The notes under the pieces: generated by a model
The model's input: only the letters and a program-made list of their open reading frames with translations
What the model was told of the DNA's origin: nothing
The model's database searches: none
Part shown: piece after piece, positions 1 through 64,000 of the stretch
How positions within the stretch are numbered: position 1 is the first letter of the stretch
How the letters are laid out: every line of letters begins with the position of its first letter
Program-made: the position numbers and the translations under genes
DNA from: Candidatus Parcubacteria bacterium
GTDB taxonomy: Bacteria > Patescibacteriota > Patescibacteriia > Patescibacteriales > UBA12075
Length of the DNA stretch: 64,000 nt
NCBI GenBank assembly: GCA_002869165.1
Contig: PKTK01000001.1
Coordinates: 382,005-446,004 of the forward strand
Direction: 5' to 3'

Positions 1-289
1 CCTGGTCAATGAAGTTTTTTAGAATTGCCGGCATGATATACCACCACATAGGGTGGATAAAAACTATTTTATCTGCCCAGGAAATCTTGTCTTGATATTT
101 TTTTCTTAGCTTTAGCGGTTCAAGCTTTCTAATATCCTCAAATTCCAAGAACGGTAATTGTTCTTGCTCCTGGTACAAATCTATCAATTTAAGCTCAAAT
201 CCCCTGTTTTGAGTGATTTTACGGCATTTTTTGGCTATTCTGTGAGAAAAGCTATATTTTGATGGATGTGCTAGTATGATTAATTTTTT
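1..289 (-). CDS. NAD(P)H dehydrogenase (quinone)/flavodoxin-like-fold protein, N-terminal part; the gene runs off the window
   Basis: Reverse translation reads ..KKLIILAHPSKYSFSHRIAKKCRKITQNRGFELKLIDLYQEQ...KISWADKIVFIHPMWWYIMPAILKNFIDQ. This fits the Flavodoxin_2/NQO-type pattern (ILAHP..., hPxWWxxxPAxLKxxID). No ATG/GTG/TTG is present at the expected N-terminus; a TAA (290-292) sits where Met would be. Confidence 0.55.
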
Positions 290-370
290 TTATTTATGTT
301 TTTATGATATAATAGTATTAACAATAAATCAATTTGATCTTTTCTAAAAAAACCAAGGAGGTGATCTGAT

Positions 371-745
371 ATGTGTAAATTTGGTCCAATAGCGGAGTTT
401 AATGAAACAGTTAAAAGAAATAGACCGGAAACTCTTATTATGGCAGAAATATATCCCTGCCATATTATCAAAACAGACAAGATTTCCGGTGAAAGTAAAA
501 AAGTGCTGGATGTTTTTAAGTATCGTATTCTAGCATTTGGTGAAGGTATTACCGAAGAATTAAAAGCTGAATATCCTATGGCTTTTATCGGTAATATCTA
601 TGAGGTTATTTCTGAAGTACGTCGCCGAAAAAAAGAAAATGGCATAGAGAAACCAGCTGCTTACGACGAGGCAGAATCTGCTGCATTTCAAAAAATACTT
701 GTATCTGCCAGAAATGCAGAAACAAAATTTAAGAATGCAGTTTAA
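371..745 (+). CDS. hypothetical protein (124 aa)
   Basis: The ORF is preceded by a strong SD (AAGGAGGTGA) 6 nt before the ATG and followed by a hairpin terminator. I recognised no family motif. Confidence 0.6.
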   Translation: MCKFGPIAEFNETVKRNRPETLIMAEIYPCHIIKTDKISGESKKVLDVFKYRILAFGEGITEELKAEYPMAFIGNIYEVISEVRRRKKENGIEKPAAYDEAESAAFQKILVSARNAETKFKNAV

Positions 746-750
746 TAATA

Positions 751-781
751 GGCGCTGTGCTTGCACAGCGCCTAGTTTTTT
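751..781 (+). terminator. rho-independent terminator
   Basis: Hairpin GGCGCTGTG-CTTG-CACAGCGCC is followed by a T-run. Confidence 0.75.
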
Positions 782-1183
782 ATGAAAAAAGAAAAAGTTA
801 CAATATATTTTTGTGGTAATCCTCTTATGAAAGAGGATTCCTTACCTTTTGAATTAGTACCAATGCTTGAAAAGCATTTTCAGGAAAAAATTAAATTTGT
901 ACATCATGACCCCAATGACAATCTACCAGTTTTAAATAGAATTTTTATTTTAGATGTAGTGATAAATACAATCGATGTTATAACAATAGAAAATGAAAAG
1001 CAACTAGAGACAGAAAGTATATATTCAGCTCACGACTGGGATTTGGCTTTTAATTTAAAATTGTTGTTAAAAATGAATAAACTCAAATCTTTTTTTATTA
1101 TTGGAATTCCTCCAAGTGGAGATGTGGATAAAATAAAAAAAGATGTTATTGCTATTATTGATAAAAATGTTTTAACTATTTAA
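782..1183 (+). CDS. [NiFe]-hydrogenase maturation endopeptidase (HycI/HyaD/FrhD-like)
   Basis: 133 aa. N-terminal ..IYFCGNPLMKEDS.., then ..IFILDVV.. and ..SAHDWDL.. ..FIIGIPP.. follow the GNxLxxDD / vDA / SxH / iGi-p pattern of hydrogenase C-terminal proteases. The gene is convergent with the hydrogenase structural genes. Confidence 0.7.
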   Translation: MKKEKVTIYFCGNPLMKEDSLPFELVPMLEKHFQEKIKFVHHDPNDNLPVLNRIFILDVVINTIDVITIENEKQLETESIYSAHDWDLAFNLKLLLKMNKLKSFFIIGIPPSGDVDKIKKDVIAIIDKNVLTI

Positions 1184-1252
1184 TGTCGCTATAGATTTTT
1201 TAAGTCCATGCCTTTACACATCAAGAAGTTGGGGCAAACAGGAATGACAAAT

Positions 1253-1279
1253 AAAAAAAACGGCTTGCGCCGTTTTTTT
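1253..1279. terminator. bidirectional terminator between convergent genes
   Basis: A8-CGGC-TTGC-GCCG-T7; the hairpin has an A-run on one side and a T-run on the other. Confidence 0.65.
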
Positions 1280-1306
1280 ATGTGATATATTTAAGTATTA
1301 TGTAAT

Positions 1307-2590
1307 TTATTTTACATCCCAGTTTACACGCAAAAAGTGTGAGGCACACGACATACAAGGATCATAAGCTCTGATTATCTTTTCTGCTTCTTTTTTAATT
1401 ACTTCTTCCCCATCGTTTAACTTTTCGTGAACCATCTGCCTTAGATCTTCTCTCAGATTTATTAGATTTTGAGCAGTAGGTATAACAAGATTTGTGTATC
1501 TAACCTTCCCTTCATCAATACCTAGCCAGTAATACAATGAACCTCGTGGGGCTTCAATTACCCCAACCCCTTCACCAGTAAGAGTTTCTGGTTTGACTGG
1601 TTCTTCTTTTTTGAATTCGAAGTTCTGTAATAACTCAATTGAATGATCAACTGAATGAAGTGTTTCAAGGGCTTGGGCAAGATTATTGTGGTAAATGTTT
1701 ATTGAAGGAAATACATCAAGATATTTTTTGGCATCTTTTTTGGTGTTAGCGTGCATAGCTTCTTTATTTAAGTTTAAGCGAGGAAGTGAACCAACCATGT
1801 ATTCGTGCCCTTCAAATTTAAAACCTTTTGCTTGAGAATAAGGAATTACAACATCATGAAGATGGTCCCAAAAATCAGCTTCTGCCACTTCAGCGCCACT
1901 AGAAGAAACTATATTCCCTTCCAGATATGAAAAATCTTCAGTCTTAATAGCAACAAAATCTGTTTTCCTTTCTAATTTCCAGTCACATTCATAATAAATA
2001 TCGCAGAGTTTTAAAACCATTTCTCTGATGCTTTTTAGTTCTTCTATCATTGCTGGAATTTTTTCCATATCAGGTACGGCTGAAAATCCACCAACTTGTT
2101 CATAAATAGCATGAACAGATCGACCAGCAATTAATTTTGATAAATTATTACCAGCTGCTTTTATATGAAGAGAGTCATTAATCAAATCCTTGTGCGATTC
2201 AGCTAGATCAAGAGCTGAATCAACTCCGAATAAGTCAGGGAGAGAAAAGAAATATAGGTGTAGGGCATGATCTCTAATCATGAGAGAGTGCATAGTTAGT
2301 TTTCTCATGCGCATTGTCTGCTCAGTAGGTTTGATGTTCAGAGTTTTTTCAACAGCCTCAATACAAGCTGTCATGTGAGCAATAGAGCAAGTACCACAGA
2401 TACGAGAAGTAAGTTGTGGTACAGAGTTCCAATCAGCGCCTTTAACTGCTTGATTGAAAAAACGCATATTTTCCATAACTCGAAGATCCACATCTACAAC
2501 TTCTCCATCCCTGATCTTAATATCAAGATCAGCATGACCTTCGATTTTTGATATTTTATTTATTGATATGTCTAAATCATGTGAATGCAT
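1307..2590 (-). CDS. [NiFe]-hydrogenase large (catalytic) subunit, cytosolic group-3-like
   Basis: N-terminal RICGTCSIAH (RxCGxCxxxH) and C-terminal DPCMSCASH (DPCxxCxxH) are the Ni-Fe ligand motifs. A 10-aa tail after the His is consistent with protease processing. 427 aa. Confidence 0.9.
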   Translation of the reverse strand: MHSHDLDISINKISKIEGHADLDIKIRDGEVVDVDLRVMENMRFFNQAVKGADWNSVPQLTSRICGTCSIAHMTACIEAVEKTLNIKPTEQTMRMRKLTMHSLMIRDHALHLYFFSLPDLFGVDSALDLAESHKDLINDSLHIKAAGNNLSKLIAGRSVHAIYEQVGGFSAVPDMEKIPAMIEELKSIREMVLKLCDIYYECDWKLERKTDFVAIKTEDFSYLEGNIVSSSGAEVAEADFWDHLHDVVIPYSQAKGFKFEGHEYMVGSLPRLNLNKEAMHANTKKDAKKYLDVFPSINIYHNNLAQALETLHSVDHSIELLQNFEFKKEEPVKPETLTGEGVGVIEAPRGSLYYWLGIDEGKVRYTNLVIPTAQNLINLREDLRQMVHEKLNDGEEVIKKEAEKIIRAYDPCMSCASHFLRVNWDVK

Positions 2591-2605
2591 AATAGTAAAT
2601 TTAGT

Positions 2606-3067
2606 TTATAAGTATTTTTCAAATGTTTCTATAAATGTTTTTTCATCTATTGGGCAACCCATTACTTCATCATCTATTTTAACTGCTTCTTTTACGGCTA
2701 ATGTTTTTGGCAGATAGTGGTATTTTTCAAGGTGGTCTTTTATTTCATTAGTTTGCTCTTCGTTGAAGTTGTTTCTTTGACCTGATGGTTGTGAGGTTAT
2801 AGCACAAGATCCCATTGCAATTAAAATATCAGTTTTTTCGCGGATTTCTTTTATTTCTTTGAGTTCTTTTTCAGTGGATATTACGCCCTCGACCAAGGCA
2901 ACATCCAAATGATCAAATTCGCTTTTATCACGAACTGATAAAAAATACCTTAGGTCTACTTTCTCAAGCCAAGGTACTAACTTTTCATTGAAGATTTCTA
3001 TTAGATATATAGAACAGCCTTCATCGCATGAAAAGCTGAATATACCTATTTGTTTTTTTTCTGCCAT
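2606..3067 (-). CDS. [NiFe]-hydrogenase small subunit (short form, proximal Fe-S cluster only)
   Basis: 153 aa. Cys pattern SCDEGCS ... GSCA ... GCP is typical of the short small/delta subunits of cytosolic hydrogenases. It lies directly upstream of the large subunit. Confidence 0.8.
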   Translation of the reverse strand: MAEKKQIGIFSFSCDEGCSIYLIEIFNEKLVPWLEKVDLRYFLSVRDKSEFDHLDVALVEGVISTEKELKEIKEIREKTDILIAMGSCAITSQPSGQRNNFNEEQTNEIKDHLEKYHYLPKTLAVKEAVKIDDEVMGCPIDEKTFIETFEKYL

Positions 3068-3124
3068 AGATTTATATTATTTATTATTTAATTTTATTAT
3101 AGCATTTTTTCCTTTATTTTAAAA

Positions 3125-3982
3125 CTAATTCGGATTTTTGACACAACGAAATCCTGTGGCATTACTTGTTTCAGTCGGTGTTGATACAATGTAATGAGTG
3201 TATTGCCCAGCCTCTTCTTTGTTGTTATAGTATCCTCCCCTAGCAATAGTTCTGGTTTTGGTATTTTTTATCCAAACGTAATCATTTTTGTACATCTCAT
3301 CTGGTGTATTACTAGTTTCGGACGGAAAAGCATCATCTGGATTTATACCATTTACATAACCAGCTTCAGGAAGTTCTCTATAGGCAAATTCACCTTCTTC
3401 AACTGAACCGTCAACCCATTGCCATACATTACCAACCATATCATACGCACCTGAAAAAGAATAACAATTTTTTCCTGAACCAGTAAATCCTGGTTGATTG
3501 AGCCAGTTTTCAGAAACCTGACAATCGTTTTCTCCCCAACCATTATCTAAGTCAGGGGTTCCCAAGGCAGCAACAGACCATTCTTTATTGGAAGGCAGTC
3601 TTTTTCCTTCTTTAACGCAAGCATAGTAAGCCTGGTTTTGAGAGATATTTGCCCAGGGGATATTTTCTTCTTTTGATATAGCATGACAATTAGGATTGTC
3701 TATGTTGGCAGTGCTTTCTGAAAGATTTGTTGGGTTGCTAAAAGGACAGTTGGTGCTTGCAGATACTTCGTATTTATCTATACAAAAATCACCCCAAGAA
3801 GCTTGAACAAAAACCATGTCACTCGGGCATTTTGAGTTTGATTCTCCAAGAATAATACGACCAATAAGCGACTCTGAAATATCATCTCTGTGATCTACCG
3901 CATCGATACTAGCAGTAGCAAGCAAGACAACGATAATGGAAGTTATGAAGTATTTTATTGATTTTAAAAAAAAATTTTTCAT
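3125..3982 (-). CDS. secreted/membrane-anchored FGE-sulfatase (SUMF1-like) domain protein
   Basis: N-terminal TM helix. Motifs KRLPSNKEW, GNVWQWV, ARGG and GFRCV are characteristic of the formylglycine-generating-enzyme fold. Confidence 0.75.
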   Translation of the reverse strand: MKNFFLKSIKYFITSIIVVLLATASIDAVDHRDDISESLIGRIILGESNSKCPSDMVFVQASWGDFCIDKYEVSASTNCPFSNPTNLSESTANIDNPNCHAISKEENIPWANISQNQAYYACVKEGKRLPSNKEWSVAALGTPDLDNGWGENDCQVSENWLNQPGFTGSGKNCYSFSGAYDMVGNVWQWVDGSVEEGEFAYRELPEAGYVNGINPDDAFPSETSNTPDEMYKNDYVWIKNTKTRTIARGGYYNNKEEAGQYTHYIVSTPTETSNATGFRCVKNPN

Positions 3983-4027
3983 TGAAGTAAAATATACTTT
4001 ATTATACCATTTTTTAATGCAAACAAA

Positions 4028-4055
4028 AACCCCTTTTTGAAAAAGAGGTTTTTTG
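4028..4055 (-). terminator. terminator of the lipoprotein gene
   Basis: Minus strand reads AACCTCTTTTT-CA-AAAAGGGGTT followed by a T-run. Confidence 0.6.
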
Positions 4056-4069
4056 GTGACTATGTATTT

Positions 4070-5077
4070 TTATTGAGTTATTTTACTAAAATTAAGAGTG
4101 ATTCCTCTATCAAGATAAATAAGCGATAATTTAGTTTCGGAAACCTCTAGGATTTTGTATCTTACTTCACTATCACTATCTTCAACTATTAAAAAAGAGT
4201 CATTTTCAGATTTTTCTATTGTATATTTTGCACTAGCAATAATTTCACCTTGGCTGTAGTCAGTTTTCAGATCATTTTTAAATTGTATACTATAAGTTTC
4301 ATCATCATCTGAGACCCATTCCCCTTTTATGGCTTCAGCTTTTGTTCCAAAGGGAATGAATTTAATCGTGTTAGAAATTTTGTCAAATTTATTAAACCAG
4401 TCTTGAGCAAAATCACTGCCTTTGTTTTCGACCAATTGAGTGTAAAACTCTGCTTGCTTATCAAAATTCCAGATTGATTCATCACCACAATTCATATTGT
4501 CAATTTGAAAATATTCTAGATTTTCTTTTATAATTTGGCCAGGATCAGCTTTTAAAGTAATTAGTATTTGATAGTCGTTATTAAAGAAGTACAATGATCT
4601 TTCAAAAAGCACACTACAAACATCGAAACGTGATAAAACCATGAATTCTTGAGCATAAGTATCATCTATTTCGCGAACTTTTTTACTTTCCTTTAATGGA
4701 AAATCAACACTGTTACCATACTCCCCTGTTGGTAGTAATAACATATTGGTTCTAGCAGTATCTTGGTCAAATCCCATTGGCCCATTTAGATTGTCTATTT
4801 TTGTAGACTCAACGTGAAGAGATATTGGCCACTCGTTCATGGAATTCATCCCTACATCAAGTGGATATTTAAGAGTGATGCCAACTTTTTCATCTTCATA
4901 AACTGGCCACATATCTGTTTCGTTTTCAATTGCCTTTGCTCTGCCAGAATAATTAAATTCTTCTTCCTCTTGTGAAATTTGAGATTTATTTTCTTGGTTG
5001 TCGATGTTGTTGCTCAAGCAAGCACTCAAAGAAAACATTACTAGTAATAAGTAAATAAGGTTTTTGTAGATTTTCAT
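4070..5077 (-). CDS. putative lipoprotein (335 aa), unknown function
   Basis: Signal peptide with lipobox ..VMFSLSAC.. No recognisable catalytic motif. Confidence 0.6.
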   Translation of the reverse strand: MKIYKNLIYLLLVMFSLSACLSNNIDNQENKSQISQEEEEFNYSGRAKAIENETDMWPVYEDEKVGITLKYPLDVGMNSMNEWPISLHVESTKIDNLNGPMGFDQDTARTNMLLLPTGEYGNSVDFPLKESKKVREIDDTYAQEFMVLSRFDVCSVLFERSLYFFNNDYQILITLKADPGQIIKENLEYFQIDNMNCGDESIWNFDKQAEFYTQLVENKGSDFAQDWFNKFDKISNTIKFIPFGTKAEAIKGEWVSDDDETYSIQFKNDLKTDYSQGEIIASAKYTIEKSENDSFLIVEDSDSEVRYKILEVSETKLSLIYLDRGITLNFSKITQ

Positions 5078-5123
5078 ATTTGTATTATTAATAATAAATT
5101 CATTATAGCAAAATAAAATAAAA

Positions 5124-5156
5124 TAAAAAAACCGTTATAATATTCTAACGGTTTTA
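5124..5156 (-). terminator. rho-independent terminator
   Basis: ACCGTTA-N8-TAACGGT, flanked by A/T runs. Confidence 0.6.
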
Positions 5157-5165
5157 TAATTGGGT

Positions 5166-5483
5166 TTACTTGCTAGCTTGAGCCAGGTAGTAATTCATTC
5201 TTTCTATGTAGCATTCAATTTTTGCTTTGTTCTTGTCTTTTTGCAGAATAGAGTCAAAAAATTTTCCATTTAAAATCCATACACCACTGTCAATTTTTAT
5301 TTTTTGATGTATTTTTCCACTTTGAGCATCTACAACAATTTGGAAAGTAGAAACTAAGGGATTTGTTGACCTAAGAGTAATATTAAATACATTCTCTCTT
5401 CTCTGTATATTCAAAATGCCATCACTTACTTTTACTATCCCACCCTTTTCTCTAATTGAGTTAATTTTGGCAATATTACACAT
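5166..5483 (-). CDS. hypothetical protein (105 aa from MCNIAK...)
   Basis: The ORF track extends to 5519, but the ATG at 5483 has a GAGGGAG SD 5 nt upstream. Confidence 0.5.
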   Translation of the reverse strand: MCNIAKINSIREKGGIVKVSDGILNIQRRENVFNITLRSTNPLVSTFQIVVDAQSGKIHQKIKIDSGVWILNGKFFDSILQKDKNKAKIECYIERMNYYLAQASK

Positions 5484-5567
5484 ATTCTCCCTCATTTGTT
5501 TTTTTATATAAATGAACATTTAACTAAAATATTAGTATATTTTAGTTTATATGTCAAATAAGTATCC

Positions 5568-5596
5568 TTGACAATGTAAAAAAATAGTATTATTAT
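5568..5596 (+). promoter_or_regulatory. sigma70-like promoter upstream of tRNA-Gln
   Basis: TTGACA (5568-5573), 17-nt spacer, TATTAT (5591-5596). Confidence 0.5.
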
Positions 5597-5644
5597 ATTT
5601 ATATAAAAGCCGCCCAATTTGGTGGTTTTTCATTTAGAGAATTT

Positions 5645-5718
5645 TCGGAGATCGTCTAATGGTAGGACTCCAGGTTTTGGTCCTGGCTATCGGGGTTCGA
5701 ATCCCTGTCTCCGAGCCA
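5645..5718 (+). tRNA. tRNA-Gln(UUG): tRNA-Gln (anticodon UUG), CCA encoded
   Basis: Manual cloverleaf: acceptor TCGGAGA/TCTCCGA, D stem GTCT/GGAC, anticodon stem CCAGG/CCTGG with loop TT-TTG-GT, T arm CGGGG-TTCGAAT-CCCTG, discriminator G + CCA. 74 nt. Confidence 0.9.
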
Positions 5719-7311
5719 AGAAAGACGAAGCGATGCGAGAGCATCGCTTTTGTTGTAATCTAAGTGAGAATTCATCGGTTCTAACCTATCTAATTTAGCA
5801 TTGAAAGTTTTTGCGTTCTCATAAATCGGCATATACCATTTATAAAGTGAGATTAGCACTTTTTTGTCTTTTATTTCTCGGTTCGAACCTAGATCAATGA
5901 GTATCTCTCTTTTGACTGAATTATCGCTTTTAAGGAACTTCTTTTTAGCATGAGTGGCAAAAACAAACTTTTCTTTGGTCAGTTCAATCAAATCTTCTTC
6001 ATTGTTTCTCTTTTCTTTTTTCTTAGTTAAATTTTCGAGTTCATTTTTCAGATTCATTTTCTCTTTCAAATATTCTTCATCATCCAATAAGTTTTTAGCC
6101 CTCATCATAGTTAGGTTAGAAATCTCACTTTCTATTTCCTTTGCTCTGTCATTCTGATTAGCCTCAATTTGCTTTTCCTCTCGCTTCTCAGAGCCTTTCT
6201 GGGTGTCTAGATGTTCCAATGCCCAATCAAGAAATTTGGGATGAATTTCCAGTCTTTTGAGTTTTTCAAACACTTCTGTTTTTATCTCATTTTCTTCAAC
6301 AGAACCTTGTTTGCAATTAGCTTCTTTACTTTTGTGAGTACAATGGTAATAGTCATAACCCTTTACTTTATTTTTACTTTTAATATACTTAGTTTTATGT
6401 TCAGCAGTTATTGAACAACCGCAATCAGCACACTTAAACATTCCTGAATAAGTAAAGTCATGTTTTTGTGGCTTTCTTTTACATCCTCTTTGTCCTAACA
6501 ATTCCTGAATTCTGTTAAACTCATCAATCGTTATTATTTGTTTATGTCTTCCTTTACTTTCTTTTCCACTATAAACAATAATCCCGGCATAAAACGGGTT
6601 ACCTAGCATTTTATACCAGACACTTCTTGATAATTTACCACCGCCAGATTTCTTCTTTTTCCTAGTGCGATAATTCCAATCTTCATTCAATATATTTAAA
6701 ACCTCTTGAGCTGTATAGGCTCCACTTAAAAACAAATCAAATGCTTTTCTCAGTAGCACAGTTCTTTTTTTGTCCGTGATAATAGCCCTTTGTCCTTTTT
6801 CCAGTCTCATATCATTCAGGTACCCCTCAGGAGCAACACCAGGCAACCAACCCAAAGACACTTTCTTCTCCAAACCTCTTTTTACATCTTTACCTAGTTT
6901 TGATGAGAAATACTGAGATTGAGAAAGTGCCAACTGCAACATCATTATTCCCTCAGGACTATTATCAAAATTATATGAGCCGAATTTGAGATCATGGATT
7001 ATTCCAGTTCGTACCAAGTAGGTAATAGTTGAAGCATCTATTTCGTTTCTCGATAACCTGTCTGGATGCCAAGCAATTATTCCCTGTGCTTCACCAAGTT
7101 TTATTCGTCTAATCATGTCCTCAAACACAGGACGATTATACGGCTTAAAAGCAGAATACTTTTCTTCTAAAATTTCAACAATATCAAAACCAGGACAGGT
7201 TTTTTTAACACTATCTTTTTGTGAGTCAATCGAAAGAGCCTGTCTTTCTTCTCCTTCTGTTGATTTTCTCACATAAGCGAAATATTTAGTTTTGTTTTCT
7301 TGGTTTACCAT
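5656..7311 (-). CDS. large serine recombinase/integrase
   Basis: Start chosen at MVNQENKTKYFAYVRKSTEGEERQALSIDSQ, which is a resolvase-type catalytic N-terminus (YxRxST..Q..S...Q). It also has a recombinase domain, a Zn-ribbon (CADCGC...YYHCTHK) and a long coiled coil. The ORF track extends to 7440, and the 3' end reads antisense through the tRNA. Confidence 0.85.
   Translation of the reverse strand: MVNQENKTKYFAYVRKSTEGEERQALSIDSQKDSVKKTCPGFDIVEILEEKYSAFKPYNRPVFEDMIRRIKLGEAQGIIAWHPDRLSRNEIDASTITYLVRTGIIHDLKFGSYNFDNSPEGIMMLQLALSQSQYFSSKLGKDVKRGLEKKVSLGWLPGVAPEGYLNDMRLEKGQRAIITDKKRTVLLRKAFDLFLSGAYTAQEVLNILNEDWNYRTRKKKKSGGGKLSRSVWYKMLGNPFYAGIIVYSGKESKGRHKQIITIDEFNRIQELLGQRGCKRKPQKHDFTYSGMFKCADCGCSITAEHKTKYIKSKNKVKGYDYYHCTHKSKEANCKQGSVEENEIKTEVFEKLKRLEIHPKFLDWALEHLDTQKGSEKREEKQIEANQNDRAKEIESEISNLTMMRAKNLLDDEEYLKEKMNLKNELENLTKKKEKRNNEEDLIELTKEKFVFATHAKKKFLKSDNSVKREILIDLGSNREIKDKKVLISLYKWYMPIYENAKTFNAKLDRLEPMNSHLDYNKSDALASLRLSWLGDRDSNPDSQDQNLESYH
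5728..5753 (+). terminator. terminator hairpin after the tRNA
   Basis: AAGCGATGC-GAGA-GCATCGCTT followed by TTGTTG. Confidence 0.6.
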
Positions 7312-7485
7312 ATTGTCATGTTTTAGATAATCAAAAAGGGACGGTCGTGGAGACCCAACTAAACAATACCAAAAGTAATATTTGTCGGCACAAACCGCCC
7401 CTTCCTGGGGACAAATAAAATAAAAACTTCTGGTATTCAATTGTATAGTTAGGTCTCAATTTCATATTATCATAAATAATAGTTT

Positions 7486-7659
7486 TTACAAATTACTATA
7501 TTTCTCAAAATCTTTTTTACTCATTGGCTCATAAGTCAGTTTTACAATCGAAACCAAGGCAGTCGCTTGTTTAAGTGCTTCTGCTTCACTTATTTCTTCA
7601 TTAAACTCTTGTCGGTAGAGTTCAATGAATGATTTCAGTTGTGCCCTGGTAAATTGCAT
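7486..7659 (-). CDS. small helical protein (57 aa from MQFTRAQL...); possible recombinase accessory factor
   Basis: Short ORF directly upstream of the recombinase and co-oriented with it. Function is unknown; the accessory role is inferred from position only. Confidence 0.35.
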   Translation of the reverse strand: MQFTRAQLKSFIELYRQEFNEEISEAEALKQATALVSIVKLTYEPMSKKDFEKYSNL

Positions 7660-7934
7660 TATTATTTTGTTTATCAGATTATATGTATATCTTATAGATT
7701 GTAACGAGAGCAAAATTGACAAACTAGCTTAGCTTAAAATCTCAACTTCATATATATGTTTATTGGCTAATCCTCATTTCACTCGCGAGCAGATGTTACC
7801 CTGTAGATCAAGCCAAATAGATGTTTTGATCATCTCTAGTTTTTACTCTCAAATAACTTTTTCGTTAGATGTGTGGTTATAATCAAGTTAAGATATGTAA
7901 AGTACTTTTTTATTCTTTTTCCTGTTTTTACCGC

Positions 7935-8012
7935 TTTTACTCCGGTTCCGTTTTTTCGGCTCCGGTGCTGTCGCATCCGGAGGCCGAAAAAACGAAATCC
8001 TCGTGAGTAAAA
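7935..8012. other. GC-rich extended hairpin in an AT-rich intergenic region
   Basis: CGTTTTTTCGGCTCCGG (7949-7965) pairs with CCGGAGGCCGAAAAAACG (7977-7994) with one bulge. An outer pair is TTTTACTC (7935-7942) / GAGTAAAA (8005-8012). Confidence 0.6.
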
Positions 8013-8174
8013 TAGTTAATAAAAAGAAATGAAAAAAGAATACAAAAAAACTGCTTTCAATTATATGAAAACAGTCTTGAGGTACTTTGATATAAATTTT
8101 ACCTCAAAAATAAAAAAGCCCCTTTTTGATTGACCAAAAACAATCAATTTACCTCAAAATCAATCTAATCCTTT

Positions 8175-8225
8175 CAAGCTATCCCCAAGAAAAACTACGG
8201 ACAGGTTTTTCATGGGGATAGCTTG
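8175..8225. other. 21-bp-stem hairpin immediately 3' of the 270-aa gene
   Basis: CAAGCTATCCCCAAGAAAAAC - TACGGACAG - GTTTTTCATGGGGATAGCTTG (one central mismatch). There is no clear T-run, so it is not a classical terminator. Confidence 0.6.
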
Positions 8226-8228
8226 GGA

Positions 8229-9041
8229 TTATATGTATTTCTTATTGATACTTACTTTACCAGTTCGACCAGTATTGAATATGAGGAAATCACTTATATT
8301 ATCTTTTGTTTGTTTTTCAATCTTGGATTGGATGTCTTTGCAGGCTGTGTGATATTTTTGCCAATTATTATTTCTGTTCTTGTAATCAATTTCATTAAAT
8401 TCATTTTCAGCTATTTCAGAATAAAAGAAATCATCTGTTAAATTGTCTTTGTTGGTGATAAAAATGTATTTCAGTATTTTATAGGCATTAGTTATTTTGT
8501 CTTGCTTGTTGATAGTTATTTTTTCGCCTTTCAAATAAAGCAAGCCTCGTTTTTCATCAAACGAGGTTTTTTCATCTTCCTTATCATCAATGAATTTATT
8601 CTCGCTGATTTTTTCAAAAAAGCCACTGTTAACAATCTGCATAGTAAAATCAAGTAAGTCTTCTGAATATGGTTTTGAGTAGCAAGCACAAATATCTTCA
8701 TATAACTTTCTGTCTTTCATCTTGCATTCTTTCAGTATTTTCATTTTGTCGTGGATTTTCTCTAGATTTTCCATATACATCCAAAATTGCTTGGAGTACA
8801 TGGTCTTTTTATCAATTTCTAAAAACTCCTCAATACCTACTTCATCAGGATGAATAAAGGTGCCCATAGCTTCTGATTCTTTATATATTTTCCTTAGTAG
8901 TTCTTTGGCTAGTGGCTCAGTGCTTAAATACCGGAAATACTTATATATCACAACTAACTTATCAAAAATACTCTTTTCCATTAAAAAAAGTCGGCGAAAA
9001 TCCGACAATTTATCCTTGAATTTTTGAGGTGATATTGGCAT
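8229..9041 (-). CDS. hypothetical protein (270 aa), island cargo
   Basis: Long ORF with no recognised catalytic motif. The C-terminal third looks like a possible winged-helix region (weak impression only). Confidence 0.55.
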   Translation of the reverse strand: MPISPQKFKDKLSDFRRLFLMEKSIFDKLVVIYKYFRYLSTEPLAKELLRKIYKESEAMGTFIHPDEVGIEEFLEIDKKTMYSKQFWMYMENLEKIHDKMKILKECKMKDRKLYEDICACYSKPYSEDLLDFTMQIVNSGFFEKISENKFIDDKEDEKTSFDEKRGLLYLKGEKITINKQDKITNAYKILKYIFITNKDNLTDDFFYSEIAENEFNEIDYKNRNNNWQKYHTACKDIQSKIEKQTKDNISDFLIFNTGRTGKVSINKKYI

Positions 9042-9143
9042 ATGTTTTTTTTGTTTTTTATTCTATTAATTATACATTATTGGGATGAGAAGATAAAGAA
9101 TTGTAATTTATTGTTTAATATTAGTATAATACATAAAAAACAG

Positions 9144-9172
9144 TTGACATATCATTAAAAATGTGATATATT
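9144..9172 (+). promoter_or_regulatory. sigma70-like promoter with extended -10
   Basis: TTGACA (9144-9149), 17-nt spacer ending in TGa, TATATT (9167-9172). It lies upstream of the LemA-like gene, which has a GGGAGG SD. Confidence 0.55.
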
Positions 9173-9254
9173 AATGTATTATCTTTGATAATGTTATTAA
9201 GCGGTCATTTAAAGTTTTAGTAAAACATAATAATTCTAAAATGGGAGGTGTTAA

Positions 9255-9818
9255 ATGTTTATCGTTACTTCTTTGGTTAGTGCGATTTTGATGGTTGTCG
9301 GGGCAATTACCTCATTATCCAATATTTTTGGAGATGGTGCAGTCAACTTGCCACTTGTTGTTTTCGGCGGTGTTTTATTTGCTGTTGCATTATGTACCCT
9401 GTGGCTAAGTGTAGTTCAGGTCATAAAGAACTACTTCGTAGAGCTTCACACCTACGTAAAGCGCGAAGAAGCAGAAATTGGCGTTCTGGAAAAACAGTAT
9501 GAAGACCTGGAAAAGAAGCTTGAAGTATTGGTGGAAAAATATTTTTCACATGAAACCGGTTTACTCGATGCTGTCAAGGAAAGGAGTGCTGAAAAGTTAT
9601 CGGCACTATTTGAAAATTACCCTGAGCTGAAAGCTATGGGTGGTACAAAAGAGTTAATTGATAAAATTGTCAGATTGCGAATGAATATTTCAAACGCTCA
9701 AATATCATTTAACCGATCAGCCCGTGCGTACAACGAATACGCTCAAAAATCTCCATACAACAAATATGTTCCCGAGGAAATGGACAAAAAGATTAATTAC
9801 ATTGATCTTAAAGAATAA
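9255..9818 (+). CDS. LemA-family-like membrane protein (two N-terminal TM helices)
   Basis: ..YFSHETGLLDAVKER.., ..FENYPELKAM.. and ..ISNAQISFNRSARAYNEY.. parallel the LemA motifs (YaxHE, EAYPxLKA, ENxIaxaRxxYNxxvxxYN). Confidence 0.6.
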   Translation: MFIVTSLVSAILMVVGAITSLSNIFGDGAVNLPLVVFGGVLFAVALCTLWLSVVQVIKNYFVELHTYVKREEAEIGVLEKQYEDLEKKLEVLVEKYFSHETGLLDAVKERSAEKLSALFENYPELKAMGGTKELIDKIVRLRMNISNAQISFNRSARAYNEYAQKSPYNKYVPEEMDKKINYIDLKE

Positions 9819-9935
9819 CCCAAACCCTACGAACAAAATCTACAAAGGCACTTGCGTCTATCGCTGGTGCCTTTCTTCTTTTTTTAGTTGCTTTTTTATA
9901 AGAAAGTAGTAGTATTTAAGTATAGATATAATTAT

Positions 9936-10751
9936 ATGACAAAAAAAGAAAAATTTGATATAAATTCTTTGATTGAAAATAGTGGTCATGATTTTCATGA
10001 TAAAGTGATTAGCCTTTTTTCTGAACATGATTGGCAGACACTTCCAAGTCAATACTATGTCGATATAATAACTAAAAAAAGAAGGGAAATTGATATTATC
10101 GCATCAAAGGAATTTACGGCAAGTGATATTTTTCAGGAATCTTCAAAAAAATTAAAAATCAATCTATATATTGATGTTAAGCATATACCGAATCATAATG
10201 TCTTTTGGTTTGAGGAAAAGGATATTGAAAAAGCCGAAAAATTGGCTATGGATAATTTTATCTTAAGAAGAGAAAGAAACATTTTCTTAAAAAACACATC
10301 TGTAATCCCAAACATCATTCATCACTACATTCAAGACAATAAGGCTAGTAGGAAATGGTCTTTTGAAAAGAAAAAAGGATATAAGGATGATATATTTTTT
10401 AGTGCACAGGAGCAGGTTCTTCATTCATTACTTCACTATAGTAAAAACTCCAGTTATAACGAAATTCATTACCCAGTTATAATTATAAATTCATTTGATA
10501 AAATATTTATAAGAGACAACGGAGAAGCTATACCAGCTAAAAATAATTTTCAAATACAAATTGATTATTCTCATGGTGCGGACAAAATTAAAAAAAGTGA
10601 TTATTTTTTAATTGATATAATTGCTTTTGAATTTTTATCCAACTTTATAGAGCAAATAGAAAGTAATGATATAAAGATATTACTAGATCATCTTAGATTT
10701 AATTTGAGAACAAATAAGCCTAAACAATACAAACCAAGAAGCTTCAGGTGA
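9936..10751 (+). CDS. PD-(D/E)xK nuclease-fold-like protein (271 aa from MTKKEKFD...)
   Basis: ..GHDFHDKV...REIDIIAS...LYIDVKH.. resembles the G..fE / (E)IDiiA / (D/E)xK arrangement of Hjc/YraN-type restriction-endonuclease-fold proteins. Motif-level call only. Confidence 0.45.
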   Translation: MTKKEKFDINSLIENSGHDFHDKVISLFSEHDWQTLPSQYYVDIITKKRREIDIIASKEFTASDIFQESSKKLKINLYIDVKHIPNHNVFWFEEKDIEKAEKLAMDNFILRRERNIFLKNTSVIPNIIHHYIQDNKASRKWSFEKKKGYKDDIFFSAQEQVLHSLLHYSKNSSYNEIHYPVIIINSFDKIFIRDNGEAIPAKNNFQIQIDYSHGADKIKKSDYFLIDIIAFEFLSNFIEQIESNDIKILLDHLRFNLRTNKPKQYKPRSFR

Positions 10752-10803
10752 TTATTGATTTCTTATTTTAGTTCTGACTTCGTCCACGACCCCGAGCAAC
10801 TTT

Positions 10804-10828
10804 AAAAGCACCCTATTTGGGTGTTTTT
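10804..10828 (+). terminator. rho-independent terminator
   Basis: GCACCC-TATTT-GGGTGT followed by TTTT. Confidence 0.55.
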
Positions 10829-10930
10829 AAATTTGTTTGGAAGCAGGCTTTAGAACCCTTACTAACACACATATTAAAAAAATTAAATTATAAAATTTTT
10901 AGCTTAATTATTAATAACAGCATCTTTGTT

Positions 10931-11007
10931 GGTGAGAATTCCTGTCTCTGCTTCCATCAAGAAAACGATGTAAGAAAATCGTTTTTGTTGTAATATAAGT
11001 GAGAATT
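10931..11007 (+). repeat. second copy of the tRNA-3'-end/hairpin/25-mer repeat (putative distal att site)
   Basis: GGTGAGAATTCCTGTCTCTGCTTCCA (decayed tRNA 3' end), hairpin AAACGAT..ATCGTTT, and TTTTGTTGTAATATAAGTGAGAATT (10983-11007), which matches 5748-5772 at 24 of 25 positions. Confidence 0.65.
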
Positions 11008-11124
11008 AATTTGTCTAAAAATATATTTAAAAATTCTTGGAATATATTTTTTAATATTAATTTTTTTTATTTATTTTATCTTAAAATATGCTATAATAAA
11101 TGTAATTAACTATTTTTAAAATAA

Positions 11125-12261
11125 ATGAAATTCAACATTCTCACGAAAATTACTTTATTAATACTGCTCTTAAGTTTTGTCCCTTTGTCAATTTTAAGTT
11201 TTTTGTTGCTTAATAATCTTAGTAGCATGGAAAAAACTGCACTTGAAAAAGTTGAATACATGAAAAATGTTGCGGTAGAAGATAGTTTTAATTCATTAGA
11301 CAATTTAGGAGCTGAAATGATAAAAAATCAAGCGATTTTAACAAAAACATTACTTGATAATTATATCGAGAATCGTCCTGAAATTACCTTAGACGAATTA
11401 GTGACGAGTAAAGAATTTCAAACATTGGGAGTACAGTCTGTAGGAAAAAAAGGTTATACCGTGATTGTTCAAATTGATATTCAAAGAATGCTAGCACATC
11501 CAAATAAAGAGTTTCTTGGATTAGCTATGCTAGATTCATTGAGATCTAATCCAAAAATGGATGATTGGTGGCGAGTTGTTGAAGTAACATTTAATGATCA
11601 TTCAAAAGATACTTCTGGTTATTATAAGTGGCCAGAAGAAGATGGTAGTTATAGTGATAAATATTTATACATGACAGTCTTAAATAATCAGGTAGAAGGT
11701 AAAGATATATCAGTAGCAGCAACTACATACATTGATGAATTTAATGCTCCAGCAAAGCTACTTGATGGAAAATTAATTACAGAAAAATATAATATAATTA
11801 ATGAAATAAAAAACGTTAAAAAAAGAATAGAAAAAATTATTTTTATTTCTATCGCAATTTTGTTATTTTTTGTAATTTTTCTTTCTATTATTTTTAGTAA
11901 AAAATTAATTCAACCTATCAGGATTTTACATGACGGTTTCCGTGATGTGGGTAATAATGTTTCTAATGCAAGAGTTGAAATTAAGTCAAACGATGAAATG
12001 GAAGACCTTGGTTATGATTTCAATTCCATGGCAGAAAAGCTATCAGAACAAAAGAAAGAATTAGCTGATTATAATAAGACTTTAGAAAAGAAGGTCAAAG
12101 AAAGAACCTCTCAACTTTTAAAATCAAAAGAAAGTTTGGAGGCAAAAAATAGGGACCTGGAAAAATTTAATAAGATTGCCGTTGAAAGAGAGATGAAAAT
12201 GATACAGTTAAAGAAAAGAATAAGTGAACTAGAACAAAATAAAGAGAATGGAGGTGGGTAA
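11125..12261 (+). CDS. membrane sensor-like protein: extracytoplasmic Cache-like domain + HAMP + coiled coil, no output domain
   Basis: N-terminal TM, ~200-aa periplasmic-type domain, second TM, HAMP-like segment (..IQPIRILHDGFRDV...DEMEDLGYDFNSMAEKL..), then a coiled coil to the stop. No HisKA/HATPase/MCP signalling motifs are seen. Confidence 0.6.
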   Translation: MKFNILTKITLLILLLSFVPLSILSFLLLNNLSSMEKTALEKVEYMKNVAVEDSFNSLDNLGAEMIKNQAILTKTLLDNYIENRPEITLDELVTSKEFQTLGVQSVGKKGYTVIVQIDIQRMLAHPNKEFLGLAMLDSLRSNPKMDDWWRVVEVTFNDHSKDTSGYYKWPEEDGSYSDKYLYMTVLNNQVEGKDISVAATTYIDEFNAPAKLLDGKLITEKYNIINEIKNVKKRIEKIIFISIAILLFFVIFLSIIFSKKLIQPIRILHDGFRDVGNNVSNARVEIKSNDEMEDLGYDFNSMAEKLSEQKKELADYNKTLEKKVKERTSQLLKSKESLEAKNRDLEKFNKIAVEREMKMIQLKKRISELEQNKENGGG

Positions 12262-12353
12262 GTAATTCCTAAATTAATATAAGCAGAATATAGTAGCAAC
12301 AATTAAAGTAATATATTATAACTAATTTAACTTTAATAATTAATAAAAAAAGT

Positions 12354-12773
12354 ATGCTTATTCAAAAAATTCCAGGAAAAATGGCCTCCACCTGGGAGGA
12401 AGACTCAAAAGCTGTCCTAGACACATGGGAGACATACGATGTATCCCTTGATGAATTTAAGGACGCAATACTAAATAAAGGAATTAATTTTATCCAAGGA
12501 CGAGGTGCTGTTGCCTGGATTGTTGATTCCACAAAAGCAAAGGGAGTTTTCTCTCAAGAAATACAAGACTTTATAGGAAGTGATATTTTCCCAGCGTTTG
12601 TAAATAACGGAATTAAGTATTTTATTACTATTAAGCCAGAAGTTGCGAATTTAACTAGCTTAACTGTTAGTAATTATGCAGCCAAGGCAGGTCCAGCAGG
12701 AATGAAATTAGTAGATGTAAAAAGTGTAGCAGATGCGAAAATGTGGTTAAGAGAAAACGCTGACAAAAAATAA
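12354..12773 (+). CDS. hypothetical protein (139 aa)
   Basis: ORF downstream of the HAMP protein. No confident motif. An alternative start is M10 (MASTWEED). Confidence 0.5.
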   Translation: MLIQKIPGKMASTWEEDSKAVLDTWETYDVSLDEFKDAILNKGINFIQGRGAVAWIVDSTKAKGVFSQEIQDFIGSDIFPAFVNNGIKYFITIKPEVANLTSLTVSNYAAKAGPAGMKLVDVKSVADAKMWLRENADKK

Positions 12774-13045
12774 AAATATAATAATACATTTAAATAAGGA
12801 TGAGAAAAAAACCAGGTAGATGGTTGTTTTGAAGTTTTTGAAATTGATAAAATTGTTGCTAAAATAGCACTTTTTAGTGGTTCGGATATTGCAAAAATAG
12901 TAAGAAGAAGTCTTGAGAAAAAGACTTGTTTTTAATTTGAAGAAAAAAAGAAGTGGAAGCTGTAACAAAAAAGAATCTTTTGCTTGAAATTGAGTAATAT
13001 AAGAGAAGTAAAAATAACTAAACTATAGGTTTTGTGTAAAAGTAG

Positions 13046-13074
13046 AAGGCTATGAAATATCATAGCCTTTTTTA
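13046..13074. terminator. hairpin terminator
   Basis: AAGGCTATGA-AATA-TCATAGCCTT followed by T5; it sits just 3' of ftsX on the opposite strand. Confidence 0.55.
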
Positions 13075-13086
13075 TTGAAAAATAGA

Positions 13087-13998
13087 TTATGATTTTGAGT
13101 ATTTTCTCACAGCCAAGAGGCTAGCAAGCATGATGATAATGGCTGATACTAGGAACTGAGTACCGAAAATTGTAAAAATATTTGAGTAAAAATAGTTAAC
13201 TAGATCAACGTTGTAGCCTACAAAGAAAGCCTTGAGATATGGCTGGAGTAGTGCTAGAAACGGGTAGTAAAGAAACATGATAACAATAACACCAATACTA
13301 GAGTATATTAAGCTAGAAAAAAGATAAGGCATTTGTATGAACCAATTTGAAGCACCAACCAATCGCATAATGGTGATTTCCCTTCGGTGGGTATAGATTG
13401 CCACCCTAACAGAATTGTAAACAACTAATAAGGTTATAAATACAAATATAGTGCTCAAAAAAATACCTGCTTCACTAACTCTTTCGGTAATACTGTTTAT
13501 TTTTTCAAGCATAGACTCGTAGTTAGTGAAATTTTTTGACTCAATTATATTTGAATCAAGAGCATTTAACTGATTGATGAGATTATCAAATTCATTTAGA
13601 TTGGCTGGTGTTATGATTATGGTGGGTGTTAATGGGTTTTGACCAAGCTCAGTTAATGATTGTAGAATCTCGGGATTGTCTTGGTGCTTGTCCTTGAAAA
13701 GTATCAAAGCCTCTTCCTTAGAGATATATCTAGTTTCTTTGACATTGCTGATTTGTCTTATTCTTGATTCTAATATTTCAATATCTTTTTCACTAGTATC
13801 AGGTTTGATAAATAAATTAATATCAATTTTATCTTTGATAGCACCGACAGCTGCATCCCCCACAACTTTCACAACCAGAATCATGTTAACGGTAAAAAGT
13901 GCTAATATTAGTATAATAATAGTAACTAAAGACAACCAAATATTTCGAAAAATATCCTGGAAAGAAAATTTTATTACTCTGGCAAAAGAAAGTATCAT
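13087..13998 (-). CDS. ftsX: cell-division ABC transporter permease FtsX
   Basis: 303 aa with N-terminal TM, extracellular domain and three C-terminal TMs. Directly downstream of ftsE. Confidence 0.8.
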   Translation of the reverse strand: MILSFARVIKFSFQDIFRNIWLSLVTIIILILALFTVNMILVVKVVGDAAVGAIKDKIDINLFIKPDTSEKDIEILESRIRQISNVKETRYISKEEALILFKDKHQDNPEILQSLTELGQNPLTPTIIITPANLNEFDNLINQLNALDSNIIESKNFTNYESMLEKINSITERVSEAGIFLSTIFVFITLLVVYNSVRVAIYTHRREITIMRLVGASNWFIQMPYLFSSLIYSSIGVIVIMFLYYPFLALLQPYLKAFFVGYNVDLVNYFYSNIFTIFGTQFLVSAIIIMLASLLAVRKYSKS

Positions 13999-14064
13999 AG
14001 TTTGTAATAGTGGAATATTTTGTGCTCCCCCCCTTTTTTTTAAGAGAAGAAATTATATTATTGT

Positions 14065-14745
14065 TTAAAGTATATAACGACCAACTGCTTGGTCAGAAAT
14101 TATAGTGCCATTATCTATGGTGACTACTCTCCTTTTTAGTCTGTTTACTATTTCCCTATTGTGAGTTACTAAAATAACAGTAGTGCCGAATTTGTTAATT
14201 CTTAGTAGTAGTTCAATTATTTCATTAGCATTTAGAGAATCAAGGTTGCCAGTAGGCTCATCAGCTAAAAGAATTTTGGGACGGTGAACCAAGGCTCTGG
14301 CTATGGCAGCTCTTTGGCTTTCTCCACCTGAAACTTCTTGGGGGTATCTATCCATTTTCTTCTGTAGCCCTACAATTTTCATTACATGAGGAACAATTGT
14401 ATTAATTTTTTTGCTGCTTCCTCCACACACTTGCATGGCAAATGCAACATTTTCAAAAAGTGTTTTTTTGTTTAGTAATTTAAAATCTTGAAATATCACA
14501 CCAATTTGTCTTCTGAGCATTGGTACTTCACTTTGAGTAATATCAGTGATATCCCAACCACCAATTGTAATGCTTCCCTTGTCTATTTTCTCGTCTCCTA
14601 TCATTGTTTTTACCAGGGTGGTTTTTCCAGTTCCAGATTGCCCAACAATAGAAACAAACTCTCCTGGTTTGATGTGGAGGTTTATCCTATTTAAAGCAGT
14701 AATGTTTTCTGAATATAATTTTATAACGTTTTCAAATTTTATCAT
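14065..14745 (-). CDS. ftsE: cell-division ABC transporter ATP-binding protein FtsE
   Basis: Walker A GQSGTGKTT, signature VSGGESQR, Walker [12 protein letters not shown]. 226 aa. Confidence 0.85.
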   Translation of the reverse strand: MIKFENVIKLYSENITALNRINLHIKPGEFVSIVGQSGTGKTTLVKTMIGDEKIDKGSITIGGWDITDITQSEVPMLRRQIGVIFQDFKLLNKKTLFENVAFAMQVCGGSSKKINTIVPHVMKIVGLQKKMDRYPQEVSGGESQRAAIARALVHRPKILLADEPTGNLDSLNANEIIELLLRINKFGTTVILVTHNREIVNRLKRRVVTIDNGTIISDQAVGRYIL

Positions 14746-14750
14746 ACTAG

Positions 14751-16316
14751 TTAAATTCTTTGACTGTATTTGATTAGCTTTTCATTTTCTCTAAAACTGG
14801 TAGCTCTATCAGGAGATCCAAAAGTTACAACAATCACAGATTTAGTGTCAGAGATCTTTACTTTGGTAACCAGGCAATAGAGTGCTTCATCCAGGTAGCC
14901 TGTTTTTGATCCTTCAATGTTGTAAAGATTTTGTTTTATTATCTGATTGGTGTTTCGAATGCGCTTATGTACTTCGTATTCTAAGGTGTCAAATTCGTAT
15001 TCTGGAGTTACGCTAACAGAAGCCAAAAACTCATTAGCAAAGACATTTTTAGCTATTATGGCATAGTCATGGGCTGTAGTATAATTGAGCGGAGCTAGGC
15101 CGGTTGGCTCTATGAAATTGGTAGAAGTTGCACCCCAGGACGCGACAAGATCATTCATTTTTTGAATAAATACAGCTCTTGATAGACCGCTATTTCTTAC
15201 TAGTGTTTCTACGGCATTATTTGCTGATCCCACTAGAGCTGAATAAACTAGATTTTCTGCAGTAAGTTTCTCACCATCTCCTAGTTCAAGTTCTGCTGAT
15301 TCCCATGGTTTGCACCATTCGTAGTTGTATTGTGCGTCTTGACTTGAATATGTTACTATTTCATCTAAATCATCTTTTACAGTTAAATAAGTATAAATTG
15401 ATATAATCTTAGTTAAACTTGCCAAAGGTATTTTCTTGTTTACGTCTTGCTCAAACAATACTTCTCCAGTGTTTGCGTCTATTATAATAGAAGATGTGGC
15501 AATAGGCTCAGGTTTCGTGCTTACAACATCTGGGTGAACGCCCATGATATATCCTTCGTCATCAGCAACGATTTCAAGTGGTTCAATAGAAACATTAATA
15601 ATTCCCTCACTTAGATCAGCAATTTTAGCAAAAGCTAATTTATCTAAATCTATGGGTCTATCCGGGAAAATAGATCTATCTGGGCCGTAGTCATTAATTT
15701 CAACATCTACAAACTTGTCATTGTCTAGATTTGTAACTCTTAGTCTTGATCCTTTAGGAAAATCAGGGCTAGCAGCAAACAAGCCACCTTTATAAGCATA
15801 CCAACTTGCTTTTCCCTTGTTTAGGGTATCAGGAAATGAAAAAACAGCAATTCTGGCATAAGGTAAGTGGATCAAAGATCTTACGAATTGCTCCTCAGGA
15901 AAATCTTTGGTTGGTAATGGTCGCCAAGAAGAAAAATTCTTATCATAAAAAAATACTTGTTTGTATTTAGAAATCTCTTCTTCGTAATCTAATTGTATAT
16001 AAAATGGCTTATGATCATCATAGGCCGCTTTGTTTTTGAATTCAAATTGATAAACTGAACTCACTCTATCAAGACTCCAGGGCATAGGAAGTTCTTCGTG
16101 AAGTTCGATTACTTCAACAGGGGTTGAGCTACTTAGTATTCCGGGGACTAGTGAAAGCTTGATTGCGTCCTCAAAGGCTGTCACTGTGTAACCTTTGGCA
16201 ATAGTTTCTTTGTCTAATCTGATAGAAAAAACTTTGTTTTCAGAAGTCTGAGCAAAAATTAATACCGGGAAAAAAAGAACAAATAAAAAAATAAGGGTGT
16301 TTAGGGATTTTTTCAT
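14751..16316 (-). CDS. secreted fusion: RlpA-like double-psi beta-barrel + D-alanyl-D-alanine carboxypeptidase (S11)
   Basis: Signal peptide. DPBB-like ..ASWYAYKGGLFAASPDFPKGSRLRVTNLDNDKFVDVEINDYGP.. PBP motifs ASLTK (SxxK), GSANN (SxN) and SKTGY (KTG). Confidence 0.75.
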   Translation of the reverse strand: MKKSLNTLIFLFVLFFPVLIFAQTSENKVFSIRLDKETIAKGYTVTAFEDAIKLSLVPGILSSSTPVEVIELHEELPMPWSLDRVSSVYQFEFKNKAAYDDHKPFYIQLDYEEEISKYKQVFFYDKNFSSWRPLPTKDFPEEQFVRSLIHLPYARIAVFSFPDTLNKGKASWYAYKGGLFAASPDFPKGSRLRVTNLDNDKFVDVEINDYGPDRSIFPDRPIDLDKLAFAKIADLSEGIINVSIEPLEIVADDEGYIMGVHPDVVSTKPEPIATSSIIIDANTGEVLFEQDVNKKIPLASLTKIISIYTYLTVKDDLDEIVTYSSQDAQYNYEWCKPWESAELELGDGEKLTAENLVYSALVGSANNAVETLVRNSGLSRAVFIQKMNDLVASWGATSTNFIEPTGLAPLNYTTAHDYAIIAKNVFANEFLASVSVTPEYEFDTLEYEVHKRIRNTNQIIKQNLYNIEGSKTGYLDEALYCLVTKVKISDTKSVIVVTFGSPDRATSFRENEKLIKYSQRI

Positions 16317-16390
16317 ATTTTGCAGATTCTTTTTATTTTTTAATTATTTTCGTATTAATTATAACATATTTAGAAAAAAAGAAACAGACT

Positions 16391-17728
16391 CTAAAAGTTA
16401 ACTAATGACCAATAATTATACATCATTGACTCGTCATATAAGTATTTTTCCAAGCTAATGTTTGGGATATACACATAAGAGATTGAAGTGCTCTCGCTAT
16501 TTTTGTCAAAACAGTGAGCAATATAGTATCCAGATTTTGTGACAATAATGTCGGAGGTTTCGTTCTTTTTTAGGTCTATGACATCATTAGCAAATTCATA
16601 ATCATCTAATTTGTTTCTATATACAGTTGCCTGACCAACATCACCTAGTTTGCTAGCGGTTTTTATGAAATTGCCTTCTTCAGTAATAAGTTTTTTTATT
16701 TTAGAAATTCGGTTATAGGGAGCAAAGTTTATTTCTTCGTCATATATAATTTGTTCCTTAAGAGAATCTATATCGCTAGTTGAATATTTTAGAAATAACT
16801 TATTTAAGATTATTTGTTTTGCTAGATAAGTATGGAATTTTTCTGTACTATTGGAAGCAGTGTATTGTTCTTGGATTTTTTGATATTCTTTCAAATTCAT
16901 TATGCCATCAGAACTAATAATAGCTGGTATGGTTAATCTATTGGTAATAGCTCTTAAAAATTTACTTTGGTTTGAATAATTCAAAAGCACAAATGCAAGT
17001 ATCATGTAGACAAGAACAATAATAAGTAACACAATAATTACTAATTTTAAGCTATGTATGCACTTATTTTTTAGATTTATATAAAACTGTTTAGAATTGT
17101 TTTTGAAATTTTTCCATTTTGCCTTAGCTTTTTCTTTTTTAAGTATAGCCTCCTCTTCTTTTTTCTTTTTTTGTTTTTCCTCGTCTTGCTTTTTTTTCTT
17201 TTTTAGCTCTTCCTTTTCTTTTAGTCTTTTTGCTTTTTCATTTTCTCTTTTCTTTTGTAGTGTTAATTTTTCTTCCTCTTTTTTCTTTTTTTCTTCTTCT
17301 TTTATTCTTTCTTTTTCCTTCTTTTCCTGTTCAGTTTTTAATTTATTGCTTTCGTTATTTTTCCTTTTTTTAACTCTTTTCTTCTCGGCTTTTTTGTCGA
17401 GCTCTATTTTAGGGGGTGGACTTTTTTTCTTTTCTTCAGAAATACTTTCATTGTTTAACCCTTTACCTTCTTCTTCATTGGCTATCTCTTGATCAATGTT
17501 TAGTTTAGCCTTTTTAATCTTAACAGGATCTATTTTATTTTCTTCTTTTATTTTTTCTTTGTCGGGTTTTCTTCTCAATCCAAAAACACCATCAAGCATC
17601 TTTTCGCCTTGTGCTTTAGGTTTTGGTTTTTGCTCAGCTTCTTCGACAATAGAATCAAGGACAATTCGTCTTGATTTGTTAATGTCTCCTGGATTTATTT
17701 TTTTTATTCCGTCTACTAGTTTGTCCAT
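16391..17728 (-). CDS. membrane-anchored protein with long Lys/Glu-rich region and parvulin (PpiC)-like C-terminal domain
   Basis: ~200 aa of K/E low complexity, one TM, and a C-terminal ..GDVGQATVYRN...ETSDIIVTKSGYYIAHC.. that resembles PPIC-type PPIase. The domain call is tentative. Confidence 0.5.
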   Translation of the reverse strand: MDKLVDGIKKINPGDINKSRRIVLDSIVEEAEQKPKPKAQGEKMLDGVFGLRRKPDKEKIKEENKIDPVKIKKAKLNIDQEIANEEEGKGLNNESISEEKKKSPPPKIELDKKAEKKRVKKRKNNESNKLKTEQEKKEKERIKEEEKKKKEEEKLTLQKKRENEKAKRLKEKEELKKKKKQDEEKQKKKKEEEAILKKEKAKAKWKNFKNNSKQFYINLKNKCIHSLKLVIIVLLIIVLVYMILAFVLLNYSNQSKFLRAITNRLTIPAIISSDGIMNLKEYQKIQEQYTASNSTEKFHTYLAKQIILNKLFLKYSTSDIDSLKEQIIYDEEINFAPYNRISKIKKLITEEGNFIKTASKLGDVGQATVYRNKLDDYEFANDVIDLKKNETSDIIVTKSGYYIAHCFDKNSESTSISYVYIPNISLEKYLYDESMMYNYWSLVNF

Positions 17729-17895
17729 ATTTAATTAAAAAAATAGTTAAGCCATTTTTTGTAATTAGGGGTTTCCTTCTTTCTGTTTGCTTCTTCCAAT
17801 CCTTTTATGTTGTAGATACTATTGCTTGTTTCTTCGGTTTTTTTTATTTGTACATCTTCATCTTTTATAATTACTACACTTTCCCCTTCTTTTTT

Positions 17896-18153
17896 TTAGT
17901 TTAGATTTAATTTGGCTTGTTCCTCAATAAATTCGTCAGAATTCAGATAACCTATCAAGCCTTCGAGCTCTGTATTTTTTCCTTCAAGTTTTGCAATCTC
18001 TTCTTCTAGTTTGTTTTTTTCGTCATTAACTTCAAATTGTTTTTTGATATTTGAAAACAGTGGTATACCAATAAGAATAATTATTAGCAAACCTAAAAGT
18101 GTAAATGTCATTTGACTAAATAATAACTTGTGTATTCTGAATTTCTTTTTCAT
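17896..18153 (-). CDS. septum-formation initiator (FtsB/DivIC-like)
   Basis: From MKKKFRIHKLL..: short basic N-terminus, one TM, coiled coil (..KNKLEEEIAKLEGKNTELEGLI..). An alternative start at 18111 would avoid overlap with the ATPase gene; the ORF track start at 18219 is unlikely. Confidence 0.6.
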   Translation of the reverse strand: MKKKFRIHKLLFSQMTFTLLGLLIIILIGIPLFSNIKKQFEVNDEKNKLEEEIAKLEGKNTELEGLIGYLNSDEFIEEQAKLNLN

Positions 18154-20848
18154 TCTTTTTACTTTTCTTAATGTTTTGAGTAAAGTGTAGCTTAACAAGT
18201 TCTGTAAGTGCAACTCCAATTAGACCAAACAAAAATGGGATAGACCATTCTTTTAGACTAAGATCAACAGTTGACATTAGTTTTTGCAGAGGAGCCCACT
18301 CAACAGCTAAGTACAATAAAGTGAAGCTCATAGCAACTGACAAAATAAGGAGTGGATTTGAAAATGGATTACAACGCCAGATTGGTGTATGAAAGTGACG
18401 AAAACTAAATATTGCCATTAATGATTTAACGCCTAGAGTTGCAAAAATGATTGTTTGTAAAATTGGTAGCAACTCAGGATCCCCTTTCCAGTTATAATAT
18501 AAGATATAAAAAAATGCAAAAATAAGTACATCACGAAAAATACCAACACCAAAGATCATCCATTTCATTTCATTATTTAGAAGAGCTTCGTTGTTTTTGA
18601 TCGGTTTTTGTTTCATGATGGATTTATCTGATCCTTCGAAAGCTAATGAAAAGTGAGAAAATCCATCATTTATAATATTTATCCAAAGAATTTGAACCGG
18701 CAATATAGCAAGAGGAGTTCGGAATATAATTGAGCCAACTATTAAAATAATCTCAGAAAAACTATCAGAAATCAAATAAGTGATTACTTTTCTGATATTA
18801 CGAAAAATAGTTCGTCCTTGTTTGATCGCAGCAAGGATTGTTTTGAAATTGTCATCAAGTAAAACAAGATCAGAAGTTTCTTTGGCGATATCTGTTCCTG
18901 TCCCGAGTGAGATACCAATATCAGCAGCTTTTAAGGCTGGTGAATCATTTATACCATCTCCGGTCATGGCTACAATTTCTCCATGGTCTTGAAGCGCCCT
19001 TACAACTCGAAGTTTGTGATGAGGACTTACTCGAGCATATAGGTTGATTTTTTTTAACTTCTTTTTTAGTTCTTCATCAGATATGATTTCCAAATCATTA
19101 CCAGTAAGGATGTTCTCATCATTAACATCCATTCCAACTTCTGAAGCAATTGCTTTAGCGGTGAGTTTATGGTCACCAGTAATAAGAATGGGTCTAATAC
19201 CTGCTTCCTTGGCTACTCTGATTGTTTCCTTGGCTTCTTCTCTAAGAGGGTCTTTTATGGCTATAAAACCGATAAAAGTAATCTCATTATTTATTTCATG
19301 CCAATTAATTTCCTTGTTTTCAGTATATATAATATGGTCTTTTTTAATATTCTTAAGCGCAACACCAATCACTCTCAAACCTTGTGAAGTCATTTTTTCA
19401 TATGTTTTGGTAAGTTTGTGCTTGTGCTCATCATTTAGGGTGGTTACTACTCCTTGGTGATAAAAATTAACAGAGCGCTCAAAAAGTTTTTCAGGCGCAC
19501 CTTTTTGATAAAGAATAAAATCATCATCTTTGTTTTGATGAAGGCTAAGCATGTACTTTTTTTCAGAGTCAAATGGTAATTTTGCTACCAGCCTTTCATT
19601 TTTTAGTAGCTCATCTTTTTTTAGTCCAGATTGAATCGCTGCTGACAGAAGAGCAGTTTCAGTGGATGAGCCGATAAATTTCCAGTCACTTAGGGCATTG
19701 TCAGGATTTTCAATATTAGCATCATTACACATCATACCAACTTGCAAGGCAAGGCTAACAATTTTAGCTTCTTTATTGTCCTGTCTAGAACCTGGGTTAC
19801 TTATTTCAAATTCTTTCTCGCCAATAACAATATGATTTACTTTCATTTCACCTTTTGTCAAGGTCCCTGTTTTATCAGTACAGATTACTGTAACTGAGCC
19901 TAGTGTTTCAGCAGCAATTAATTTTCTGGTTAGAGCTTTTTTCTTAAGAATTCTTTGCATTCCTAAAGCAAGAATAAATGTGATAGCAACTGTTAAACCT
20001 TCAGGTATTGAAGCAACCCCAACGGCAACACCAGTTTCTATCATATCAAAAAGTCCCCTTCCTTGTATTAGCCCTGCCAAGACAATCAAAGTACATATAA
20101 CTACAAAAATAGCCCCCAAGGATCTAGAAAAATCTTCCAAACGTTTTTGTAAAGGAGTTTTTTCTTCTTTAGCTTCTCTAACTAAACTAGCTATTTTGCC
20201 AATCTCGGTCTTTTCTCCCGTAGTAGTTACCACTGCGGTTCCCGAACCATGAATAATTAAAGTACCAGCAAAAACCATATTAGACCTATCTCCTAGTGGA
20301 GCCCCTGCGGGTAAAACTTCTATGTTTTTTTTACTCGGTATGGATTCACCAGTTAGGGCAGACTCATTTATCTGAAGTTCGTTTGTTATTATTAATCTTG
20401 CATCACACGGCACTTTGTTACCAGCTTTTAAAGCAATAATATCACCAGGAACTAGATCCTTGGTTAAAATTTCATGTTCTTTTCCTTCTCTGAAAACAAT
20501 AGCTTTGTGATCAGACATTTTTTTTAATTTTTGCAATGCTTGATTTGCCTTGTTTTCTTGAAAAAATCCCAATAGCACGTTAATAATTACAGCGGTAAAA
20601 ATCACTATTGCTTCTTTGCCAGCGCCAATAATCAAAGATAAACCACCAGTGAAAAGCAGGATATAAATTAGGGTATTTTTAAACTGAGAAATAAAAATAG
20701 TAAGCATGCCAATAGGTTTTTGCTCACTAAGTTTGTTTTCTCCGTATTTTTTTATTCTTTTTTTTGCTTCTTCGTAGTCAATTCCCTTTTCACTTGTCTC
20801 TAATTCTTTGAAAATCTCTTTAAGATTTTGTGAATGAAAGTCTGCCAT
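18116..20848 (-). CDS. P-type cation-transporting ATPase (P2, Ca2+-ATPase-like)
   Basis: Motifs TGES, PEGL, CTDKTGTLT, TGDH and TGDGINDSPALKAADIG. 910 aa. Confidence 0.9.
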   Translation of the reverse strand: MADFHSQNLKEIFKELETSEKGIDYEEAKKRIKKYGENKLSEQKPIGMLTIFISQFKNTLIYILLFTGGLSLIIGAGKEAIVIFTAVIINVLLGFFQENKANQALQKLKKMSDHKAIVFREGKEHEILTKDLVPGDIIALKAGNKVPCDARLIITNELQINESALTGESIPSKKNIEVLPAGAPLGDRSNMVFAGTLIIHGSGTAVVTTTGEKTEIGKIASLVREAKEEKTPLQKRLEDFSRSLGAIFVVICTLIVLAGLIQGRGLFDMIETGVAVGVASIPEGLTVAITFILALGMQRILKKKALTRKLIAAETLGSVTVICTDKTGTLTKGEMKVNHIVIGEKEFEISNPGSRQDNKEAKIVSLALQVGMMCNDANIENPDNALSDWKFIGSSTETALLSAAIQSGLKKDELLKNERLVAKLPFDSEKKYMLSLHQNKDDDFILYQKGAPEKLFERSVNFYHQGVVTTLNDEHKHKLTKTYEKMTSQGLRVIGVALKNIKKDHIIYTENKEINWHEINNEITFIGFIAIKDPLREEAKETIRVAKEAGIRPILITGDHKLTAKAIASEVGMDVNDENILTGNDLEIISDEELKKKLKKINLYARVSPHHKLRVVRALQDHGEIVAMTGDGINDSPALKAADIGISLGTGTDIAKETSDLVLLDDNFKTILAAIKQGRTIFRNIRKVITYLISDSFSEIILIVGSIIFRTPLAILPVQILWINIINDGFSHFSLAFEGSDKSIMKQKPIKNNEALLNNEMKWMIFGVGIFRDVLIFAFFYILYYNWKGDPELLPILQTIIFATLGVKSLMAIFSFRHFHTPIWRCNPFSNPLLILSVAMSFTLLYLAVEWAPLQKLMSTVDLSLKEWSIPFLFGLIGVALTELVKLHFTQNIKKSKKNEKEIQNTQVII

Positions 20849-20946
20849 AATATAATTTACCCTTTAATTTAATAAAGAGTTTTTCTGTAATAAAAAAAGT
20901 TATAATTAAATTAATTATAACATTTTTACGTATTTTTTCCAAATTT

Positions 20947-22506
20947 TTATCTACTTTTTGGAGTAACCTTGAAACCAAGGTATTTCCCCATCATCAACCT
21001 ACTTTGAGCCTCTAAACCTGGTACTGAACCAAAAATTATTATACTAAGAGGCAAAAATAACCATTGACCTAGCATAACCAGATATTTTAATACTGAAAGA
21101 TGTTTTGGTTTTTTGGGTAAAAGTAAAGTTGATAAAATGGCAGAAAAAACAAGGCCAGACATAGCAAGAGTCATTAAAGTTCTCGTAATTGCTGGTAGAT
21201 TAGCAGAAAGAGTAGTGGAATTAAAGCTATCTCCACCGAAAAATAGCGGAAACCAGCCAATCACACCTATAATAAGAGCATTTGTTGCCCAAGAATGGAA
21301 TCCGTACAGCTGAACAAGAATTCTACCTACGAACTTCTTCATTGGAATCTGTCCTTTTAGCTTATAGGTATTAAACATTAAATATGGTAAATTTTCTACC
21401 CCCCACCCCCAACGCCTTTGTTGGATATACAGGGCCTTGGCTGTTTCCTTAAACGAGGCATCCATAGTTACATCCATGGAAACAGGATAATACATGGGTT
21501 CAACTGTATAATCTCCTTTGTAATAACAAAAACAGTGCCAAAAAATTCTGGAATCTTCTGAAACCATTGTTTTAGACCAGAATCCAATATCAACCAAAGC
21601 TTGCCAGGTCATGGAATGGGACGAGTAAGTAGCAAGCTTTTCTTGTCTAATCTGTTGCATCATTTGCCAAAAAGTATTTGAGCTAGCAGCAACTCGAGCA
21701 AAGAATGGGGCTTGCCAAACATTATTGTGATATACAGGTATTGGTTGATAACTTGCTCGATATTGATTTTTATTGGTTAAGAATCTATATGCAAGATTAA
21801 AAAAATAATCAGGATAGATAATGGTATCGATATCAAAAACGCTTACCAATATTTTGTCATAGTCAAGCTTCTCTTTGTCTACATAGTCATTTTTAATAAT
21901 TTGTGCAGCCCAAGCCTGGTTAGCACCTTTGCCTTTTAATTCACCTTCAATGCCGTCTGGGTGAATGCTTAAAATAAATTTTTTAAAAAGACCTTTGTAC
22001 TGTTCTTTTATTTTTTTGGCATTTTCAAGTATCTCAAGTCCTCCTCTTTCTTCTATTGTTAAAACCAAAACAATGTTTTTGCTTGGATATTTTCCATTTA
22101 TTATTGACTGGATGCTAGTATTAATAACTTCATAACTTTCGTTGTAGGCTGGGAAAATAACAATTTGAAGTAAGTCTTCCCAATTAAGTTTCTTAATACC
22201 AGATTTAGTTTTAATGTCTATACTACCTAAATTCTGACATTTTTTCTGCCAATCAAACTTTATGTTTTTTTTCATCTTAATGTAAGAAGATGCTAAATGA
22301 ATACCAAGATACAATACCAGAAGTAACCAATAAACATCAAAAGCAATTATAAAAAAAGCAATATAAACAGGAAAAACAAAAGATAAAACGGTTAAAAGAA
22401 ACAAAGTCAACCACGATAAAAAGCCTGGAAATATTTCCAGGATTCTATATAATTTATAGTCTTTGCCACTTAATTCATCTGCGCGTCCAATTTTTAAGTA
22501 ATCCAT
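20947..22506 (-). CDS. membrane-embedded family-2 glycosyltransferase, processive (QxxRW) type
   Basis: Multiple TMs flank a GT2 core containing ..FDIDT.. and QQRRWGWG (the Q(R/Q)xRW motif of cellulose/chitin-synthase-like enzymes). Confidence 0.75.
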   Translation of the reverse strand: MDYLKIGRADELSGKDYKLYRILEIFPGFLSWLTLFLLTVLSFVFPVYIAFFIIAFDVYWLLLVLYLGIHLASSYIKMKKNIKFDWQKKCQNLGSIDIKTKSGIKKLNWEDLLQIVIFPAYNESYEVINTSIQSIINGKYPSKNIVLVLTIEERGGLEILENAKKIKEQYKGLFKKFILSIHPDGIEGELKGKGANQAWAAQIIKNDYVDKEKLDYDKILVSVFDIDTIIYPDYFFNLAYRFLTNKNQYRASYQPIPVYHNNVWQAPFFARVAASSNTFWQMMQQIRQEKLATYSSHSMTWQALVDIGFWSKTMVSEDSRIFWHCFCYYKGDYTVEPMYYPVSMDVTMDASFKETAKALYIQQRRWGWGVENLPYLMFNTYKLKGQIPMKKFVGRILVQLYGFHSWATNALIIGVIGWFPLFFGGDSFNSTTLSANLPAITRTLMTLAMSGLVFSAILSTLLLPKKPKHLSVLKYLVMLGQWLFLPLSIIIFGSVPGLEAQSRLMMGKYLGFKVTPKSR

Positions 22507-23117
22507 TTTTTGGCTAATTTTAATTTATTTATTGGAATGAATAATATCTTAGCAAGATAATAAAGGAAATACAAGCCAATAGTAAAAGCTATTAAATTAT
22601 GTTGATTTTCAGCTAACATTAAATAAGAAAATATTGCATCTACAACATTGGTGAAGTTAAAGATTACATCCCAGGTATTAAGTCTTTCGGTTAAGCCAAT
22701 TAGTAAGCCGAGAGAAATAATTGGAGTTATTATAACTGGAAATAACTTAGCAAAGTTTTTGGAAAGTACTTTTGAGAGGTATACTCTTATTTGATCGATC
22801 ATATAAAAGTAAAACACCCAACCTAACAGTCCAAAAATAAAAAAGAATATTATATGCCAGGCATTATTAGTACAGATATTTGTCTGACTTACCTCACAAA
22901 AACCATTTATATGCCGAATATCAACAATCATATATGGTGCATTGGGTGAAAAAATTAACCAAACAAAAAATGTTATAAATTGCAAAAATGACTTGAATTT
23001 ATAATTTGATTTGTATAGTTTGATTAACAAATAACCTAAAAAAAAGGGTGTTAAACCAAGTAAGATATTTACAAACACAAAATAGACTGGGTAATCCCCT
23101 ACATATATGTCAAACAT
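22494..23117 (-). CDS. DUF1361-like integral membrane protein
   Basis: Polytopic. The ..SPNAPYMIVDIRHI.. motif resembles DUF1361. It overlaps the GT2 start by 13 nt. Confidence 0.55.
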   Translation of the reverse strand: MFDIYVGDYPVYFVFVNILLGLTPFFLGYLLIKLYKSNYKFKSFLQFITFFVWLIFSPNAPYMIVDIRHINGFCEVSQTNICTNNAWHIIFFFIFGLLGWVFYFYMIDQIRVYLSKVLSKNFAKLFPVIITPIISLGLLIGLTERLNTWDVIFNFTNVVDAIFSYLMLAENQHNLIAFTIGLYFLYYLAKILFIPINKLKLAKKWIT

Positions 23118-23120
23118 AAT

Positions 23121-25010
23121 TTATAATTTTATTATTCCACCATCTTTAAGTTCAAATTCTTTTTCGTTAGAAGTATTTTTTTTATTAGATGGTTTAAAAA
23201 CGGGAGGTTTGATATCAACACTTTCATTTTCTTTTGCTTTGGCTTTTTTTTCTGTTTCAGAGTCAATATTTTTACCTTTAAAATTCACTGCTCCTATATT
23301 TAAAGCTTCAGAAAGTGAGAGTTCTGGTTCATTTTTAGGAGCTTTAGCTTGAGCTTCTGGTTTAAAAGCACTGTTTTGCTTAATTTTTTGAGGAGATAAG
23401 CTGTTTTTTTCCTTGATTCTCCTTAACTCTTCTTCTTTGGCAATTCTCCTTTGTTCAGCTTCTTTATTTTTTTCATCTTTAAGTTTGTTTAAACAGTCTT
23501 TGCAATATACGGGTCGGATGCCATCAGGCACAAAAGAGGTTCTGGTGATTGTTCCACACATTGAGCAGTTAGTTTCATTTTTATATACTTCAGTATTTTG
23601 TGTTGGACTTAATTTTTGTTGAGCAATACTTGGTTGATCAGGATTTTGAAAAGTTTTCTGGTTTTGAAAATTTTGGGATTTTTTTGCCCTGGCGTTTTCT
23701 TTTTTTTGTATCATTGCCTGAGCAGTTTCCTCTTCATCGTTGTGCCATTTGGCTATTTTTTCTTCAACACTTGCTTTGTCTTTGGCGTATCTTTCTCTGC
23801 TTACAGTGATTACTTTTTCAACATTCCCGGTTTCCTCATCTTTTGTTAAAGGATGAAGACCTCTGGCTGAAAATGGTTCAGAGGCAATACCGTCAATCAT
23901 TAGTTTTAAATAAAATTCGTATTTTGGTTGATTTACAATGTCTTCTTCTGTGAATGTTGTAGTAAATTCAGGTACTAGTGCCTCGGCATCAGCTGCTCCT
24001 ACTCGAAAAACTACCATTGTGCCAACGTTTCCAAAAACAGCATTGCGGACAACATCACCAAGCTGTTCAATGTACTGGTGAGCCATGATAAAATTCAGTT
24101 TATATTTTCTTGCTTCAGATAAGATATTAGCAAACGAATCAGTGGTAAAATTCTGAAATTCATCAATGTATAAGTAAAAATCTTCTCGTTCACTTTCAGG
24201 AATATCAACTCGACTCATTGCTGCTAATTGAATTTTAGTAATAATCATATTTCCTAGAAGCTGTGAACTATCCTCTCCAATTCTTCCTTTACTTAAATTT
24301 ACAATTAGAATTTTTCTTGAATCCATAATCTCTCGCATATTGATAGTTGATTTTACCTGTCCAACAATATTTCTAATCAAAGCAGTTGAGAGAAATTGTC
24401 CAACTTTATTTTGTATCGGAGATACAGCTTCAGAAGCAAACTTGTCAGCGTAACCAGCAAATTCATTTACCCAAAAGGCCCTAACAACTGGGTCTTCAAC
24501 GTTATCAACAACTTTTTTGCGAAATTTTTTGTCTGAAAGCATTCTGATAACTGAAAGCAAAGTAGAACCTGGATAGTCAAGAGTTGCCAGTAAAGCATTA
24601 CGCAAAATATATTCAAGTCTAGGTCCCCAAGAATCAGCCCACAATTTTTGAAATACACCAATCAGACCTGACGCCACTAAATGTCTAAGGTGCGGTTCTA
24701 CTTGTTCGAGAATATTAAAAGCAATTGGGTATTCATAATCAGCAGGATTGAAATACACAACATCATTAATTCGCTCACTAGGTATAAATTGAATAACCTT
24801 TTCAGCAAGATCTCCATGAGGATCAACAACAGCTACTCCATTCCCTGCTCGTATATCATCAACTATCATATTTTCAAGCACAGTAGACTTACCAACGCCA
24901 GTTTTACCGATTATGTACATATGTCGTCGTCGGTCATCTTGTTTGATGCCAAATTTTCTAAGACTATTTCTATAAGTTGTTTCTGCAAAAACAGTTATTT
25001 CTTTGTTCAT
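23121..25010 (-). CDS. VirD4/TraD/HerA-like P-loop ATPase with Lys/Glu-rich linker and C-terminal zinc ribbon
   Basis: Walker A IIGKTGVGKST, ..VVDPHGDL.., Walker B LYIDEFQNF. C-terminal CSMC-x17-CKDC. No N-terminal TM. Confidence 0.7.
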   Translation of the reverse strand: MNKEITVFAETTYRNSLRKFGIKQDDRRRHMYIIGKTGVGKSTVLENMIVDDIRAGNGVAVVDPHGDLAEKVIQFIPSERINDVVYFNPADYEYPIAFNILEQVEPHLRHLVASGLIGVFQKLWADSWGPRLEYILRNALLATLDYPGSTLLSVIRMLSDKKFRKKVVDNVEDPVVRAFWVNEFAGYADKFASEAVSPIQNKVGQFLSTALIRNIVGQVKSTINMREIMDSRKILIVNLSKGRIGEDSSQLLGNMIITKIQLAAMSRVDIPESEREDFYLYIDEFQNFTTDSFANILSEARKYKLNFIMAHQYIEQLGDVVRNAVFGNVGTMVVFRVGAADAEALVPEFTTTFTEEDIVNQPKYEFYLKLMIDGIASEPFSARGLHPLTKDEETGNVEKVITVSRERYAKDKASVEEKIAKWHNDEEETAQAMIQKKENARAKKSQNFQNQKTFQNPDQPSIAQQKLSPTQNTEVYKNETNCSMCGTITRTSFVPDGIRPVYCKDCLNKLKDEKNKEAEQRRIAKEEELRRIKEKNSLSPQKIKQNSAFKPEAQAKAPKNEPELSLSEALNIGAVNFKGKNIDSETEKKAKAKENESVDIKPPVFKPSNKKNTSNEKEFELKDGGIIKL

Positions 25011-25012
25011 AT

Positions 25013-26485
25013 TTATATAAATGGTAAATTACTTGGTGCTTCGTTTGTATTTTTGTCTGTGTCTTCTTTCTTTTTTTGTAGAGCATTACCAGTACCATGA
25101 CTAACAACTTCATTTTGAAATATATTCGACGAAGCTTCTTCTGGTATATTTCTAGGAGTTGATGGTGTATCCATATCAAAAGGGAGTGACATAGGTGGTT
25201 CTGAGCGTTTTCCCGATACTTTTTGAATTAGCGGAGCTCTAACAGTAGCTTCAAATGGAAAATGCCATAAGGTAGCTAACTCTTCGGTAGAAAATATTTT
25301 TGGTGTTCTACCAACAAAACTATCTCTGGCTTTATAGGCTCTCATTAATTTATTTTTTCTTTCATTTAGTCTGTAATCTTTGAAGAAATATGCAGTTGAG
25401 GTAGCTGTTTTGTCCATATCGGGTTTAAAACTATTTAGATCTGAATCAACAAATTGTTTCATATATCCCACAAAACCATTAACAGCTTTTGCCTTGTTGA
25501 TAATATCTTTTTTTGCAACGTAAATCATTCTAATTTTTGATTTAAAACCATTTTTGCTCATCTTTTCCTGAATTGCTTCGACTTGTTTTTTTTCTCTATG
25601 TTTTAGTTGGATCATAGTAAGTGGATCCCCTGCTTCTTCGCTAGAAGCAGCACCAAAACCAAGGGCTTCGGTAAGTGCGCCAAAAATTTCAGTAATTGCA
25701 GTTATAAATATACTTAGCACAAATTCAAGCGGATTCTCTTTGGGCGCAGATGTTTTTTCTTTCATTATTTTTTTCACCTCATCTTCCCCAATTATATTCC
25801 AAGTATAATCAGTCGGAGTTAATAGTATCTGCATCCACATTTGTTCTCCAGGTCTCATACTACTATATAGATCAAGTAAAGAGGCTAAAGGATCTTTAAA
25901 AACCATTTCTGCTCGACTGGTTTGATCATAAAACTGAGGGTAGGTTTTGAAGGGATATGCATCTGATTTTACAGGCATGAATTCTGTGCCCCAGATATCA
26001 TAGTCAGAATCAGGAAATTTACTATGTATATTTTCTGTGTAATCATTTATTTCAGTAATTTCTGCATCAGGATATGTGGAATAAACAGCCGACTCTACCA
26101 GATTCCTAAAAGAAGCGGGGGTGCGAATTAGAAACTGGGTATAACCATCAATACTAACTATTTCAAAGCTAAAACCAAGTTGAATAGCACCTATCCAATA
26201 AGTGTCTATCAAATTGTGTGAACCATGAGCACCAGCAAAGTAAGTAAACATATTCTCAACTGATCGAAGTGAAACTTCATTTCCCCGAGGAATATCAATG
26301 GCCAAGAATATAAACTTTTGCTCAGAGAGCCATTGGCCATTGATGTAATCTTTCCAAAATTCCTTCATACCCCAAAGAAAAACAATAGCCAAAGGAATCC
26401 AGCCTCCATAATACAATACGGCAAACAATATTTGTTCTGGTGACATGTTTGCTAAGCTAGTAATAAAAGAAAAGTCCAATAGCAT
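25013..26485 (-). CDS. membrane protein (2 N-terminal TMs + large soluble domain), partner of the ATPase
   Basis: 490 aa with a 2-nt gap to the ATPase gene. I could assign no catalytic motif. Confidence 0.6.
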   Translation of the reverse strand: MLLDFSFITSLANMSPEQILFAVLYYGGWIPLAIVFLWGMKEFWKDYINGQWLSEQKFIFLAIDIPRGNEVSLRSVENMFTYFAGAHGSHNLIDTYWIGAIQLGFSFEIVSIDGYTQFLIRTPASFRNLVESAVYSTYPDAEITEINDYTENIHSKFPDSDYDIWGTEFMPVKSDAYPFKTYPQFYDQTSRAEMVFKDPLASLLDLYSSMRPGEQMWMQILLTPTDYTWNIIGEDEVKKIMKEKTSAPKENPLEFVLSIFITAITEIFGALTEALGFGAASSEEAGDPLTMIQLKHREKKQVEAIQEKMSKNGFKSKIRMIYVAKKDIINKAKAVNGFVGYMKQFVDSDLNSFKPDMDKTATSTAYFFKDYRLNERKNKLMRAYKARDSFVGRTPKIFSTEELATLWHFPFEATVRAPLIQKVSGKRSEPPMSLPFDMDTPSTPRNIPEEASSNIFQNEVVSHGTGNALQKKKEDTDKNTNEAPSNLPFI

Positions 26486-26670
26486 CGACTTGATTATAAG
26501 ATTTGGTTTATTAATTTAGTTATTATTTATTATAACACATTTTATTGCTTTGTTACAATTATTTTCACACAGCATATAGAAAAATAAATTTTGTTAATTT
26601 GAGGAGATGTTTTAGAATTCCGTCTTTTTATCTATTTACAGAATTTTTCGCTTCCGCTCAGAATTTTACA

Positions 26671-26702
26671 AAAAAACAACCCACAAAAGTGGGTTGTTTT
26701 TT
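26671..26702. terminator. bidirectional terminator
   Basis: A-run, CAACCCAC-AAAA-GTGGGTTG, T-run. Confidence 0.7.
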
Positions 26703-26723
26703 ATATTTAAATTAAATCGAAGA

Positions 26724-27962
26724 TTAACTGTTTAGGATGTATCTGCCGTTAACTTTTGAGAATTTGTCTTTATTCATTAAGGCAAGGATGATAGTTGCTT
26801 TTTTAACAACCCTTGATTCAAGTACTTTATCAATAATTTCTTCTCTTTTTAGAGGTTGTTCAGAGTTGTTCAAGATTTCAACAATTACATCTACAACTGT
26901 TCCTTTGGTGTAGCCCCATTCTTTTAGAGCGTATAGACCTCTGCCAACCAAAACATATTTTTTATCAAGAATTAGTTCGTTATGAACTGTGGCTGGATTT
27001 GCTTTTCTGTGGTCAAAACAAACATTATTAATCTTTTCTGCTATTTCTGCAAAATGCATTGGTTTAGCATTGTTCTTGAGCACCAAATATATTTTGTCAT
27101 TTATTGTTCTTGGTTTAATTTCTCTAGAGTTGTGAGTTCCCCAGTGACCAAATTTATTTTGATTGATTTTCTTGTGAGATTTAACCAAAGCATAAAGTGG
27201 TTTATGTTCGTTGATTATATCGGTATCTTCATTAAAATGTGGATCTTCTAGAAATCTTGCAATATCTAAATTTGACTGAATAGCTAATTTTTCTTCATGC
27301 TTTCTAAAAGATTCAAGCTCTTTAATAAGTTCAATAACCTTATTTGTAGCTTGAGTGTCTTTAAAATCTTTTACTTTTTCATAAAGTTCAATAGCTATTT
27401 CTTCCAAGTGTTCAATGTTTTTAAACTTAACCTTGTATGAATCTAGAAAATGTTTATGATTTATAATTTCTTCAAATTCATCATGAAGAAGTTTGGTAAT
27501 CATAAAATTTAGATAATTCTTGTGGATGTTAGAGTCATGATTTTTGTCCTGAGTCCCATCCATGGAAAAGCCAACTAGCAAATCTAGTAAATATTCTTTT
27601 TCCATCAATCCCCCATGTTCATCAAGTAGTTGATAAATTACATTTTTCAAAGCTGAGATATATTCCTTCAAATTTTGTAACTCTTGTAGCTTTTTGATGC
27701 TAGTAGTTTCGATTTGTCGAATTCTTTCTCTGGTCAGTTGATGAGCTGAGCCAATGCTTTCTAGTGTTTCCTTCTTGTCTGAATGCAAACCATGACGTCT
27801 GATTAGGACATCTCGTTCACGTTCTGATAACTCAGTAAAAAGGTTATTAATGATTTCAACAGCATCAAGACTGCCGACTTCATCAGCTTTCTTTGAGTTA
27901 ATAATTTGGTCGAGTATTGAGATATTGTCTGACATATAAATAATGTCGCAAGCCATGGGCAC
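26724..27962 (-). CDS. sigma-70 region-4 domain protein with C-terminal HARE-HTH/winged-helix domains
   Basis: N-terminal ..ERERDVLIRRHGLHSDKKETLESIGSAHQLTRERIRQIETTSIKKL.. is a sigma region 4. C-terminal ..KPMHFAEIAEKIN...ATVHNELILDKKYVLVGRGLYALKEW.. is HARE-HTH-like, followed by a second wHTH-like repeat. No region 2 is seen. An alternative start is at 27935. Confidence 0.7.
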   Translation of the reverse strand: MPMACDIIYMSDNISILDQIINSKKADEVGSLDAVEIINNLFTELSERERDVLIRRHGLHSDKKETLESIGSAHQLTRERIRQIETTSIKKLQELQNLKEYISALKNVIYQLLDEHGGLMEKEYLLDLLVGFSMDGTQDKNHDSNIHKNYLNFMITKLLHDEFEEIINHKHFLDSYKVKFKNIEHLEEIAIELYEKVKDFKDTQATNKVIELIKELESFRKHEEKLAIQSNLDIARFLEDPHFNEDTDIINEHKPLYALVKSHKKINQNKFGHWGTHNSREIKPRTINDKIYLVLKNNAKPMHFAEIAEKINNVCFDHRKANPATVHNELILDKKYVLVGRGLYALKEWGYTKGTVVDVIVEILNNSEQPLKREEIIDKVLESRVVKKATIILALMNKDKFSKVNGRYILNS

Positions 27963-28111
27963 TTGACCTTTTAAAAAAATTATTAGTTAATATTGATATT
28001 AATATATCATAAATGTATAAATAAGTCAAGTATATAGCAATTATTGTAAATGTAAATTTAACGAAAATATTATATGTTTATTAACTATATACTTAAATAG
28101 CTAATAATAAA

Positions 28112-28142
28112 CAAAAAAACAGCTATTTTTAGCTGTTTTTTT
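28112..28142 (-). terminator. terminator after murB
   Basis: AACAGCTA-TTTT-TAGCTGTT, flanked by A/T runs. Confidence 0.65.
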
Positions 28143-28154
28143 TATATCTTTGAC

Positions 28155-29102
28155 TTAAAATCCAAAATATGTCACTTCTTCGACTAATTGTATGCCAAAC
28201 TTATTTCTGACTTGCTGTTTTATATAACTAATCATCATAATAATTTCTTCGCTTGTTCCTTTGCCTGTATTTACTATGTGGTTGGCGTGTTCTAAGCTTA
28301 TTTTGATTCCGCCCATTGATTTTCCTTTGAGTCCAGCCTTTTCAATTATAAGTCCGGCGCTCAACCAGCCCTCTCGACCTATTTTATCTTTAAATTCTCT
28401 ATTAAATAGAATTGGGTTAGCCTGTTTGGCAATCTCTGGGTCAATGTTGGTAAAAACAGAGCCAGCGCTAGGAAGTTGTGGATATTTAGTTTTTCTGAAT
28501 TCCAATGATTCTTCCATTTTTTCCTCAATTTCATTTTTTTCTTTATGTTCAAGCTTGAGGATTGTTTTCCAGACAAGAAACTGGGGTTTTTGTTTAAAGA
28601 TGCTACTGCGATATGAAAACAAGCACATATTTTTACTCAAAGTCTCAAATTCATTTCTTTTAGAATTATATATTTCTACAGTTTCTACAATATCCTGCAT
28701 GCATGTTCCAAAAGCACCCGCATTACCTCTTATGGCTCCACCAACAGTAGCTCGAGGAATGCCACTTGACCACTCAAGGCCAGAAAGAGAGCTATTTAGC
28801 GCTAAACTAGCTGCTTGTGCTAAGCTTACACCTGCTCCAAGATCCAGTCGATCCCCCTTAGCTTGTTTTTCGTCATTGGAAATATGTAAAACCAGACCAT
28901 TTATACCTGAGTCTGGTGTAACAATATTTGATCCTCCGCCTAAAATATAGGTTTTAAGTTCATTTTCCTGAGCAAATTGAAAACCATCCATTAAGTCATC
29001 TTTTGACTTAACTTCTAGATAATACTTAACCTCTCCTCCAACTCGAAAAGTATTGAATTCCTTCAAACTAATATTTTCCCTAATTTTTTCTTTTATAGAC
29101 AT
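28155..29102 (-). CDS. murB: UDP-N-acetylenolpyruvoylglucosamine reductase
   Basis: ..FNTFRVGGEVKYY.., ..ILGGGSNI.., and a C-terminal MurB-type domain. Adjacent to murC. Confidence 0.85.
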   Translation of the reverse strand: MSIKEKIRENISLKEFNTFRVGGEVKYYLEVKSKDDLMDGFQFAQENELKTYILGGGSNIVTPDSGINGLVLHISNDEKQAKGDRLDLGAGVSLAQAASLALNSSLSGLEWSSGIPRATVGGAIRGNAGAFGTCMQDIVETVEIYNSKRNEFETLSKNMCLFSYRSSIFKQKPQFLVWKTILKLEHKEKNEIEEKMEESLEFRKTKYPQLPSAGSVFTNIDPEIAKQANPILFNREFKDKIGREGWLSAGLIIEKAGLKGKSMGGIKISLEHANHIVNTGKGTSEEIIMMISYIKQQVRNKFGIQLVEEVTYFGF

Positions 29103-29105
29103 TTT

Positions 29106-30515
29106 TTAATTATTTACAAGCCTTTCCCCTATCCGAAACACATCCCCAGCTCCCATGAGTACACAGAGATAATTTTGGTCAAGCTTTCCGCGTAGATATT
29201 CTTCGCACTTTTCAAGAGTTGGAATATAGATGACATGCAAATCGGGGTTTTGTTCTTCTATTTTTAAGATTAGGTCTTTAGAATGCACTCCACCTTGTTC
29301 TTCTCTGGCTGAGCCGTAGATATCTAATACAATTAATTCGTCTGTGTCAGAAAATGATTTAGCGAATTCATCTATAAGGCCTTTGGTGCGAGTAAAAGTG
29401 TGAGGATGAAACACTGTCAGAACATGTTTTTTGGGATATTTCTTTTTAATCCCAGCAATAGTTGCGCTAATTTCAGTTGGATGGTGAGCATAATCGTCTA
29501 TAATAGTTGCTCCGCGGAATCTGCCCATCATTTCCATACGTCTAGATACCCCCTTGAAATCTTCTAGATGACTTCTTATTTGCACAAGTGGAACATTTAG
29601 TTCAATGCAAGTTGCGATTACCGCTAGAGCATTATATACATTGTGTTCGCCACTCAAGGAAATACTAAAATCTCCAAGCTCATTTGGTCCCTCGTCTTCA
29701 TCAAAAGGATCCACACCAAGCTTTACTTTGAAATATTGCTTATCATCTCTTTGTTCAATATTATATGCCACATAATCTGCTAACTCGTTTATTGCGTAAC
29801 TTATCACTTTGGCCCGGGTATTTACATTAGCAATTCGTTTAACTGTGTCATCATCAAAGTTGGCTACCAAAAATCCATTTTTTGGAATTTTTGTAATAAA
29901 ATCTACAAAAACCTGATTGTAGTCATCTTTAGTCGGAAAGAAATCAGGATGATCATAGTCAATATTATTAAGTAAAACAGCATTAGGATTGTAGTGCTTT
30001 AGTTTGTTTTGGTATTCATCTGCCTCAATCAATAAATAATCAGACGAACCAGTAATCGAGCAACCACCTAGTTGATCTACATTAGCGCCTACCATAACAT
30101 TTGGTGCTAGAAAAGATTTTTCCAAAACATAACCGAGCCAAGCAGTGGTGGTGGTCTTGCCATGAGAACCTGCTACCGCAATACCAAAATATGAGCTAAA
30201 GAAATAGCCAAGTGCTTCAGCAAAGCTATACATTTCAAGTCCTCGTTTCTTAGCCTCAGCGAATTCAATATTAGTTTTTTCATTATAGGCGCTAGAATAT
30301 ATAATAATATGGTCACGTTCTGGTAAATTATCTATACTAAAACCTTGATGTACTTTGATACCACATTTTTTGAGCACCTTGTCAGTCATAAAAACTTCAG
30401 CTGTATCTGAACCCGTTACTTCAAAGCCTTTCTCAACCAAAAACTGAGCTAGCATAGATACACCAACCCCCTTGATACCGATCATATATATTTTTTTCTT
30501 GTTTTTTAAGTTCAT
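29106..30515 (-). CDS. murC: UDP-N-acetylmuramate--L-alanine ligase
   Basis: Start taken at MNLKNKKKIYMIGIKGVGVSMLAQFL..GSD. The Mur ligase P-loop is GSHGKTTTT. The ORF-track N-terminal extension (to 30608) is read-through of hairpin repeat A. Confidence 0.85.
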   Translation of the reverse strand: MNLKNKKKIYMIGIKGVGVSMLAQFLVEKGFEVTGSDTAEVFMTDKVLKKCGIKVHQGFSIDNLPERDHIIIYSSAYNEKTNIEFAEAKKRGLEMYSFAEALGYFFSSYFGIAVAGSHGKTTTTAWLGYVLEKSFLAPNVMVGANVDQLGGCSITGSSDYLLIEADEYQNKLKHYNPNAVLLNNIDYDHPDFFPTKDDYNQVFVDFITKIPKNGFLVANFDDDTVKRIANVNTRAKVISYAINELADYVAYNIEQRDDKQYFKVKLGVDPFDEDEGPNELGDFSISLSGEHNVYNALAVIATCIELNVPLVQIRSHLEDFKGVSRRMEMMGRFRGATIIDDYAHHPTEISATIAGIKKKYPKKHVLTVFHPHTFTRTKGLIDEFAKSFSDTDELIVLDIYGSAREEQGGVHSKDLILKIEEQNPDLHVIYIPTLEKCEEYLRGKLDQNYLCVLMGAGDVFRIGERLVNN

Positions 30516-30525
30516 TTTTTGTTTT

Positions 30526-30630
30526 TTGTTATTCCGTAAGGAGCGAAAGCGACTGTAGGAATCCCTTTGCCGTGCTATTTTCACGTTTAAGGGATTTCTT
30601 CGCTTCACTTCGTTACGCTACGAAATGAAA
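30526..30630 (+). repeat. hairpin repeat unit A (3' flank of GIY-YIG gene 1)
   Basis: TTGTTATTCCGTAAGGAGCGAAAGCGACTGTAGGAATCCC - loop - GGGATTTCTTCGCTTCACTTCGTTACGCTACGAAATGA. The arms are imperfect inverted repeats. Confidence 0.8.
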
Positions 30631-30636
30631 AGTTTT

Positions 30637-30930
30637 TTAAATTAAATCGTGATAAAGATCTTTCCAATGTGGATTAAGCTCTTTAATTATTTTCTCTTTT
30701 TTCTGCCTATTCCAATCTTTCAATTCTTTTTCTCTTTCTAGTGCTTCATTAACATATTTAAATATTTCATAATACACTAGTTTTTTGCATGAGTACTTTT
30801 TTGAAAATCCTTCGATCTTCCCCTCTCTATGTTCTATTATTCTTCTAATTAGTGAATTTGTAAACCCAATGTATAAAGTACCGCTACTGCTAGCAATTAT
30901 ATAAACATAAAATTTATATTCCCTCCTCAT
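30637..30930 (-). CDS. small GIY-YIG nuclease-family protein (97 aa)
   Basis: MRREYKFYVYIIASSSGTLYIGFTNSLIRRIIEHREG.. carries the GIY..YIG..R..H/E core. A GAGGAGGG SD precedes the ATG at 30930. The ORF-track extension is read-through of repeat B. Confidence 0.85.
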   Translation of the reverse strand: MRREYKFYVYIIASSSGTLYIGFTNSLIRRIIEHREGKIEGFSKKYSCKKLVYYEIFKYVNEALEREKELKDWNRQKKEKIIKELNPHWKDLYHDLI

Positions 30931-30940
30931 ATTTTTTTCT

Positions 30941-31037
30941 TTGTCATTCCGTAAGGAGCGATAGCGACTGTAGAAATCCCTTAAACGTGAAAATAGCACA
31001 GTTAAGAGATTTCTTAGCTTCGCTACGAGATGACAAA
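30941..31037 (+). repeat. hairpin repeat unit B (5' flank of GIY-YIG gene 1)
   Basis: The left arm is near-identical to unit A (TTGTCATTCCGTAAGGAGCGATAGCGACTGTAGAAATCCC). The loop is the reverse complement of A's loop. The right arm is GAGATTTCTTAGCTTCGCTACGAGATGACAAA. Confidence 0.8.
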
Positions 31038-31065
31038 TAAATAGTTATATCCTCTCCTTTATCAA

Positions 31066-32142
31066 TTAAGCAATAACCTCATTGGCATCATCTTTTAATA
31101 TATTCTGAATATTTCTAGTATGAACTTCGATTAATTCTCCATCAAACAATTTATTTTTTACAATTTCAGTAAATTTTTGAGCATCTAGATTTTTTTGATG
31201 CAATACTGTCGCTGCATTAGCTTCAGAAAAAATCTTAGCATTTTCTTCTTGATGAGAATCAGGCATAGGGATTAAAATAGCATTTAAGCCAAGCTGAGAT
31301 ATTTCAGTCAAAGAATTCATACCACAACGAGACACGATTAAGTCAGCTACTGAATAAACCTTGATTACTCCAAAAATATCCAAAAATTCAAAGTATTTAT
31401 ATTCAGCTAAATTCTCCATCAAGTCATCATTTTTCTTGTCATTTTTACCTGTGCCTGTAATATGTATCACTTGGCAGTATTTTTTTAGTTTGGGCATAGC
31501 TTCAAGTACAAGATCATTGATGGCTTGCGCTCCTGTTCCCCCGCCCATCACAACCACTATTGGCTTTTCTGTTCTGAGACCAAACTTACTTATAGCTTCC
31601 CTGCGACTTATTTTCATTTTTTTATAATCTTGCCTAAAAGGATTGCCTGTCCAAATTGCTTTTTTACCATAATCATCCAAAGATTTTTCAAAGCTCACGG
31701 TTATAGTAGTAGCCAGGGGTGACATTAGTTTATTAGCTAAACCTGGTCTATAATCTTGCTGATGAACAAAAACAGGTACTCTAAATAGCCATGCTGCCCA
31801 AATAATCGGCACTGAAGCAAATGAGCCAGCCGACATTACTAGGTCTGGTTTGAATTTTAAAATTATAGCAATGGACTGAAAAAAGCCTGCCACTATTAAA
31901 AATGGATCTATAAAATTATTGAACGAAAAATACCTACGAAGCTTTCCGCCAGATATTGCCTGATATTTGAGTCCGTCTCTTTCAATCATGTGTTTTTCAA
32001 CTCCTCCTTTTACTCCAACAAAAAGAAACTCAAAATCATAATTTGAATCAAGTTTGAGAGTTTCAGCTACAGATAATAGTGGCGAAACTGGTCCAGCAGT
32101 CCCTCCGGCTGAAAATATTATTTTCTTTTTTATTTTTTTCAT
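31066..32142 (-). CDS. murG: undecaprenyldiphospho-muramoylpentapeptide beta-N-acetylglucosaminyltransferase
   Basis: N-terminal ..GGTAGPVSPLL.., mid ..GGGTGAQAIN.., GT28 layout, dcw context. Confidence 0.85.
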   Translation of the reverse strand: MKKIKKKIIFSAGGTAGPVSPLLSVAETLKLDSNYDFEFLFVGVKGGVEKHMIERDGLKYQAISGGKLRRYFSFNNFIDPFLIVAGFFQSIAIILKFKPDLVMSAGSFASVPIIWAAWLFRVPVFVHQQDYRPGLANKLMSPLATTITVSFEKSLDDYGKKAIWTGNPFRQDYKKMKISRREAISKFGLRTEKPIVVVMGGGTGAQAINDLVLEAMPKLKKYCQVIHITGTGKNDKKNDDLMENLAEYKYFEFLDIFGVIKVYSVADLIVSRCGMNSLTEISQLGLNAILIPMPDSHQEENAKIFSEANAATVLHQKNLDAQKFTEIVKNKLFDGELIEVHTRNIQNILKDDANEVIA

Positions 32143-32146
32143 TTAT

Positions 32147-32317
32147 TTACTTTTTCCAATCAACGATTTTAATAGTCTTCCCGCTTTTAGTTACCACTAA
32201 TTTCTGGCCCTCCCTAATCTTTAATGATCTGACAATTTCTATGGGCAAGGTAATACCGTAACTACCAGATTTTTTATAAACTTTACGGATGCTTCTTTTT
32301 TCTAAAGTTTTTCTCAT
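32147..32317 (-). CDS. AbrB/MazE/SpoVT-family DNA-binding protein (56 aa; below the ORF-track cut-off)
   Basis: Manual translation MRKTLEKRSIRKVYKKSGSYGITLPIEIVRSLKIREGQKLVVTKSGKTIKIVDWKK shows the looped-hinge SpoVT/AbrB pattern (GitLPxEivrxLxixeGqxL). The stop is 4 nt before the murG ATG. Confidence 0.7.
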   Translation of the reverse strand: MRKTLEKRSIRKVYKKSGSYGITLPIEIVRSLKIREGQKLVVTKSGKTIKIVDWKK

Positions 32318-32332
32318 AGTTTTTAAGTTAAT

Positions 32333-32370
32333 TTAGGGTACCTTAAAAGGTACCTTTTAAGGTACCCTAA
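32333..32370. promoter_or_regulatory. perfect 38-bp palindrome with three GGTACC cores (candidate operator)
   Basis: TTAGGGTACCTTAAAAGGTACCTTTTAAGGTACCCTAA equals its own reverse complement. It lies 16 nt upstream of the AbrB-type gene start. Confidence 0.6.
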
Positions 32371-32398
32371 TCTTACCCTATTTAATCTTATAAATCAA

Positions 32399-32695
32399 CT
32401 AAGAAAATATTTTATAAACTAAATATAAAATGGCACAATTTTGTAATATTAGCATCGGGATACCAATCAAAAAATACCATTTGCGAGTCTTATGCCTGAA
32501 GGCAAACATACCCGCATAGACCCCGAGACTACCGAAAATAGTAGCCAAAAAGAACATCATGCCCTCTGAGATTCTCTCAGAGTCTTGACTACTAGCTTTG
32601 ATTTTATCGATCATCATAATCAGGAAAGAAATTAAATTTATTCCAAGGAAGAAGATGATGATTATAAGTGGTTGGATTTCTATGTTTATGGACAT
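32399..32695 (-). CDS. DUF1294-like small membrane protein
   Basis: ..MMIDKIKA...RISE...FGSLGVYAGMFAFRHKTRKWYF.. matches the DUF1294 pattern. Confidence 0.6.
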   Translation of the reverse strand: MSINIEIQPLIIIIFFLGINLISFLIMMIDKIKASSQDSERISEGMMFFLATIFGSLGVYAGMFAFRHKTRKWYFLIGIPMLILQNCAILYLVYKIFS

Positions 32696-32746
32696 TTATT
32701 TATATAGCTAAATTGTTTTGGTGCTAAATTGTTGAGGTGGTTAATT

Positions 32747-32838
32747 TTGTCATTTAGAATCCCTTTAGGGTGAGAAATCTTTAATGCGTTTAGAGTGGCA
32801 CGTATTATAGATCTCTCGCATCCGCTCGAGATGACAAA
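32747..32838 (+). repeat. hairpin repeat unit C (3' flank of GIY-YIG gene 2)
   Basis: TTGTCATTTAGAATCCCTTTAGGGTGAGAAATC...ATTATAGATCTCTCGCATCCGCTCGAGATGACAA. The last 34 nt are identical to unit D. Confidence 0.8.
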
Positions 32839-33188
32839 TTTTTTATGTCTTCAAGAATTTCTTTATAGTTATTTTTGTTTATTCCGTAGCTGTCAAATAT
32901 TTCTGCACTTAAATCGTTTTGTTCAGGATTTATTTCGGAAATTAATGCAATCTTTTTTTCTCTTCGCCATTTTTTAATTTCTTTTTCTCTATTAATTGCC
33001 TGATCAATATACCTGTAATACTCATAATAGACTAAATATTTTAGTGAGTATTTTTTTGTAAAATTACTCCCGAAACCTTCTCTATGTTCAATAATTCTTC
33101 TAAGGATATTATTTGTTAATCCTGTATAGTATGTTGTCCTATTAAAATTTGAAACTATATAAATATAGTACCTATACTCCTTTTTCAT
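32805..33188 (-). CDS. small GIY-YIG nuclease-family protein (127 aa)
   Basis: MKKEYRYYIYIVSNFNRTTYYTGLTNNILRRIIEHREG.., with a GGAGGG SD before the ATG at 33188. The 3' end runs into repeat C, and the ORF-track N-terminal extension is read-through of repeat D. Confidence 0.8.
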   Translation of the reverse strand: MKKEYRYYIYIVSNFNRTTYYTGLTNNILRRIIEHREGFGSNFTKKYSLKYLVYYEYYRYIDQAINREKEIKKWRREKKIALISEINPEQNDLSAEIFDSYGINKNNYKEILEDIKNLSSRADARDL

Positions 33189-33213
33189 TTCCCTCCTTAA
33201 TAATTTAATTATT

Positions 33214-33297
33214 TTGTCATTTCGAACGAAGTGAGAAATCTTTAATATGTTAAAATTGCACGAATTATAGATCTCTCGCATCCGCTCGAGATGACAA
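33214..33297 (+). repeat. hairpin repeat unit D (5' flank of GIY-YIG gene 2)
   Basis: TTGTCATTTCGAACGAAGTGAGAAATC - loop - GATCTCTCGCATCCGCTCGAGATGACAA. The arms pair over ~25 nt with a few mismatches/wobbles. Confidence 0.8.
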
Positions 33298-33319
33298 GAA
33301 TCATATAACAATGTTATAT

Positions 33320-33703
33320 CTATAAGTTCTTCAAATACTCCACAATCGGTAAATCCGCTTCTACGAATTTGTAATTTTCGAAGTCTTCTGCTTCTACCCA
33401 GGCGATACGTGAGTGATCGTTTAATTTGAATTTTCCTGAACGATACTTTGCTTTGTAGACGTATATTTTTACATTAGTCTTGTCCATGTATTTGTGCTCA
33501 GTTTCCATGATAAGTTCATGGATGTCAGCGTCTATCTCAAGCTCCTCCCTGAGCTCTCTTTTGAGGCACTCCTTTGGGGTTTCATTGGCTTCAATTTTGC
33601 CACCAGGAAATTCCCAGAGATCGCCCATGTGGCTATTCTCTAGTCTTTTTCCTATTAGTACATGCTTATTTTTTATTAGCACTGCAGCTGTTACTTCTAT
33701 CAT
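33320..33703 (-). CDS. NUDIX hydrolase (MutT-like)
   Basis: Nudix box GGKIEANETPKECLKRELREELEI. 127 aa. Confidence 0.8.
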   Translation of the reverse strand: MIEVTAAVLIKNKHVLIGKRLENSHMGDLWEFPGGKIEANETPKECLKRELREELEIDADIHELIMETEHKYMDKTNVKIYVYKAKYRSGKFKLNDHSRIAWVEAEDFENYKFVEADLPIVEYLKNL

Positions 33704-34843
33704 TTATGTTCTTTTAGTTTGCTTGGAAATATTTACTAAAATCCCGCAAGCAGCCATGGCTGAAAGGATGGCAGATCCGCCGTAACTAATAAGAGGAAGC
33801 GGTACGCCGGTCATGGGGATGATATTGATAATACCGCCGATATTTATCATGGCCTGAAGAGATATCCAGCTTACGATTCCTATGGCCAGGTTTTGACCAA
33901 AAGGATCGGGGGCGTTCTTGGCTATCAGAAACCCTCTGTAAAATATAAAAAGAAACAGTGATATTAGAATTACTCCAAATACTAAACCAGTTTCTTCAGC
34001 TATAATTGCAAAAATTGAGTCACCACTTACTTCAGGTAGATACATGAACTTTTGCCTACTCTCCCCTAGTCCTCGTCCTAAAACACCCCCAGAACCAACT
34101 GCAATAAGTGACTGATTGATCTGATAACAAACATCATTAGCGGAATAATCAGGATTTATCATGCAACGAATTCTATCCATTTGATAAGGTTTAATCTGAA
34201 GCATGACCAAAAAGAGAATAATACCAACCAAAATAATACCTAAAATATGAGTTAATTTACCACCACCAACAAAAAACACTATCAATGAAGTGGCTGCAAG
34301 GATTGAAAGCGTACCAATGTCTGGCTGCAGAATCATAAGTCCTGCCAAAACAGACAAAAGTCCTACAAAAGGCATGATACCTCGAGATATTTCCCCTAAC
34401 TCTTCTTTTCTAAACTCAAGCCAAGCAGATAAATATATTAAAAAAGACAATTTCACAAATTCTGATGGCTGCAATGAATAGCCGAAGACATTAATCCAAC
34501 TACGAGCCTTGCCGTAGTGAGCACTAAGTCCAGGAATAAACACAAGTAACAATAAGCCAATTGACCCAAGTAAAAACCAAAATGCATAGTTTTTCCAATT
34601 ACGATAATCAACTTTAGCTAAAAACAAAAAAACAGCCATTCCGACAAACAAACCAAAAAGCTGATGTTTAAAAAAATAATAAGCATCGCAAAATTTGGAA
34701 TAAGCAGTGATTGAAGATGCACTAGATAAAGCAATTAGCCCCAAAAAAATAGTTAAAAAAATTGCTCCTATCAAAAGCTTGTCAGACTCGTGATATGTCC
34801 TTTTTCTTTCTGAATTATGTTTTGCTCTGTTAGTAGCTAACAT
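33704..34843 (-). CDS. ftsW: SEDS-family peptidoglycan polymerase FtsW/RodA
   Basis: 10-TM SEDS layout. It shares 1 nt with the mraY stop (TAATG). The ftsW assignment comes from the dcw context. Confidence 0.8.
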   Translation of the reverse strand: MLATNRAKHNSERKRTYHESDKLLIGAIFLTIFLGLIALSSASSITAYSKFCDAYYFFKHQLFGLFVGMAVFLFLAKVDYRNWKNYAFWFLLGSIGLLLLVFIPGLSAHYGKARSWINVFGYSLQPSEFVKLSFLIYLSAWLEFRKEELGEISRGIMPFVGLLSVLAGLMILQPDIGTLSILAATSLIVFFVGGGKLTHILGIILVGIILFLVMLQIKPYQMDRIRCMINPDYSANDVCYQINQSLIAVGSGGVLGRGLGESRQKFMYLPEVSGDSIFAIIAEETGLVFGVILISLFLFIFYRGFLIAKNAPDPFGQNLAIGIVSWISLQAMINIGGIINIIPMTGVPLPLISYGGSAILSAMAACGILVNISKQTKRT

Positions 34844-35892
34844 TAAATTGTTTTATCGAGAACAAAAATTATTAAACCAATACTAGAAAAAATACCTGAT
34901 AAAACCCATGCTCTCATTACAATTTTAGTTTCGGGCCAGCCTTTAGCTTCAAAATGATGATGAATTGGAGCTGATAAAAAAACCTTTTTGCCATTTCTTA
35001 ACTTTTTTGAAACAATTTGGATAATAGTTGATAGAGCCTCGAGTAAAAAGATGAAGCCAATAAAGGGTAAAATAAATTCAGTATGTGTGTAAAGTGCGAA
35101 AACAGCCAAAGTTACACCCATAGAAATAGAACCGGTATCGCCCATATAAAATCTAGCCGGATTAATATTAAACCACAAAAATGCTAACAATGCTCCAACT
35201 AAAACTCCACAAAAAGCAGCTAAATCATATCTACCAATTGAGAAAGCAATTACTCCATAAGAAAGAAAAGATATCATCAAAGTTCCTCCTGCTAAACCAT
35301 CAAGTCCGTCAGTTTGGTTAACTGAAAAAGCAGTCCCAACTACTATAAAAATAAAAAATAAAATATACCACCATCCTACTTCAAAGGTCCCTATCAGAGG
35401 AATAGTTACAAGATCCCATTCTAACTTAAAGTAAAACCACCAAGCACCAACCATCGCAATGGCTATATATATAAGTAGTTTATGCGAGAATTTAATCCCT
35501 CTTTTTTTGTAACCCAAGCGTCTCACATCCAAATAATCATCAATAAGTCCGACTAATGCAGATGCTACTAAAACTCCAAGGGGAAGCAGGGTTTCTTTTC
35601 TGGTTAGAAAGTTAATTTTTTCCAATATTTCAAACGGTAGTAGCTTTGATACATAGAAAAAGAATAAAGAAAATATTAAAACTGTTGCCCATATCAAAAT
35701 TCCACCCATGGTTGGTGTGCCTGATTTATGAGCATGCATTTTGGTGAATAACGGTGTATTGCCATCATCTCTAATCTGTTTGCCTATTTTATATTTATAA
35801 AGAAAATGAGTTAACAAGGGAGTCAAAGATACTGCAAAAATAAATGACAAGGTTGTTAAAAAAAGAATTTTGATAATGTAAAAGTTTTCCAT
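34843..35892 (-). CDS. mraY: phospho-N-acetylmuramoyl-pentapeptide transferase
   Basis: Polytopic, with ..DDYLD.., ..NQTDGLDGLA.. and ..PIHHHFE.. MraY motifs. Confidence 0.9.
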   Translation of the reverse strand: MENFYIIKILFLTTLSFIFAVSLTPLLTHFLYKYKIGKQIRDDGNTPLFTKMHAHKSGTPTMGGILIWATVLIFSLFFFYVSKLLPFEILEKINFLTRKETLLPLGVLVASALVGLIDDYLDVRRLGYKKRGIKFSHKLLIYIAIAMVGAWWFYFKLEWDLVTIPLIGTFEVGWWYILFFIFIVVGTAFSVNQTDGLDGLAGGTLMISFLSYGVIAFSIGRYDLAAFCGVLVGALLAFLWFNINPARFYMGDTGSISMGVTLAVFALYTHTEFILPFIGFIFLLEALSTIIQIVSKKLRNGKKVFLSAPIHHHFEAKGWPETKIVMRAWVLSGIFSSIGLIIFVLDKTI

Positions 35893-35907
35893 ATTTATTT
35901 TTATTTT

Positions 35908-36324
35908 TTATCTTGAATTTATTAAATAAATAGAACCAAGTCCAATTAATAAAGTAAAATTACAGATCAATGCCACCACAAAAAGAATGTGACCTATCAG
36001 TCTCCTGTCTTGATTATTTCTAACTAAAATAAAAATTATTAAGTTAATTACAAAAAATAACAGGCCTAAAAAAGGTAAGATAAAAATATTATTAGTGCCT
36101 CCGAAATAATCTATTCCAATATCTACATTGTAGTGAAGAGCCATTCTGGGCTCATTAATATAATTTTTTATGAGGATTGAAAAAATCCATAAAGCTGAAT
36201 TTAGCACTAAAAAAATAGCTAGATAGATTCGAAAAAAAATAAAAAAGAAAATTTCTGAAGCAATATTAAAACAATTTTCTTTAATATTTTGCAAATAATA
36301 TATAATTTTTTCCCTTATCAGCAT
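35908..36324 (-). CDS. hypothetical integral membrane protein (138 aa)
   Basis: Four predicted hydrophobic helices; no motif. Confidence 0.5.
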   Translation of the reverse strand: MLIREKIIYYLQNIKENCFNIASEIFFFIFFRIYLAIFLVLNSALWIFSILIKNYINEPRMALHYNVDIGIDYFGGTNNIFILPFLGLLFFVINLIIFILVRNNQDRRLIGHILFVVALICNFTLLIGLGSIYLINSR

Positions 36325-36416
36325 AGTAAATTTACTTACATTACTAGATTAGCATAAAAAAATAAAAAAAAGAAGACTTATAAATTTGAAAAAATTTTTC
36401 AATATTTGTCAAAATG

Positions 36417-36425
36417 TGGTATAAT
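36417..36425 (+). promoter_or_regulatory. extended -10 promoter element upstream of pilB
   Basis: TGgTATAAT about 60 nt upstream of the pilB start. The -35 is weak. Confidence 0.4.
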
Positions 36426-36485
36426 AATCTTATCAACAAGCAATTTATTATTGTTTTTTACTGAAAATAAATCAGTTATTTTTTT

Positions 36486-38222
36486 ATGTTTTCCGATAGA
36501 CAAATAAAAGAAATATTAGTAAGCAATGAAATTATCAACCTTGATGATTTCAATAAACATTCTAAGGAAGCCAAAACTTTAGGCAAAAGACTTGAAAATT
36601 ATCTATCTGAAAAAAAGATAATATCTGGAGATGCTTTATATGAAAATGCTGCTAATTATTACAAGGTTCCTTTTATTAATTTAAAAAACCAAACCATCAG
36701 AAAAGATGTGCTTTTATCTATTCCAGAAAAAATTGCTAGTACTCACAAGATAATTGCCTTTGATGCTGATGATAAAAAAATCAAAATTGCCTTGAGTAAT
36801 CCAGAGGATATTGAAATTCTTGAGTTTATCAAAAAGAAAACCGGTTTAGATGTAGAAATCAATCTAACCTCCCCCTCTCAAATAAATGATGTTATTAAGC
36901 AATATCACAAAAGTTTAAAAGCAGAATTTGATTATTTGTCAGGAGACAAAGCTGATAAACTTGGGAAGGTTAGTGACGACAAAGATTTAAAAAAATTAGC
37001 CGAAGATTTGCCAGTTGTTCGTATTGTTGATACCTTGCTTGAATACTCTGTTTTAGAAGGTGCTTCTGATATTCATATCGAACCAGAAGAAAAAAAAGTG
37101 TCTGTTAGGTATAGAGTTGATGGAGTATTGCAGAATGTTATGGTGCTTCCAAAAACTGTTCAATCTGGTATTATAGCTCGTATTAAAATTCTTTCAAACT
37201 TAAAAGTTGACGAACATAGATTACCCCAAGATGGTCGTTTCAAAATAACCACTAACGACTATAAGGTTTCTTTTCGTGTTTCAATACTTCCAACATTTGA
37301 TGGTGAAAAGATAGTGATGCGTCTTTTGAATGAAAAAGCCCAAACATTAACCCTTGAGCAACTTGGTTTTCAACCTGGACCATTTCAAATAGTTAAAAGA
37401 AATGTGGCAAAACCAAATGGAATTATTCTTGTTACTGGTCCAACTGGTTCTGGTAAAACTACCACCCTATACACAATTTTAGGAATCCTAAACACTCCCA
37501 AAGTCAATATATCCACCATCGAAGATCCAATTGAATACCGCATGGAACACGTTAATCAATCTCAGGTTAATTCTAAAATTGGCTATACCTTTGCAGCTGG
37601 ACTTAGAGCTTTTTTACGTCAAGATCCAGATATTATCATGGTTGGTGAAATTCGTGATCAAGAAACAGCTGAAATTGCTATTCATGCTGCTATGACTGGT
37701 CATGCTGTATTATCAACAATTCACACAAATGATGCTGCCACAACCATGCCTAGATTAGCTGAAATGGGTGTACCGACTTTTTTGATTGGATCTACCATGA
37801 ACTTGATTGTTGCTCAAAGATTGGTTCGTAAAATTTGCACGGGCTGTATTCAGTCATACAACCTAGGAGAAGAAGAGATTAAAGAATTAGAAAAACAGCT
37901 TGATATTGATAGTATTCTAAATACTCTTGAAAAAGAAAAATCAATCATGGATGCTAAGAAAGGCCTTAAAAATTTACTTTTTTATCGTGGCAAAGGTTGT
38001 AAGAAATGTAACAACTCAGGTTACAAGGGTCGTATTGGAATATATGAGATTTTGGAAAACAGCGAGGAAATTAGTTCAATAATATTACGCAACGGAAGTG
38101 CTAGTGAATTAAAAAAAGAAGCCTTAAGTAAAGGCATGCTTATGATGGTTGAAGATGGTTTTATTAAAGCAAAAAATGGTGTTACCACCTTAGAAGAAAT
38201 TTTGAGAGTTACTAAAGAATAA
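36486..38222 (+). CDS. pilB: type IV pilus assembly ATPase (GspE/PilB family)
   Basis: T2SSE N-domain, Walker A GPTGSGKTTT, Asp/His boxes, tetracysteine CTGC...CKKC. Confidence 0.9.
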   Translation: MFSDRQIKEILVSNEIINLDDFNKHSKEAKTLGKRLENYLSEKKIISGDALYENAANYYKVPFINLKNQTIRKDVLLSIPEKIASTHKIIAFDADDKKIKIALSNPEDIEILEFIKKKTGLDVEINLTSPSQINDVIKQYHKSLKAEFDYLSGDKADKLGKVSDDKDLKKLAEDLPVVRIVDTLLEYSVLEGASDIHIEPEEKKVSVRYRVDGVLQNVMVLPKTVQSGIIARIKILSNLKVDEHRLPQDGRFKITTNDYKVSFRVSILPTFDGEKIVMRLLNEKAQTLTLEQLGFQPGPFQIVKRNVAKPNGIILVTGPTGSGKTTTLYTILGILNTPKVNISTIEDPIEYRMEHVNQSQVNSKIGYTFAAGLRAFLRQDPDIIMVGEIRDQETAEIAIHAAMTGHAVLSTIHTNDAATTMPRLAEMGVPTFLIGSTMNLIVAQRLVRKICTGCIQSYNLGEEEIKELEKQLDIDSILNTLEKEKSIMDAKKGLKNLLFYRGKGCKKCNNSGYKGRIGIYEILENSEEISSIILRNGSASELKKEALSKGMLMMVEDGFIKAKNGVTTLEEILRVTKE

Positions 38223-38236
38223 ATTAAATAAAGTAT

Positions 38237-39409
38237 ATGCCTGTAGATTTTTCAAAAAAGAATGTTGACTCCAAAGAGGAGGAGGAGTCAAGTTCAAAAA
38301 AAAGAAATAAGAAAAGCTCAGAAAATAACTCGTCGCCAATGGATAAGATCAATAGATGGCTTTTACGTTTTTCAAAAGTACCTCTAAAAGAAAAGGTTTT
38401 TTTTGTACAAAACCTAGGCCTCATGCTTCGTTCTGGAATTTCTCTGTCTATTGGTCTCAAAACTCTTGCCAATCAAACAAGCAACAAAAGACTAGCAGAA
38501 ATCCTAAATAATGTTGGTGAGGAAGTTGAAAAAGGAAACAGTTTTGGGGATAGTCTTAAAAAACACAAAAATGTTTTTGGTGATATGTTTATTTCTATGG
38601 TTGAAGCTGGAGAGTTGTCTGGTAAGCTTGAAGATGTTTTGGTTCAGCTTCATATCCAAATGAAAAAAGAAAATGCTCTTATTTCCAAAGTAAAAGGGGC
38701 TTTAACTTATCCAGCTGTTATCATATTTGCAATGTTGGGAATCGGAACATTCATGATCGTTTTTGTTGTGCCAAAGATTACGGCTATGTTTGATGAAATG
38801 AATGCAGAACTCCCCTTACCAACCAAAATTTTAATTAAAACAAGTGAAATTGTCATTGATAATGGTATACTTACTATAATACTGCTTACTGTACTTATAT
38901 TTAGTTTTTTTAAAGCAATTAAAACTGAAAAAGGCAAATTTATTTTTCAAGCTTTTTTGCTTAAACTACCTATCTTTGGTCCGATCATGAAAAAGATAAA
39001 TACTGCTAGATTTGCTAGAAATATAAGTTCTCTTTTAAAAACTGATATTATGATTATTAAATCATTTCAAATTACAGCAAATGTACTTGGAAATCTGCAT
39101 TATCGTAGAGCTTTGTTAGCTATGGCACAAAAGATAAAAAAAGGTTAAAAGCTCAATGAAACAATTAGCCAGTATCCAAATTTATTTACTCCAGTGGTAG
39201 CGCAAATGGTAGCCATTGGCGAGGAAACTGGTGAACTTGATAGTATTCTTGAGGAACTAGCTGGTTTTTATGAAGAAGAGATAGATCTTATTATGGATAA
39301 TCTTCCAGCAATCATCGAGCCGGTTTTAATTCTAGCTCTTGGTGTTGGTGTTGGCGGCGTAGCTATCGCCATTATTATGCCTATGTATTCAATTACCTCG
39401 GCTATTTAA
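38237..39409 (+). pseudogene. pilC: type IV pilus platform protein PilC (GspF family) interrupted by one in-frame TAA
   Basis: The ORFs 38237-39148 and 39194-39409 are in the same frame. Read-through gives ..AQKIKKG*KLNETISQYPNLFTPVVAQMVAIGEETGELD.., which parallels the first GspF repeat ..EEVEKGNSFGDSLKKHKNVFGDMFISMVEAGELSGKLE.. Confidence 0.8.
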
Positions 39410-39425
39410 TTTAGAACAAAACTAG

Positions 39426-40589
39426 ATGTTAAAGTTATTTAACTCAAAACAAAATATATTTGGTCTTGATATTTCAGATAAAACCTTAAAAATAGTTCAA
39501 ACCAAAAAATCAGGAGACAAGACCAAAATTCAGGCGATTGGTAGATATAAACTTAAGGATAAGGTTATTGTAAATGGAGAGATCAGGGATCCTGAGGAAT
39601 TTGTCAATTCTGTAAAGGAGTGTATAAAAAAACCTATCTTTGGCTCAATCACTACTGACTTGGCAGTCATGTCTCTACCTGAAAAAAAATGTTTTATCAA
39701 ATCAATTCAAATTGAAAAAGGTCCAAATTCAATTGATGATCTAATTGGTAGTGAAATTGAAAAGTACTTTCCTTTTTCAAAAGATGATATTTACTACGAC
39801 TGGGAAATTTTCAATGAATACTCGGATTATTACGATGTGTTGGTAAGCGCAGCTCCAAAATATATTGTTGACTCTTATATTGAAAATGCTAGTAAAGCTG
39901 GTTTGTCAGTTGTAGCTATTGAGCCTGAGTCAGTAGCTATCTGCAGAGCTTTAACCAAAAAAGCTGAAAAGAAAAGTAAGAACAATGAAGCACCCACATT
40001 CGCAATCATTGATATTGGCGCAGTTGAAACCTTTATGGTTATATCTTCAAATTCATCCATTATCATGTCTATGGGGATTGATGTATCAGGTCAAGAAATA
40101 ACGGAAAAAATTGCTACTACTCTTCAAATAAATGAATCTCAAGCAGAAAAAGCCAAGATAATTTGCGGATTAGATAAGACCAAGGCTGAGGGAATTATTT
40201 ATGAAATCCTTCAAGAAATGATTGAAAGAATGAATTCTAAAATTCAAAGTATTATTAACTTTTACAAAGACAACTACCCTGATTTTCCTGATATCGAGTT
40301 TGTATCTATCTCTGGAGGAGGATCTGATGTAAATAGTTTACATGAAGCTATTGCAGAAAGATTAAAACTTGAAATTAAAGACGCAGATGTATTTACTAAT
40401 ATAAATGAAGATATAGAGAAATATTCTGATAGTTTTACAAAAACACATAATTTAAATACAGATGTTTTATCAAAGCCTTCTAAAAATAATAAAAAAAGTT
40501 CTATAGTACCTGAAACAATTTCAAGCAAGCACAATTCCTCGCTTAGCTATGTAACATCAGTTGGCTTAGCTTTGCGAGAAAATTTATAA
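39426..40589 (+). CDS. pilM: type IV pilus assembly protein PilM (actin-like ATPase fold)
   Basis: N-terminal ..FGLDISDKTLKIV.., position after pilC, 387 aa. Confidence 0.75.
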   Translation: MLKLFNSKQNIFGLDISDKTLKIVQTKKSGDKTKIQAIGRYKLKDKVIVNGEIRDPEEFVNSVKECIKKPIFGSITTDLAVMSLPEKKCFIKSIQIEKGPNSIDDLIGSEIEKYFPFSKDDIYYDWEIFNEYSDYYDVLVSAAPKYIVDSYIENASKAGLSVVAIEPESVAICRALTKKAEKKSKNNEAPTFAIIDIGAVETFMVISSNSSIIMSMGIDVSGQEITEKIATTLQINESQAEKAKIICGLDKTKAEGIIYEILQEMIERMNSKIQSIINFYKDNYPDFPDIEFVSISGGGSDVNSLHEAIAERLKLEIKDADVFTNINEDIEKYSDSFTKTHNLNTDVLSKPSKNNKKSSIVPETISSKHNSSLSYVTSVGLALRENL

Positions 40590-40590
40590 A

Positions 40591-41133
40591 ATGTATAATA
40601 TTAACTTGATTCCAAAAAGCCTCAAGGAAAAACTTGAGATGCAAAAAATATTAACAAAGGTAAACAAGTTTCTTGTGATTGTTTTTGTTTTTTGCGTTTT
40701 TTATTATGGAGTTTTATATGCTTCTTTTTATTACCTTGATAAGCATTACCAAGAAATTTCTGTTACCTATAATGATTTAAGTAAAGATGCTAAAAATTAC
40801 ACTAACACCATTGCAGATATCAATGAAAAAATTACTTATATAAAAGGGATACAAAAGGATAATTTTAACTTAAGTAGGGTTTTGCAAGATTTTGCTACAA
40901 TAGACAATCCTTCAATCAAGCTTGATCAAATTTCCATAGACACAGAAAGAAAGCTAATTAATATAAGTGGAGAAGCAAAAACCAGAGAAATGTTACTGAT
41001 ATATCAGGATAATCTTGAATCAATCCCCTATTTAAGTGATGTTAATTTACCTATTAGTAGTTTAGTTGAAAAAAACGATATCAAATTCAATCTAAACATA
41101 ACTTTTAAATTAGATGAGTTCGCCAAAAACTAA
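40591..41133 (+). CDS. pilN: PilN-like fimbrial assembly protein
   Basis: N-terminal MYNINLIP.., single TM, coiled coil, position after pilM. Confidence 0.65.
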   Translation: MYNINLIPKSLKEKLEMQKILTKVNKFLVIVFVFCVFYYGVLYASFYYLDKHYQEISVTYNDLSKDAKNYTNTIADINEKITYIKGIQKDNFNLSRVLQDFATIDNPSIKLDQISIDTERKLINISGEAKTREMLLIYQDNLESIPYLSDVNLPISSLVEKNDIKFNLNITFKLDEFAKN

Positions 41134-41683
41134 AGAAAAAACTACTGACCCAAAACAAATAATGCTAATTACGGTAATTATATTTTTAGTTGCATTGTTT
41201 GCTTTTGTGTATTTGCTTATAATCCCTCAAATAGAAAAAATCAAAGAAAAGCGAGTTACTATTGCTAACACAAAAATCGAAATCAATAAAAATACTCAAG
41301 AAGAGGAGAATTTAAGCACCCAAAAGTCCAAACTAGAATCAATAGAAGATCAATTAGAACAATTAGACAAGGTGTTCATAAACCGGAACAAAGAATTAGA
41401 ATTTATCACTACTTTGGAGGGGGTTGCTGCAAAAAATAATGTAGAGCAAAATATTGATCTTAAAGCATTTACCAATAACACAAAAGAAGGCTATGTTTCA
41501 ATTCCTTTAAATATTACAGTTAGTGGTAATTATTACAATGTTATAAGCTACATCCAAAACATTGAGTCATTGAGTTATTATTTTAATATCACTAATTTAT
41601 CACTCAATACAAACAGCTCTCAAGTTGAATCATATTCAAATATTAATGCAAGCATTAAAGCAAATGTGTTTATAAATAAATGA
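41114..41683 (+). CDS. pilO: PilO-like pilus assembly protein
   Basis: Single TM + coiled coil + small C-terminal domain. The assignment rests on gene order. Confidence 0.55.
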   Translation: MSSPKTKEKTTDPKQIMLITVIIFLVALFAFVYLLIIPQIEKIKEKRVTIANTKIEINKNTQEEENLSTQKSKLESIEDQLEQLDKVFINRNKELEFITTLEGVAAKNNVEQNIDLKAFTNNTKEGYVSIPLNITVSGNYYNVISYIQNIESLSYYFNITNLSLNTNSSQVESYSNINASIKANVFINK

Positions 41684-41946
41684 AGGTAAAAAAAACCAAA
41701 ATACAAATAGTATTCAGGTATGTTTATATCGGTTTTATATTTGCAAATATTGGTATTGTTGTGTATTTGTATTTTTTTCTAATGGAAAATGTCAATGGCA
41801 GTATAAACTTTGATGAATCAAACTTTCCTCAAAATCTACGAAAAAACAATGACATTAAAACCGAGGAGTTTAATACTATCATTGATAAAATTAATGAACG
41901 AGAGTTAAAGGAAAATACTACCATAGACAATATATTCGCTAATTAA
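41680..41946 (+). CDS. small membrane protein (88 aa) at the end of the pilus cluster
   Basis: ATGA start/stop overlap with the pilO-like gene; one TM. Confidence 0.5.
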   Translation: MKVKKTKIQIVFRYVYIGFIFANIGIVVYLYFFLMENVNGSINFDESNFPQNLRKNNDIKTEEFNTIIDKINERELKENTTIDNIFAN

Positions 41947-43066
41947 TCTTTAAAATATTTTCTATATAGGTATTTAATTTTAGCTTAAGCAATTCACCTT
42001 CCTCAATTATATACTGTTGAGGATTTTTTATTTCTTTTATTATTAAATCCTTCAATTCATTGACGTTTGAAGCTTCAAATAAACTAGCATGAAAAAACCT
42101 TGCTATCTCCCCAGCTCCACCAATATCAGATGAAATAATATTTAAGCCTTTTATACCTGCTTCGTAAATAACAGTTGGCGAGTTTTCGTAACAAGTTGAT
42201 GGCATTATCAAACAAGCAGAATTTACAAGCTCTTTTTTTAAATCACTTCTATTTTTTTCACCTAAAACCAAAATTGAATTATCTGCACTTTTAAGGAGGT
42301 CTTTTGAGATAAGTTTTCCGACAATCTTTAGTTTTATATCTTTTTTAATATTACTATCAATATCTTGCCAGGCCTTTAGTAGCGTATCTATGCCTTTATG
42401 TTTTGCCACCAAACCAATGTAAATAAAATCTCTGGTGTGGTTATGAGTTCTATTAAAAAATTCGTCATCATCAAGTGGATTAAAATATTTAAGCTTAGTT
42501 GCTTTTTTGAAAAATCCTTTTTTTTCATGTAGTTTAATTATCCAATTAGACGGAGCAACTACATTTTTTATAGTCAGTGTAAACAGAATAGTTAATTTTT
42601 GGTAATACCTGGATGTCAATGAGTCAATTTTATCCTCTTTTCGGTAATACATTAGTCCAGAAGGATGAATCATGGCAATATCATGTAAAAAATGTATTTG
42701 CGAGTAAAACTTGCTGACAAAAAATAGGGTTAAAAAGCCAATTCCAGTAAAATTATGAGTAAAAACCTTGTCTACATTTTCTTTTTTTAAAATGTATAGA
42801 ACTTTTATTGTATTTATAAAATTTAAAATGTTTGCTATGTGCCAAAACAGTCTTAAAAACTTGGGAATTTTATTTAAATAAGGGAAAAAGCCTTTAAGAT
42901 AAAAATTATCTGAATTATTTTTTTGTTCAGAAAAATAAGGTTTTACTGATATATTTATAACTTCATTGCCACTCTTCTCCAGACCTTTTTTTTGTAACTC
43001 GCAAATTCTTTCAGCTCCTCCTCTAGAAAAAGGCTTATTTAAATTGTTTATTATAGCAATTTTCAT
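41939..43066 (-). CDS. glycosyltransferase (GT-B, family 4/1)
   Basis: C-terminal ..PSTCYENSPTVIYEAGIKGLNIISSDIGGAGEI.. is the GT1-type E-x7-E region. Confidence 0.7.
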   Translation of the reverse strand: MKIAIINNLNKPFSRGGAERICELQKKGLEKSGNEVINISVKPYFSEQKNNSDNFYLKGFFPYLNKIPKFLRLFWHIANILNFINTIKVLYILKKENVDKVFTHNFTGIGFLTLFFVSKFYSQIHFLHDIAMIHPSGLMYYRKEDKIDSLTSRYYQKLTILFTLTIKNVVAPSNWIIKLHEKKGFFKKATKLKYFNPLDDDEFFNRTHNHTRDFIYIGLVAKHKGIDTLLKAWQDIDSNIKKDIKLKIVGKLISKDLLKSADNSILVLGEKNRSDLKKELVNSACLIMPSTCYENSPTVIYEAGIKGLNIISSDIGGAGEIARFFHASLFEASNVNELKDLIIKEIKNPQQYIIEEGELLKLKLNTYIENILKIN

Positions 43067-44172
43067 TATATTTTTTCTATAAAGTCAGAAAACTTCGAAT
43101 CAATTATTTTTTTATCATATTTGTTCTTTGCCAACATTCTAGCTGAATCAGACATTTTTTTTCTTAAAGAGTAGTCTGTGATAAGTTTGTTTAATTTTTC
43201 TTTTAGGTCTTTTTTGTCCCCTGTTTTAATGTTAAAACCTTGAACCCCATCTTCATATACACTTCTAACTCCTGGTAAATCACTAGAAATAACTGGAACT
43301 CCACAACTCATGGCTTCAATTTGCACTATACCAAAAGCTTCATGGGAATTTATGGAGGGCAAAACAAATATATCACTTTTCTGATAAATTTGAACCAATT
43401 TATCAAGCTCTAATTTACCATAAAAGTTAACTTTTTTTTCTATTCCTAAATTTTTTACCTGTTTTTTATAGCTAGCCTGTAATTCACCATAGCCAACCAG
43501 ATTTAATTTTATTTTTTTGTCATTAATCTCCGAAAAAACTTCTATTAAATTATCCACTCCCTTAAAGTAGTGAGCCTTATCCATGCCACCCACAAAAGTT
43601 ATATTTATTAACTCCTTTTCTTTTTTTTCTTGATCAGGTTTAAATAATTCGGTGTCGACTGAAAATGGGACTACAAAAAACTTATTTTTGTTATTTTTAT
43701 AATATTTTTTTATATCAGAATTTTCTATATAATCTAAACTAGCACAACTAATCTTAGTAGACTTATTGAACAAACATTTTTTTATCAAATTACTTGGAAC
43801 AGCCAAAAACTTTTTTATCCCAGGCAAACTTGAAGTGTCCATATGATAATGAACAAGCAATTTGTATTTATTTTTATTTATAATTTTATCAAGATATAAA
43901 ATTAAGTCTGTGCCAAAAAAAGGATAATGAAGGTATACAATATCAAAATTGTTCAAGGAATTTAACAACCTGTAAAGAACGGCAGCATTGCCAAATTGCA
44001 AAAAAGACTTAATTTCCCTTACATCATCTTTAGTTTTTTTGTTATTAAAAAAAGGAGTAAAAATTGTTACTTTATGTCCCCTTTCTTCTAATGTTTTTGT
44101 GTATTGTTTTGCAACATTTCCTATGCCCCCCTTATAAGGCGGATAAGAACATACAATTTGTGCAATCTTCAT
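43066..44172 (-). CDS. glycosyltransferase (GT-B, family 4)
   Basis: N-terminal ..YPPYKGGIGNV.., C-terminal ..PSINSHEAFGIVQIEAMSCGVPVISSDLPGVRSV.. Confidence 0.75.
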   Translation of the reverse strand: MKIAQIVCSYPPYKGGIGNVAKQYTKTLEERGHKVTIFTPFFNNKKTKDDVREIKSFLQFGNAAVLYRLLNSLNNFDIVYLHYPFFGTDLILYLDKIINKNKYKLLVHYHMDTSSLPGIKKFLAVPSNLIKKCLFNKSTKISCASLDYIENSDIKKYYKNNKNKFFVVPFSVDTELFKPDQEKKEKELINITFVGGMDKAHYFKGVDNLIEVFSEINDKKIKLNLVGYGELQASYKKQVKNLGIEKKVNFYGKLELDKLVQIYQKSDIFVLPSINSHEAFGIVQIEAMSCGVPVISSDLPGVRSVYEDGVQGFNIKTGDKKDLKEKLNKLITDYSLRKKMSDSARMLAKNKYDKKIIDSKFSDFIEKI

Positions 44173-44222
44173 TTTTTTAGACTAACATCACGTACTAGCT
44201 TTGTAATATTTTTTTCTATTTT

Positions 44223-44489
44223 TTATAGTTTAATTCTTAATTTAATATAAAGATAAAATAAAACTGCAATAGAAAAGTACAGCAAAACATCAATACCAGC
44301 AGAAGAAAAACCAAGTTGAGCCACTAACGAATCAATTTTTTTAATAAAAATTATTACCAAAAGTATTGCCATCCAAAAAAACAACCAAAGATTGAATTCA
44401 CCCGACTTTAGATTATTTATCTTTTTTTGTTTGTATAAACGAAAGATAATATATGCTATAACAGTAATAGCAATGTATTGTTGAATCAT
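44223..44489 (-). CDS. DUF2304-like small membrane protein
   Basis: 88 aa, 3 TMs, directly downstream of a GT2 gene (the usual context for this family). Confidence 0.45.
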   Translation of the reverse strand: MIQQYIAITVIAYIIFRLYKQKKINNLKSGEFNLWLFFWMAILLVIIFIKKIDSLVAQLGFSSAGIDVLLYFSIAVLFYLYIKLRIKL

Positions 44490-44490
44490 A

Positions 44491-45186
44491 TCAAGATATT
44501 AATTTATTAATAAATAAATCTATCAAAATTTTTACTCCGCCTGTTCCTCTTCCTTTTCCAGAAAAAACTCCCTGACCAAAATCATCGTAATTAACAGTTA
44601 TAGGAACTTCTTTTATTTTCCATTTGTTTTTATGAGCTTTGTTGATTATTTCTGTACAATGAGCTGCTCCATCATTGTCAATATTTAATTCTTTGGCTAC
44701 TTTTCTCGAAAATGCTCGAAAGCCGTTTTGAGGATCTGTTAAACTTGATTTGTAAATTTTTTTTAAAATAAATCTAGCCACCGGCATTATTAAATATTTT
44801 TTAGTAAAAGGCAAATTTGTTTTATTATCTAAAAATCGACTACCAAAAACGATCTCTGCTTCTCCTTTTATGATAGGATGAATTATTTTTTCAATATCTT
44901 CAGCTAAAAATTGTCCGTCAGCATCAAAATGAACAAAAACTTCAGCGCCCAGTTCCATTGCTTTCTTAGTTCCAGTCTCTAAGGCAGCCCCTTGTCCCCT
45001 ATTTATAATATGATGAAGCAGAATAACATTCTTATTCTTGACAATTTCAAGAGTATTATCACTCGAGCAGTCATCTACAATAATAACATTTTCATACTTA
45101 AGCAAGACATTATCAATGACTTTGGAAATTTTCTTTTCCTCGTTATATGCCGGAATTATAATGTAAACTTTATTATTCATTATCAA
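44491..45186 (-). CDS. family-2 glycosyltransferase (polyprenol-phosphate sugar transferase-like)
   Basis: ..IIIPAYNEE.., ..VDDCSSDNT.., ..DADGQ.. GT2 motifs. 231 aa, soluble. Confidence 0.75.
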   Translation of the reverse strand: MIMNNKVYIIIPAYNEEKKISKVIDNVLLKYENVIIVDDCSSDNTLEIVKNKNVILLHHIINRGQGAALETGTKKAMELGAEVFVHFDADGQFLAEDIEKIIHPIIKGEAEIVFGSRFLDNKTNLPFTKKYLIMPVARFILKKIYKSSLTDPQNGFRAFSRKVAKELNIDNDGAAHCTEIINKAHKNKWKIKEVPITVNYDDFGQGVFSGKGRGTGGVKILIDLFINKLIS

Positions 45187-46207
45187 ATTGGATTGTTCGT
45201 ATATCTTTCAAGCCCTTATTGACTTGTAGGTGATGAACTGTTTCCTGTAACCCTTTTTCTAAAGTAACTATTGGTAACCACCCAAGTGATTTTTTTGCTA
45301 AATTTATATCGGGAAAACACAAAGGTGAAAGAAATTCAAGCTCTTTTTTATAAACTATTTCCGAACTTGAATTAGTCAATTCTTTTATTTTATTAGCAAC
45401 ATGAGTTAGGTTTATCTCAACGTCTGATCCAATATTTACTGGTCCAAAAAAATCGGAATCCATAATCTTATTTACTGCATCCAATAAGTAACTAATATAA
45501 CATAATGAAGTTGTAAAATTTTCATCTCCATAAATAGTTATTGGTTTATTTTCTAAAGCTGCATTTATAAAATCAGGAATTATTTGACTATCAAATAGTT
45601 GCATTTTAGGTCCATAGGTTCTAAAAACCCTTATAATCTTTGCGTCTACACTAGCTTCTCTTCGATAATTCATAACCATAGTTTCAGCAAATCGTTTTCC
45701 TTCGTCGTAGGAGCTCCTACTCGACAGAAAATCACTTTTTCCAATTTCTGCTTCCTCTATTTTTCCAGGATTTTTTGATCTGTCGCCATAAACCACACTT
45801 GAAGAAAAGTGTAAAAACTTAGCCTCGTATTTCAAGGCTAAATCTAAGGCATTTTTTACCACTAAAGAATTAGCTAGCAATACTTTTATTTTGTTCTTAT
45901 TAAAATCATTGATAGACATTGGGCAAGCTAGATTGTAAATATCCTGAATTCCTTGAAACTTAATTTTAAATTTCTGAAGCTCTGGCAAACTTTCTAAATC
46001 AATTTCAGTTGACATATCATGATTTACAAATTCAAAATCAGGCTCCGAAAGCAAATGGTCAATGTTTTTTTCATTGCCAGAACTAAAGTCATCAACACAG
46101 ATCACTTTTGATGTTTTTAATAATTCTTCACAGAGGTTGGATCCAATAAAACCAGCTCCACCAATAACTAAAGAGATTTTTTTGTCAAAGATTACTTTTT
46201 TGTGCAT
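45173..46207 (-). CDS. NAD-dependent epimerase/dehydratase, UDP-glucuronate decarboxylase-like
   Basis: GGAGFIGSNL Rossmann motif and YDEGKRFAE (YxxxK in the UXS-type context). Confidence 0.7.
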   Translation of the reverse strand: MHKKVIFDKKISLVIGGAGFIGSNLCEELLKTSKVICVDDFSSGNEKNIDHLLSEPDFEFVNHDMSTEIDLESLPELQKFKIKFQGIQDIYNLACPMSINDFNKNKIKVLLANSLVVKNALDLALKYEAKFLHFSSSVVYGDRSKNPGKIEEAEIGKSDFLSSRSSYDEGKRFAETMVMNYRREASVDAKIIRVFRTYGPKMQLFDSQIIPDFINAALENKPITIYGDENFTTSLCYISYLLDAVNKIMDSDFFGPVNIGSDVEINLTHVANKIKELTNSSSEIVYKKELEFLSPLCFPDINLAKKSLGWLPIVTLEKGLQETVHHLQVNKGLKDIRTIQFDNE

Positions 46208-46219
46208 ATTTATAAATTA

Positions 46220-48277
46220 TCACTTAATAAGTATATGAGATATTACGCCACCATTAAATGTTTCTTCAAAAGAATAAAAAGCTCCTATTAATTCGCCGTT
46301 ACTTTCAAAAATTCTAACATGAGGAGTTCCTCCAGGTCCAGCTCCACATATAATCTCATCTTGACCATCTAAATCAACATCACCAGTATTTATATTTACT
46401 CTATCCTTATATTTATCACCAAAAGCAGAAAAACTGGATAGTTCTTTGCCAAAATAATCAAATATTTTTATCTCTGATTTCCCATGACTTGCTTTACTTA
46501 CTATTATTTCATTCTTTTTTCTTATCCCACCATCAATATCTGCCAAACTGAGATTTAAACCACCTCTAAAACCTTCACTAAATGCAAAGAAATGATTTAA
46601 TAAATTACCTTTGGTATCAAATATTTTAACTTGTGGTCCGCCCCCTTCACCTGGAGCAGTTACAATTTCTGTTACATTGTCTCCATTAACATCTGCTGAG
46701 GCAACTTTTACTCCACCAGTAAAATTTTGATCGTAGGCAAAAAATTGTCTTAGCAAACCACCGTCTTTATTAAAGACTCTTACGTGTGGTCCACCCCCAG
46801 CACCAGCTCCTGTTATGATCTCATAAATTCCATTATTATCGATATCAATTGTAGCTATATCTACTCCACCCCTAAATTTCTCATCGTAGGCAAAAAATTG
46901 ACTAAGCAGTCTACCATCTGGGGAAAAAACTTGAACTTGGGGGCCTCCGCTATCTTTTGGACTAACAATAATCTCGTCTTTATTATCTCCATCCAAATCA
47001 GCGCTACTTATATTAATTCCTCCATAATATCCGTCTAAAACATCAAACTCGCTCACTAAATTTCCGTTTTTGTTTGTTATTTTAATACTGGATTTTCTAT
47101 CTGAATAAGCAGAATTAATAAAATAGACACTCTGCTTATCTAGGTTCTCCTTGGCCATATAAACAGCTCGATACGAATTTAATCTTCCTGCACCTAACTT
47201 ATTCTTATAATCTGGATTAAGCTTTTCTATATAATCGCTTGAACCAAGTAATATGTTAACAACTTCATCTCTAGAAAGAGAGGGGTTGGTAGAAATAATT
47301 TGTGCTATTACTCCACTAACTTGTGGCGTTGCCATAGAAGTTCCTGACCAATAACCATCATAATATTTATTTAAAACTAATTCCCCGTTTTCTCTTCGCG
47401 GAGAGTAGAATGAAGTGTTGTAGATACTAACGCCAGGAGCTGAAATATCAACACATTTATTGCCATAAGCTGAAAAACTAGCTTTTTGATCCAAGTCATC
47501 TGTTGCCGCTACTCCAATTACCAGATTTTCATAGTTATAACCATCATTACAAACTGGATACATTGGATGTTCGTCAAGAGAATGAGCTTCCTTGTCATTT
47601 CCCGCAGCAGCTACTATAATAATGCCTTGCTTATATGCATTCCTAATTGCAACTTCTAATGCAGGGCTATATACATTGCCAGCAAAACTTAAATTTATAA
47701 CATCTGCACCATTCTTTGTCGCATATTCAATTGCTCTAATAACAGAAGAACTGTTTCCAGCACCTTTTGAATCAAGCACAAGCAATGGCATAATTTTTAC
47801 TGATCTCGCTACTCCACTAACCCCCTCTTGATTGTTTGTACTAGCTGTGATAATGCCGGCTACGACTGTTCCATGTGTAATTTCATAATCAATAAAATCA
47901 ATTGTTAATTTTGGATTTGGATCACTTGTGTCATTAATAAAGTCCCATCCATTTACATCATCAACATAGCCATTATTATCATCATCTATATTATTATTAG
48001 GTATTTCATCTTTGTTTAACCAAATATTGTCTCTAAGGTCTGGGTGATTTATTTGTACGCCACTGTCAATAACAGCTACTGTAACGTCTTTTTTACTCCC
48101 CTCAATGTCCCATGCACTAATAGCGTTTATTTTTTTTAAATACCATTGCTTAGAAAAATAAGCATCATTAGGTATTAAAGCTGTATTGTAAAAAATCTCT
48201 GAGGCAAATATTGCTGCAGGATGGGAAAATAAAAATATAGCTAAAATTAAATAAATTACTTTTTTTTTCATATACAA
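46220..48277 (-). CDS. secreted subtilisin-like (S8) serine protease with C-terminal FG-GAP/VCBS-type repeat propeller
   Basis: Catalytic triad contexts VAVIDSGV, HGTVVAGI and GTSMATPQVSG. These are followed by ~6 repeats of ..D(G/N)D..EI(I/V)..(G)GGP(H/Q)V(R/K/Q)(V/I)F...G.L...FFA(Y/F)...F.GG(V/L).. Confidence 0.8.
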   Translation of the reverse strand: MYMKKKVIYLILAIFLFSHPAAIFASEIFYNTALIPNDAYFSKQWYLKKINAISAWDIEGSKKDVTVAVIDSGVQINHPDLRDNIWLNKDEIPNNNIDDDNNGYVDDVNGWDFINDTSDPNPKLTIDFIDYEITHGTVVAGIITASTNNQEGVSGVARSVKIMPLLVLDSKGAGNSSSVIRAIEYATKNGADVINLSFAGNVYSPALEVAIRNAYKQGIIIVAAAGNDKEAHSLDEHPMYPVCNDGYNYENLVIGVAATDDLDQKASFSAYGNKCVDISAPGVSIYNTSFYSPRRENGELVLNKYYDGYWSGTSMATPQVSGVIAQIISTNPSLSRDEVVNILLGSSDYIEKLNPDYKNKLGAGRLNSYRAVYMAKENLDKQSVYFINSAYSDRKSSIKITNKNGNLVSEFDVLDGYYGGINISSADLDGDNKDEIIVSPKDSGGPQVQVFSPDGRLLSQFFAYDEKFRGGVDIATIDIDNNGIYEIITGAGAGGGPHVRVFNKDGGLLRQFFAYDQNFTGGVKVASADVNGDNVTEIVTAPGEGGGPQVKIFDTKGNLLNHFFAFSEGFRGGLNLSLADIDGGIRKKNEIIVSKASHGKSEIKIFDYFGKELSSFSAFGDKYKDRVNINTGDVDLDGQDEIICGAGPGGTPHVRIFESNGELIGAFYSFEETFNGGVISHILIK

Positions 48278-48332
48278 AAAAACTCCAAAATCATACTAAT
48301 ATTATAACATAACAAGCTATTTCGGAGCAATT

Positions 48333-49604
48333 TTATTTTTCAAGTAAAATATCCAGTGTTTTTTTAGCTGTTCTTCCCCAACCAAATTCTTTAACACGTT
48401 CATAACCATTTTTGATTAACTTTTCTCTAAGTTCAGGTTTGTTTAAAACTTCACACATTGAATCAGCTATAGAGAGTGAATAATCAGGGTTAAAATAATG
48501 AGCAGCATCTTTGGCTACTTCAGGGATTGATGATGTGTTTGCAGCAATTATAGTTGTACCACATGCCATTGCTTGTAGTAAAGGTATGCCAAAACCTTCA
48601 TATTTTGAAGGAAGTATAAACAACGAAGCTCCATTGTATAAGTAAGGTACAATATCTTCATCAAGCCAGCCTGGCATTATGATATCGTCTACCAGGTCAA
48701 ATTCTCTTGTCATGTACTTAGCTTCATCATAACCATAACTAGCGTCACCAACCAATAAAAGTTTGTGATTGTTAATTTTACGGTCTCTCATGATCGCATA
48801 CGCTTCAATCAATGCTGAAGTGTTTTTCTTTTTTTCTAGTCTACCAATATAAAAAATATATGGTTGTTCTATTCCTAGATTATCAAGTACAAATTTTAAT
48901 TTTTCCTCATTATTTATTTTTTTATATAACTTTTTATCGTAACCATTATGCACAACTGTAAGTTTACCTTTTTTGACCTTGTAAAAAGTTTCAATTTCTT
49001 TTTTTGAAAATTCAGAAACAGTTATTACATTTGAGGCTTTTTTTAAAGCGTATTTAGTTGACCACTTTAGGTAATCAAGCGAATTAGCGCCGTATTTACC
49101 CAAAGTAAAAATTCTAACAAAAAAGGAAATTATTTTTTTAAATGAAAAAACGTCAGGTCCTATTTCATCAATTCCAAACAAACTAGAATCTTTTAAAAAT
49201 CCTATATCATGTATTGTTATTAATGTTTTCTTTGGTCTTACAAGGGGTAAAGCATGAGACTGAACAAAAAGTGCATCTGGTTTATTGAATACCATTTCCA
49301 GACTTAAACCACCTAAAGTCCAAAAATATTTAAAGGGCCATTTGAGAATCTTGGCTTTAAAATTATTATGTGGGGATTTTAACACCTGATAACCTTCATT
49401 ATCATATTTAATTTTATTTTCAATTTCTGACTCATCATTTTTGGTCAAATCTAAAAGACCTCCTCTAAGAGGGTTATCTGTGTACAATATATATTCATTT
49501 TTTTTATCCTGAAGAGCAAACTCTCTTATCAGGTGATACGCATACCACTCTGTGCCAGTACGATGTTTTCTATTTGCTCGACTTGCATCTATTCCTATTA
49601 TCAT
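48333..49604 (-). CDS. glycosyltransferase (GT-B, family 4)
   Basis: ..PSKYEGFGIPLLQAMACGTTIIAANTSSIPEV.. Confidence 0.75.
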   Translation of the reverse strand: MIIGIDASRANRKHRTGTEWYAYHLIREFALQDKKNEYILYTDNPLRGGLLDLTKNDESEIENKIKYDNEGYQVLKSPHNNFKAKILKWPFKYFWTLGGLSLEMVFNKPDALFVQSHALPLVRPKKTLITIHDIGFLKDSSLFGIDEIGPDVFSFKKIISFFVRIFTLGKYGANSLDYLKWSTKYALKKASNVITVSEFSKKEIETFYKVKKGKLTVVHNGYDKKLYKKINNEEKLKFVLDNLGIEQPYIFYIGRLEKKKNTSALIEAYAIMRDRKINNHKLLLVGDASYGYDEAKYMTREFDLVDDIIMPGWLDEDIVPYLYNGASLFILPSKYEGFGIPLLQAMACGTTIIAANTSSIPEVAKDAAHYFNPDYSLSIADSMCEVLNKPELREKLIKNGYERVKEFGWGRTAKKTLDILLEK

Positions 49605-49646
49605 ACAAATAAAAATTGCAATTAAAATTGCAATTTTAAATAATTA

Positions 49647-50654
49647 TTATTTTGTAGCTAATATAGATCTCTTATATGAATCTAAATTATCAAGAGCAAT
49701 TCCTGTTCCTTTAGCCACGCATAAAAGTGACTCATCTGCCACATATGCAGGTACACTTGTTGTTCTTGATAATAATTGATCGATATTTCTAAGAAGCGAT
49801 GATCCACCTGAAAGAACCATCCCCTTGTCCATAATATCTGCTGAAAGTTCTGGAGGAGTTTCGTGAAGCACCTTTTTTACGGAACTTATAATCGCTTCAA
49901 GTTCGTTCTGCAAGGCCTCAGTTACATCATTACTGGTGATGGTAATACTTCTAGGCAAGCCGGTTAAAATATCCCTACCACGTACTTCCATGCTTAATTT
50001 ATCTTCTAAATAAAGGGCTGAACCAATTTCAATTTTAATTTCTTCGGCTGTGCGTTCACCAATTGCCAAATTATATTTTCTTCTGGCATATTCAAGAATA
50101 GCTGTATCAAATTTATTTCCTCCAACTCTCACAGAGTTTGAAGATACTATCCCACCAAGGGATATAACTGCCATCTCTGCAGTTCCCCCACCAATATCAA
50201 CTATCATATGCCCACTAGCAGAGCCAATAGGGATATCAGCTCCAATTGCAGCTGCAACTGGCTCCTTGATGATATATGCTGCCTTGGCTCCAGCTGCAAT
50301 TGTGGCATCAATAACAGCTCTTCGCTCTGTTGAAGAAATGCCCGCTGGAACTGCAACCATAACCTCTGGTCTAAAAAGACGAATGCCACCGATTGCTTTA
50401 TTAATAAAATACCTCAACATTGCCTCGGTTGTTCTATAATCAGCAATAACACCATCTTTTAGTGGTTTAATAGCTATGATAGTATCTGTAGTTCTACCAA
50501 GCATATCTTTGGCCTCGTTGCCTACAGCTAATATTTTTTTATCTTCCATTGACACTGCAACTACGCTTGGTTCGTTGATTACGATACCTCTCTTGGGCAA
50601 ATGTACTAAAGTATAAGTAGTTCCTAGATCAATTCCTATTCTTTTTATAATCAT
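49647..50654 (-). CDS. mreB: rod-shape-determining actin homologue MreB
   Basis: ..IGIDLGTTYT.., ..VVAVPAGISSTERRAV.., ..DIGGGTAEMAVISLGG.. Confidence 0.9.
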   Translation of the reverse strand: MIIKRIGIDLGTTYTLVHLPKRGIVINEPSVVAVSMEDKKILAVGNEAKDMLGRTTDTIIAIKPLKDGVIADYRTTEAMLRYFINKAIGGIRLFRPEVMVAVPAGISSTERRAVIDATIAAGAKAAYIIKEPVAAAIGADIPIGSASGHMIVDIGGGTAEMAVISLGGIVSSNSVRVGGNKFDTAILEYARRKYNLAIGERTAEEIKIEIGSALYLEDKLSMEVRGRDILTGLPRSITITSNDVTEALQNELEAIISSVKKVLHETPPELSADIMDKGMVLSGGSSLLRNIDQLLSRTTSVPAYVADESLLCVAKGTGIALDNLDSYKRSILATK

Positions 50655-50657
50655 ATT

Positions 50658-52682
50658 TTAATTATCTATTTTTAAATTAATTTCCAAGTCTGACCTTAGA
50701 CTAGTTTCCCATACTATATTGTTTTTGTCAATTCTATCCACCAAAAAGCCATTCGGAGAAAATTCTTTAATATTAGCATTTAAATCAAGGTCTATTTTTA
50801 AATCATCAACTGTATTTCCAGCTTGTTTTTGCAAATAAAGGTTATACTTTCCTGAGATACTACTCTGTCTTAAATCATCTGGTAGTTTGTAGTCAATTGA
50901 AATATTTCCTATTTCACCAGGCTCCACATTCAAGAAAAAAGCATAAACAGTCTTGTTATATTCATCATAAACTTTAATATCAGAATTATCCATTCCAGTA
51001 GCATTTATCAATTGACTACCTCTAGGAACATAAACTCTTGTATATGTTCTGTAACGAGTTGTTTTCCAATCAAAATCACCATTATGAGCATAATTCAAAG
51101 CTAAATTAGATATTAGCTCTCCGGTGTTGTTTTTTCTTACTTTATAACCAATCGACCTATTTATAACAGCATCGGTTTTATAACTTGCCATGTTTGCATC
51201 AACAACCATTAAATAATCACCATTATAATTTTGAATCGCTCCAGCCCAATTTTTTTCAACTAATAATTTTTCAAGCTCTACATCTTTGAAATATATTTGA
51301 ATATTTTTTTCGTTTAGGTTTTTTGAAATAACATTCAAAATTGTATACATTGCATTTGGTTCTAGGTTGAATAATTTTATTTTTATTTCCTTAACGATCT
51401 CAGCAATTATCTCCTTTCGATGCCATTCTCTAACCCCGAGTTGGATATATTCTTGCTCCACTTTATATTGAAGTAGGTTAATAAAATTTGTATGGTTAAA
51501 TTCAGTATCCTCAACATATATTGGTCCAATTTGCTCAAGCAGATCAACTATAATCTTTGGCGTAATAGCGATAATACCTTCAAAGTTTCCGTCATAGTTA
51601 TTAATTTTATTTTTCTCTGGTAATAGTGAATCCTCTTCATAAAAAAATTGTTCAAGATTTTGAGCAGAACTAGGCCAATCCGGATACCAATTAGCGTCTC
51701 TAAAATACCAGTTATCAACTCCTAGATATTCCTTTAAAGGTGCTGGCGGTTCTTTTTGATAAATATCTTGAACTGGAATATCAAGATGGTACACGTCGTG
51801 AGTTTCCAGATTTACTATATCTCCATTTTTTGTTTTAGCAATACCGTAAGTACCAACAAAACCGCCTGAGGGTCTTAGCTCATCACTATTTTGCAAAACC
51901 AAAAGATAGTCAGCCTCAGCTGGATACCCCAACATAATAGGAACAAATTGTGATAAAGGAATGATCGTATCCAGGGTAGTTTTAACTGTTTCTAGCTTTT
52001 CTCTTAAATTGGATATTTTTGTTTTGTATGGAAGTAGAATCCCAGAAAATTTTAAATAATTTAAATTTAGTAATGCTAAATCAATATTTGCTTTAATTCC
52101 TACTAAATCAGGTGTACTTTTAAATAAAATATCTAGAAGTGCTATTTTTTCTTCTTCGCTCAACTTATTAAAATTCTTTTCTTTGTTTGCCAACACTTTT
52201 TCAAAGGCCTCTGCGTAATTTGAGCTTTGTTCAATAGTTTTACTGATGATTTCGGCTGATGAAGTTAAATATAATACGTCATTTATCTGATTATTAAAAT
52301 ATGAGATATTCTTGATCAAAAAATTATCATCATACTTTTGTGCAAGTTCATTTGCTTGACTAAAATCTGACTGAGCTATACCGGCTTTTATTTTTCCTTC
52401 TTCAAAATTTTCATTCAAAAGTAAATTAACTGCTTCTTCTATATTTCTCTTTCCACTAACCATGGTTGTGTACAAATTTTTTACATCTTTAAAATAGAAA
52501 ACAAAAGAAATAAAACCAATTATAAAGAACAATAAAAATAATATTAAAAATATTTTTAGCACAAAAAAGGCCCTTTTTAATCTTCGACGCCTTTTGATGT
52601 AAGGTATGTCATCGTAGATATGTTTAGCTCCTAGATAAACTGATAGTAAATTTAAGTTTTTTGATTTTGATAATTTAAACAT
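50658..52682 (-). CDS. DUF4012-like membrane-anchored protein
   Basis: N-terminal TM. ..YLLVLQNSDELRPSGGFVGTYG.. resembles the DUF4012 signature (QNxAElRxtGG). Confidence 0.6.
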   Translation of the reverse strand: MFKLSKSKNLNLLSVYLGAKHIYDDIPYIKRRRRLKRAFFVLKIFLILFLLFFIIGFISFVFYFKDVKNLYTTMVSGKRNIEEAVNLLLNENFEEGKIKAGIAQSDFSQANELAQKYDDNFLIKNISYFNNQINDVLYLTSSAEIISKTIEQSSNYAEAFEKVLANKEKNFNKLSEEEKIALLDILFKSTPDLVGIKANIDLALLNLNYLKFSGILLPYKTKISNLREKLETVKTTLDTIIPLSQFVPIMLGYPAEADYLLVLQNSDELRPSGGFVGTYGIAKTKNGDIVNLETHDVYHLDIPVQDIYQKEPPAPLKEYLGVDNWYFRDANWYPDWPSSAQNLEQFFYEEDSLLPEKNKINNYDGNFEGIIAITPKIIVDLLEQIGPIYVEDTEFNHTNFINLLQYKVEQEYIQLGVREWHRKEIIAEIVKEIKIKLFNLEPNAMYTILNVISKNLNEKNIQIYFKDVELEKLLVEKNWAGAIQNYNGDYLMVVDANMASYKTDAVINRSIGYKVRKNNTGELISNLALNYAHNGDFDWKTTRYRTYTRVYVPRGSQLINATGMDNSDIKVYDEYNKTVYAFFLNVEPGEIGNISIDYKLPDDLRQSSISGKYNLYLQKQAGNTVDDLKIDLDLNANIKEFSPNGFLVDRIDKNNIVWETSLRSDLEINLKIDN

Positions 52683-52683
52683 T

Positions 52684-53958
52684 TTAATCTTGTCTTAAAG
52701 CCATAATTGGGTCAAGTTTAGCTGCTTTTCTTGCTGGATAAACACCAAAAACAATTCCAAAAAAAGTTGAAAAGCCAAGCGCAACCACAAAACCCTCTAG
52801 GGGCACGGCAAATTCCCAATCAAGACCAGCAGAATTTGCTCCGATTGAGACTAAAAAAGAAACTAAAACACCTACAGCAACACCAATTATACCCCCAAAA
52901 ATTGTTATGATTGTTGATTCAAACAAAAATTGCTTCATAATATCTAAATATTTAGCTCCCACAGATTTCCTAAGACCTATTTCTTGTGATCTTTCACTTA
53001 CTATAACATACATAATATTCATAATACCCACTCCTCCAACAACAAGCGAAATTGCCACAATAGCCAACAATAATAGTGTTATAGCTCCTGTTATTGTATC
53101 AAGAATACTCATCATTTCTGCCATAGTTACAACTCTAAAGTCATCTTTATTAAACTCATTTTCATCATCCACGCTAATATCATGATTTTCTCTCAAAATT
53201 AATCTAGCTTCTCTAGCAGTCTCCTCAGCAATACTTAAATCCTTTAAATTTGCTATCAAATAAAGAATATGATCAATACCCATTATCCTTTTTTGTAATG
53301 TTTTTACAGGAACATAAACATAGTCATCAAAATTCATACCCATTACTCCTCCCCTTTCTTTCATAACCCCAATTACTCTAAACTTTGTTTTTCTAATCCT
53401 TATCTGTTTTCCCAGTGCGTCACTCTCACCAAATAATTTCTCTTTCATATTAAAACCAAGTACAACCACTTTTGATAATGTTCTATTTTCTTCTTCTGAA
53501 AAAAATCTACCAAATTCAATTTCACTTTGATCGATATCAATATAACTAGCATTTGTTCCGAAAATAAAACCTTTTTTTTGCTCATTACTGTAACTTACTA
53601 GCTCTTGACCCATTATTCCAGCATAAGCGTTGTCCACGTTGGGAAGATCAATAATATCTTCCATATCGTCTAATGTCAAAGTTGTTATTTGAGCTCCCTG
53701 GACCAGATCAGCTGCTCCAGCAGTCGATGCGTTGGAAGTTGTTTTATTGTTAGTTGGAATTTTTACCTCTACTTCAATGATATCCGTTCCAAAACTTTCT
53801 ACTTGCCCTAAAATCAATCTTTCTATTCCATGCCCAGCTGAATAAACAATTATTACACTGGCTATCCCAATTACCACACCCAAAACAGTTAATGCTGTTC
53901 TGGTTTTATTAGCCATCATTGAATCAAAAGAAGATTTTATTAAAATTATATTTTTCAT
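52684..53958 (-). CDS. ABC transporter permease (MacB/FtsX-type)
   Basis: N-terminal TM, large periplasmic domain, C-terminal FtsX-type 3-TM bundle. Confidence 0.8.
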   Translation of the reverse strand: MKNIILIKSSFDSMMANKTRTALTVLGVVIGIASVIIVYSAGHGIERLILGQVESFGTDIIEVEVKIPTNNKTTSNASTAGAADLVQGAQITTLTLDDMEDIIDLPNVDNAYAGIMGQELVSYSNEQKKGFIFGTNASYIDIDQSEIEFGRFFSEEENRTLSKVVVLGFNMKEKLFGESDALGKQIRIRKTKFRVIGVMKERGGVMGMNFDDYVYVPVKTLQKRIMGIDHILYLIANLKDLSIAEETAREARLILRENHDISVDDENEFNKDDFRVVTMAEMMSILDTITGAITLLLLAIVAISLVVGGVGIMNIMYVIVSERSQEIGLRKSVGAKYLDIMKQFLFESTIITIFGGIIGVAVGVLVSFLVSIGANSAGLDWEFAVPLEGFVVALGFSTFFGIVFGVYPARKAAKLDPIMALRQD

Positions 53959-53960
53959 GA

Positions 53961-55208
53961 TTATTCGTAACGCAAAGCTTCAACCGGCTCAAGTTTTGAA
54001 GCTTTGTTAGCTGGATAAACACCAAATATCACTCCAACCATAGCAGATACTCCTAGCGACAAAACAATCGAAAATATTGAAACCGAAAAAGCCCAATCAT
54101 ATCCAAGTAAATTTGCCACAAAAGAAATAATATACGAAATGATAAAACCTGCTACTATTCCGATAAAACCTCCAAACAAAGTTACGGTGATAGATTCAAA
54201 AAGAAATTGAACTAATATCCTTGATCTGTTTGCACCAACTGCCTTTCTAAGTCCAATTTCTCTTGTTCTTTCAGAAACAGATACTAACATAATATTCATA
54301 ATACCAATCCCGCCAACGATTAATGAAAGTGCCGCCATGGCTGCTAAAAAATATCTAAGCGCATTAGTAATAACTGTAATCATATCCAAAGCTTGAGCAG
54401 AACTCCTAACTGTAAAATCATCATTTTCTGTGCCTGTAATATCATGTCGATCTCTTAAGGTTAATTTCATGTCTTCAATAGCCCTGTCTATATTATTTTC
54501 ATTATCTACCTTTGCTCTAATCATACTTATATGATTCACGCCTGCTATGACCTTTTGCATGGTTTTAATTGGAACAAAAATTTTGTTATCATAATCCTGA
54601 AAAGCAACAGTTCCCCTTTCTGCCATCACCCCTATTACTTCAAATAATCTTTTTTTTATCTTTATTCTTTTGCCAACAGCCACTGACTCACCAAAAAGTT
54701 CTTCTTTTACAGTTGAACCGAGTACTACTACTTTTGACAAATTAGTTTCCTCCTCTTCACTTATAAAACGTCCTGATTCAATGCTGCCACCTTCAACTAA
54801 CATATAATTATGCGTAACTCCGCTTATAGTCCCTTCGTAACTATTATTCCCCCACTCCAAGGTTGCAGCTCCATTTGAATATGCTACTAGAGCTTTTAAG
54901 TTAGGGACATTATTTTTCTTGCTTAATGCCATGGCATCATCATAAGTTAAAGTGGTAATAACTATACCCATAGCTGACGCTGGTGGTTCATCTTCCTCAG
55001 AACCGCCAGGTAATACACCTATCAAATTAGCTCCTAGTGTTTCAATCTGGCCAAGAATGAGACTTTGAGCACCCGCTCCAACTGATATTATAATAACAAC
55101 TGATCCAACTCCAATAATAATACCTAGCATTGTTAAAAAACTCCTTGCTTTTTGGGTTAACAAGGATTTAAAAGCTATCTCAATTGATTGTTTGAGTACT
55201 AAGAACAT
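53961..55208 (-). CDS. ABC transporter permease (MacB/FtsX-type), paralogue
   Basis: Same architecture as the neighbouring permease. Confidence 0.8.
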   Translation of the reverse strand: MFLVLKQSIEIAFKSLLTQKARSFLTMLGIIIGVGSVVIIISVGAGAQSLILGQIETLGANLIGVLPGGSEEDEPPASAMGIVITTLTYDDAMALSKKNNVPNLKALVAYSNGAATLEWGNNSYEGTISGVTHNYMLVEGGSIESGRFISEEEETNLSKVVVLGSTVKEELFGESVAVGKRIKIKKRLFEVIGVMAERGTVAFQDYDNKIFVPIKTMQKVIAGVNHISMIRAKVDNENNIDRAIEDMKLTLRDRHDITGTENDDFTVRSSAQALDMITVITNALRYFLAAMAALSLIVGGIGIMNIMLVSVSERTREIGLRKAVGANRSRILVQFLFESITVTLFGGFIGIVAGFIISYIISFVANLLGYDWAFSVSIFSIVLSLGVSAMVGVIFGVYPANKASKLEPVEALRYE

Positions 55209-55232
55209 TTAAATTTAAACAGTAAATAAAAA

Positions 55233-55946
55233 TTATTTAAGCAATTCACCATCAGTAGCAAAACGACGCTTCTTGACCTTTGTATCCTCTATAATTAACC
55301 CATCTTTTAAGTTAATAATTCTTTTAGCATGTTCTGCAGTATATGTTTCATGAGTAACCAAAATAATCGTATTACCTTCGTTGTTTAATTTTTGTAATAT
55401 TTCCATTATCTGAACCCCGGACTTGGAATCCAGATTGCCTGTTGGTTCATCAGCAAATATTATGGAAGGGTTATTAATCAAAGCTCGAGCAATGGCTACT
55501 CTTTGTTTTTCGCCACCAGATATTTGATTTGTAAAATAATCAAGTCGATGTCCAAGTCCCACGCTTTTCAGGACTTTTTCGCCTCTTTCCCTGGCATTGC
55601 CAACATTTTTTGCATAAATCAAAGGTAATATAACATTATCAAGCACTGTGGTCCTGGCTAGTAAATTGAAGGATTGAAATACAAAACCAATCTTTTCATT
55701 TCGAAGTTCTGCTAGCTCGTCATCATTTAGCTTCGTCACATCCTTATCATCAATCTTATATGTTCCACTCGTTGCTCTATCAAGTAAACCGATAATATGC
55801 ATCAAAGTTGATTTACCTGAACCAGATGGCCCCATTATAGAAACAAAATCACCTTTTTCAATATTAAAAGAGATACCATGAAGTACCTTGGTCACCACTT
55901 TGTCATTGCGAAATTCTTTTTTTAAATTTTGTATCTCTATGAGCAT
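55233..55946 (-). CDS. ABC transporter ATP-binding protein (MacB/LolD-type)
   Basis: Walker [10 protein letters not shown], signature ISGGEKQR, Walker [12 protein letters not shown]. Confidence 0.85.
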
Positions 55947-55948
55947 AA

Positions 55949-56218
55949 TTAACCTAAAATATGAGCGTATTTTTCTTCATCTGCAATTAATTTTTTCCAG
56001 GCCTTTTCATTATTTTCTTTCATGTCCCATATTTTATCGCGCAAATGACCAGTAAGTAACTCTAGATTTTCTGTTGATTCAGAAGCAGCTTCATATATAG
56101 CCTCATCTTCATCAGCGATAGAGATATTCAAAAAAATATCCCAAAGAAGTTTTTTGTTCTCATTTAAATTTGAAGACTCTACTAATTCTCTTAATTTATT
56201 TTTAAATTTATTTTCCAT
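55949..56218 (-). CDS. hypothetical acidic protein (89 aa)
   Basis: ORF within the efflux operon; no motif. Confidence 0.45.
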   Translation of the reverse strand: MENKFKNKLRELVESSNLNENKKLLWDIFLNISIADEDEAIYEAASESTENLELLTGHLRDKIWDMKENNEKAWKKLIADEEKYAHILG

Positions 56219-56227
56219 ACATTTTTT

Positions 56228-56374
56228 TTATTCAAATCTAGAAAATGCTTTACTAAAAACTCTTTCACCTAATTCCTTCATTCTTTCTTTGTTTTTTTCC
56301 TCTTCAGTGGTAATTTCATTTTTTAATTCTCCTTGGACTTGATTGTTCTCAAAATTTGTTTCGAAATTTTTCAT
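56228..56374 (-). CDS. hypothetical small protein (48 aa; below the ORF-track cut-off)
   Basis: Manual translation MKNFETNFENNQVQGELKNEITTEEEKNKERMKELGERVFSKAFSRFE. It fills the gap between the adaptor and the 89-aa ORF. Confidence 0.3.
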   Translation of the reverse strand: MKNFETNFENNQVQGELKNEITTEEEKNKERMKELGERVFSKAFSRFE

Positions 56375-56383
56375 ATTTTTTTA

Positions 56384-58285
56384 TTAATTTTCTATAGTTT
56401 GTGTAATCACCACATCACCTTCTTGTAAACCATCGATAATTTCTGTATAGCCTTCATCTCCTCTTATGCCTAAAATAATCTTTCTTTCTACTGCCTGATT
56501 ATTTATAAGTAACTTAATCCATTTACCATCGCCATTCCGATCAATAATCGCTCTACTTGTAACACTTAATATATTTGATTTTTGGTTAGTAGTAATGTTT
56601 ACGTTTGCAGTCATGCCTGATTTGATTTCGTTATTTGTACTTTCAAAATTTACTTTTACTAAATAGTATATAACATCCTGTATTACTGTTTCAGCTGGCT
56701 CAATAAAAGAAACTTTACCCATAAAAATTTCGTCCTCACCAAAAGCATCCAAGGTAACTTTCACTACATCAGAAACTTTTACTTTAGCAATGTCCGCCTC
56801 AGAAATATGAACATCAATTTCATAACCTCCTTCACCAACCATACTTATTACTTTTTGTCCTTGACTTACAAGCTCACCTACTTCAAACTCTACCGCTGTA
56901 ATAATTCCATCAAATGGAGCTTTTATTTGAGAGTCTTCAATTCTTTTATTTACTGAATCTAGTGCAGCTTGAGCTTGCCTGATTTTGGCTCTAGCTAAAG
57001 CCACATCATGAACATTGGCTGGCGCCACAACCTGATCTCTCTGTGCTTTGGCTACCTCCATAGCTTCTTTTGTGGCCATAACTTTTGACTCACTTACGGT
57101 TATCTGCTGCTCTGCAGTTATTTTTGCAGTGTTCAAAGCATTTTCAGCGCTTATAACAGCGTTATCATAAACTGTTTTGGCTTCTGATAAAGCACTTTCT
57201 GCTGCTTGAACTTTAATATTATAATTAAGCAAAGCATCATTATATGCTTGCTCATAACTTTCAAGTGAAGAAGCGGCTGTATTAATAGTTGTAATATGTG
57301 TATTAATAGTTGTTTTATGTGTTTCAATGTTTGTTTTTGTAAGACCTGAAGTAGTTACGCTGTTATCCAAAACATCAAAAGTATTTTTTAGAGCTAACAA
57401 GGTATATTCTAGCAATTTTTTGGTGTTACTTATTGCTGATATAACATTTTCATTACTGGGATTAATTTTGGCTGTATTTATTTTGTCGCTAGCAGTTGAT
57501 TTTTGCGTAAGACCTAGGCTGTAGTAACTTTTTGCATACGTTAAATAGCTAGGATCCTTTACGCTTAAATACTCATCAATATCATCATCTGATATTATTG
57601 TATTTACCGCGTCCAAAGCAGAATTAGCTGTTGAAGTCTTGTCTCCAGCAATTGTTAGCACAGAATCTCTTGTATTGGTGATAGCTTGAGAATAAGTTGA
57701 TTTCATATTGTCAAGATTCGAGCTAGCTGTCATTACCGACTGTTCACTTGGTGTAACGTTATCTGATTCAAATGAAAGCAAATCGTTCAGGGTTTTTTCT
57801 GCTTGGGCAATGGTTTCAGCTGCGCTTGCCTTTACTCTTTCAAGCTCACTCATAGCCGAATTATACGCTGACTCTGCTTGGATAACAGTTGCCTGTGATA
57901 ATGCTCTATCTTCCCCAGTAGCTCCAGCTAATAATTTATTTAAGTTCTCTGTAGCAACGTCATAATTTGCTTGGGATTCTTGCTTGGAAATAACTAGTGA
58001 GGTGTAGTCTAGTTCAGAAATAAGCTGTCCTTCAGTGACCTTGTCTCCCACATTAAAATTTACTCGTTGAATCTTTCCTCATGACAAAAAACTTAAATCT
58101 ATCTCTGAATTTGCCTTCACTGTTCCTGTTTCAGATACAGTTTGTATTATATCCCCCTTAGTAACTTTAAAGGTTTTGTAGTTAATTTGCTTTTGATCTT
58201 TGGCTAAAAAATACAAAGCAATTACCAAAACCAAAGCAATAGACATTAGAATAAATATTGCTTTTTTGGCACTAATTTTTCTCAT
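56384..58285 (-). pseudogene. MacA/HlyD-type periplasmic adaptor interrupted by one in-frame TGA
   Basis: The ORFs 58079-58285 (TM + start of the barrel-sandwich domain) and 56384-58051 share a frame. Read-through gives ..EIDLSFLS*GKIQRVNFNVGDKVTEGQLISELD.. (lipoyl-type motif). A long coiled coil follows. Confidence 0.8.
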
Positions 58286-58286
58286 A

Positions 58287-58673
58287 TTATGTGGATTTAT
58301 TTTTATACATTTTAAATAGTTTTGTAACTAACTCAATATCAGAAATTTTGTTTTTACTAAAAAAATAATCAACGTTCATGTTCTCAGCTTGCTCCTTGAT
58401 CGCTTCTTTATCATTTAGAGTGTAAACCACCAATGTAATATTTTTAGTTTCTTCTGTTCCTTTAAGAAAACTGAAAAATTCCCAAATATCTAAGTTTGGG
58501 TGATCTAATTATGTAATTACTAGATTTGGCATTTTGTGACAAAGCTCTGAATGCAAAACATGAGCTTCGCTACTGCCATCATTAACAATAACTTCAATAT
58601 TATTAGCTGATAATAGCGCTTCCAATGAACTATTATTGTGCGCATGATTATCAACAATATATACTTTCTTCAT
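58287..58673 (-). pseudogene. stand-alone CheY-like receiver domain with in-frame TAA at the phospho-acceptor position
   Basis: Manual translation MKKVYIVDNHAHNNS...HKMPNLVIT*LDHPNLDIWEFFSFLKG...ITLVVYTLND...VDYFFSKNK.. aligns with the receiver consensus PDLvllDlmMPgmdG / T / K. The stop codon is at 58509-58511. Confidence 0.65.
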
Positions 58674-58758
58674 TCCATAATTATAACATATTCCTCACAT
58701 TTTTTCCAAGTCATTGTCATATTTATTATTTCACTTATCATTTACTAGATGAAAGAGA

Positions 58759-58802
58759 CTACATTATTTAGTGTACATTTTAATGTACACTAAATAATGT
58801 AG
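58759..58802. repeat. 44-bp palindrome (21-bp arms) in the efflux-operon upstream region
   Basis: CTACATTATTTAGTGTACATT-TT-AATGTACACTAAATAATGTAG; all 21 arm positions pair. Confidence 0.8.
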
Positions 58803-58813
58803 AAGCTAAAATA

Positions 58814-58839
58814 AAAAACTGACATAAAGATCAGTTTTT
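58814..58839 (-). terminator. AT-rich terminator after lexA
   Basis: AAAAACTGA-N8-TCAGTTTTT. Confidence 0.45.
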
Positions 58840-58855
58840 TATTTTATATATAAAT

Positions 58856-59467
58856 TTATGCAAACTTTCTAATAACCCCTCTTACTACCCCCTGAATCAA
58901 TGGATCTTTGCAATAGATTGGCTCCATGGTGGAGTTGGCTGGTTGGAGACGAATACGGTTGGCTTCTTTGTAGAATTTCTTGAGAGTTGCGTAAGCATTG
59001 TTAAGTAGAGCTACCACCACATCACCATTTCGAGGTGACGGATTGCGTTCAATGATCACATAATCACCGCTAAGTATTCCCTCCTCTATCATGGACTCAC
59101 CCTTAACACGCAAAACATAAGAATTGGCTGCATCGGTTACAAAATCAACAGGCACTCCAATAGTTTCATTGTCTTCAATAGCTTCAATGGGCTCTCCGGC
59201 CGTAATTAAACCAAGAAGTGGAAGTTCAATGCCAGCACTAAATTCTGGTTGTGCCACTACTAGTTCAATTGATCTAGCTTCGTTGTGTGAGCCTTTTTTC
59301 AAAAAGCCTTTTTTACGTAGATTATCTAGATGAACATGAATAGTTGCTGGACTGGATAAGTTTAAATGATCGGCAATCTCTCGAATACTTGGAGAAAAGC
59401 CATTACTATCAATAAAATTAGTTACAAAATCAAGTATTTCGCGTTGCCGTTTTGTAAGTTGATTTCC
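58856..59467 (-). CDS. lexA: LexA repressor
   Basis: Start at MGNQLTKRQREILDF.. (wHTH). The autocleavage/S24 domain has ..VKGESM.. (Ser) and ..ATLKKF.. (Lys). The ORF-track extension to 59548 is rejected. Confidence 0.85.
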   Translation of the reverse strand, partial: GNQLTKRQREILDFVTNFIDSNGFSPSIREIADHLNLSSPATIHVHLDNLRKKGFLKKGSHNEARSIELVVAQPEFSAGIELPLLGLITAGEPIEAIEDNETIGVPVDFVTDAANSYVLRVKGESMIEEGILSGDYVIIERNPSPRNGDVVVALLNNAYATLKKFYKEANRIRLQPANSTMEPIYCKDPLIQGVVRGVIRKFA

Positions 59468-59988
59468 CATATTTTTAAAATTATTTTTTGTTTTACCTTC
59501 TTTATACTCGAAACTAAACCTCAAATGAAGCCTAGTTTCTTGTAACAAGAAGGATTTTATTTGAACCTTTTGTTTTTTGACCTTCTTGAGGCGAAGATCC
59601 CCAAGAAGGAAATTTTTGAGACAACCAGATACTTCTTTGTCAAAAGGCGTTCTTTAGACAAATACTAACCTTCTTCATTAGCAAATACCCAGTCTATTTT
59701 TATAGGTTGATTTATCAACAACCCTTCTTGCATGCTTACTTATATTATACACGAACAAAATACGAAAGTCAATACCCCCTATTCTTCTCTAATTTAAGAC
59801 TAATATTATTTAGAACTAAATTATATCTACTAAAAAAATTTTTACGTAAGAAATAATTGATTTTGTATAAGGTTATAGTTTCTAGATTCCCTTCCATCTC
59901 CATTATCCGCCAACTGATGGAGGCGAGTCGCCAGGAATGACAAATGGTGACTAGGTTTCGCAATCTAACACTCCACCCCCTTCGGGTA

Positions 59989-60014
59989 CTCCCCTTCCTA
60001 GGGGAGATTTTTTA
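59989..60014 (+). terminator. plus-strand terminator with no annotated upstream gene
   Basis: CTCCCCT-TCCT-AGGGGAG followed by ATTTTTT. Confidence 0.55.
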
Positions 60015-60020
60015 TTAAAA

Positions 60021-60047
60021 ATACCACCAGTGTTTTACTGGTGGTAT
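60021..60047 (-). terminator. terminator of the 459-aa repeat protein gene
   Basis: ATACCACCAG-N7-CTGGTGGTAT, followed on the minus strand by a T-run. Confidence 0.7.
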
Positions 60048-60072
60048 TTATTTATGTAAGTTATTTTACTGT

Positions 60073-61452
60073 TTAGTACTGATTTCTGCTAAGTGGATAG
60101 TTTACATAACCTGGATAGTCATAACCATAATAATAATAATTGTTATAATTAAATTCATGTCCTACTTGAGTATAGTCGTAGTTAAATTCTGCGTTATTAT
60201 ATCCACTTCCATTTACTCTGAAATCTACGCTTCCCAAATATTTCCAAGCACCACCTTCGATGCTAATAAAAGTCTTGGCTACGTAGTCTCCAGAGCTTAG
60301 TCTACCGAAATTACTTTGGGTATAGTTATATTCCCAATCTCTTCCATCTGGTTTTCTTAGTGAAGATTCCTTCTTAGTATAGAATGAGCCGTTCCTATGT
60401 AGCTCATGACGAATCTTGAAACTTTCTACATTGCTAATGTCTGATAATCTAGTTAGCACCTTTACATCTTCCTTGCTAGAAAAGATATTTCTTGGATTAT
60501 TTGTTCCGTATTTATAATTACCATAATACTTGATATCTGTATCAGTTTGAGTCCAGTTGTAACCATATTTAGCATCATCATATCTTCTGTATCTATAATC
60601 GTTTTCATTTAAATACCCATCAACTGTAATAGTCTTACTTCCCATTCTTCTGTATGAACCGTTGTTTAACTTGATGTATGCTCTAATCTCATGAGTTCCG
60701 CTTGGAAGTTTACCAAGATTTGTATAAGAATAGTTTGCTGTCCATGTTTCACAATTTGGATACATAACAGCTACCTCATTGCTTTTATGTAAATTTTTTC
60801 CATCAAGATATACCTCAAATTTTATTTGAAAACTTTGCACGCTGCGTAGGTTGTTTGTTCTAACCAATGCATATACATTTTCATTACGTGCAAAATCTTG
60901 TGTTCTACCTGTAATACTATAAACGAATGAATGATTATTCTCAACTCCTAGTCCTGTTTCAAGTGAACCATAGTCATATCTTGGATTTGAGCAATAATAA
61001 TCATTACTAATACCACCAACATTGAAATCTTTAGTGTTATACAAAACCCAAGCACCACTGTTTACTGAAATCATGGTGTGAAGTTTATAATGACCGCTTG
61101 ATAGTCTACCAAACTCATCATAGTTCCATACTTCTGCCCACCAGTTTCCATCAGGTCGATAAACTTGTGAGTACTTGTTTTGGTAACTAGCGCCTCTTAG
61201 TTCATACTTGAATTGAAAAGTTTGAACATTAGAAATGTCAAAAATCCTTGTAAGGGCAAAAACAGATTCATTAGTCCCAAAATAATCTTTTTGGTTTTGA
61301 ATCTCATATTGCCAATTTGCAGATTGTTTGATTCCAGCTCCAATTTCTGTTGATCTAAATCTAAAGCTAGCCGAAGCAGCCTCGACTGAGAAGATTGGAA
61401 ATACTAATGAAATCAAGACAATTGCAATTGTTGTTGTTCTAAAAAATTTCAT
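60073..61452 (-). CDS. secreted protein with three tandem ~125-aa domain repeats and a Tyr/Asn-rich tail
   Basis: Signal peptide. A block ..V(F/Y)ALTR...(I/L)(S/R)(N/S)V(Q/E)(T/S)F(Q/K)(F/I)(K/R).EL...G.............(R/Y)(P/K)(D/N)...W........(F/L)G(R/K)L(S/P)SG.(Y/H).. occurs three times. Confidence 0.65.
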   Translation of the reverse strand: MKFFRTTTIAIVLISLVFPIFSVEAASASFRFRSTEIGAGIKQSANWQYEIQNQKDYFGTNESVFALTRIFDISNVQTFQFKYELRGASYQNKYSQVYRPDGNWWAEVWNYDEFGRLSSGHYKLHTMISVNSGAWVLYNTKDFNVGGISNDYYCSNPRYDYGSLETGLGVENNHSFVYSITGRTQDFARNENVYALVRTNNLRSVQSFQIKFEVYLDGKNLHKSNEVAVMYPNCETWTANYSYTNLGKLPSGTHEIRAYIKLNNGSYRRMGSKTITVDGYLNENDYRYRRYDDAKYGYNWTQTDTDIKYYGNYKYGTNNPRNIFSSKEDVKVLTRLSDISNVESFKIRHELHRNGSFYTKKESSLRKPDGRDWEYNYTQSNFGRLSSGDYVAKTFISIEGGAWKYLGSVDFRVNGSGYNNAEFNYDYTQVGHEFNYNNYYYYGYDYPGYVNYPLSRNQY

Positions 61453-61651
61453 AGATTTTATAAATTTATATTTTATAATTTTAAGATTAAAATAAGCTAA
61501 AATTAAAATTAATTAGTCTTTTTTAGTATTAGCAAATTATCAATTCTTCTTGTGTTTGTCAAGTAAAAAGTCAAATAAAACTTTTGACAAATTAGATAAT
61601 ATGTATTAAAAATATCAATACGAACCTTAACAAAAAAAGGAGAAAAGAAAA

Positions 61652-61798
61652 ATGAGAAAAATTGTCATTCTATTATACTTGGTATTTATTCTGGTATTAC
61701 AGACATCTTGTGCAAAAGAAAATAATAACCCTGTAGACGAACTCAAACAAGTTGATAAAATAACAAAACAAATAGATAAGAAATATTATGAAATTTAA
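61652..61798 (+). CDS. small lipoprotein (48 aa; below the ORF-track cut-off)
   Basis: AAAGGAG SD. MRKIVILLYLVFILVLQTSCAKENN.. carries a lipobox (LQTSC). Confidence 0.45.
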   Translation: MRKIVILLYLVFILVLQTSCAKENNNPVDELKQVDKITKQIDKKYYEI

Positions 61799-61819
61799 AA
61801 AATATTAAAGGAAAGTTGT

Positions 61820-62116
61820 ATGCAAACAACCACTGGAAGAAATCCAGAAGGTTTTTGCAATACAATCAAAAAAAAGAAAAGACTGGTTTCCGATTCCTTA
61901 AACACCTATGATGAGCTAATTAAAAAATACAAAGAAACCATTCATTACTATCAAACTATATCACTATATAGTGATGAGGCTGACAGGCTCAAAAAAGAAA
62001 TTGAAATATCCATAGAAAGAATACAAACTCTTAAAAAATGGCGAAAATACGAAGCAATACCTTGTTGGCTTTATCTTAACAAACAGCAAGAAAAGGTTTG
62101 TAAAAACAAAAAATGA
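61820..62116 (+). CDS. hypothetical protein (98 aa)
   Basis: ORF with coiled-coil-like sequence; no motif. Confidence 0.45.
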   Translation: MQTTTGRNPEGFCNTIKKKKRLVSDSLNTYDELIKKYKETIHYYQTISLYSDEADRLKKEIEISIERIQTLKKWRKYEAIPCWLYLNKQQEKVCKNKK

Positions 62117-62125
62117 GGATAAAAG

Positions 62126-62902
62126 ATGGATAGAGTAATAAAAAATAACGCTCTACTTTTTATTGGTGTTTTTACTTTATTAAACATTTCTTTGTTGACA
62201 ATGATATACTTAACTAAAATAAATTTTAGCATTGAAACGATTCTTATTTTTTGTCTATTTATCAGTATACCAGGCCTAGCAATTATTAAAAAAGTTAATT
62301 TCAAAAATTTTATCTTTTTTTCATTGTTATTTTTTGGATTAATACTTTCATTGTTTTTTTTACCAAAACAAATTAATAAAAATTTTATTAATGCATTTGT
62401 TCTACTGTTCTTCATGTTCTACTGCCCAGGCTTGCCTCTTAGAATTATGATTATAGTTTGTGTTGCTGTTTCATTTTTTGATTTTATAAATGTCTATTTC
62501 CTAGACACGATGACAACCTACACTAACCAATTAGCAAAAATGAACTCGCCTGGATTAATTGAAATACCTGCACAAAAATCAATAGACATCATACAAAAAG
62601 TGCTTACTACAAACTCAGAAAAAACTCAAACAATTTTAACTAATAACAACTTTGATTTCTACCTAGGAACCGGGGATCTGCTATTCCCTCTCCTTTTAAC
62701 CAAATCCTATATTGTAAATACATTGCATTATTCCAAGATAAAGTCACTAGTTGTGCTTTTATTAACTTTTATCTGTGGCATTTCTATAAGTCTGACTTTT
62801 TTGTTTATATTCAATACTAGCCAGCCTGCTATGTTGTTTTTAGTGCCGTGCATGCTTTTAGGAATTTATTTCTTAGATAAAAAAAATAAAACCATCGACT
62901 AA
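62126..62902 (+). CDS. polytopic membrane protein, putative GxGD intramembrane aspartyl protease (presenilin/SPP-like)
   Basis: ..SFFDFINVY.. (Asp in a TM), ..YLGTGDLLFP.. (GxGD) and ..QPAMLF.. (PAL-like) occur in the order and spacing seen in presenilin homologues. Confidence 0.4.
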   Translation: MDRVIKNNALLFIGVFTLLNISLLTMIYLTKINFSIETILIFCLFISIPGLAIIKKVNFKNFIFFSLLFFGLILSLFFLPKQINKNFINAFVLLFFMFYCPGLPLRIMIIVCVAVSFFDFINVYFLDTMTTYTNQLAKMNSPGLIEIPAQKSIDIIQKVLTTNSEKTQTILTNNNFDFYLGTGDLLFPLLLTKSYIVNTLHYSKIKSLVVLLLTFICGISISLTFLFIFNTSQPAMLFLVPCMLLGIYFLDKKNKTID

Positions 62903-62919
62903 CCATCGATGGTTTTTTT
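62888..62919 (+). terminator. rho-independent terminator
   Basis: ACCATCGA-N7-TCGATGGT followed by T7; it overlaps the stop codon. Confidence 0.7.
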
Positions 62920-62928
62920 CTTGGTATA

Positions 62929-62962
62929 AGAAAAAGGCCACGACGTGTTGCTTGTCGTGGCC
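62929..62962 (-). terminator. terminator of rnpB
   Basis: GGCCACGAC-N9-GTCGTGGCC, followed on the minus strand by TTTTTC. Confidence 0.65.
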
Positions 62963-62964
62963 CT

Positions 62965-63400
62965 AGGGGGAAGAAATGAGTCAGGAATTTTGTGGTCTGC
63001 CGGTCCCGGGTTTTCAGGCATGACCAACTTTCACCATGGTGGGTTTAATTCGCGGACAATTATTTTTCTTCCGCGCGGTCGGCGATTGGCCAGGCTTCGA
63101 AGTTTCATAAACTGTGCCAGGCTCTGCGGGCCGATTTATGATGCGTCCAAGGTTTAATTTTCTACTACGAAGGACGCTATACCCAACTTTGGTGCGCTGT
63201 TTCGAGGATGAACAGGAGCCGAGCCTTTCATATTTTTTCGCTCGGAAATTTCCTCAACAACAGCTGATAAAAATATCATTCTTTCCTTTTAAGGTGGATC
63301 CGGACTTTTCTTTTTTACTTCCATCGTTGCCGAATCAATTCGCTGGATCTCATAAATCCCGCGTGTATTACCAAAGGAAAGCCTTTCTCATTTCTTTATG
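62965..63400 (-). ncRNA. rnpB: RNase P RNA (bacterial type)
   Basis: The minus strand contains GAAAAGUCCGGAUCCACC (CR-I, cf. GGAAAGUCCGGGCUCCAU), ACAGCGCACC, GGUGAAAG and CUGAAAACCCGGGAC (cf. ACAGAACCCGGCUUA). P1 pairs AAGAAAUGAG (63389-63398) with CUCAUUUCUU (62971-62980). The region is locally GC-rich in an AT-rich genome. Confidence 0.8.
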
Positions 63401-63493
63401 ATTTACATACTATCATACTTTTAAAATTTTGTCAAGTATTTTAGGTAACAAAAAACAGGTTTTTACCTGTTTTTATTTAATATTAGCTAGTAT

Positions 63494-63952
63494 TTACTTA
63501 GAAATAAAATCTGCGAATTTAATATTCAAGTCTTCTCTAACCTTTAGCATCCAATCATAAGTATTAAATATTTTATTCAAAAATACATTGTTTGATTTAA
63601 TCTCTTCTGATACACCCAAAACTCTTGCCTTTTTTTCACCCTCAATAATAGTAACTATATCATCTTCTCCATTCAAAATACTATAAGAATTATTAGCAAC
63701 TAACATTGATTTTGTTTTTTGATCTAGAGTAATATTTTTTATTTTCTGAGCTTCTTCTTTTACAGATAGAATATTATACTTCAAATCTATGTTATTGTCG
63801 ATTGATAAAAATACAAGTGGAAGTGAAATTACTACAGCCAATAAGTAAATAGCAATTACTCTAGATGCGGTTGGGAAAAGATGAAAAATATTCTCAATCC
63901 TGAAAACAACTTTCTCAATACTTTCGTCCATATAATGCCAAAGGTCCTTCAT
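63494..63952 (-). CDS. hypothetical membrane-anchored protein
   Basis: 152-aa ORF with one TM. The frame stays open upstream to the window edge, so the true start may lie beyond 64000. Confidence 0.45.
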   Translation of the reverse strand: MKDLWHYMDESIEKVVFRIENIFHLFPTASRVIAIYLLAVVISLPLVFLSIDNNIDLKYNILSVKEEAQKIKNITLDQKTKSMLVANNSYSILNGEDDIVTIIEGEKKARVLGVSEEIKSNNVFLNKIFNTYDWMLKVREDLNIKFADFISK

Positions 63953-64000
63953 GTCTGAGTTCCATCTTATCTCATGATTGTTTTGATGTTTTTTGATAGT

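Follow-up and report, generated by a model that had tools for sequence, protein, structure and literature searches.

In the 64-kb window, i.e., the whole stretch of DNA that was analysed, two minus-strand ORFs encode a membrane protein and a soluble ATPase, which raises the question of whether these proteins form one machine and whether that machine belongs to a T4SS. Both ORFs exist as originally described, with the gene for the membrane protein upstream and a gap of 2 nt between them. The following features were assigned to the two proteins.

23121-25010, minus strand: soluble motor ATPase, 629 aa (ORF and PF10412)
24885-24908, minus strand: Walker A GKTGVGKS, aa 35-42 (sequence; invariant in 41 homologues)
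24147-24173, minus strand: Walker B region LYIDEFQNF, aa 280-288 (sequence; aligned to TrwB LWLFIDELASL)
23124-23750, minus strand: low-complexity K/E/N/Q-rich C-terminal extension of the ATPase, ~209 aa (composition)
23481-23576, minus strand: CxxC-x17-CxxC zinc ribbon/treble clef of the ATPase, aa 479-510 (PF23477, TIGR04272)
25013-26485, minus strand: putative DUF8128 membrane/docking subunit, 490 aa (ORF and PF26449)
26366-26431, minus strand: N-terminal TM helix of DUF8128 with the GWIPLA motif, aa 19-40 (hydropathy)
25016-25039, minus strand: C-terminal short linear motif APSNLPFI of DUF8128 (alignment and C-termini)

The ATPase is a P-loop ATPase of the T4CP (TrwB/VirD4/TraD) type within the HerA/FtsK superfamily. 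This assignment was based on a match to PF10412 above the gathering score (E 1.2e-12, 47.9 bits against a cut-off of 20.5; PF12696 and PF01935 also matched), on a PDB sequence match to TrwB (E 6.8e-7), on the T4CP-type motif VVDPHGDL at aa 61-68, right after Walker A, on Foldseek matches of the model to DotL (5.5e-9), HerA, TrwB (TMt 0.61), Cag-beta and the VirB4 CTD, and on an insertion at aa ~106-211 that was all-alpha in the model. The structure model was mediocre (pLDDT 66). Walker A, whose longer stretch IIGKTGVGKST covers aa 33-43, and VVDPHGDL aligned with GATGTGKS...IVDPNGDM of TrwB, and in the Walker B region L280, Y281, D283, E284, Q286, N287 and F288 were invariant in 41 homologues. 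Hydropathy revealed no TM. Therefore, the original prediction was right about the three motifs and about a T4CP/HerA-FtsK-class ATPase without its own TM.

The likeness to T4CPs (TrwB of R388, VirD4, TraD, DotL and Cag-beta) extends to the P-loop NBD, Walker A and B, VVDPxGD directly after Walker A, the all-alpha insertion and an acidic/charged C-terminal extension. However, the chain lacks their N-terminal TM domain and has a zinc ribbon in its tail, and the pair is chromosomal, is conserved at a housekeeping level and has no relaxase or T4SS nearby. Its score was far under the cut-off of the NCBIfam TraD equivalog (42 vs 366 bits). FtsK/SpoIIIE and HerA belong to the same superfamily and share the ring-motor logic, HerA being among the top fold matches of the ATPase; membrane anchoring, a long low-complexity linker and a division-gene neighbourhood are further likenesses to FtsK. 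In contrast to these proteins, the ATPase has no FtsK_SpoIIIE Pfam match, gamma domain, HAS barrel or NurA partner. TM7x has been reported to carry its own FtsK.

The last 209 aa of the ATPase contain 16% K, 11.5% E, 9.6% N and 6.7% Q, in agreement with the proposed Lys/Glu/Gln low-complexity tail of about 200 aa, and pLDDT was below 50 over most of this length. Within this tail, the zinc-ribbon stretch had a pLDDT of 82-90. The CSMC-x17-CKDC motif, which had also been noticed earlier, matched PF23477 (E 6.3e-10) and TIGR04272 (E 1.9e-9); its cysteines C482, C485, C503 and C506 were all invariant in 41 homologues, and 39 of the 60 ATPase homologues that were complete had the ribbon. In small proteins of M. 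mazei, zinc binding by this type of domain has been observed in vitro (PMC12704099). The ATPase ends in the conserved motif EFELKDGGIIKL, for which the consensus ExELxEGxxIxF was obtained from homologues, including the C-termini of distant ones.

The 490-aa protein matched the Pfam profile DUF8128 (PF26449), of which no mention was found in the papers of the literature library searched. It comprises an N-terminal TM, an alpha/beta core at aa 56-410 and a disordered K/E-rich tail (AlphaFold model: pLDDT 75.6, pTM 0.70). The TM with the GWIPxA motif was present in 44 of 44 sequences, i.e., the window protein and 43 homologues (KD19 1.35-2.6), and in the model a long helix at aa 16-55 spans it. 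A second hydrophobic stretch, at aa 252-275, was amphipathic and modelled with low confidence, and homologues conserve it poorly (KD19 0.1-1.9). The two N-terminal TMs initially proposed were thus reduced to one, since only the first is conserved and the other lies mid-protein, and the protein is predicted to be bitopic. Because the TM is flanked by acidic residues on its N side and by K on its C side, an N-out/C-in topology is suggested. APSNLPFI follows a disordered linker and fits the family consensus PPxNLPF[AV] (C-termini of 44 + 38 homologues), P484 and P488 being invariant and N486 and L487 near-invariant in the alignment; this motif is a candidate docking peptide.

When the DUF8128 model was compared with the PDB by Foldseek, the top 13 matches were all full-length TrwK/VirB4 (R388 TrwK; E 9e-5 to 1.2e-3). 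Because CTD-only VirB4 structures, TrwB and HerA were absent from this list, it is probably the N-terminal domain of VirB4 that DUF8128 resembles. The likeness is structural only, with TM-scores of ~0.33, and profile comparison with TrsD, TrsE and the PDB found no sequence link. As judged from the model, the core of DUF8128 has a VirB4-N-terminal-domain-like fold. The alpha/beta NTD and C-terminal RecA-like motor of VirB4 (TrwK of R388; TrsE/PrgJ of monoderm MPF-FATA) are remade by the two ORFs together, and also by fusions. TrsD is a free-standing VirB4-NTD-like protein, and in pSK41 trsD lies directly upstream of the ATPase gene trsE, in the same order. Unlike VirB4, the window motor is nearer to T4CPs in sequence and has no AAA_10, CagE_TrbE_VirB or P-loop_TraG match, and unlike VirB4/TrsD, DUF8128 has its own TM and no VirB3, VirB6 or VirB8 neighbours.

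Both proteins matched phrog_5156, labelled 'unknown function' in PHROGs, DUF8128 at profile positions 76-354 (E 4e-17) and the ATPase at 407-816 (E 2e-61); the Bacillus phage fusions described here were assumed to be its members. Gp156 of Bacillus phage G, an 825-aa TM-less fusion, is homologous to both window proteins in one chain. Its ATPase part matched with E 3.5e-54, and its N-terminus matched DUF8128 in hhalign (88.5%, E 2.7e-6; common motifs FSFEI.S and YP..EI) and in Foldseek against BFVD (E 1.8e-16). Single-chain TM-DUF8128-ATPase proteins of 838-940 aa, with the N-terminal TM present, were encoded at two metagenomic contig loci (E 1e-20 to 1e-54 for the DUF8128 part and 1e-143 to 1e-214 for the ATPase part; L150 and L156). 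Further fused T4CP proteins are gp151 of phages Shanette, JL and CP-51, gp52 of 031MP and an 812-aa 'conjugative DNA transfer family protein' of an Embleya plasmid. The ATPase profile matched Shanette gp151 (E 1.3e-29), 031MP gp52 (2.1e-18) and the Embleya protein (1.8e-70), and the N-terminal parts of these three gave a weak or no DUF8128 sequence match. The Embleya protein has an N-terminal TM and a layout like that of the window pair, with a faint DUF8128 match. The phage fusions differ from the pair in being a single polypeptide without an N-terminal TM, and neither they nor the Embleya protein have the zinc ribbon; they belong to mobile-element replication/transfer modules. The Replic_Relax genes beside the fused homologues in phage Shanette and the Embleya plasmid are relaxase-like, a hint of DNA.

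The ATPase gene was directly downstream in 49 of 87 DUF8128 loci (56%) and never elsewhere inside a locus, and of 55 ATPase loci, 31 had DUF8128 directly upstream. In 44% of the species loci sampled, no ATPase gene lay within 10 kb of DUF8128; one clade accounts for 35 of the 38 DUF8128 loci without adjacency. The two genes also remained neighbours in lineages that share only 31-34% identity and whose flanking genes (SecDF, DnaKJ, ClpB) are unrelated. Since both proteins have thousands of homologues, the pair is not due to chance: all 8000 scored candidates in the ATPase search were significant, and DUF8128 comprised 2316 representative clusters at 50% identity, with at least 587 GTDB species genomes. 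Because of the gene fusions, the adjacency in distant lineages and the VirB4-NTD-like fold, the upstream membrane protein is considered to be the partner of the ATPase, as had been supposed, and on sequence grounds the two appear to be halves of one machine.

The genes around the pair and the transcription signals were as follows.

26724-27962, minus strand: gene with sigma-70 region 4 (aa 44-94) and HARE-HTH (aa 286-349), 412 aa (Pfam)
26670-26696, minus strand: terminator-like hairpin CAACCCAC-TTTT-GTGGGTTG, then a T-run (read directly from the sequence)
26529-26558, minus strand: promoter-like site TTGTAA-18-TATAAT with TG extension (consensus scan, 10/12 matches)
22494-23117, minus strand: DUF1361 membrane protein (Pfam)
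20947-22506, minus strand: multi-TM GT2 glycosyltransferase (Pfam)

The sigma-r4/HARE-HTH gene is co-oriented with the pair. It directly preceded DUF8128 in 72 of 85 loci (85%), and 20 of the 25 ATPase-centred loci having DUF8128 also contained it, as did two distant lineages (L091 and L093). Its product is a possible DNA- or RNAP-binding partner. The pair is therefore not strictly 'self-contained', its most constant neighbour being this gene and its ATPase often being encoded apart. This neighbour has two HTH-type domains, another hint of DNA. The hairpin lies just 3' of the sigma-r4/HARE-HTH gene and was absent from the consensus-scan list; the promoter-like site precedes the start of DUF8128 by ~40 nt. 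Because of this site and the tight gene spacing in the order DUF8128-ATPase-DUF1361-GT2 (2 nt, 3 nt, then a 13-nt overlap), these four genes may constitute their own transcription unit.

The window context (mraY-ftsW-murG-murC-murB ... DivIC-PBP, cell-wall and division genes) is consistent with a cell-envelope or division machine for non-DNA cargo, either an EssC/EccC-like protein exporter in a monoderm envelope or an aid to GT2/DUF1361 polysaccharide synthesis. The dcw genes, DivIC, PBP, Peptidase_M23, BacA, GT2/GT4, DUF4012 and SecDF recur in this context, and a packed ATPase-DUF1361-GT2 cassette was present in 32 of 36 close relatives, even without DUF8128 (L090). However, GT2 followed the ATPase in only 3 of 18 more diverse DUF8128-adjacent loci, so the DUF1361/GT2 linkage is lineage-specific and, being lost in distant lineages, looks like inherited gene order. 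Moreover, polysaccharide is not known to be moved by any ATPase of the HerA/FtsK family, the housekeeping contexts differ (DnaKJ, ClpB, tgt) and T7SS-like partners are absent. An envelope machine is thus improbable.

It is still less probable, to a degree that makes it very doubtful, that the pair is a remnant or cargo of a mobile element or of a defence system, e.g., a prophage gene or a defence ATPase of the MADS/HerA type. The ATPase did match PADLOC mad8 (E 4e-16) and HerA models as well as the phage family phrog_5156, 300 plasmid and 21 phage records contained homologues, and a serine recombinase lies 16 kb away. Nevertheless, DUF8128 and three scanned neighbours matched no defence-specific model, the only other PADLOC match being between MzaA and the sigma-region-4 part of the upstream gene. 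Otherwise, no mobile-element genes were found among the scanned ORFs of the window. GC content was unremarkable, core cell-wall genes flank the pair in the same order in many species, and the family is conserved by vertical descent almost throughout the phylum.

The reading that we favour, with a probability of about 0.45, is that the two genes encode halves of one membrane-anchored T4CP-class ring ATPase, a chromosomal housekeeping device that probably threads DNA. DUF8128 would enter the cytoplasmic membrane via its single N-terminal helix, with its large domain on the cytoplasmic side; in T4SSs, the VirB4 N-terminal domain keeps the motor at the membrane. The TrwB/VirD4-like motor, having lost the usual N-terminal TM domain, would dock on DUF8128 and oligomerise, as a hexamer by analogy, and ATP would drive polymer threading at the membrane. 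The substrate would most likely be DNA or a DNA-protein complex, with recognition by the zinc ribbon and K/E-rich tail of the motor and by the sigma-r4/HARE-HTH neighbour. T4CPs handle proteins too, and effectors or relaxosomes typically dock on acidic C-terminal tails. In Patescibacteria, the machine would have become chromosomal, vertically inherited and strongly constrained, outside mobile elements. Most probably, its action would be separate from, or not confined to, that of a T4SS encoded elsewhere. If so, a split T4CP-type machine has been kept across Patescibacteria away from any secretion system; any connection of the pair with the uptake of material from a host is speculative.

As originally stated, VirB4, relaxase and pilin-type T4SS genes were not found near the pair, and none occurred among the scanned ORFs of the window (33 of the 58 ORFs of at least 120 aa, all those of at least 335 aa included); a larger T4SS or conjugative element, looked for in the same 64 kb, was not found either. 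In ~175 loci examined, the family was syntenic with housekeeping and sigma-r4/HARE-HTH genes and never with T4SS genes. In published counts, which mix paralogues (~2 per genome), T4CP homologues were present in 2918 of 3035 Patescibacteria genomes (96%) and VirB4 in 2417 (80%), and only 148 of 5713 T4CP homologues were near virB4 (PMC12102498). Since most Patescibacteria have a T4SS elsewhere in the genome (PMC12102498), the pair could be a split coupling protein of that chromosomal T4SS, recruiting protein/DNA substrates for the VirB4/VirB6 channel.

The best-scoring characterised relatives of the ATPase are indeed T4CPs, T4CP genes are often distant from virB4, and the T4SS cluster of S. epibionticum has no coupling protein. 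The Embleya homologue, of TM-NTD-ATPase layout, is encoded in a cluster with PrgI, an ATP-binding protein, a T4CP, Replic_Relax and NlpC/P60. Because the closest homologues with an informative context, those of the Embleya cluster, are true coupling proteins of a T4SS and no T4CP is encoded within the T4SS clusters of Patescibacteria, a coupling role is quite possible, although we consider it somewhat unlikely. The genomes with T4CP homologues outnumber those with VirB4 by at least 501, relaxases were found in only 103 Patescibacteria genomes, and in S. epibionticum a T4CP homologue, perhaps not an orthologue of the window ATPase, was non-essential, whereas T4SS genes were essential (PMC12102498). 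In addition, conservation of the ATPase exceeds that of essential cell-wall enzymes: its core was 73-82% identical across species loci, and at the same loci MraY was 61-75% and DUF8128 42-58% identical.

TMD-less T4CPs with a separate membrane protein form a known subclass, as shown by TraJ and TraI of pIP501 and the TraG-TraJ pairs of R27 (PMC7434980). In layout, the window pair is similar to them, since a soluble or incomplete coupling ATPase there needs a membrane protein encoded adjacently. However, their membrane partner is small and polytopic, whereas that of the window ATPase is the putatively bitopic 490-aa DUF8128 protein with a large VirB4-NTD-like domain, predicted to be cytoplasmic, and conjugation genes are absent at the window pair. 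Thus, the T4CP class and its two-partner forms were already known (PMC7434980), and the window pair appears to be a new form of them.

The window has a GC content of about 32%. The genes concerned, all on the minus strand, are the following:
26724-27962, minus strand: SigHARE, a 412-aa protein with sigma-70 region 4 and a C-terminal HARE-HTH (RNAP-delta-like) domain
25013-26485, minus strand: 490-aa membrane protein of the family DUF8128
23121-25010, minus strand: 629-aa ATPase of the coupling-protein (T4CP) type, co-oriented with the DUF8128 ORF, with 2 nt between the DUF8128 stop codon and the ATPase ATG

All motifs quoted in the original prediction were found in the ATPase: IIGKTGVGKST (aa 33-43), VVDPHGDL (aa 61-68), LYIDEFQNF (aa 280-288), the zinc-ribbon motif CSMC-x17-CKDC (C482/485/503/506) and a K/E/N/Q-rich tail of 209 aa. 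In Pfam, TrwB_AAD_bind (PF10412) matched aa 22-341 with 47.9 bits, above the gathering cut-off of 20.5; TraG-D_C, DUF87/HerA and the zinc-finger family zf_Tbcl_2 also matched. The best solved relative by sequence was TrwB (1e9r, E 6.8e-7), with whose counterparts both Walker A/VVDPHGD and Walker B aligned. When an AlphaFold model of the ATPase (pLDDT 66) was searched with Foldseek, DotL (E 5.5e-9), HerA, TrwB (TMt 0.61), Cag-beta and the C-terminal domain of VirB4 were matched. Between its core strands, the model contained an all-alpha insertion of seven helices (aa 106-211), modelled with moderate confidence (pLDDT 54-72). Because of the Pfam matches, the TrwB sequence match, the fold matches and this insertion, it can be concluded that the ATPase is a coupling-protein-type member of the HerA/FtsK superfamily without the usual N-terminal TM domain. 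No hydrophobic or TM segment was found in its 629 aa.

The ATPase therefore shares with VirD4/TrwB/TraD the NBD with Walker A and B, the family profile match and the all-alpha insertion, but differs from them in lacking an in-chain N-terminal TMD. The equivalog level of the NCBIfam TraD/VirD4 models was not reached (TIGR03743, 42 bits vs a cut-off of 366; TIGR03754, 34 vs 648; TIGR02759, 19 vs 521). The zinc ribbon scored above threshold with PF23477 (39 bits vs 27) and with TIGR04272 (CxxC-x17-CxxC; 37.1 bits vs 36). Its four cysteines were invariant in the ATPase alignment, and the ribbon was missing from about a third of the ATPase homologues and from the fused forms described below. Among proteins with this domain type, zinc binding has been demonstrated for small archaeal ones only (PMC12704099).

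Other members of the superfamily fitted less well. The FtsK/SpoIIIE profile PF01580 did not match the ATPase at E <= 0.01, and FtsK was absent from the fold matches at E <= 0.001; the combination of this profile with a gamma (KOPS-binding) domain and a polytopic N-terminus was not found in the TM-less ATPase. The idea that the ATPase replaces FtsK is thus unsupported, and FtsK is reportedly mentioned in TM7x transcriptome papers. Instead of the HAS barrel of HerA, the model had only a short beta-hairpin before Walker A, and instead of a nuclease or Sir2-type partner, the neighbours were DUF8128, DUF1361 and GT2. Among the VirB4 profiles of Pfam, CagE_TrbE_VirB, AAA_10 and P-loop_TraG matched neither the DUF8128 protein nor the ATPase.

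The membrane protein had been predicted to carry two N-terminal TM segments. Only one was found, at aa ~19-40, with a conserved GWIPxA. The second hydrophobic stretch (aa 252-275) was amphipathic and poorly modelled, and its hydrophobicity was not kept in 43 homologues. The N-terminal flank of the TM segment was acidic, without K/R, and K followed the helix; these flanking charges give a weak hint that the large domain faces the cytoplasm. Precomputed annotation assigned PF26449 (DUF8128) to a 99%-identical protein, P0001, and to nearly all homologues. Searches with the single sequence and with the profile against Pfam (a copy without the PF26449 model), NCBIfam, PADLOC and PDB returned nothing meaningful, and a literature search for the name DUF8128 found no mention in the papers covered.

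A predicted structure of the DUF8128 protein (pLDDT 75.6, pTM 0.70) was searched as well. Its top 13 PDB fold matches were all full-length TrwK/VirB4 of R388 (E 9e-5 to 1.2e-3, probability >= 0.99), with modest TM-scores of about 0.33 (TMq 0.33 at E 9e-5). Because the VirB4 structures comprising only the C-terminal domain, TrwB and HerA, which were matched by the ATPase, were missing from these 13, the matched part appears to be the N-terminal domain of VirB4. Through this domain, VirB4 is held on the membrane complex. Alignment of the DUF8128 family profile by hhalign with TrsD and TrsE of pSK41 and with gp151 of Bacillus phage Shanette was not significant, so the link is one of structure, and the likeness appears to be a fold resemblance short of proven homology. 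The VirB4 layout, with an N-terminal domain and a C-terminal ATPase in one protein, was seen only when the two ORFs were taken together, or in fused homologues. Past disordered linkers, both proteins ended in conserved short motifs, PPxNLPF in DUF8128 and ExELxEGxxIxF in the ATPase, which are plausible candidates for docking peptides.

Fusions of the two halves were found in phages and metagenomes. In phrog_5156 (824 positions), annotated in PHROG as of unknown function, positions 76-354 matched DUF8128 (E 4e-17) and positions 407-816 matched the ATPase (E 2e-61). Searching with the ATPase core by tblastn identified Bacillus phage proteins of the length expected for this family, in which their membership was assumed. 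The ATPase corresponded to the C-terminal half of phage G gp156 (825 aa), Shanette gp151 (913 aa) and 031MP002 gp52 (718 aa), and the N-terminus of gp156 aligned with DUF8128 (hhalign 88.5%, E 2.7e-6; Foldseek 1.8e-16). A homology search with this N-terminal region as the query gave zero matches; tblastn with DUF8128 gave no match in phages and one weak match, in Priestia, in plasmids. Two metagenomic loci each encoded two tandem single-chain proteins of 838-940 aa with an N-terminal TM segment, a DUF8128 domain (E 1e-20 to 1e-54) and an ATPase domain (E 1e-143 to 1e-214):
L150, 5793-11608: tandem paralogous fused genes for proteins of 838 and 913 aa
L156, 3843-9870: tandem paralogous fused genes for proteins of 839 and 940 aa
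A small ORF lay between the paralogues, and tgt and secDF adjoined them. One genome with two t4cp matches two genes apart in a published supplement (PMC12102498) may have the same arrangement.

Homologues of the ATPase were also present in 300 plasmid records, mainly from Streptomyces, Bacillus, Staphylococcus, haloarchaea and Sulfolobus. Of the homologues whose context is informative, the closest is a TM-NTD-ATPase protein of 812 aa from an Embleya plasmid (NZ_CP108778; E 1.8e-70 to the ATPase profile), encoded in a cluster (1213-9268 of locus L180) that comprises PrgI, XF1762, an ATP-binding protein, the T4CP, Replic_Relax and NlpC/P60. Shanette gp151 was flanked by a partition gene on one side and by Replic_Relax on the other (823-6314 of locus L177). 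Fused NTD-T4CP homologues were thus directly upstream of Replic_Relax (PF13814) in both an actinomycete T4SS-like cluster and a Bacillus phage, and the two genes look like a recurrent module. A stand-alone ATPase of 395 aa, with 42% identity to the core of the window ATPase (E 2e-100), was encoded among a recombinase and transposases on an alphaproteobacterial plasmid of Sulfitobacter mediterraneus (NZ_CP081110; 7986-9173 of locus L179); the DUF8128 profile did not match this protein, the only one of its locus scanned. Its position points to horizontal transfer, with Patescibacteria as either donor or recipient.

Linkage of the two genes was studied in a DUF8128-centred set of 87 loci, consisting of 80 GTDB species representatives and others. 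The ATPase started 4-588 nt downstream of DUF8128 in 49 of the 87 loci and never elsewhere within a locus, and DUF8128 was immediately upstream of the ATPase in 31 of 55 ATPase-centred metagenome loci. Adjacency was kept even in lineages whose DUF8128 shares no more than 31-34% identity with the window protein, among unrelated flanks such as SecDF...ClpB (L091), DnaKJ (L093) and SecDF (L095), with one exception among the distant lineages (L092). Since 35 of the 38 loci without the ATPase formed one sequence cluster, most of them reflect a single rearrangement. In locus L110, SigHARE and DUF8128 were separated from the ATPase by a 2.1-kb insert, and locus L090 had the ATPase and GT2 beside ftsAZ-nrd without DUF8128; when the flanks of the DUF8128 clade without an adjacent ATPase were compared with those of L090-type loci, overlap was found in L110 alone. 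In the former clade, a GT4 glycosyltransferase and DUF4012 adjoined DUF8128 (e.g., L031 11419-15165); both families also occur in the window at 48333-52682 (minus strand), ~22 kb away, flanking mreB.

Three independent lines, namely the fusions, the adjacency and the complementary parts, support the view that DUF8128 and the ATPase are halves of one machine. The ATPase has no TM segment, and DUF8128 provides one together with a VirB4-NTD-like platform; in fused homologues, the TM segment is in-chain. Therefore, the core of the original prediction, a TM-less T4CP-like motor docked by the membrane protein encoded upstream, was supported and sharpened. The system is a derivative of the coupling proteins of monoderm conjugation, with the N-terminal module split off as DUF8128. 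T4CPs with two partners, a TMD-less ATPase and a membrane protein, are a recognised subclass, e.g., TraJ/TraI of pIP501 (PMC7434980). The kind of machine is already known; the partner family, the fold assignment, the fusion evidence and the third conserved neighbour are new.

This neighbour is SigHARE, the most constant one of DUF8128, found next to it in 72 of 85 loci (85%) of the DUF8128-centred set, in 20/25 of the ATPase-centred set and in two of four distant lineages. Its place upstream of DUF8128 was also kept in the clade whose ATPase gene had moved away. The context of the pair in the window is a housekeeping one:
mraY-ftsW-...-murG-murC-murB, SigHARE, DUF8128, ATPase, DUF1361, GT2, P-type ATPase, DivIC, unassigned ORF, PBP
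Because a clean terminator-like hairpin follows SigHARE, a TG-extended promoter-like site precedes DUF8128 and the spacing is tight (2 nt, 3 nt and a 13-nt overlap), DUF8128, the ATPase, DUF1361 and GT2 likely share a transcript of their own. GT2 and DUF1361 were linked to the pair in 32 of 36 close relatives vs 3 of 18 diverse lineages; they were rejected as functional partners, and their synteny is regarded as lineage-specific, inherited gene order. A non-DNA function of the pair in the envelope or in secretion, among these cell-wall genes, is improbable.

The ATPase core (window 23751-25010) was 73-82% identical across the species loci L002-L081, compared with 61-75% for MraY, 51-63% for MurC and 42-58% for DUF8128. 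It was the best-conserved gene of the neighbourhood, above MraY, FtsW, MurC and MurB, and this constraint is unusually strong for a "conjugation-type" protein. A defence system or prophage was rejected on context, and a remnant of a mobile element or of defence is very improbable. Among the neighbours, PADLOC did not match DUF8128, DUF1361 or GT2 and matched only the sigma-region-4 stretch of SigHARE, to MzaA. The mad8 model of the MADS defence system matched the ATPase (aa 25-368, E 4e-16); as no other defence gene was found among the four neighbours scanned, this match probably reflects shared T4CP-like ancestry.

The absence of adjacent conjugation or secretion genes was confirmed: the window ORFs scanned included no VirB4, VirB6, relaxase or integrase near the pair and no VirB3/VirB6/VirB8-type genes, and no relaxase or T4SS (VirB4) association was found in about 175 related loci screened with neighbour probes, a further difference from T4CPs. 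Almost every Patescibacteria genome has a coupling-protein-like ATPase encoded away from the T4SS: 5,713 VirD4-type homologues were counted in 2,918 of 3,035 genomes, of which 148 were near virB4, while VirB4 was present in 2,417 genomes and relaxases in 103 only (Quinonero-Coronel et al. 2025; PMC12102498). It is possible, though doubtful, that the pair is the missing coupling protein of a distal T4SS. The T4SS of S. epibionticum has no recognisable coupling protein (Wang et al. 2023), yet its T4CP homologue is non-essential, whereas the T4SS genes are essential (PMC12102498). If the pair were this T4CP, the essential T4SS of Patescibacteria would have its full set of parts.

The preferred reading, to which a probability of about 0.45 may be given, is that DUF8128 would serve as an anchor and platform on which the T4CP-type motor assembles into a membrane-anchored ring translocase. 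It would act most likely on DNA or nucleoprotein and, in Patescibacteria, would have become by exaptation a core machine that is fixed in the chromosome and not solely dependent on the T4SS; exaptation of the counted T4CP homologues "cannot be ruled out", as the authors of that survey concluded (PMC12102498). The molecular architecture of this DUF8128 and T4CP-type motor machine is highly probable. A stronger version, unlikely at present, is a phylum-wide, T4SS-independent DNA or nucleoprotein pump in which the coupling-protein motor and the VirB4-NTD-like adaptor would be joined by SigHARE as the DNA-recognition protein. In these host-dependent cells, such a pump would be a core machine that had so far gone unrecognised, more constrained than cell-wall enzymes and related by descent to Bacillus phage proteins and to the T4CPs of monoderm conjugation. 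It might, for example, handle the chromosome when cells divide, or serve to exchange DNA with the host or to take it up.

The ATPase thus acquires a dedicated membrane partner from an uncharacterised family, with which it recreates a VirB4-like architecture; the halves are fused in other organisms, and the pair travels with a DNA-binding-type protein. The "orphan ATPase" becomes a defined three-gene system, open to tests in vitro or in Saccharibacteria, which can now be manipulated genetically, and a fold and a partner are assigned to Pfam DUF8128 and PHROG 5156. Should the system translocate DNA or protein independently of the T4SS, it would add a new core machine to a phylum forming a large share of bacterial diversity.

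Several other features of the window were observed:
36486-41683, plus strand: type IV pilus cluster of pilB (T2SSE + MshEN), pilC (T2SSF), pilM and two small downstream ORFs
5656-7440, minus strand: large serine recombinase ORF (Resolvase + Recombinase + Zn_ribbon_recom)
5645-5718, plus strand: tRNA-Gln
1307-2590, minus strand: NiFe-hydrogenase large-subunit-like protein (PF00374, E 8.5e-32), in a small-genome organism
30637-30999, minus strand: small GIY-YIG nuclease gene within the dcw cluster
The pilus genes are 10 kb from the pair, on the opposite strand, and run divergently from the dcw cluster at its mraY end; the pilB-mraY juxtaposition recurs in L006 and L087. The recombinase ORF overlaps the 3' side of the tRNA gene, and an integrated element may have its boundary in this region (5645-7440). 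Small GIY-YIG nuclease genes and a MazE-like antitoxin were likewise found within the dcw cluster of locus L001 (3298-3681 and 5556-5849).

Follow-up and report, generated by a model that had tools for sequence, protein, structure and literature searches.

The Ssn family is composed of proteins of approximately 94 amino acids that consist of a GIY-YIG domain only (Chenal et al., Nat Commun 2025, PMC11893778). Members are marked by assignment to CDD cd10448 (GIY-YIG_unchar_3) and by a blastp E<1e-10 to N. meningitidis SsnA (PMC11893778). Family members designated SsnA are found in Neisseria meningitidis, N. elongata, N. wadsworthii, and Wolbachia pipientis (PMC11893778). The ssnA genes are flanked by oriented hairpins, termed NTS or "Ssn-related motif" (SRM), where NTS is CGTCATTCCCGCGMAVGCGGGAATCYRG (PMC11893778). 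At least one SRM is present at 71% of homologue loci, and SRMs lie on both sides at 42% (PMC11893778). Ssn enzymes bind these repeats and cut only ssDNA, on the motif strand only and just 5' of the motif; SsnA does not bind RNA (PMC11893778). The authors remarked on the IS-like architecture of these loci, and the candidate phyla radiation is absent from the main text of their paper (PMC11893778).

Two small GIY-YIG nuclease genes, G1 and G2, are encoded on the minus strand inside the dcw cluster of a Candidatus Parcubacteria bacterium, each bracketed by long hairpin repeats. The window, meaning the whole 64-kb stretch of DNA that was analysed, covers murC, murG, ftsW, mraY, an AbrB/MazE-like gene, a DUF1294 gene, and a NUDIX gene as neighbours of the two cassettes (ORF list and Pfam). 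G1 and G2 lie less than 2.5 kb apart and are paralogues that share 49% identity. Four hairpin units of 85-106 nt, A to D, directly adjoin them. The features are as follows.

30526..30631, no strand assigned: unit A, a convergent doublet of SRM-like half-sites, downstream of G1 in gene sense and just before murC
30637..30930, minus strand: G1, gene for a 97-aa single-domain GIY-YIG (Ssn-type) nuclease (Pfam PF01541, E 9e-16)
30941..31037, no strand assigned: unit B, which separates G1 from murG on the upstream side of G1; a convergent doublet, with intact half-sites by pattern at 30942-30982 (+) and 31004-31035 (-)
32747..32839, no strand assigned: unit C, on the downstream side of G2; a convergent doublet, with half-sites by pattern at 32748-32783 (+) and 32806-32836 (-)
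32805..33188, minus strand: G2, gene for a 127-aa GIY-YIG (Ssn-type) nuclease (Pfam PF01541, E 1e-10)
32874..32890, plus strand: probable relic of a truncated half-site head, TTTGTTTATTCCGTAGC, from repeat comparison
33214..33298, no strand assigned: unit D, which separates G2 from the NUDIX gene on the upstream side of G2; a convergent doublet, with half-sites by pattern at 33215-33244 (+) and 33266-33296 (-)

Each gene thus has one doublet per side, a doublet-gene-doublet layout. A sequence-only reading of the same DNA had already described two GIY-YIG cassettes with hairpin units within the dcw cluster, and all four units were recovered where it had placed them, next to genes supported by Pfam. 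It had also pointed to false N-terminal extensions of murC, G1, and G2 caused by read-through of the hairpins, and to a hairpin-encoded tail on G2; both are seen in the ORF list. The 64-kb window holds no further copies of units A-D, and a profile search of its 482 ORFs found no Ssn-type ORF besides G1 and G2. The genome is AT-rich (32% GC), and a perfect 38-nt palindrome lies between genes at 32333-32370.

The PF01541 match of G1 spans residues 6-79, and the protein has no second Pfam domain. G2 is composed of a 95-aa core domain (32904-33188) and an unusual 30-aa C-terminal tail read from repeat-derived sequence, where unit C supplies the last 11 codons and the stop of the ORF. The relic head at 32874..32890 is embedded in the coding region of this tail and resembles the heads of units A and B. 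When G1, G2, and nine homologues are aligned, Y8, Y10, Y20, G22, R30, H34, E67, and N86 are invariant or nearly so, the catalytic positions are retained in both G1 and G2, and the signatures GF(T/S)KKY...LVYYE and NPxWxDL are conserved in G1, G2, and relatives. G1 has 487 homologues and is identical to one Candidatus Parcubacteria protein. A strong SD had been claimed for both genes. That of G2 stands (AAGGAGGG), but G1 has no upstream SD; its AGGAGG lies within the coding sequence as codons 2-3 (Arg-Arg), and the N-terminus is conserved in homologues. The PADLOC defence-system models gave no match for G1 or G2.

The hairpin units, first taken for single hairpin elements, are each a convergent pair of two short oriented half-sites whose heads face outward. 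A half-site has a (T)TGTCAT head, a 5-bp stem, a loop of 11-22 nt, the returning stem, and an ATC tail. Since the half-sites form convergent pairs with heads outward, each doublet folds into a hairpin of 85-106 nt. Eight half-sites surround G1 and G2, and six are intact. The half-site pattern has 6 matches in the 64-kb window, all in units B, C, and D, where shuffles give an expectation of 0.00. Unit A has no match to the pattern. Its heads are both mutated (TTGTTAT on the plus strand, TTTTCAT on the minus strand), and because both canonical heads are lost, part of the system may be decaying. The left arm of unit C carries a small nested hairpin insert.

At the level of the whole unit, much of the earlier description was borne out. 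All four units start with TTGT(C/T)ATT and end with (A/G)ATGA(C/A)AA, the left arms of A and B are near-identical (39 of 42 positions), and C and D share exactly the 34-nt right end (32804-32837 = 33264-33297). The statement that the units are direct copies applies to the arms of A and B; the central loops of units A and B are reverse complements of each other, though the arms are direct. The division of the cassettes into different arm families also needs qualification, since both share one head/tail consensus and B and D are 71% identical. The units fold better than shuffled sequence, both as DNA (z -2.3 to -5.1) and as RNA (z -3.1 to -7.9). Unit B has a DNA fold of -18.7 kcal/mol (z -5.1).

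G1 and G2 resemble the Ssn family in size, active site, and surroundings. Both are single-domain GIY-YIG proteins in the range of ~90-100 aa (G1, 97 aa; G2, a 95-aa core plus tail) with conserved catalytic residues (both Tyr, Arg, His, Glu, and Asn). Both flanks of each gene carry oriented hairpins in which GTCAT, unpaired, precedes the stem as the head and ATC forms the tail, and the outer parts of the half-sites equal those of NTS, GTCATTCC...GGAATC. The published system is connected to G1 by the protein of one related locus, L064, which is 51% identical to G1 (E 7e-27) and has 4659 relatives at E<=1e-10, many from the candidate phyla radiation. The Neisseria NTS consensus, TGTCATTCCCGCGAAGGCGGGAATCC, occurs in exact form on either side of the L064 gene. 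Judged indirectly, by this link, the family size, and the context, G1 and G2 are probably diverged Ssn-family paralogues and the eight half-sites their cognate SRMs, with a probability of roughly 0.8. The feature is real and of a known kind, an Ssn member from the candidate phyla radiation, and belongs to a system already described in 2025. The earlier proposal of a nuclease with cognate structured sites agrees with experiments on the Ssn family (PMC11893778).

The published SRM string, HGTCWYN(0-2)YYVSBRHN(0-5)WNVSBRGN(0-2)RNCYNB, specifies a stem of 7 bp and no more than 5 nt of loop. It has 0 matches in the 64-kb window and occurs within 300 nt of the gene at just 4 of 80 G1-homologue loci. 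The string fails on these sites because their stems are only 5 bp and their loops 11-22 nt.

The biochemistry of Neisseria and Wolbachia SsnA suggests how G1 and G2 may act. Both enzymes would bind ssDNA only, recognise the oriented hairpin motif, and nick the motif strand a few nt 5' of the TGTCAT head. Their role could be the processing of ssDNA in transformation, replication, or recombination at their own locus. By the same analogy, ssDNA, not RNA, is their most likely substrate.

The locus shares with Ssn/NTS loci the single-domain GIY-YIG protein of ~95 aa, the NTS-gene-NTS architecture, flanking heads that point away from the gene on each side, and a motif sequence that varies by lineage. 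It differs from the Neisseria system in its host, a member of the Parcubacteria (candidate phyla radiation), and in its shorter stems and longer loops. Here the sites are convergent doublets, and two paralogues sit within the essential dcw cluster. Ssn/NTS systems can have hundreds of motif copies, whereas copies here are apparently very few, a count made on 64 kb out of a contig that is 585 kb or longer.

Other systems also pair a small nuclease gene with hairpins. In REP/REPIN-RAYT systems, the nuclease gene is present in single copy between short palindromic repeats of its own, inverted doublets form long hairpins as units A-D do, and arrays or doublets turn over fast while the gene can be vertically inherited. 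If the analogy extends to the substrate, both would act on an ssDNA hairpin. This is a functional resemblance and not membership: RAYT is an HUH/Y1 transposase, whereas G1 and G2 are of the GIY-YIG hydrolase type, and have no Y1_Tnp match (GIY-YIG is their only Pfam domain), and the repeats here lack a GTAG-type REP head. To our knowledge, Ssn-type enzymes form no covalent intermediate and carry out no strand transfer, unlike RAYT. IS200/IS605 elements encode the TnpA Y1 transposase, have subterminal hairpins, and move as ssDNA by 'peel and paste'. They too have a small gene bracketed by imperfect hairpins recognised in ssDNA, with a strand and orientation dependence that the present locus would share by analogy. 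Unlike in IS200/IS605, there is no TnpA/TnpB here, the hairpin heads lie on opposite strands at the two ends rather than on one strand, and no defined target tetranucleotide is seen. The closest solved structures are UPF0213/YhbQ-type proteins, PDB 1ZG2 (E 6.5e-8) and 1YWL (E 1.3e-5). These have the same size and fold as G1 and G2 and form a distinct subfamily, without the GF(T/S)KKY...LVYYE and NPxWxDL signatures. We know of no report of repeat association for UPF0213/YhbQ proteins.

The link between head and gene extends to relatives. The comparison comprised 160 loci of G1/G2 relatives from many phyla and, for G1 homologues, 80 genome loci. Among G1 homologues, a sense-strand GTCAT lies 50-100 nt upstream at 52 of 79 loci (~12.6x background), an opposite-strand head lies downstream at 50 of 76, and heads are found on both sides at 43 of 76. 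The last count is close to the published 42%. The stems covary: the exact complement followed by ATC is present for 378 of 566 heads, compared to 109 +/- 8 after permutation, across 14 stem types. Convergent doublets number 107 and occur in 65 of the 160 loci. The doublet-gene-doublet layout is also found in L096 and L100, with variants in other loci.

An extension of the Ssn explanation, which does not compete with it, is that doublet-ssn-doublet is an autonomous mobile element and that solo doublets are its non-autonomous derivatives (MITE/REPIN-like). Cuts by the nickase would fall on opposite strands, 5' of the outward heads, after which the unit would be copied or inserted through the host's replication or repair; this would account for its arrival between essential dcw genes. 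We regard this as possible and, on balance, doubtful. As the sequence-only reading had anticipated, cassette presence varies among dcw clusters. The closest orthologous clusters (MurG ~61% identical) are without both cassettes: ftsW, murG, and murC are contiguous in L005, and unrelated genes occupy the cassette junctions in L006 and L007. This absence fits mobility, but no empty site is seen at strain level, where four assemblies are >99.9% identical and all carry the cassettes, and neither the G1 nor the G2 cassette shows a visible target duplication. Further support comes from related loci, which show target duplications and repeat units that are rapidly gained and lost, and two of which (L096, L100) have doublet-gene-doublet in unrelated settings. 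L124 contains a solo doublet as well as a doublet-ssn-doublet, and the boundaries of both are formed by copies of one host gene's 5' end. The host-gene copies match at 34-35 of 36 positions and the doublets at only 59-62 of 77, which favours separate insertions with target duplication over tandem duplication. Similar duplications of 53 to ~150 nt are found in L097, L142, and L135, and L114 and L119 are 91% identical yet differ by two 19-nt stacked heads. The IS-like architecture noted by the authors of PMC11893778 points the same way. Against mobility, the duplications in related loci range from 36 to ~150 nt, unlike those of a fixed-stagger transposase, and tandem arrays with constant spacers (L123, L127, L148, L150) can arise by slippage. 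Many Acidobacteriaceae species have the gene at one and the same conserved locus, a distribution that resembles vertical inheritance, with only the repeats dynamic. GIY-YIG enzymes hydrolyse DNA, and we know of none that performs strand transfer.

The hairpins could instead act as RNA in a polycistronic dcw transcript, for instance by controlling its processing or stability or by insulating the translation of murC, with their position beside nuclease genes secondary. The units are probably transcribed, because all genes here are co-oriented. Their RNA folds reach -24 to -35 kcal/mol, with z down to -7.9 (unit D), and unit A ends 10-40 nt before the murC start. This explanation is nonetheless improbable. 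With both strands folded as RNA, the units show no strand preference, and they have neither an Rfam family match nor a terminator-like tail. Conservation is highest in the unpaired TGTCAT head and the ATC tail, which fits protein recognition of an oriented DNA site and not an RNA helix. Across the 160 loci, head and gene are associated whatever the strand or the operon context, and SsnA lacks RNA binding (PMC11893778).

It is more improbable still that G1 and G2 are free-standing homing endonucleases, like phage T4 Seg or I-TevI, that cut a dsDNA target in cassette-free alleles and spread by repair. The GIY-YIG catalytic fold, a selfish-element flavour, the intergenic position between conserved genes, and the absence from relatives' dcw clusters are all compatible with homing. 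However, homing enzymes are modular proteins of ~250 aa (PMC11893778) with a long linker and a C-terminal DNA-binding domain, whereas G1 and G2, at 97 and 127 aa, have no second, DNA-binding domain. Neither has a PHROG match of known function, and the setting is a chromosomal dcw cluster with no intron, intein, or phage context. Conserved flanking oriented hairpins are likewise foreign to homing endonuclease genes.

The last candidate, that the units are REP-like palindromes of an ordinary sort, or inverted repeats that arose by chance, with no link to the GIY-YIG genes, is refuted at the level tested: intergenic palindromes do occur in this AT-rich genome, that at 32333-32370 among them, but the 6 half-site matches far exceed expectation, every unit copy in the window touches an Ssn gene, and heads are 12.6-fold enriched beside homologues in other phyla with covarying stems, a result that also answers the earlier concern over generic intergenic repeats.

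Assignment to the Ssn family has consequences for annotation. Genes labelled "hypothetical" or generic "GIY-YIG nuclease family", together with their flanks, become nameable as Ssn-type nucleases with cognate sites, and this naming allows murC, G1, and G2 to be freed of their false N-terminal extensions and the hairpin-derived tail of G2 to be corrected. The Ssn family is extended to candidate-phyla-radiation bacteria. Sites with short stems and long loops form a large class that the published SRM string overlooks and the head/tail pattern recovers, and convergent doublets and the doublet-gene-doublet layout emerge as recurrent in Ssn loci. G1 and G2, each with its own doublet pair, are a natural pair for the study of enzyme/site specificity, the property to which Ssn enzymes owe their appeal as tools for ssDNA.

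For the question of element mobility, related loci offer a concrete handle in their target duplications and stacked heads. We consider it unlikely, though worth stating, that a GIY-YIG ssDNA nickase makes doublet-ssn-doublet an element able to mobilise itself, solo doublets being its REPIN/MITE-like passengers. Opposite-strand nicks 5' of the outward heads, followed by host synthesis, would produce copies that are inserted, and these insertions would leave long target duplications of variable length. The same process could give rise to the stacked truncated heads of related loci. If true, this would be a transposition-like mechanism without a transposase of any known class, and it would explain the presence of the cassettes between essential cell-wall genes of a reduced candidate-phyla-radiation genome.

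The two minus-strand GIY-YIG genes inside the dcw (cell-wall) gene cluster, G1 and G2, are best explained as encoding Ssn-type ssDNA endonucleases, with the eight surrounding half-sites as their recognition sites; this reading is given a probability of roughly 0.8. Ssn proteins form a family of single-domain GIY-YIG proteins, 94 aa in Neisseria meningitidis, that corresponds to CDD cd10448 (Chenal et al., Nat Commun 2025, PMC11893778). The ssn genes are bracketed by oriented hairpin repeats, known as NTS in Neisseria (CGTCATTCCCGCGMAVGCGGGAATCYRG) and as Ssn-related motifs (SRM) generally. At least one SRM is found at 71% of homologue loci, and 42% have SRMs on both sides (PMC11893778). The motif is bound by purified SsnA of three Neisseria species and of Wolbachia. 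Cleavage by SsnA is restricted to ssDNA and to the motif strand, and occurs a few nucleotides upstream of the motif; dsDNA and RNA are not cut (PMC11893778). DNA with an NTS-gene-NTS layout transforms N. meningitidis less well in the presence of the Ssn system (PMC11893778). The authors remarked on the IS-like architecture and on an analogy to REP/RAYT systems, and mobility was not demonstrated; Patescibacteria, the candidate phyla radiation and doublets are all absent from the main text (PMC11893778).

The minus-strand dcw cluster at 29.1-35.9 kb is composed of mraY, ftsW, a NUDIX gene, G2, a DUF1294 gene, an AbrB/MazE-like gene (56 aa), murG, G1, murC and murB. The two GIY-YIG cassettes with hairpin units that the sequence-only reading described in this cluster are real, and all four units lie at the positions it reported, with the same termini:

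30526-30631, hairpin unit A
30637-30930, minus strand, G1, 97 aa; sole domain match the GIY-YIG catalytic domain (E 9e-16)
30941-31037, hairpin unit B
32747-32839, hairpin unit C
32805-33188, minus strand, G2, 127 aa; sole domain match the GIY-YIG catalytic domain (E 1e-10)
33214-33298, hairpin unit D

G1 and G2 are 49% identical to each other and were the only matches to an Ssn-family profile among the 482 ORFs of the window. In the family alignment, every invariant position (Y8, Y10, Y20, G22, R30, H34, E67, N86) is kept in both, and the N-terminus M-x-(K/R)-R-E-Y is conserved among G1 homologues. A Candidatus Parcubacteria MAG has a "hypothetical protein" identical to G1, and the G1 locus is unchanged in four assemblies. 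Searches of NCBIfam, PADLOC and PHROGs gave no informative match, and a PDB sequence search returned distant UPF0213 structures only and no Ssn structure. G1 and G2 presumably belong to cd10448. The strong Shine-Dalgarno sequence proposed for G1 is absent upstream of the gene; the AGGAGG in question is formed by G1 codons 2-3. The proposed read-through of the hairpins by the ORF caller was borne out. In the ORF list, the murC ORF reaches 30608, within unit A, and the G1 ORF reaches 30999, within unit B. The G2 ORF starts at 33311, crosses unit D and stops at 32805 within unit C. A degenerate A/B-type head (TTTGTTTATTCCGTAGC) lies at 32874-32890, within the DNA coding for the G2 C-terminal tail, which suggests that this tail formed from decayed repeat material once the original stop codon was lost. 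The start of murC (29106-30515) is ambiguous: a 459-aa product from MIGIKGVG at 30485 is called in other assemblies, an in-frame ATG at 30515 adds 10 residues, and the 500-aa ORF that begins with the GTG at 30608 results from reading through into unit A.

As previously described, the left arms of units A and B are near-identical (39/42 positions) and the right ends of C and D share an exact 34-nt identity. The arms of A and B are direct, but their loops are reverse complements of each other, which departs from the direct copies of the sequence-only reading. Read from both ends inward and alongside related loci, a unit is not a single hairpin element but two short oriented half-sites that face each other. 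In each half-site, a (T)TGTCAT head is followed by a stem arm of 5 nt, a loop of 11-22 nt, the second, complementary arm and ATC, as in TGTCATTTCGAACGAAGTGAGAAATC (left half of D) and TGTCATCTCGAGCGGATGCGAGAGATC (right half of C and of D, minus strand). The pattern TGTCATYYMGN{8,28}GARATCYNTW has six matches in the 64 kb, compared to 0.00 expected from 100 shuffles, and these are both halves of units B, C and D. Unit A has a layout like the others, with both heads mutated (TTGTTAT, TTTTCAT). Similar half-sites in inverted orientation have to be complementary, so the 85-106-nt hairpin is an automatic result of the arrangement. A finder for GTCA plus a 5-bp perfect stem was dropped as too unspecific in AT-rich DNA. 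No extra copies of units A-D were found in the whole window by short-word BLAST with the four units. A metagenome scan for the 28-mer of the A/B loop gave no match, in a collection that lacks the source assembly.

The kinship with Ssn was tested on 80 genome loci whose genes are G1 homologues (45-72% identity); they come from Gracilibacteria, Falkowbacteria, Acidobacteriota, Bacteroidota, Alphaproteobacteria and others. A sense-strand GTCAT lies 50-100 nt upstream of the gene in 52/79 of these loci (12.6x background) and an opposite-strand head at most 200 nt downstream in 50/76; both occur together in 43/76, which was judged to agree with the published both-sides figure of 42%. The motifs form one recognizable class, such as TTGTCATTCCGCAGCGAAGCGGAGGAATCTGC in Acidobacteriaceae and TTTGTCATTCCGTAGGAATCCC in Gracilibacteria. 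At locus L064, a gene whose protein is 51% identical to G1 has TGTCATTCCCGCGAAGGCGGGAATCC, the Neisseria NTS itself, on both sides. A homologue search seeded with this L064 protein returned 4659 relatives, many from the candidate phyla radiation; no named Neisseria SsnA was among the best 120 of them. Covariation supports the half-site stem: for 378 of 566 distinct heads, an exact complement of the three bases 3' of TGTCAT, plus ATC, comes at most 45 nt on, compared to 109 +/- 8 after permutation, and 14 stem types occur among the heads. The published degenerate SRM string, which demands a stem of 7 bp with no more than 5 nt in the loop, had no regex match in the window even with the loop relaxed to 20 nt, and it matches only 4/80 G1-homologue loci. 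This string was rejected as a detector for this clade, and its failure is not taken as evidence against kinship.

The layout of the units also recurs. In 80 metagenome loci of G2 relatives, heads surround the gene in many arrangements, with the exact doublet-gene-doublet layout in loci L096 and L100 and variants in about ten more. Across all G1 and G2 relatives, 107 convergent TGTCAT...ATGACA doublets of 60-150 nt occur in 65/160 loci, some of them 1-2 kb from the gene. Since doublets recur across related loci, the "hairpin element" of the sequence-only reading is the usual doublet form of SRMs, comparable to the REPINs of REP/RAYT systems.

By analogy with the published enzymes, G1 and G2 would each bind a folded half-site in single-stranded DNA and nick just 5' of the TGTCAT head. 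The domain, the motif anatomy, the gene-motif association and the stem covariation are direct results of this analysis; how the two enzymes act, on which strand, and what part they might play in transformation or recombination would follow the studied Ssn proteins. Because every detectable site in the 64 kb lies around the two nuclease genes, their own locus would be the immediate target. A self-contained selfish or mobile cassette is therefore a live extension of the Ssn reading, although a doubtful one. The loci of relatives bear on this extension. In L124, L097, L142 and L135, the same host gene (MA(K/N)DFFPPRPE...KIGYT) has repeats or a cassette within its 5' end, of which 36 to about 150 nt are present again beyond the insert. 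The Ssn cassettes and solo doublets lie within the first 12-50 codons of the host gene (L124 600-1400; L097 1300-1950; L142; L135), which has an Eco57I-like methyltransferase upstream; the host gene of L097 is frameshifted by a further 16-nt duplication. L124 has copies of the host 5' end on both sides of a solo doublet and likewise on both sides of a doublet-ssn-doublet unit. These host copies are near-identical (34-35/36 positions) while the three doublets diverge among themselves (only 59-62/77), so separate insertions with target duplication fit better than tandem duplication. At L158/L160, the segments 1298-1503 and 1770-1976 are repeats of a unit made of the 3'-terminal ~35 nt of the ssn coding sequence, a doublet and a further half-site, which indicates that modules of gene plus repeat were probably duplicated in tandem.

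Tandem stacks of truncated heads (TGTCATTYCG followed by about 9 variable nt) occur outside full sites at both doublet ends (L037 1660-1740, L150 1850-2400, L127 1-330). Two contigs that are 91% identical differ in two 19-nt truncated-head units (L114 580-640 vs L119 915-945). The stacked heads point to repeated nick-associated duplication or abortive copying at heads. Near-identical doublets also form tandem arrays with constant 7-39-nt spacers (L123 149-400, L148 1267-1460, L127, L150), reminiscent of BIME-like clusters. Flanking direct repeats are ambiguous as a general test of target duplication because several cases are such arrays. The Ssn gene has a single conserved context in many species of Acidobacteriaceae, and the flanking repeats vary, with alignments (L023, L025, L027, L029, L042, L058, L066, L078, L037) that break exactly at the repeat arrays. 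This resembles the RAYT pattern of a vertically inherited gene with dynamic, fast-evolving repeats. A DNA-level process at heads is likely from these comparisons, which establish no mechanism.

In the dcw cluster itself, identity to the nearest MurG relatives is only about 61%, so the intergenic DNA could not be aligned and gene order was compared instead. The comparison of nearest orthologous clusters that the sequence-only reading called for found no cassette in L005, where mraY-ftsW-murG-murC are contiguous, murG and murC overlap, and the GIY-YIG, NUDIX, DUF1294 and AbrB-like genes are absent. In L006 and L007, the ftsW|murG and murG|murC junctions are occupied by unrelated genes. On this comparison, the cassettes are lineage-specific additions, placed at junctions whose gene content varies in this Parcubacteria group. 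Genes at the variable junctions of these relatives, relative to window 31038-33703, include an amidohydrolase, a Zn-ribbon gene and unknown genes. No target duplication was found at either window cassette; the A/B repeat extends 14 nt into the murC and G1 start regions, with 10/14 matches that are A/T-rich and too weak to interpret. No strain-level polymorphism or empty site was seen among the four assemblies because they are >99.9% identical.

Several small features lie nearby. A small AbrB/SpoVT gene (MazE_antitoxin Pfam, 32147-32317) is directly upstream of murG; a similar gene is upstream of murG in L006 (5402-5587) and absent in L005. It is far shorter than MraZ and has no visible toxin partner. 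Between the start of this 56-aa gene and the DUF1294 stop is a perfect 38-nt palindrome (TTAGGGTACCTTAAAAGGT|ACCTTTTAAGGTACCCTAA, 32333-32370), near which breaks occur in two independent assemblies (L003, L004); possible roles are an operator site for the AbrB-like protein and a bidirectional hairpin. A 17-nt palindrome (ATATAACAATGTTATAT, 33303-33319) lies between unit D and the NUDIX stop, and an 11-nt direct repeat (GCTAAATTGTT, two copies 5 nt apart, 32707-32733) lies between unit C and the DUF1294 start.

An RNA-level role of the hairpins in the operon is improbable. Compared with shuffled controls, the units fold better as DNA (z -2.3 to -5.1) and also, for both strands, as RNA (z -3.1 to -7.9), with no strand preference. 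Rfam (29000-35000, E<=1) gave spurious matches only, including mir-968 on the 38-nt palindrome, and no fitting RNA family; a scan found no terminators or promoters at the units. A homing endonuclease is contradicted by the DNA-binding domain missing from G1 and G2, and generic repeats are contradicted by the gene-motif association statistics.

The second suggestion of the sequence-only reading, a nuclease with cognate structured sites, was right, and the system is most likely Ssn. Because this system was described in 2025, G1 and G2 would be a further member of a known system. What makes this member notable is its candidate-phyla-radiation host, its short-stem, long-loop sites that escape the published search string, the doublet-gene-doublet layout, the two adjacent ssn paralogues and the location within an essential gene cluster.

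What the first reader, a model, noticed from the sequence alone, without database searches (positions are those of the whole stretch)
30566..31005. The loop of hairpin unit A is the exact reverse complement of the loop of unit B while the arms keep the same orientation
Units A and B are direct repeats by their arms. The left arms, TTGTTATTCCGTAAGGAGCGAAAGCGACTGTAGGAATCCC and TTGTCATTCCGTAAGGAGCGATAGCGACTGTAGAAATCCC, are clearly distinct from their right arms. Yet A's loop GTGCTATTTTCACGTTTAA (30572-30590) is the perfect reverse complement of B's loop TTAAACGTGAAAATAGCAC (30981-30999).

This is what recombination between the inverted arms (..ATCCC / GGGAT..) would produce, so the loop may be an invertible segment captured in both states. 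The loop carries a TGcTATTTT string (extended -10-like). In unit B it points toward the GIY-YIG gene. In unit A it points away from murC. Orientation could therefore matter for expression; this last point is speculative.
Basis: seen in the sequence. Interest (0 to 1): 0.55.

Follow-up and report, generated by a model that had tools for sequence, protein, structure and literature searches.

The report
Flipped hairpin tip beside Ssn nuclease gene
Two palindromic repeat units flank a small GIY-YIG (Ssn-type) single-strand nuclease gene inserted between murG and murC of a Parcubacteria genome, and the tip of one unit has been flipped by a small hairpin inversion that is real but fixed and probably passive, not an on/off switch.

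Summary
Units A (30527-30630) and B (30942-35) are direct repeats by their arms. A central segment of 17-43 nt is inverted between them, and the exact reverse-complement match runs 28 nt.

The units are not a new kind of element. Each is a pair of inverted, divergent SRM-like hairpin motifs (TGTCAT...ATGACA). They flank a 97-aa single-domain GIY-YIG gene that is 49% identical to Neisseria SsnA. This is the SRM-ssn-SRM layout published in 2025 (PMC11893778). A second such cassette lies 2 kb away. The closest murG relative has no cassette, so the whole block is an insertion.

Units B, C and D and a relative (L174) share one spacer orientation, so unit A carries the derived flip. Four other assemblies of this organism show the same orientation at both sites. 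No recombinase lies within about 12 kb. The promoter scan reports nothing in the spacers.

The best explanation is a one-off hairpin-mediated small inversion (template switch or recombination between the inner stem arms). This is known from plastid DNA and from bacterial rRNA hairpins. The idea of an active switch with a promoter is not. Interest is low to moderate.

The parts
30527..30630 (.). Unit A, a composite palindromic unit. Left SRM-like arm 30527-30565 (TGTTAT.., a degenerate TGTCAT), 25-nt spacer 30566-30590, right arm 30591-30630 (..ATGAAA). It lies between the ssn stop (30637) and the murC start (30515).
   Evidence: Folds as a long DNA hairpin with a 7-nt tip, z = -3.5.
30557..30599 (.). 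Segment of unit A that is inverted relative to unit B. The maximal extent is given here; the minimal extent is 30570-30586. Breakpoints are not resolvable within the symmetric inner stem AGGAATCCC / GGGATTTCT.
   Evidence: I1: 43 nt, 88%; 28 nt exact; breakpoint scan: 14 equally good nested solutions.
30637..30930 (-). ssn gene g1. It encodes a 97-aa single-domain GIY-YIG protein of the Ssn family (site-specific ssDNA nucleases).
   Evidence: Only Pfam PF01541, E = 9e-16. 49% identical to Neisseria SsnA over the full length, E = 1e-30, with Y6/Y17/E64 equivalents conserved. PDB relatives are UPF0213 1zg2 and 1ywl.
30942..31035 (.). Unit B, a composite palindromic unit. Left arm 30942-30980, 25-nt spacer 30981-31005, right arm 31006-31035. 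It lies between the murG stop and the ssn start (30930).
   Evidence: DNA hairpin z = -5.0.
30972..31014 (.). Segment of unit B that corresponds to the inverted segment of A. The minimal extent is 30985-31001.
29106..30515 (-). murC, the host gene downstream of the cassette on the transcribed strand.
   Evidence: Pfam Mur_ligase, Mur_ligase_M and Mur_ligase_C.
31066..32142 (-). murG, the host gene upstream of the cassette. In the closest relative, murG overlaps murC with nothing between them.
   Evidence: Pfam Glyco_transf_28 and Glyco_tran_28_C. L165 gene table.
33215..33296 (.). Unit D, upstream of the second ssn gene. Its spacer has the same orientation as B.
32805..33188 (-). Second ssn gene g2 (127 aa). 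It is 50% identical to g1 and 38% to Neisseria SsnA. Its C-terminal tail is read from unit C.
32748..32836 (.). Unit C, downstream of g2. Its right arm is 97.5% identical to that of D over 40 nt, and its spacer has the same orientation as B and D.

Best explanation
Units A and B are the hairpin repeats that travel with an Ssn-family GIY-YIG gene. Each unit is two divergent SRM-like motifs (5'-TGTCAT + stem-forming arm + ..AATCYC) facing each other across a 25-nt spacer. One unit sits on each side of the ssn gene.

The whole block B-ssn-A was inserted into the murG-murC junction of a Candidatus Parcubacteria genome.

After the two units arose as direct repeats, the hairpin tip of unit A was inverted once. 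The inverted segment is 17-43 nt, centred on the axis of the palindrome. The likely cause is that the quasi-palindrome folds during replication or repair, so that either the polymerase switches template across the stem or the two inner stem arms (AGRAATCCC / GGGATTTCT) recombine. This reinserts the tip in reverse-complement orientation without changing its length.

The flip is now fixed in the population. It leaves both flanking SRM-like arms intact, so it is probably neutral for Ssn recognition.

Shown: the inversion, its bounds, its fixation across assemblies, the identity of the gene, the insertion status, and the polarity (A is derived).

Inferred: the template-switch or recombination mechanism, and neutrality.
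For: - Inversion model: score 63 vs 49 (direct) vs 32 (whole-unit flip). Length is preserved and the breakpoints lie inside the symmetric stem.
- Both units fold as long hairpins with a 7-nt tip, z = -3.5 and -5.0.
- Polarity: units B, C and D are in one orientation on the + strand with a homologous right arm (B 85-97 = C 32827-32839), and their spacers resemble each other in that orientation. The relative L174 carries the same GAGCGATAGCGA-type left arm with a GTTGAAAATGGGAC spacer in the B orientation. Only A is flipped.
- The same orientations occur in the window plus four other assemblies.
- Gene identity: 49% identical to Neisseria SsnA, catalytic residues kept. The published SRM-ssnA-SRM architecture is in PMC11893778.
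- My own survey agrees. TGTCAY peaks 25-125 nt upstream and RTGACA 25-50 nt downstream of 175 homologues. Upstream and downstream flanks match each other in 61% of 148 genes against 1% of 363 shifted controls.
- Insertion: the closest MurG relative (61% identical) has murG overlapping murC.
- Precedent: template-switch loop inversions, including 7-8 nt loops in bacterial rRNA (PMC8794818), and 'flip-flop' small inversions at plastid hairpins (PMC6824564).
- Among about 10 same-locus unit pairs inspected in relatives, all others are collinear (L052, L058, L070, L072, L144, L175, window C/D). The flip is therefore occasional and not systematic.
Against: - Consensus assemblies cannot exclude a minority of flipped molecules.
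- After inverting B, three of the six bases next to the tip still differ (A TTTGCC vs TTAACT), while the other 28 nt are identical. This uneven pattern is not explained by one clean inversion plus uniform divergence. It could mean an imprecise or ectopic template switch.
- The 8 arms do not match the published degenerate SRM search sequence (0 hits in the window), so their recognition by the encoded Ssn is inferred from architecture only.
- Neutrality is assumed. The spacer carries a TGnTATTTT string whose direction changes.
Confidence: 0.7

Rival explanations
1. Active invertible switch. The spacer flips back and forth by recombination between the inner inverted arms. This re-orients an extended -10-like promoter toward or away from ssn and murC.
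For: - Short inverted arms do flank the segment.
- TGCTATTTT reads toward ssn in B and antisense to ssn, away from murC, in A (sequence).
- L010 has two units 1.4 kb apart whose spacers are also mutually inverted.
Against: - Each site has one orientation in five assemblies.
- No recombinase lies within about 12 kb.
- The segment is 17-43 nt with 9-nt imperfect arms, much smaller than described site-specific invertons (own knowledge).
- The promoter scan finds no site in the spacers.
- In L010 the arms are perfect palindromes, so whole-unit orientation explains that case.
- All other same-locus unit pairs inspected are collinear.
Confidence: 0.07
2. Ectopic copy instead of an in-place flip. The centre of unit A was overwritten by a template switch or gene conversion that copied the opposite strand of unit B, 415 bp away, or of another unit. 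A never inverted its own loop.
For: - The inverted stretch is 28/28 identical to B, while the directly aligned arms are only 90-95% identical.
- The adjoining 6 nt are poorly matched, as expected at a switch junction.
- Units in relatives show nested and mosaic arms (L085; L059; L179 and L174).
Against: Zero mismatches in 28 nt is not significantly different from the 1-2 expected at 5-7% divergence. The outcome is indistinguishable from an in-place inversion with the data in hand.
Confidence: 0.15
3. Nuclease-driven flip. The encoded Ssn nuclease nicks extruded single-stranded hairpin DNA, and repair re-joins the tip in the opposite orientation. In that case spacer inversion would be a by-product, or a function, of the Ssn/SRM system.
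For: - Ssn enzymes bind SRM hairpins in ssDNA and cut nearby (PMC11893778).
- The spacer is bracketed by palindromic TTAA in B (sequence).
Against: - Characterised Ssn enzymes cut a few nt 5' of the motif, which is outside the unit and not at the spacer.
- Only 1 of about 10 unit pairs is flipped.
- The left TTAA is absent in A.
Confidence: 0.05
4. Assembly or sequencing artefact at a palindrome.
For: Inverted repeats can confuse assemblers.
Against: - The perfect inverted repeat around the tip is under 10 nt.
- Identical structure appears in five assemblies from different pipelines and samples that differ by SNPs elsewhere.
Confidence: 0.02

Closest known systems
Ssn nucleases with NTS/SRM hairpin repeats (Chenal et al. 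2025, Nat Commun, PMC11893778). In Neisseria these include the dRS3/NIME repeats.
   Same: - A single-domain GIY-YIG protein of about 95 aa, 49% identical to SsnA, with catalytic Tyr/Tyr/Glu conserved.
- The gene is flanked on both sides by oriented hairpin motifs that begin GTCAT and end ..AAT-C.
- The motifs occur as inverted pairs around a spacer, like dRS3-RS-dRS3 in NIMEs.
   Different: - The arms are AT-richer, longer (30-40 nt) and fail the published degenerate SRM pattern.
- In this 64-kb window the units occur only next to the two ssn genes, with no dispersed copies.
- The host is a Parcubacteria (CPR) genome.
- Activity of these two proteins is untested.
Hairpin-associated small inversions: plastid 'flip-flop' small inversions, and template-switch loop inversions in rRNA and miRNA hairpins.
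   Same: The tip of a stem-loop is replaced by its reverse complement. Length is preserved, breakpoints lie inside the stem, and the flanks stay collinear.
   Different: Here it happens inside a repeat unit of a nuclease-associated element in a bacterial chromosome. It is detected by comparing two paralogous copies, not orthologues.
Site-specific invertible promoters (fimS, hin, Bacteroides invertons).
   Same: Inverted repeats flank a short segment that carries a -10-like string.
   Different: No recombinase, one fixed state per locus, a segment an order of magnitude shorter, and no promoter detected.
REP/BIME elements with RAYT (IS200/IS605-like) genes.
   Same: A small nuclease gene flanked by the palindromic repeats it recognises as ssDNA hairpins. 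This analogy is drawn by the Ssn paper itself.
   Different: The enzyme is GIY-YIG and not a HUH Y1 transposase. Mobility of the ssn cassette is inferred only from its presence or absence.

Membership tests
Ssn nuclease family (GIY-YIG cd10448) | Single-domain GIY-YIG protein of about 90-100 aa with no extra DNA-binding domain | tested here: met
   g1 is 97 aa with only PF01541 (residues 6-79). g2 is 127 aa with only PF01541 plus a tail read from unit C.
Ssn nuclease family (GIY-YIG cd10448) | Homology to Neisseria SsnA at E < 1e-10 (the paper's criterion) | tested here: met
   g1: tblastn 2e-20 against the gonococcal chromosome; pairwise 49% identity, E = 1e-30. g2: 38% identity, E = 8e-22.
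Ssn nuclease family (GIY-YIG cd10448) | Catalytic residues equivalent to SsnA Y6, Y17 and E64 | tested here: met
   They align to Y10, Y20 and E67 of g1. Y20, R30, H34, E67 and N86 are invariant in 33 homologues.
Ssn nuclease family (GIY-YIG cd10448) | Site-specific cleavage of ssDNA only, next to its own hairpin motif | not testable with these tools
   Needs purified protein and oligonucleotides carrying the unit A and B arms.
SRM / NTS hairpin repeats | Match to the published degenerate search sequence HGTCWYN(0-2)YYVSBRHN(0-5)WNVSBRGN(0-2)RNCYNB | tested here: not met
   0 matches on either strand of the 64-kb window, and none of the 8 arms match. The same regex gives 9 hits in 3.3 kb of Neisseria. 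Among relatives, 30 of 149 genes have a regex SRM within 300 nt against 3 of 191 controls.
SRM / NTS hairpin repeats | Oriented motif (GTCAT at the 5' end, stem-forming core, ..AAT-C at the 3' end) placed on both sides of an ssn gene | tested here: met
   All 8 arms begin (T)TGTCAT or a one-base variant and end RAATCYC or GAGATC. They flank both ssn genes.
SRM / NTS hairpin repeats | Many dispersed copies in the genome | tested here: inconclusive
   Only 4 units in 64 kb, all adjacent to ssn genes. The rest of the genome is not available here.
Site-specific invertible DNA switch (inverton) | Both orientations present at the same locus in a population | tested here: not met
   A single orientation per locus in the window plus 4 assemblies. 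Consensus only; reads were not examined.
Site-specific invertible DNA switch (inverton) | Cognate tyrosine or serine recombinase encoded nearby | tested here: not met
   Pfam annotation of the ORFs of at least 130 aa in 18-40.6 kb (plus several shorter ones near the cassettes) shows Mur enzymes, FtsW, NUDIX, DUF1294, a MazE-like protein, a sigma factor, type IV pilus proteins, a P-type ATPase and a TrwB-like protein. There is no recombinase.
Site-specific invertible DNA switch (inverton) | Promoter inside the invertible segment | tested here: inconclusive
   The scan finds no sigma-70-type site in either spacer. It requires a -35 match, so the TGnTATTTT string as an extended -10 is untested.
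Hairpin-loop small inversion (template-switch or flip-flop) | The inverted segment is the tip of a stem-loop, breakpoints lie in the stem, length is preserved, and the flanks are collinear | tested here: met
   Breakpoint scan, DNA folds, and 25-nt spacers in both units.
REP/RAYT | HUH Y1 (IS200/IS605-type) transposase gene flanked by REPs | tested here: not met
   The flanked gene is GIY-YIG.

The most novel reading that the evidence does not exclude
In CPR bacteria, Ssn cassettes are flanked by composite units (two inverted SRM-like arms plus a spacer). On this reading, the spacer of these units is a recurrent flip-flop element. Hairpin extrusion and Ssn nicking of the ssDNA form would promote inversion. 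The direction of the TGnTATTTT element would then decide between sense transcription of ssn and the downstream host gene, and antisense transcription into ssn. That would be a recombinase-free phase switch built into a nuclease-associated repeat.
Probability: 0.05. Interest if true: 0.6.

Novelty: new member of a known kind. Interest (0 to 1): 0.25.

Why it matters
- It places two Ssn/SRM-type cassettes in a Candidate Phyla Radiation genome. They are inserted inside the conserved cell-wall (mur/ftsW) operon.
- Their hairpin arms fall outside the published SRM search pattern, so pattern-based surveys will undercount such elements in AT-rich lineages.
- The flipped tip is a clean bacterial example of hairpin-mediated small inversion inside a repeat unit. 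This matters practically because such flips mimic clusters of substitutions and can mislead alignment of repeat families. It does not by itself reveal a new mechanism.

Tried and rejected
- Whole-unit inversion of A relative to B. Rejected: score 32 vs 63.
- Known RNA families. No Rfam hit on the units at gathering threshold or at E <= 5.
- Intrinsic terminators or promoters at the units. None reported.
- 'Hybrid unit' test. I asked whether the left arm of one unit pairs better with the right arm of the other, as a Campbell-type or cassette-type insertion into a resident unit would predict. There was no signal.
- A conserved, oriented spacer motif (GTGMWATTTTCAC) across relatives. With 12 CPR-type units the spacers are too variable and too palindromic to support it. 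I dropped it as evidence, except for the within-genome B/C/D comparison and L174.
- I first took the GIY-YIG/hairpin association to be undescribed, because four literature searches found nothing. A Neisseria homologue embedded in dRS3 repeats led to the Ssn paper, which already reports it.
- Integron attC cassette analogy. Considered and set aside: no integrase and no GTTRRRY core sites.
- NCBIfam: no family for g1.
- Phage collection: only weak partial hits.

Full report
**1. The observation**

- Unit A spans 30527-30630: TGTTATTCCGTAAGGAGCGAAAGCGACTGTAGGAATCCC | TTTGCCGTGCTATTTTCACGTTTAA | GGGATTTCTTCGCTTCACTTCGTTACGCTACGAAATGAAA.
- Unit B spans 30942-31035: TGTCATTCCGTAAGGAGCGATAGCGACTGTAGAAATCCC | TTAAACGTGAAAATAGCACAGTTAA | GAGATTTCTTAGCTTCGCTACGAGATGACA.
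- The 19-mer at 30572-30590 occurs once more in the 64-kb window, on the opposite strand at 30981-30999, against 0.03 matches expected by chance.
- BLAST between the units gives a mosaic: left arms direct (37 nt, 94.6%), centre inverted (28 nt, 100%), right inner arms direct (20 nt, 90%).
- The repeat finder reports the same centre as a 43-nt inverted pair at 88%.

I scored every possible internal inversion of B against A.
- The optimum is a centred segment of 17 nt (30985-31001) to 43 nt (30972-31014), score 63.
- No inversion scores 49, and inversion of the whole unit scores 32.
- The fourteen nested solutions are equally good because the breakpoints fall in the symmetric inner stem.

The informative positions are therefore the tip plus a few asymmetric stem bases. 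After inversion, three of the six bases beside the tip still differ (TTTGCC vs TTAACT).

**2. What the units are**

Both units flank a 97-aa ORF on the minus strand (30637-30930) whose only Pfam domain is GIY-YIG. The order on the transcribed strand is murG - unit B - GIY-YIG - unit A - murC - murB.

A second copy of the same design lies 2 kb away: unit D (33215-33296), a 127-aa GIY-YIG gene (32805-33188, 50% identical to the first), and unit C (32748-32836). It sits between a NUDIX gene and a DUF1294 gene. These four units and two genes are the only ones in the window.

The organism is a Candidatus Parcubacteria bacterium. Its closest MurG relative (61% identity) has murG overlapping murC with nothing between them. 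The whole B-gene-A block is therefore an insertion.

**3. Survey of relatives**

I fetched 160 loci encoding relatives of this protein from species genomes and metagenomes.
- TGTCAY is enriched 25-125 nt upstream and RTGACA 25-50 nt downstream of the gene. Peaks reach 44 per 25-nt bin over a background of 2-3.
- The 260 nt upstream and downstream resemble each other, directly or inverted, in 61% of 148 genes against 1% of 363 shifted controls.
- Two layouts occur. In one, the gene sits inside a split unit (arm - gene - arm; for example L005, L037, L041, L051, L181). In the other, the gene sits between two complete units, as in the window (L052, L058, L070, L072, L085, L174, L179).

Several literature searches found nothing on this association. 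A homologue in Neisseria gonorrhoeae, embedded in CGTCATTCCCGCGCAGGCGGGAATC repeats, then led to Chenal et al. 2025 (PMC11893778). That paper already describes:
- the Ssn family (cd10448) of single-domain GIY-YIG site-specific ssDNA nucleases;
- their hairpin recognition motifs (NTS in Neisseria, a superset of dRS3; SRM in general);
- the SRM-ssnA-SRM architecture, with cleavage a few nucleotides 5' of the motif on one strand only;
- a role in limiting natural transformation.

The window protein g1 is 49% identical to Neisseria SsnA over its whole length (E = 1e-30) and keeps the catalytic Y/Y/E. g2 is 38% identical. The broader system is therefore known.

One difference is worth recording. 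The published degenerate SRM pattern gives no hit anywhere in the window, including all eight arms, although it finds 9 sites in 3.3 kb of Neisseria. Among the relatives, it finds a site near only 20% of genes. These arms are divergent, AT-rich SRM-like motifs.

**4. Which state is derived, and is it switching?**

Polarity:
- Units B, C and D lie in the same orientation on the + strand and share a homologous right arm.
- Their spacers resemble each other in that orientation: CGTGAAAATAGCAC, TATGTTAAAATTGCAC, GCGTTTAGAGTGGCAC.
- A relative, L174 (protein 71% identical), carries the same GAGCGATAGCGA-type left arm followed by GTTGAAAATGGGAC, again the B orientation.
- Unit A is therefore the flipped copy.

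Switching:
- Four other assemblies of the same organism from four samples (99.9% identical, at least 3-4 SNP haplotypes) have exactly the same orientation at both sites.
- No recombinase is encoded within about 12 kb.
- The promoter/terminator scan reports nothing in the spacers or at the units.
- Among roughly ten same-locus unit pairs in relatives, the others are collinear.
- L010 has two units with mutually inverted spacers, but its arms are perfect palindromes, so the case is uninformative.

**5. Mechanism**

Both units fold as long DNA hairpins (z = -3.5 and -5.0). Inversion of a hairpin tip with preserved length and breakpoints in the stem has two documented precedents:
- template-switch mutations, documented for loops of up to 7-8 nt in bacterial rRNA (PMC8794818);
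- the 'flip-flop' small inversions of plastid DNA (PMC6824564).

I therefore consider a one-off, hairpin-mediated inversion the best explanation (about 0.7). A variant in which A's centre was copied from the opposite strand of B is indistinguishable with these data (about 0.15). It is hinted at by the 28/28 identity next to a poorly matching 6-mer.

Characterised Ssn enzymes cut outside the unit, which argues against a nuclease cut-and-flip. The flip leaves both SRM-like arms intact.

An active promoter switch is not excluded at the read level but has nothing positive in its favour (about 0.07).

**6. Verdict**

The surrounding system is a new, divergent member (CPR host, arms outside the published pattern) of the recently described Ssn/SRM kind. 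The flip is an instance of a known mutational process. Interest is low to moderate.

Noticed in passing
window 32748-33296: A second ssn cassette (unit D - 127-aa GIY-YIG - unit C) lies between the NUDIX and DUF1294 genes. The last 10 or so codons of the gene (..LSSRADARDL) are read from the right arm of unit C. Units C and D share an almost identical right arm but have different left arms.
   Followed up: partly
window 31068: The murG stop codon is polymorphic. The window has TAA on the minus strand (358 aa). All four other assemblies have GAA and read on to 365 aa, ending 7 nt before unit B.
   Followed up: partly
window 32333-32370: A perfect 38-nt palindrome (TTAGGGTACCTTAAAAGGT / ACCTTTTAAGGTACCCTAA, no spacer) lies between DUF1294 and the MazE/AbrB-like gene. 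It is unrelated to the ssn units and could be an operator or terminator. Its only Rfam signal is a meaningless weak miRNA hit.
   Followed up: no
window 23121-25010 and 36486-40589: A TrwB-like coupling protein and type IV pilus genes (PilB-like T2SSE, PilC-like T2SSF, PilM) lie within 10 kb of the ssn cassettes. This may be relevant because Ssn acts on incoming ssDNA during transformation in Neisseria. It may also be coincidence.
   Followed up: no
whole window; L182 as control: The published degenerate SRM search sequence finds none of the eight hairpin arms here. Among relatives of this protein it finds a site near only 20% of genes, whereas 61% have matching flanks. Pattern-based censuses probably miss AT-rich or CPR variants.
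   Followed up: yes
L085 1751-2319: Nested arms. A lone left arm (1751-1780) is 100% complementary over 34 nt to the right arm of the unit downstream of the gene (2291-2324). A complete different unit and the gene lie in between. This suggests insertion of unit plus gene into a resident unit.
   Followed up: partly
L167-L173 (same locus in 7 samples): The region downstream of an identical ssn protein (P0088) differs between samples by a 276-nt tandem duplication that includes one hairpin unit. This is population-level copy-number variation of units.
   Followed up: partly
L174 vs window 30527-31035: The homologous GAGCGATAGCGA-type arm lies 5' of the gene in sense orientation in L174 but antisense in the window. 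The orientation of the ssn gene relative to its flanking units is therefore not fixed among close relatives.
   Followed up: partly
L010 1928-1997 and 3406-3478: Two near-perfect palindromic units 1.4 kb apart have spacers that are reverse complements of each other (CTTTAATGCTATGA vs TCATAACAGCATTAAAA). With symmetric arms, a spacer flip cannot be told apart from a whole-unit flip.
   Followed up: partly
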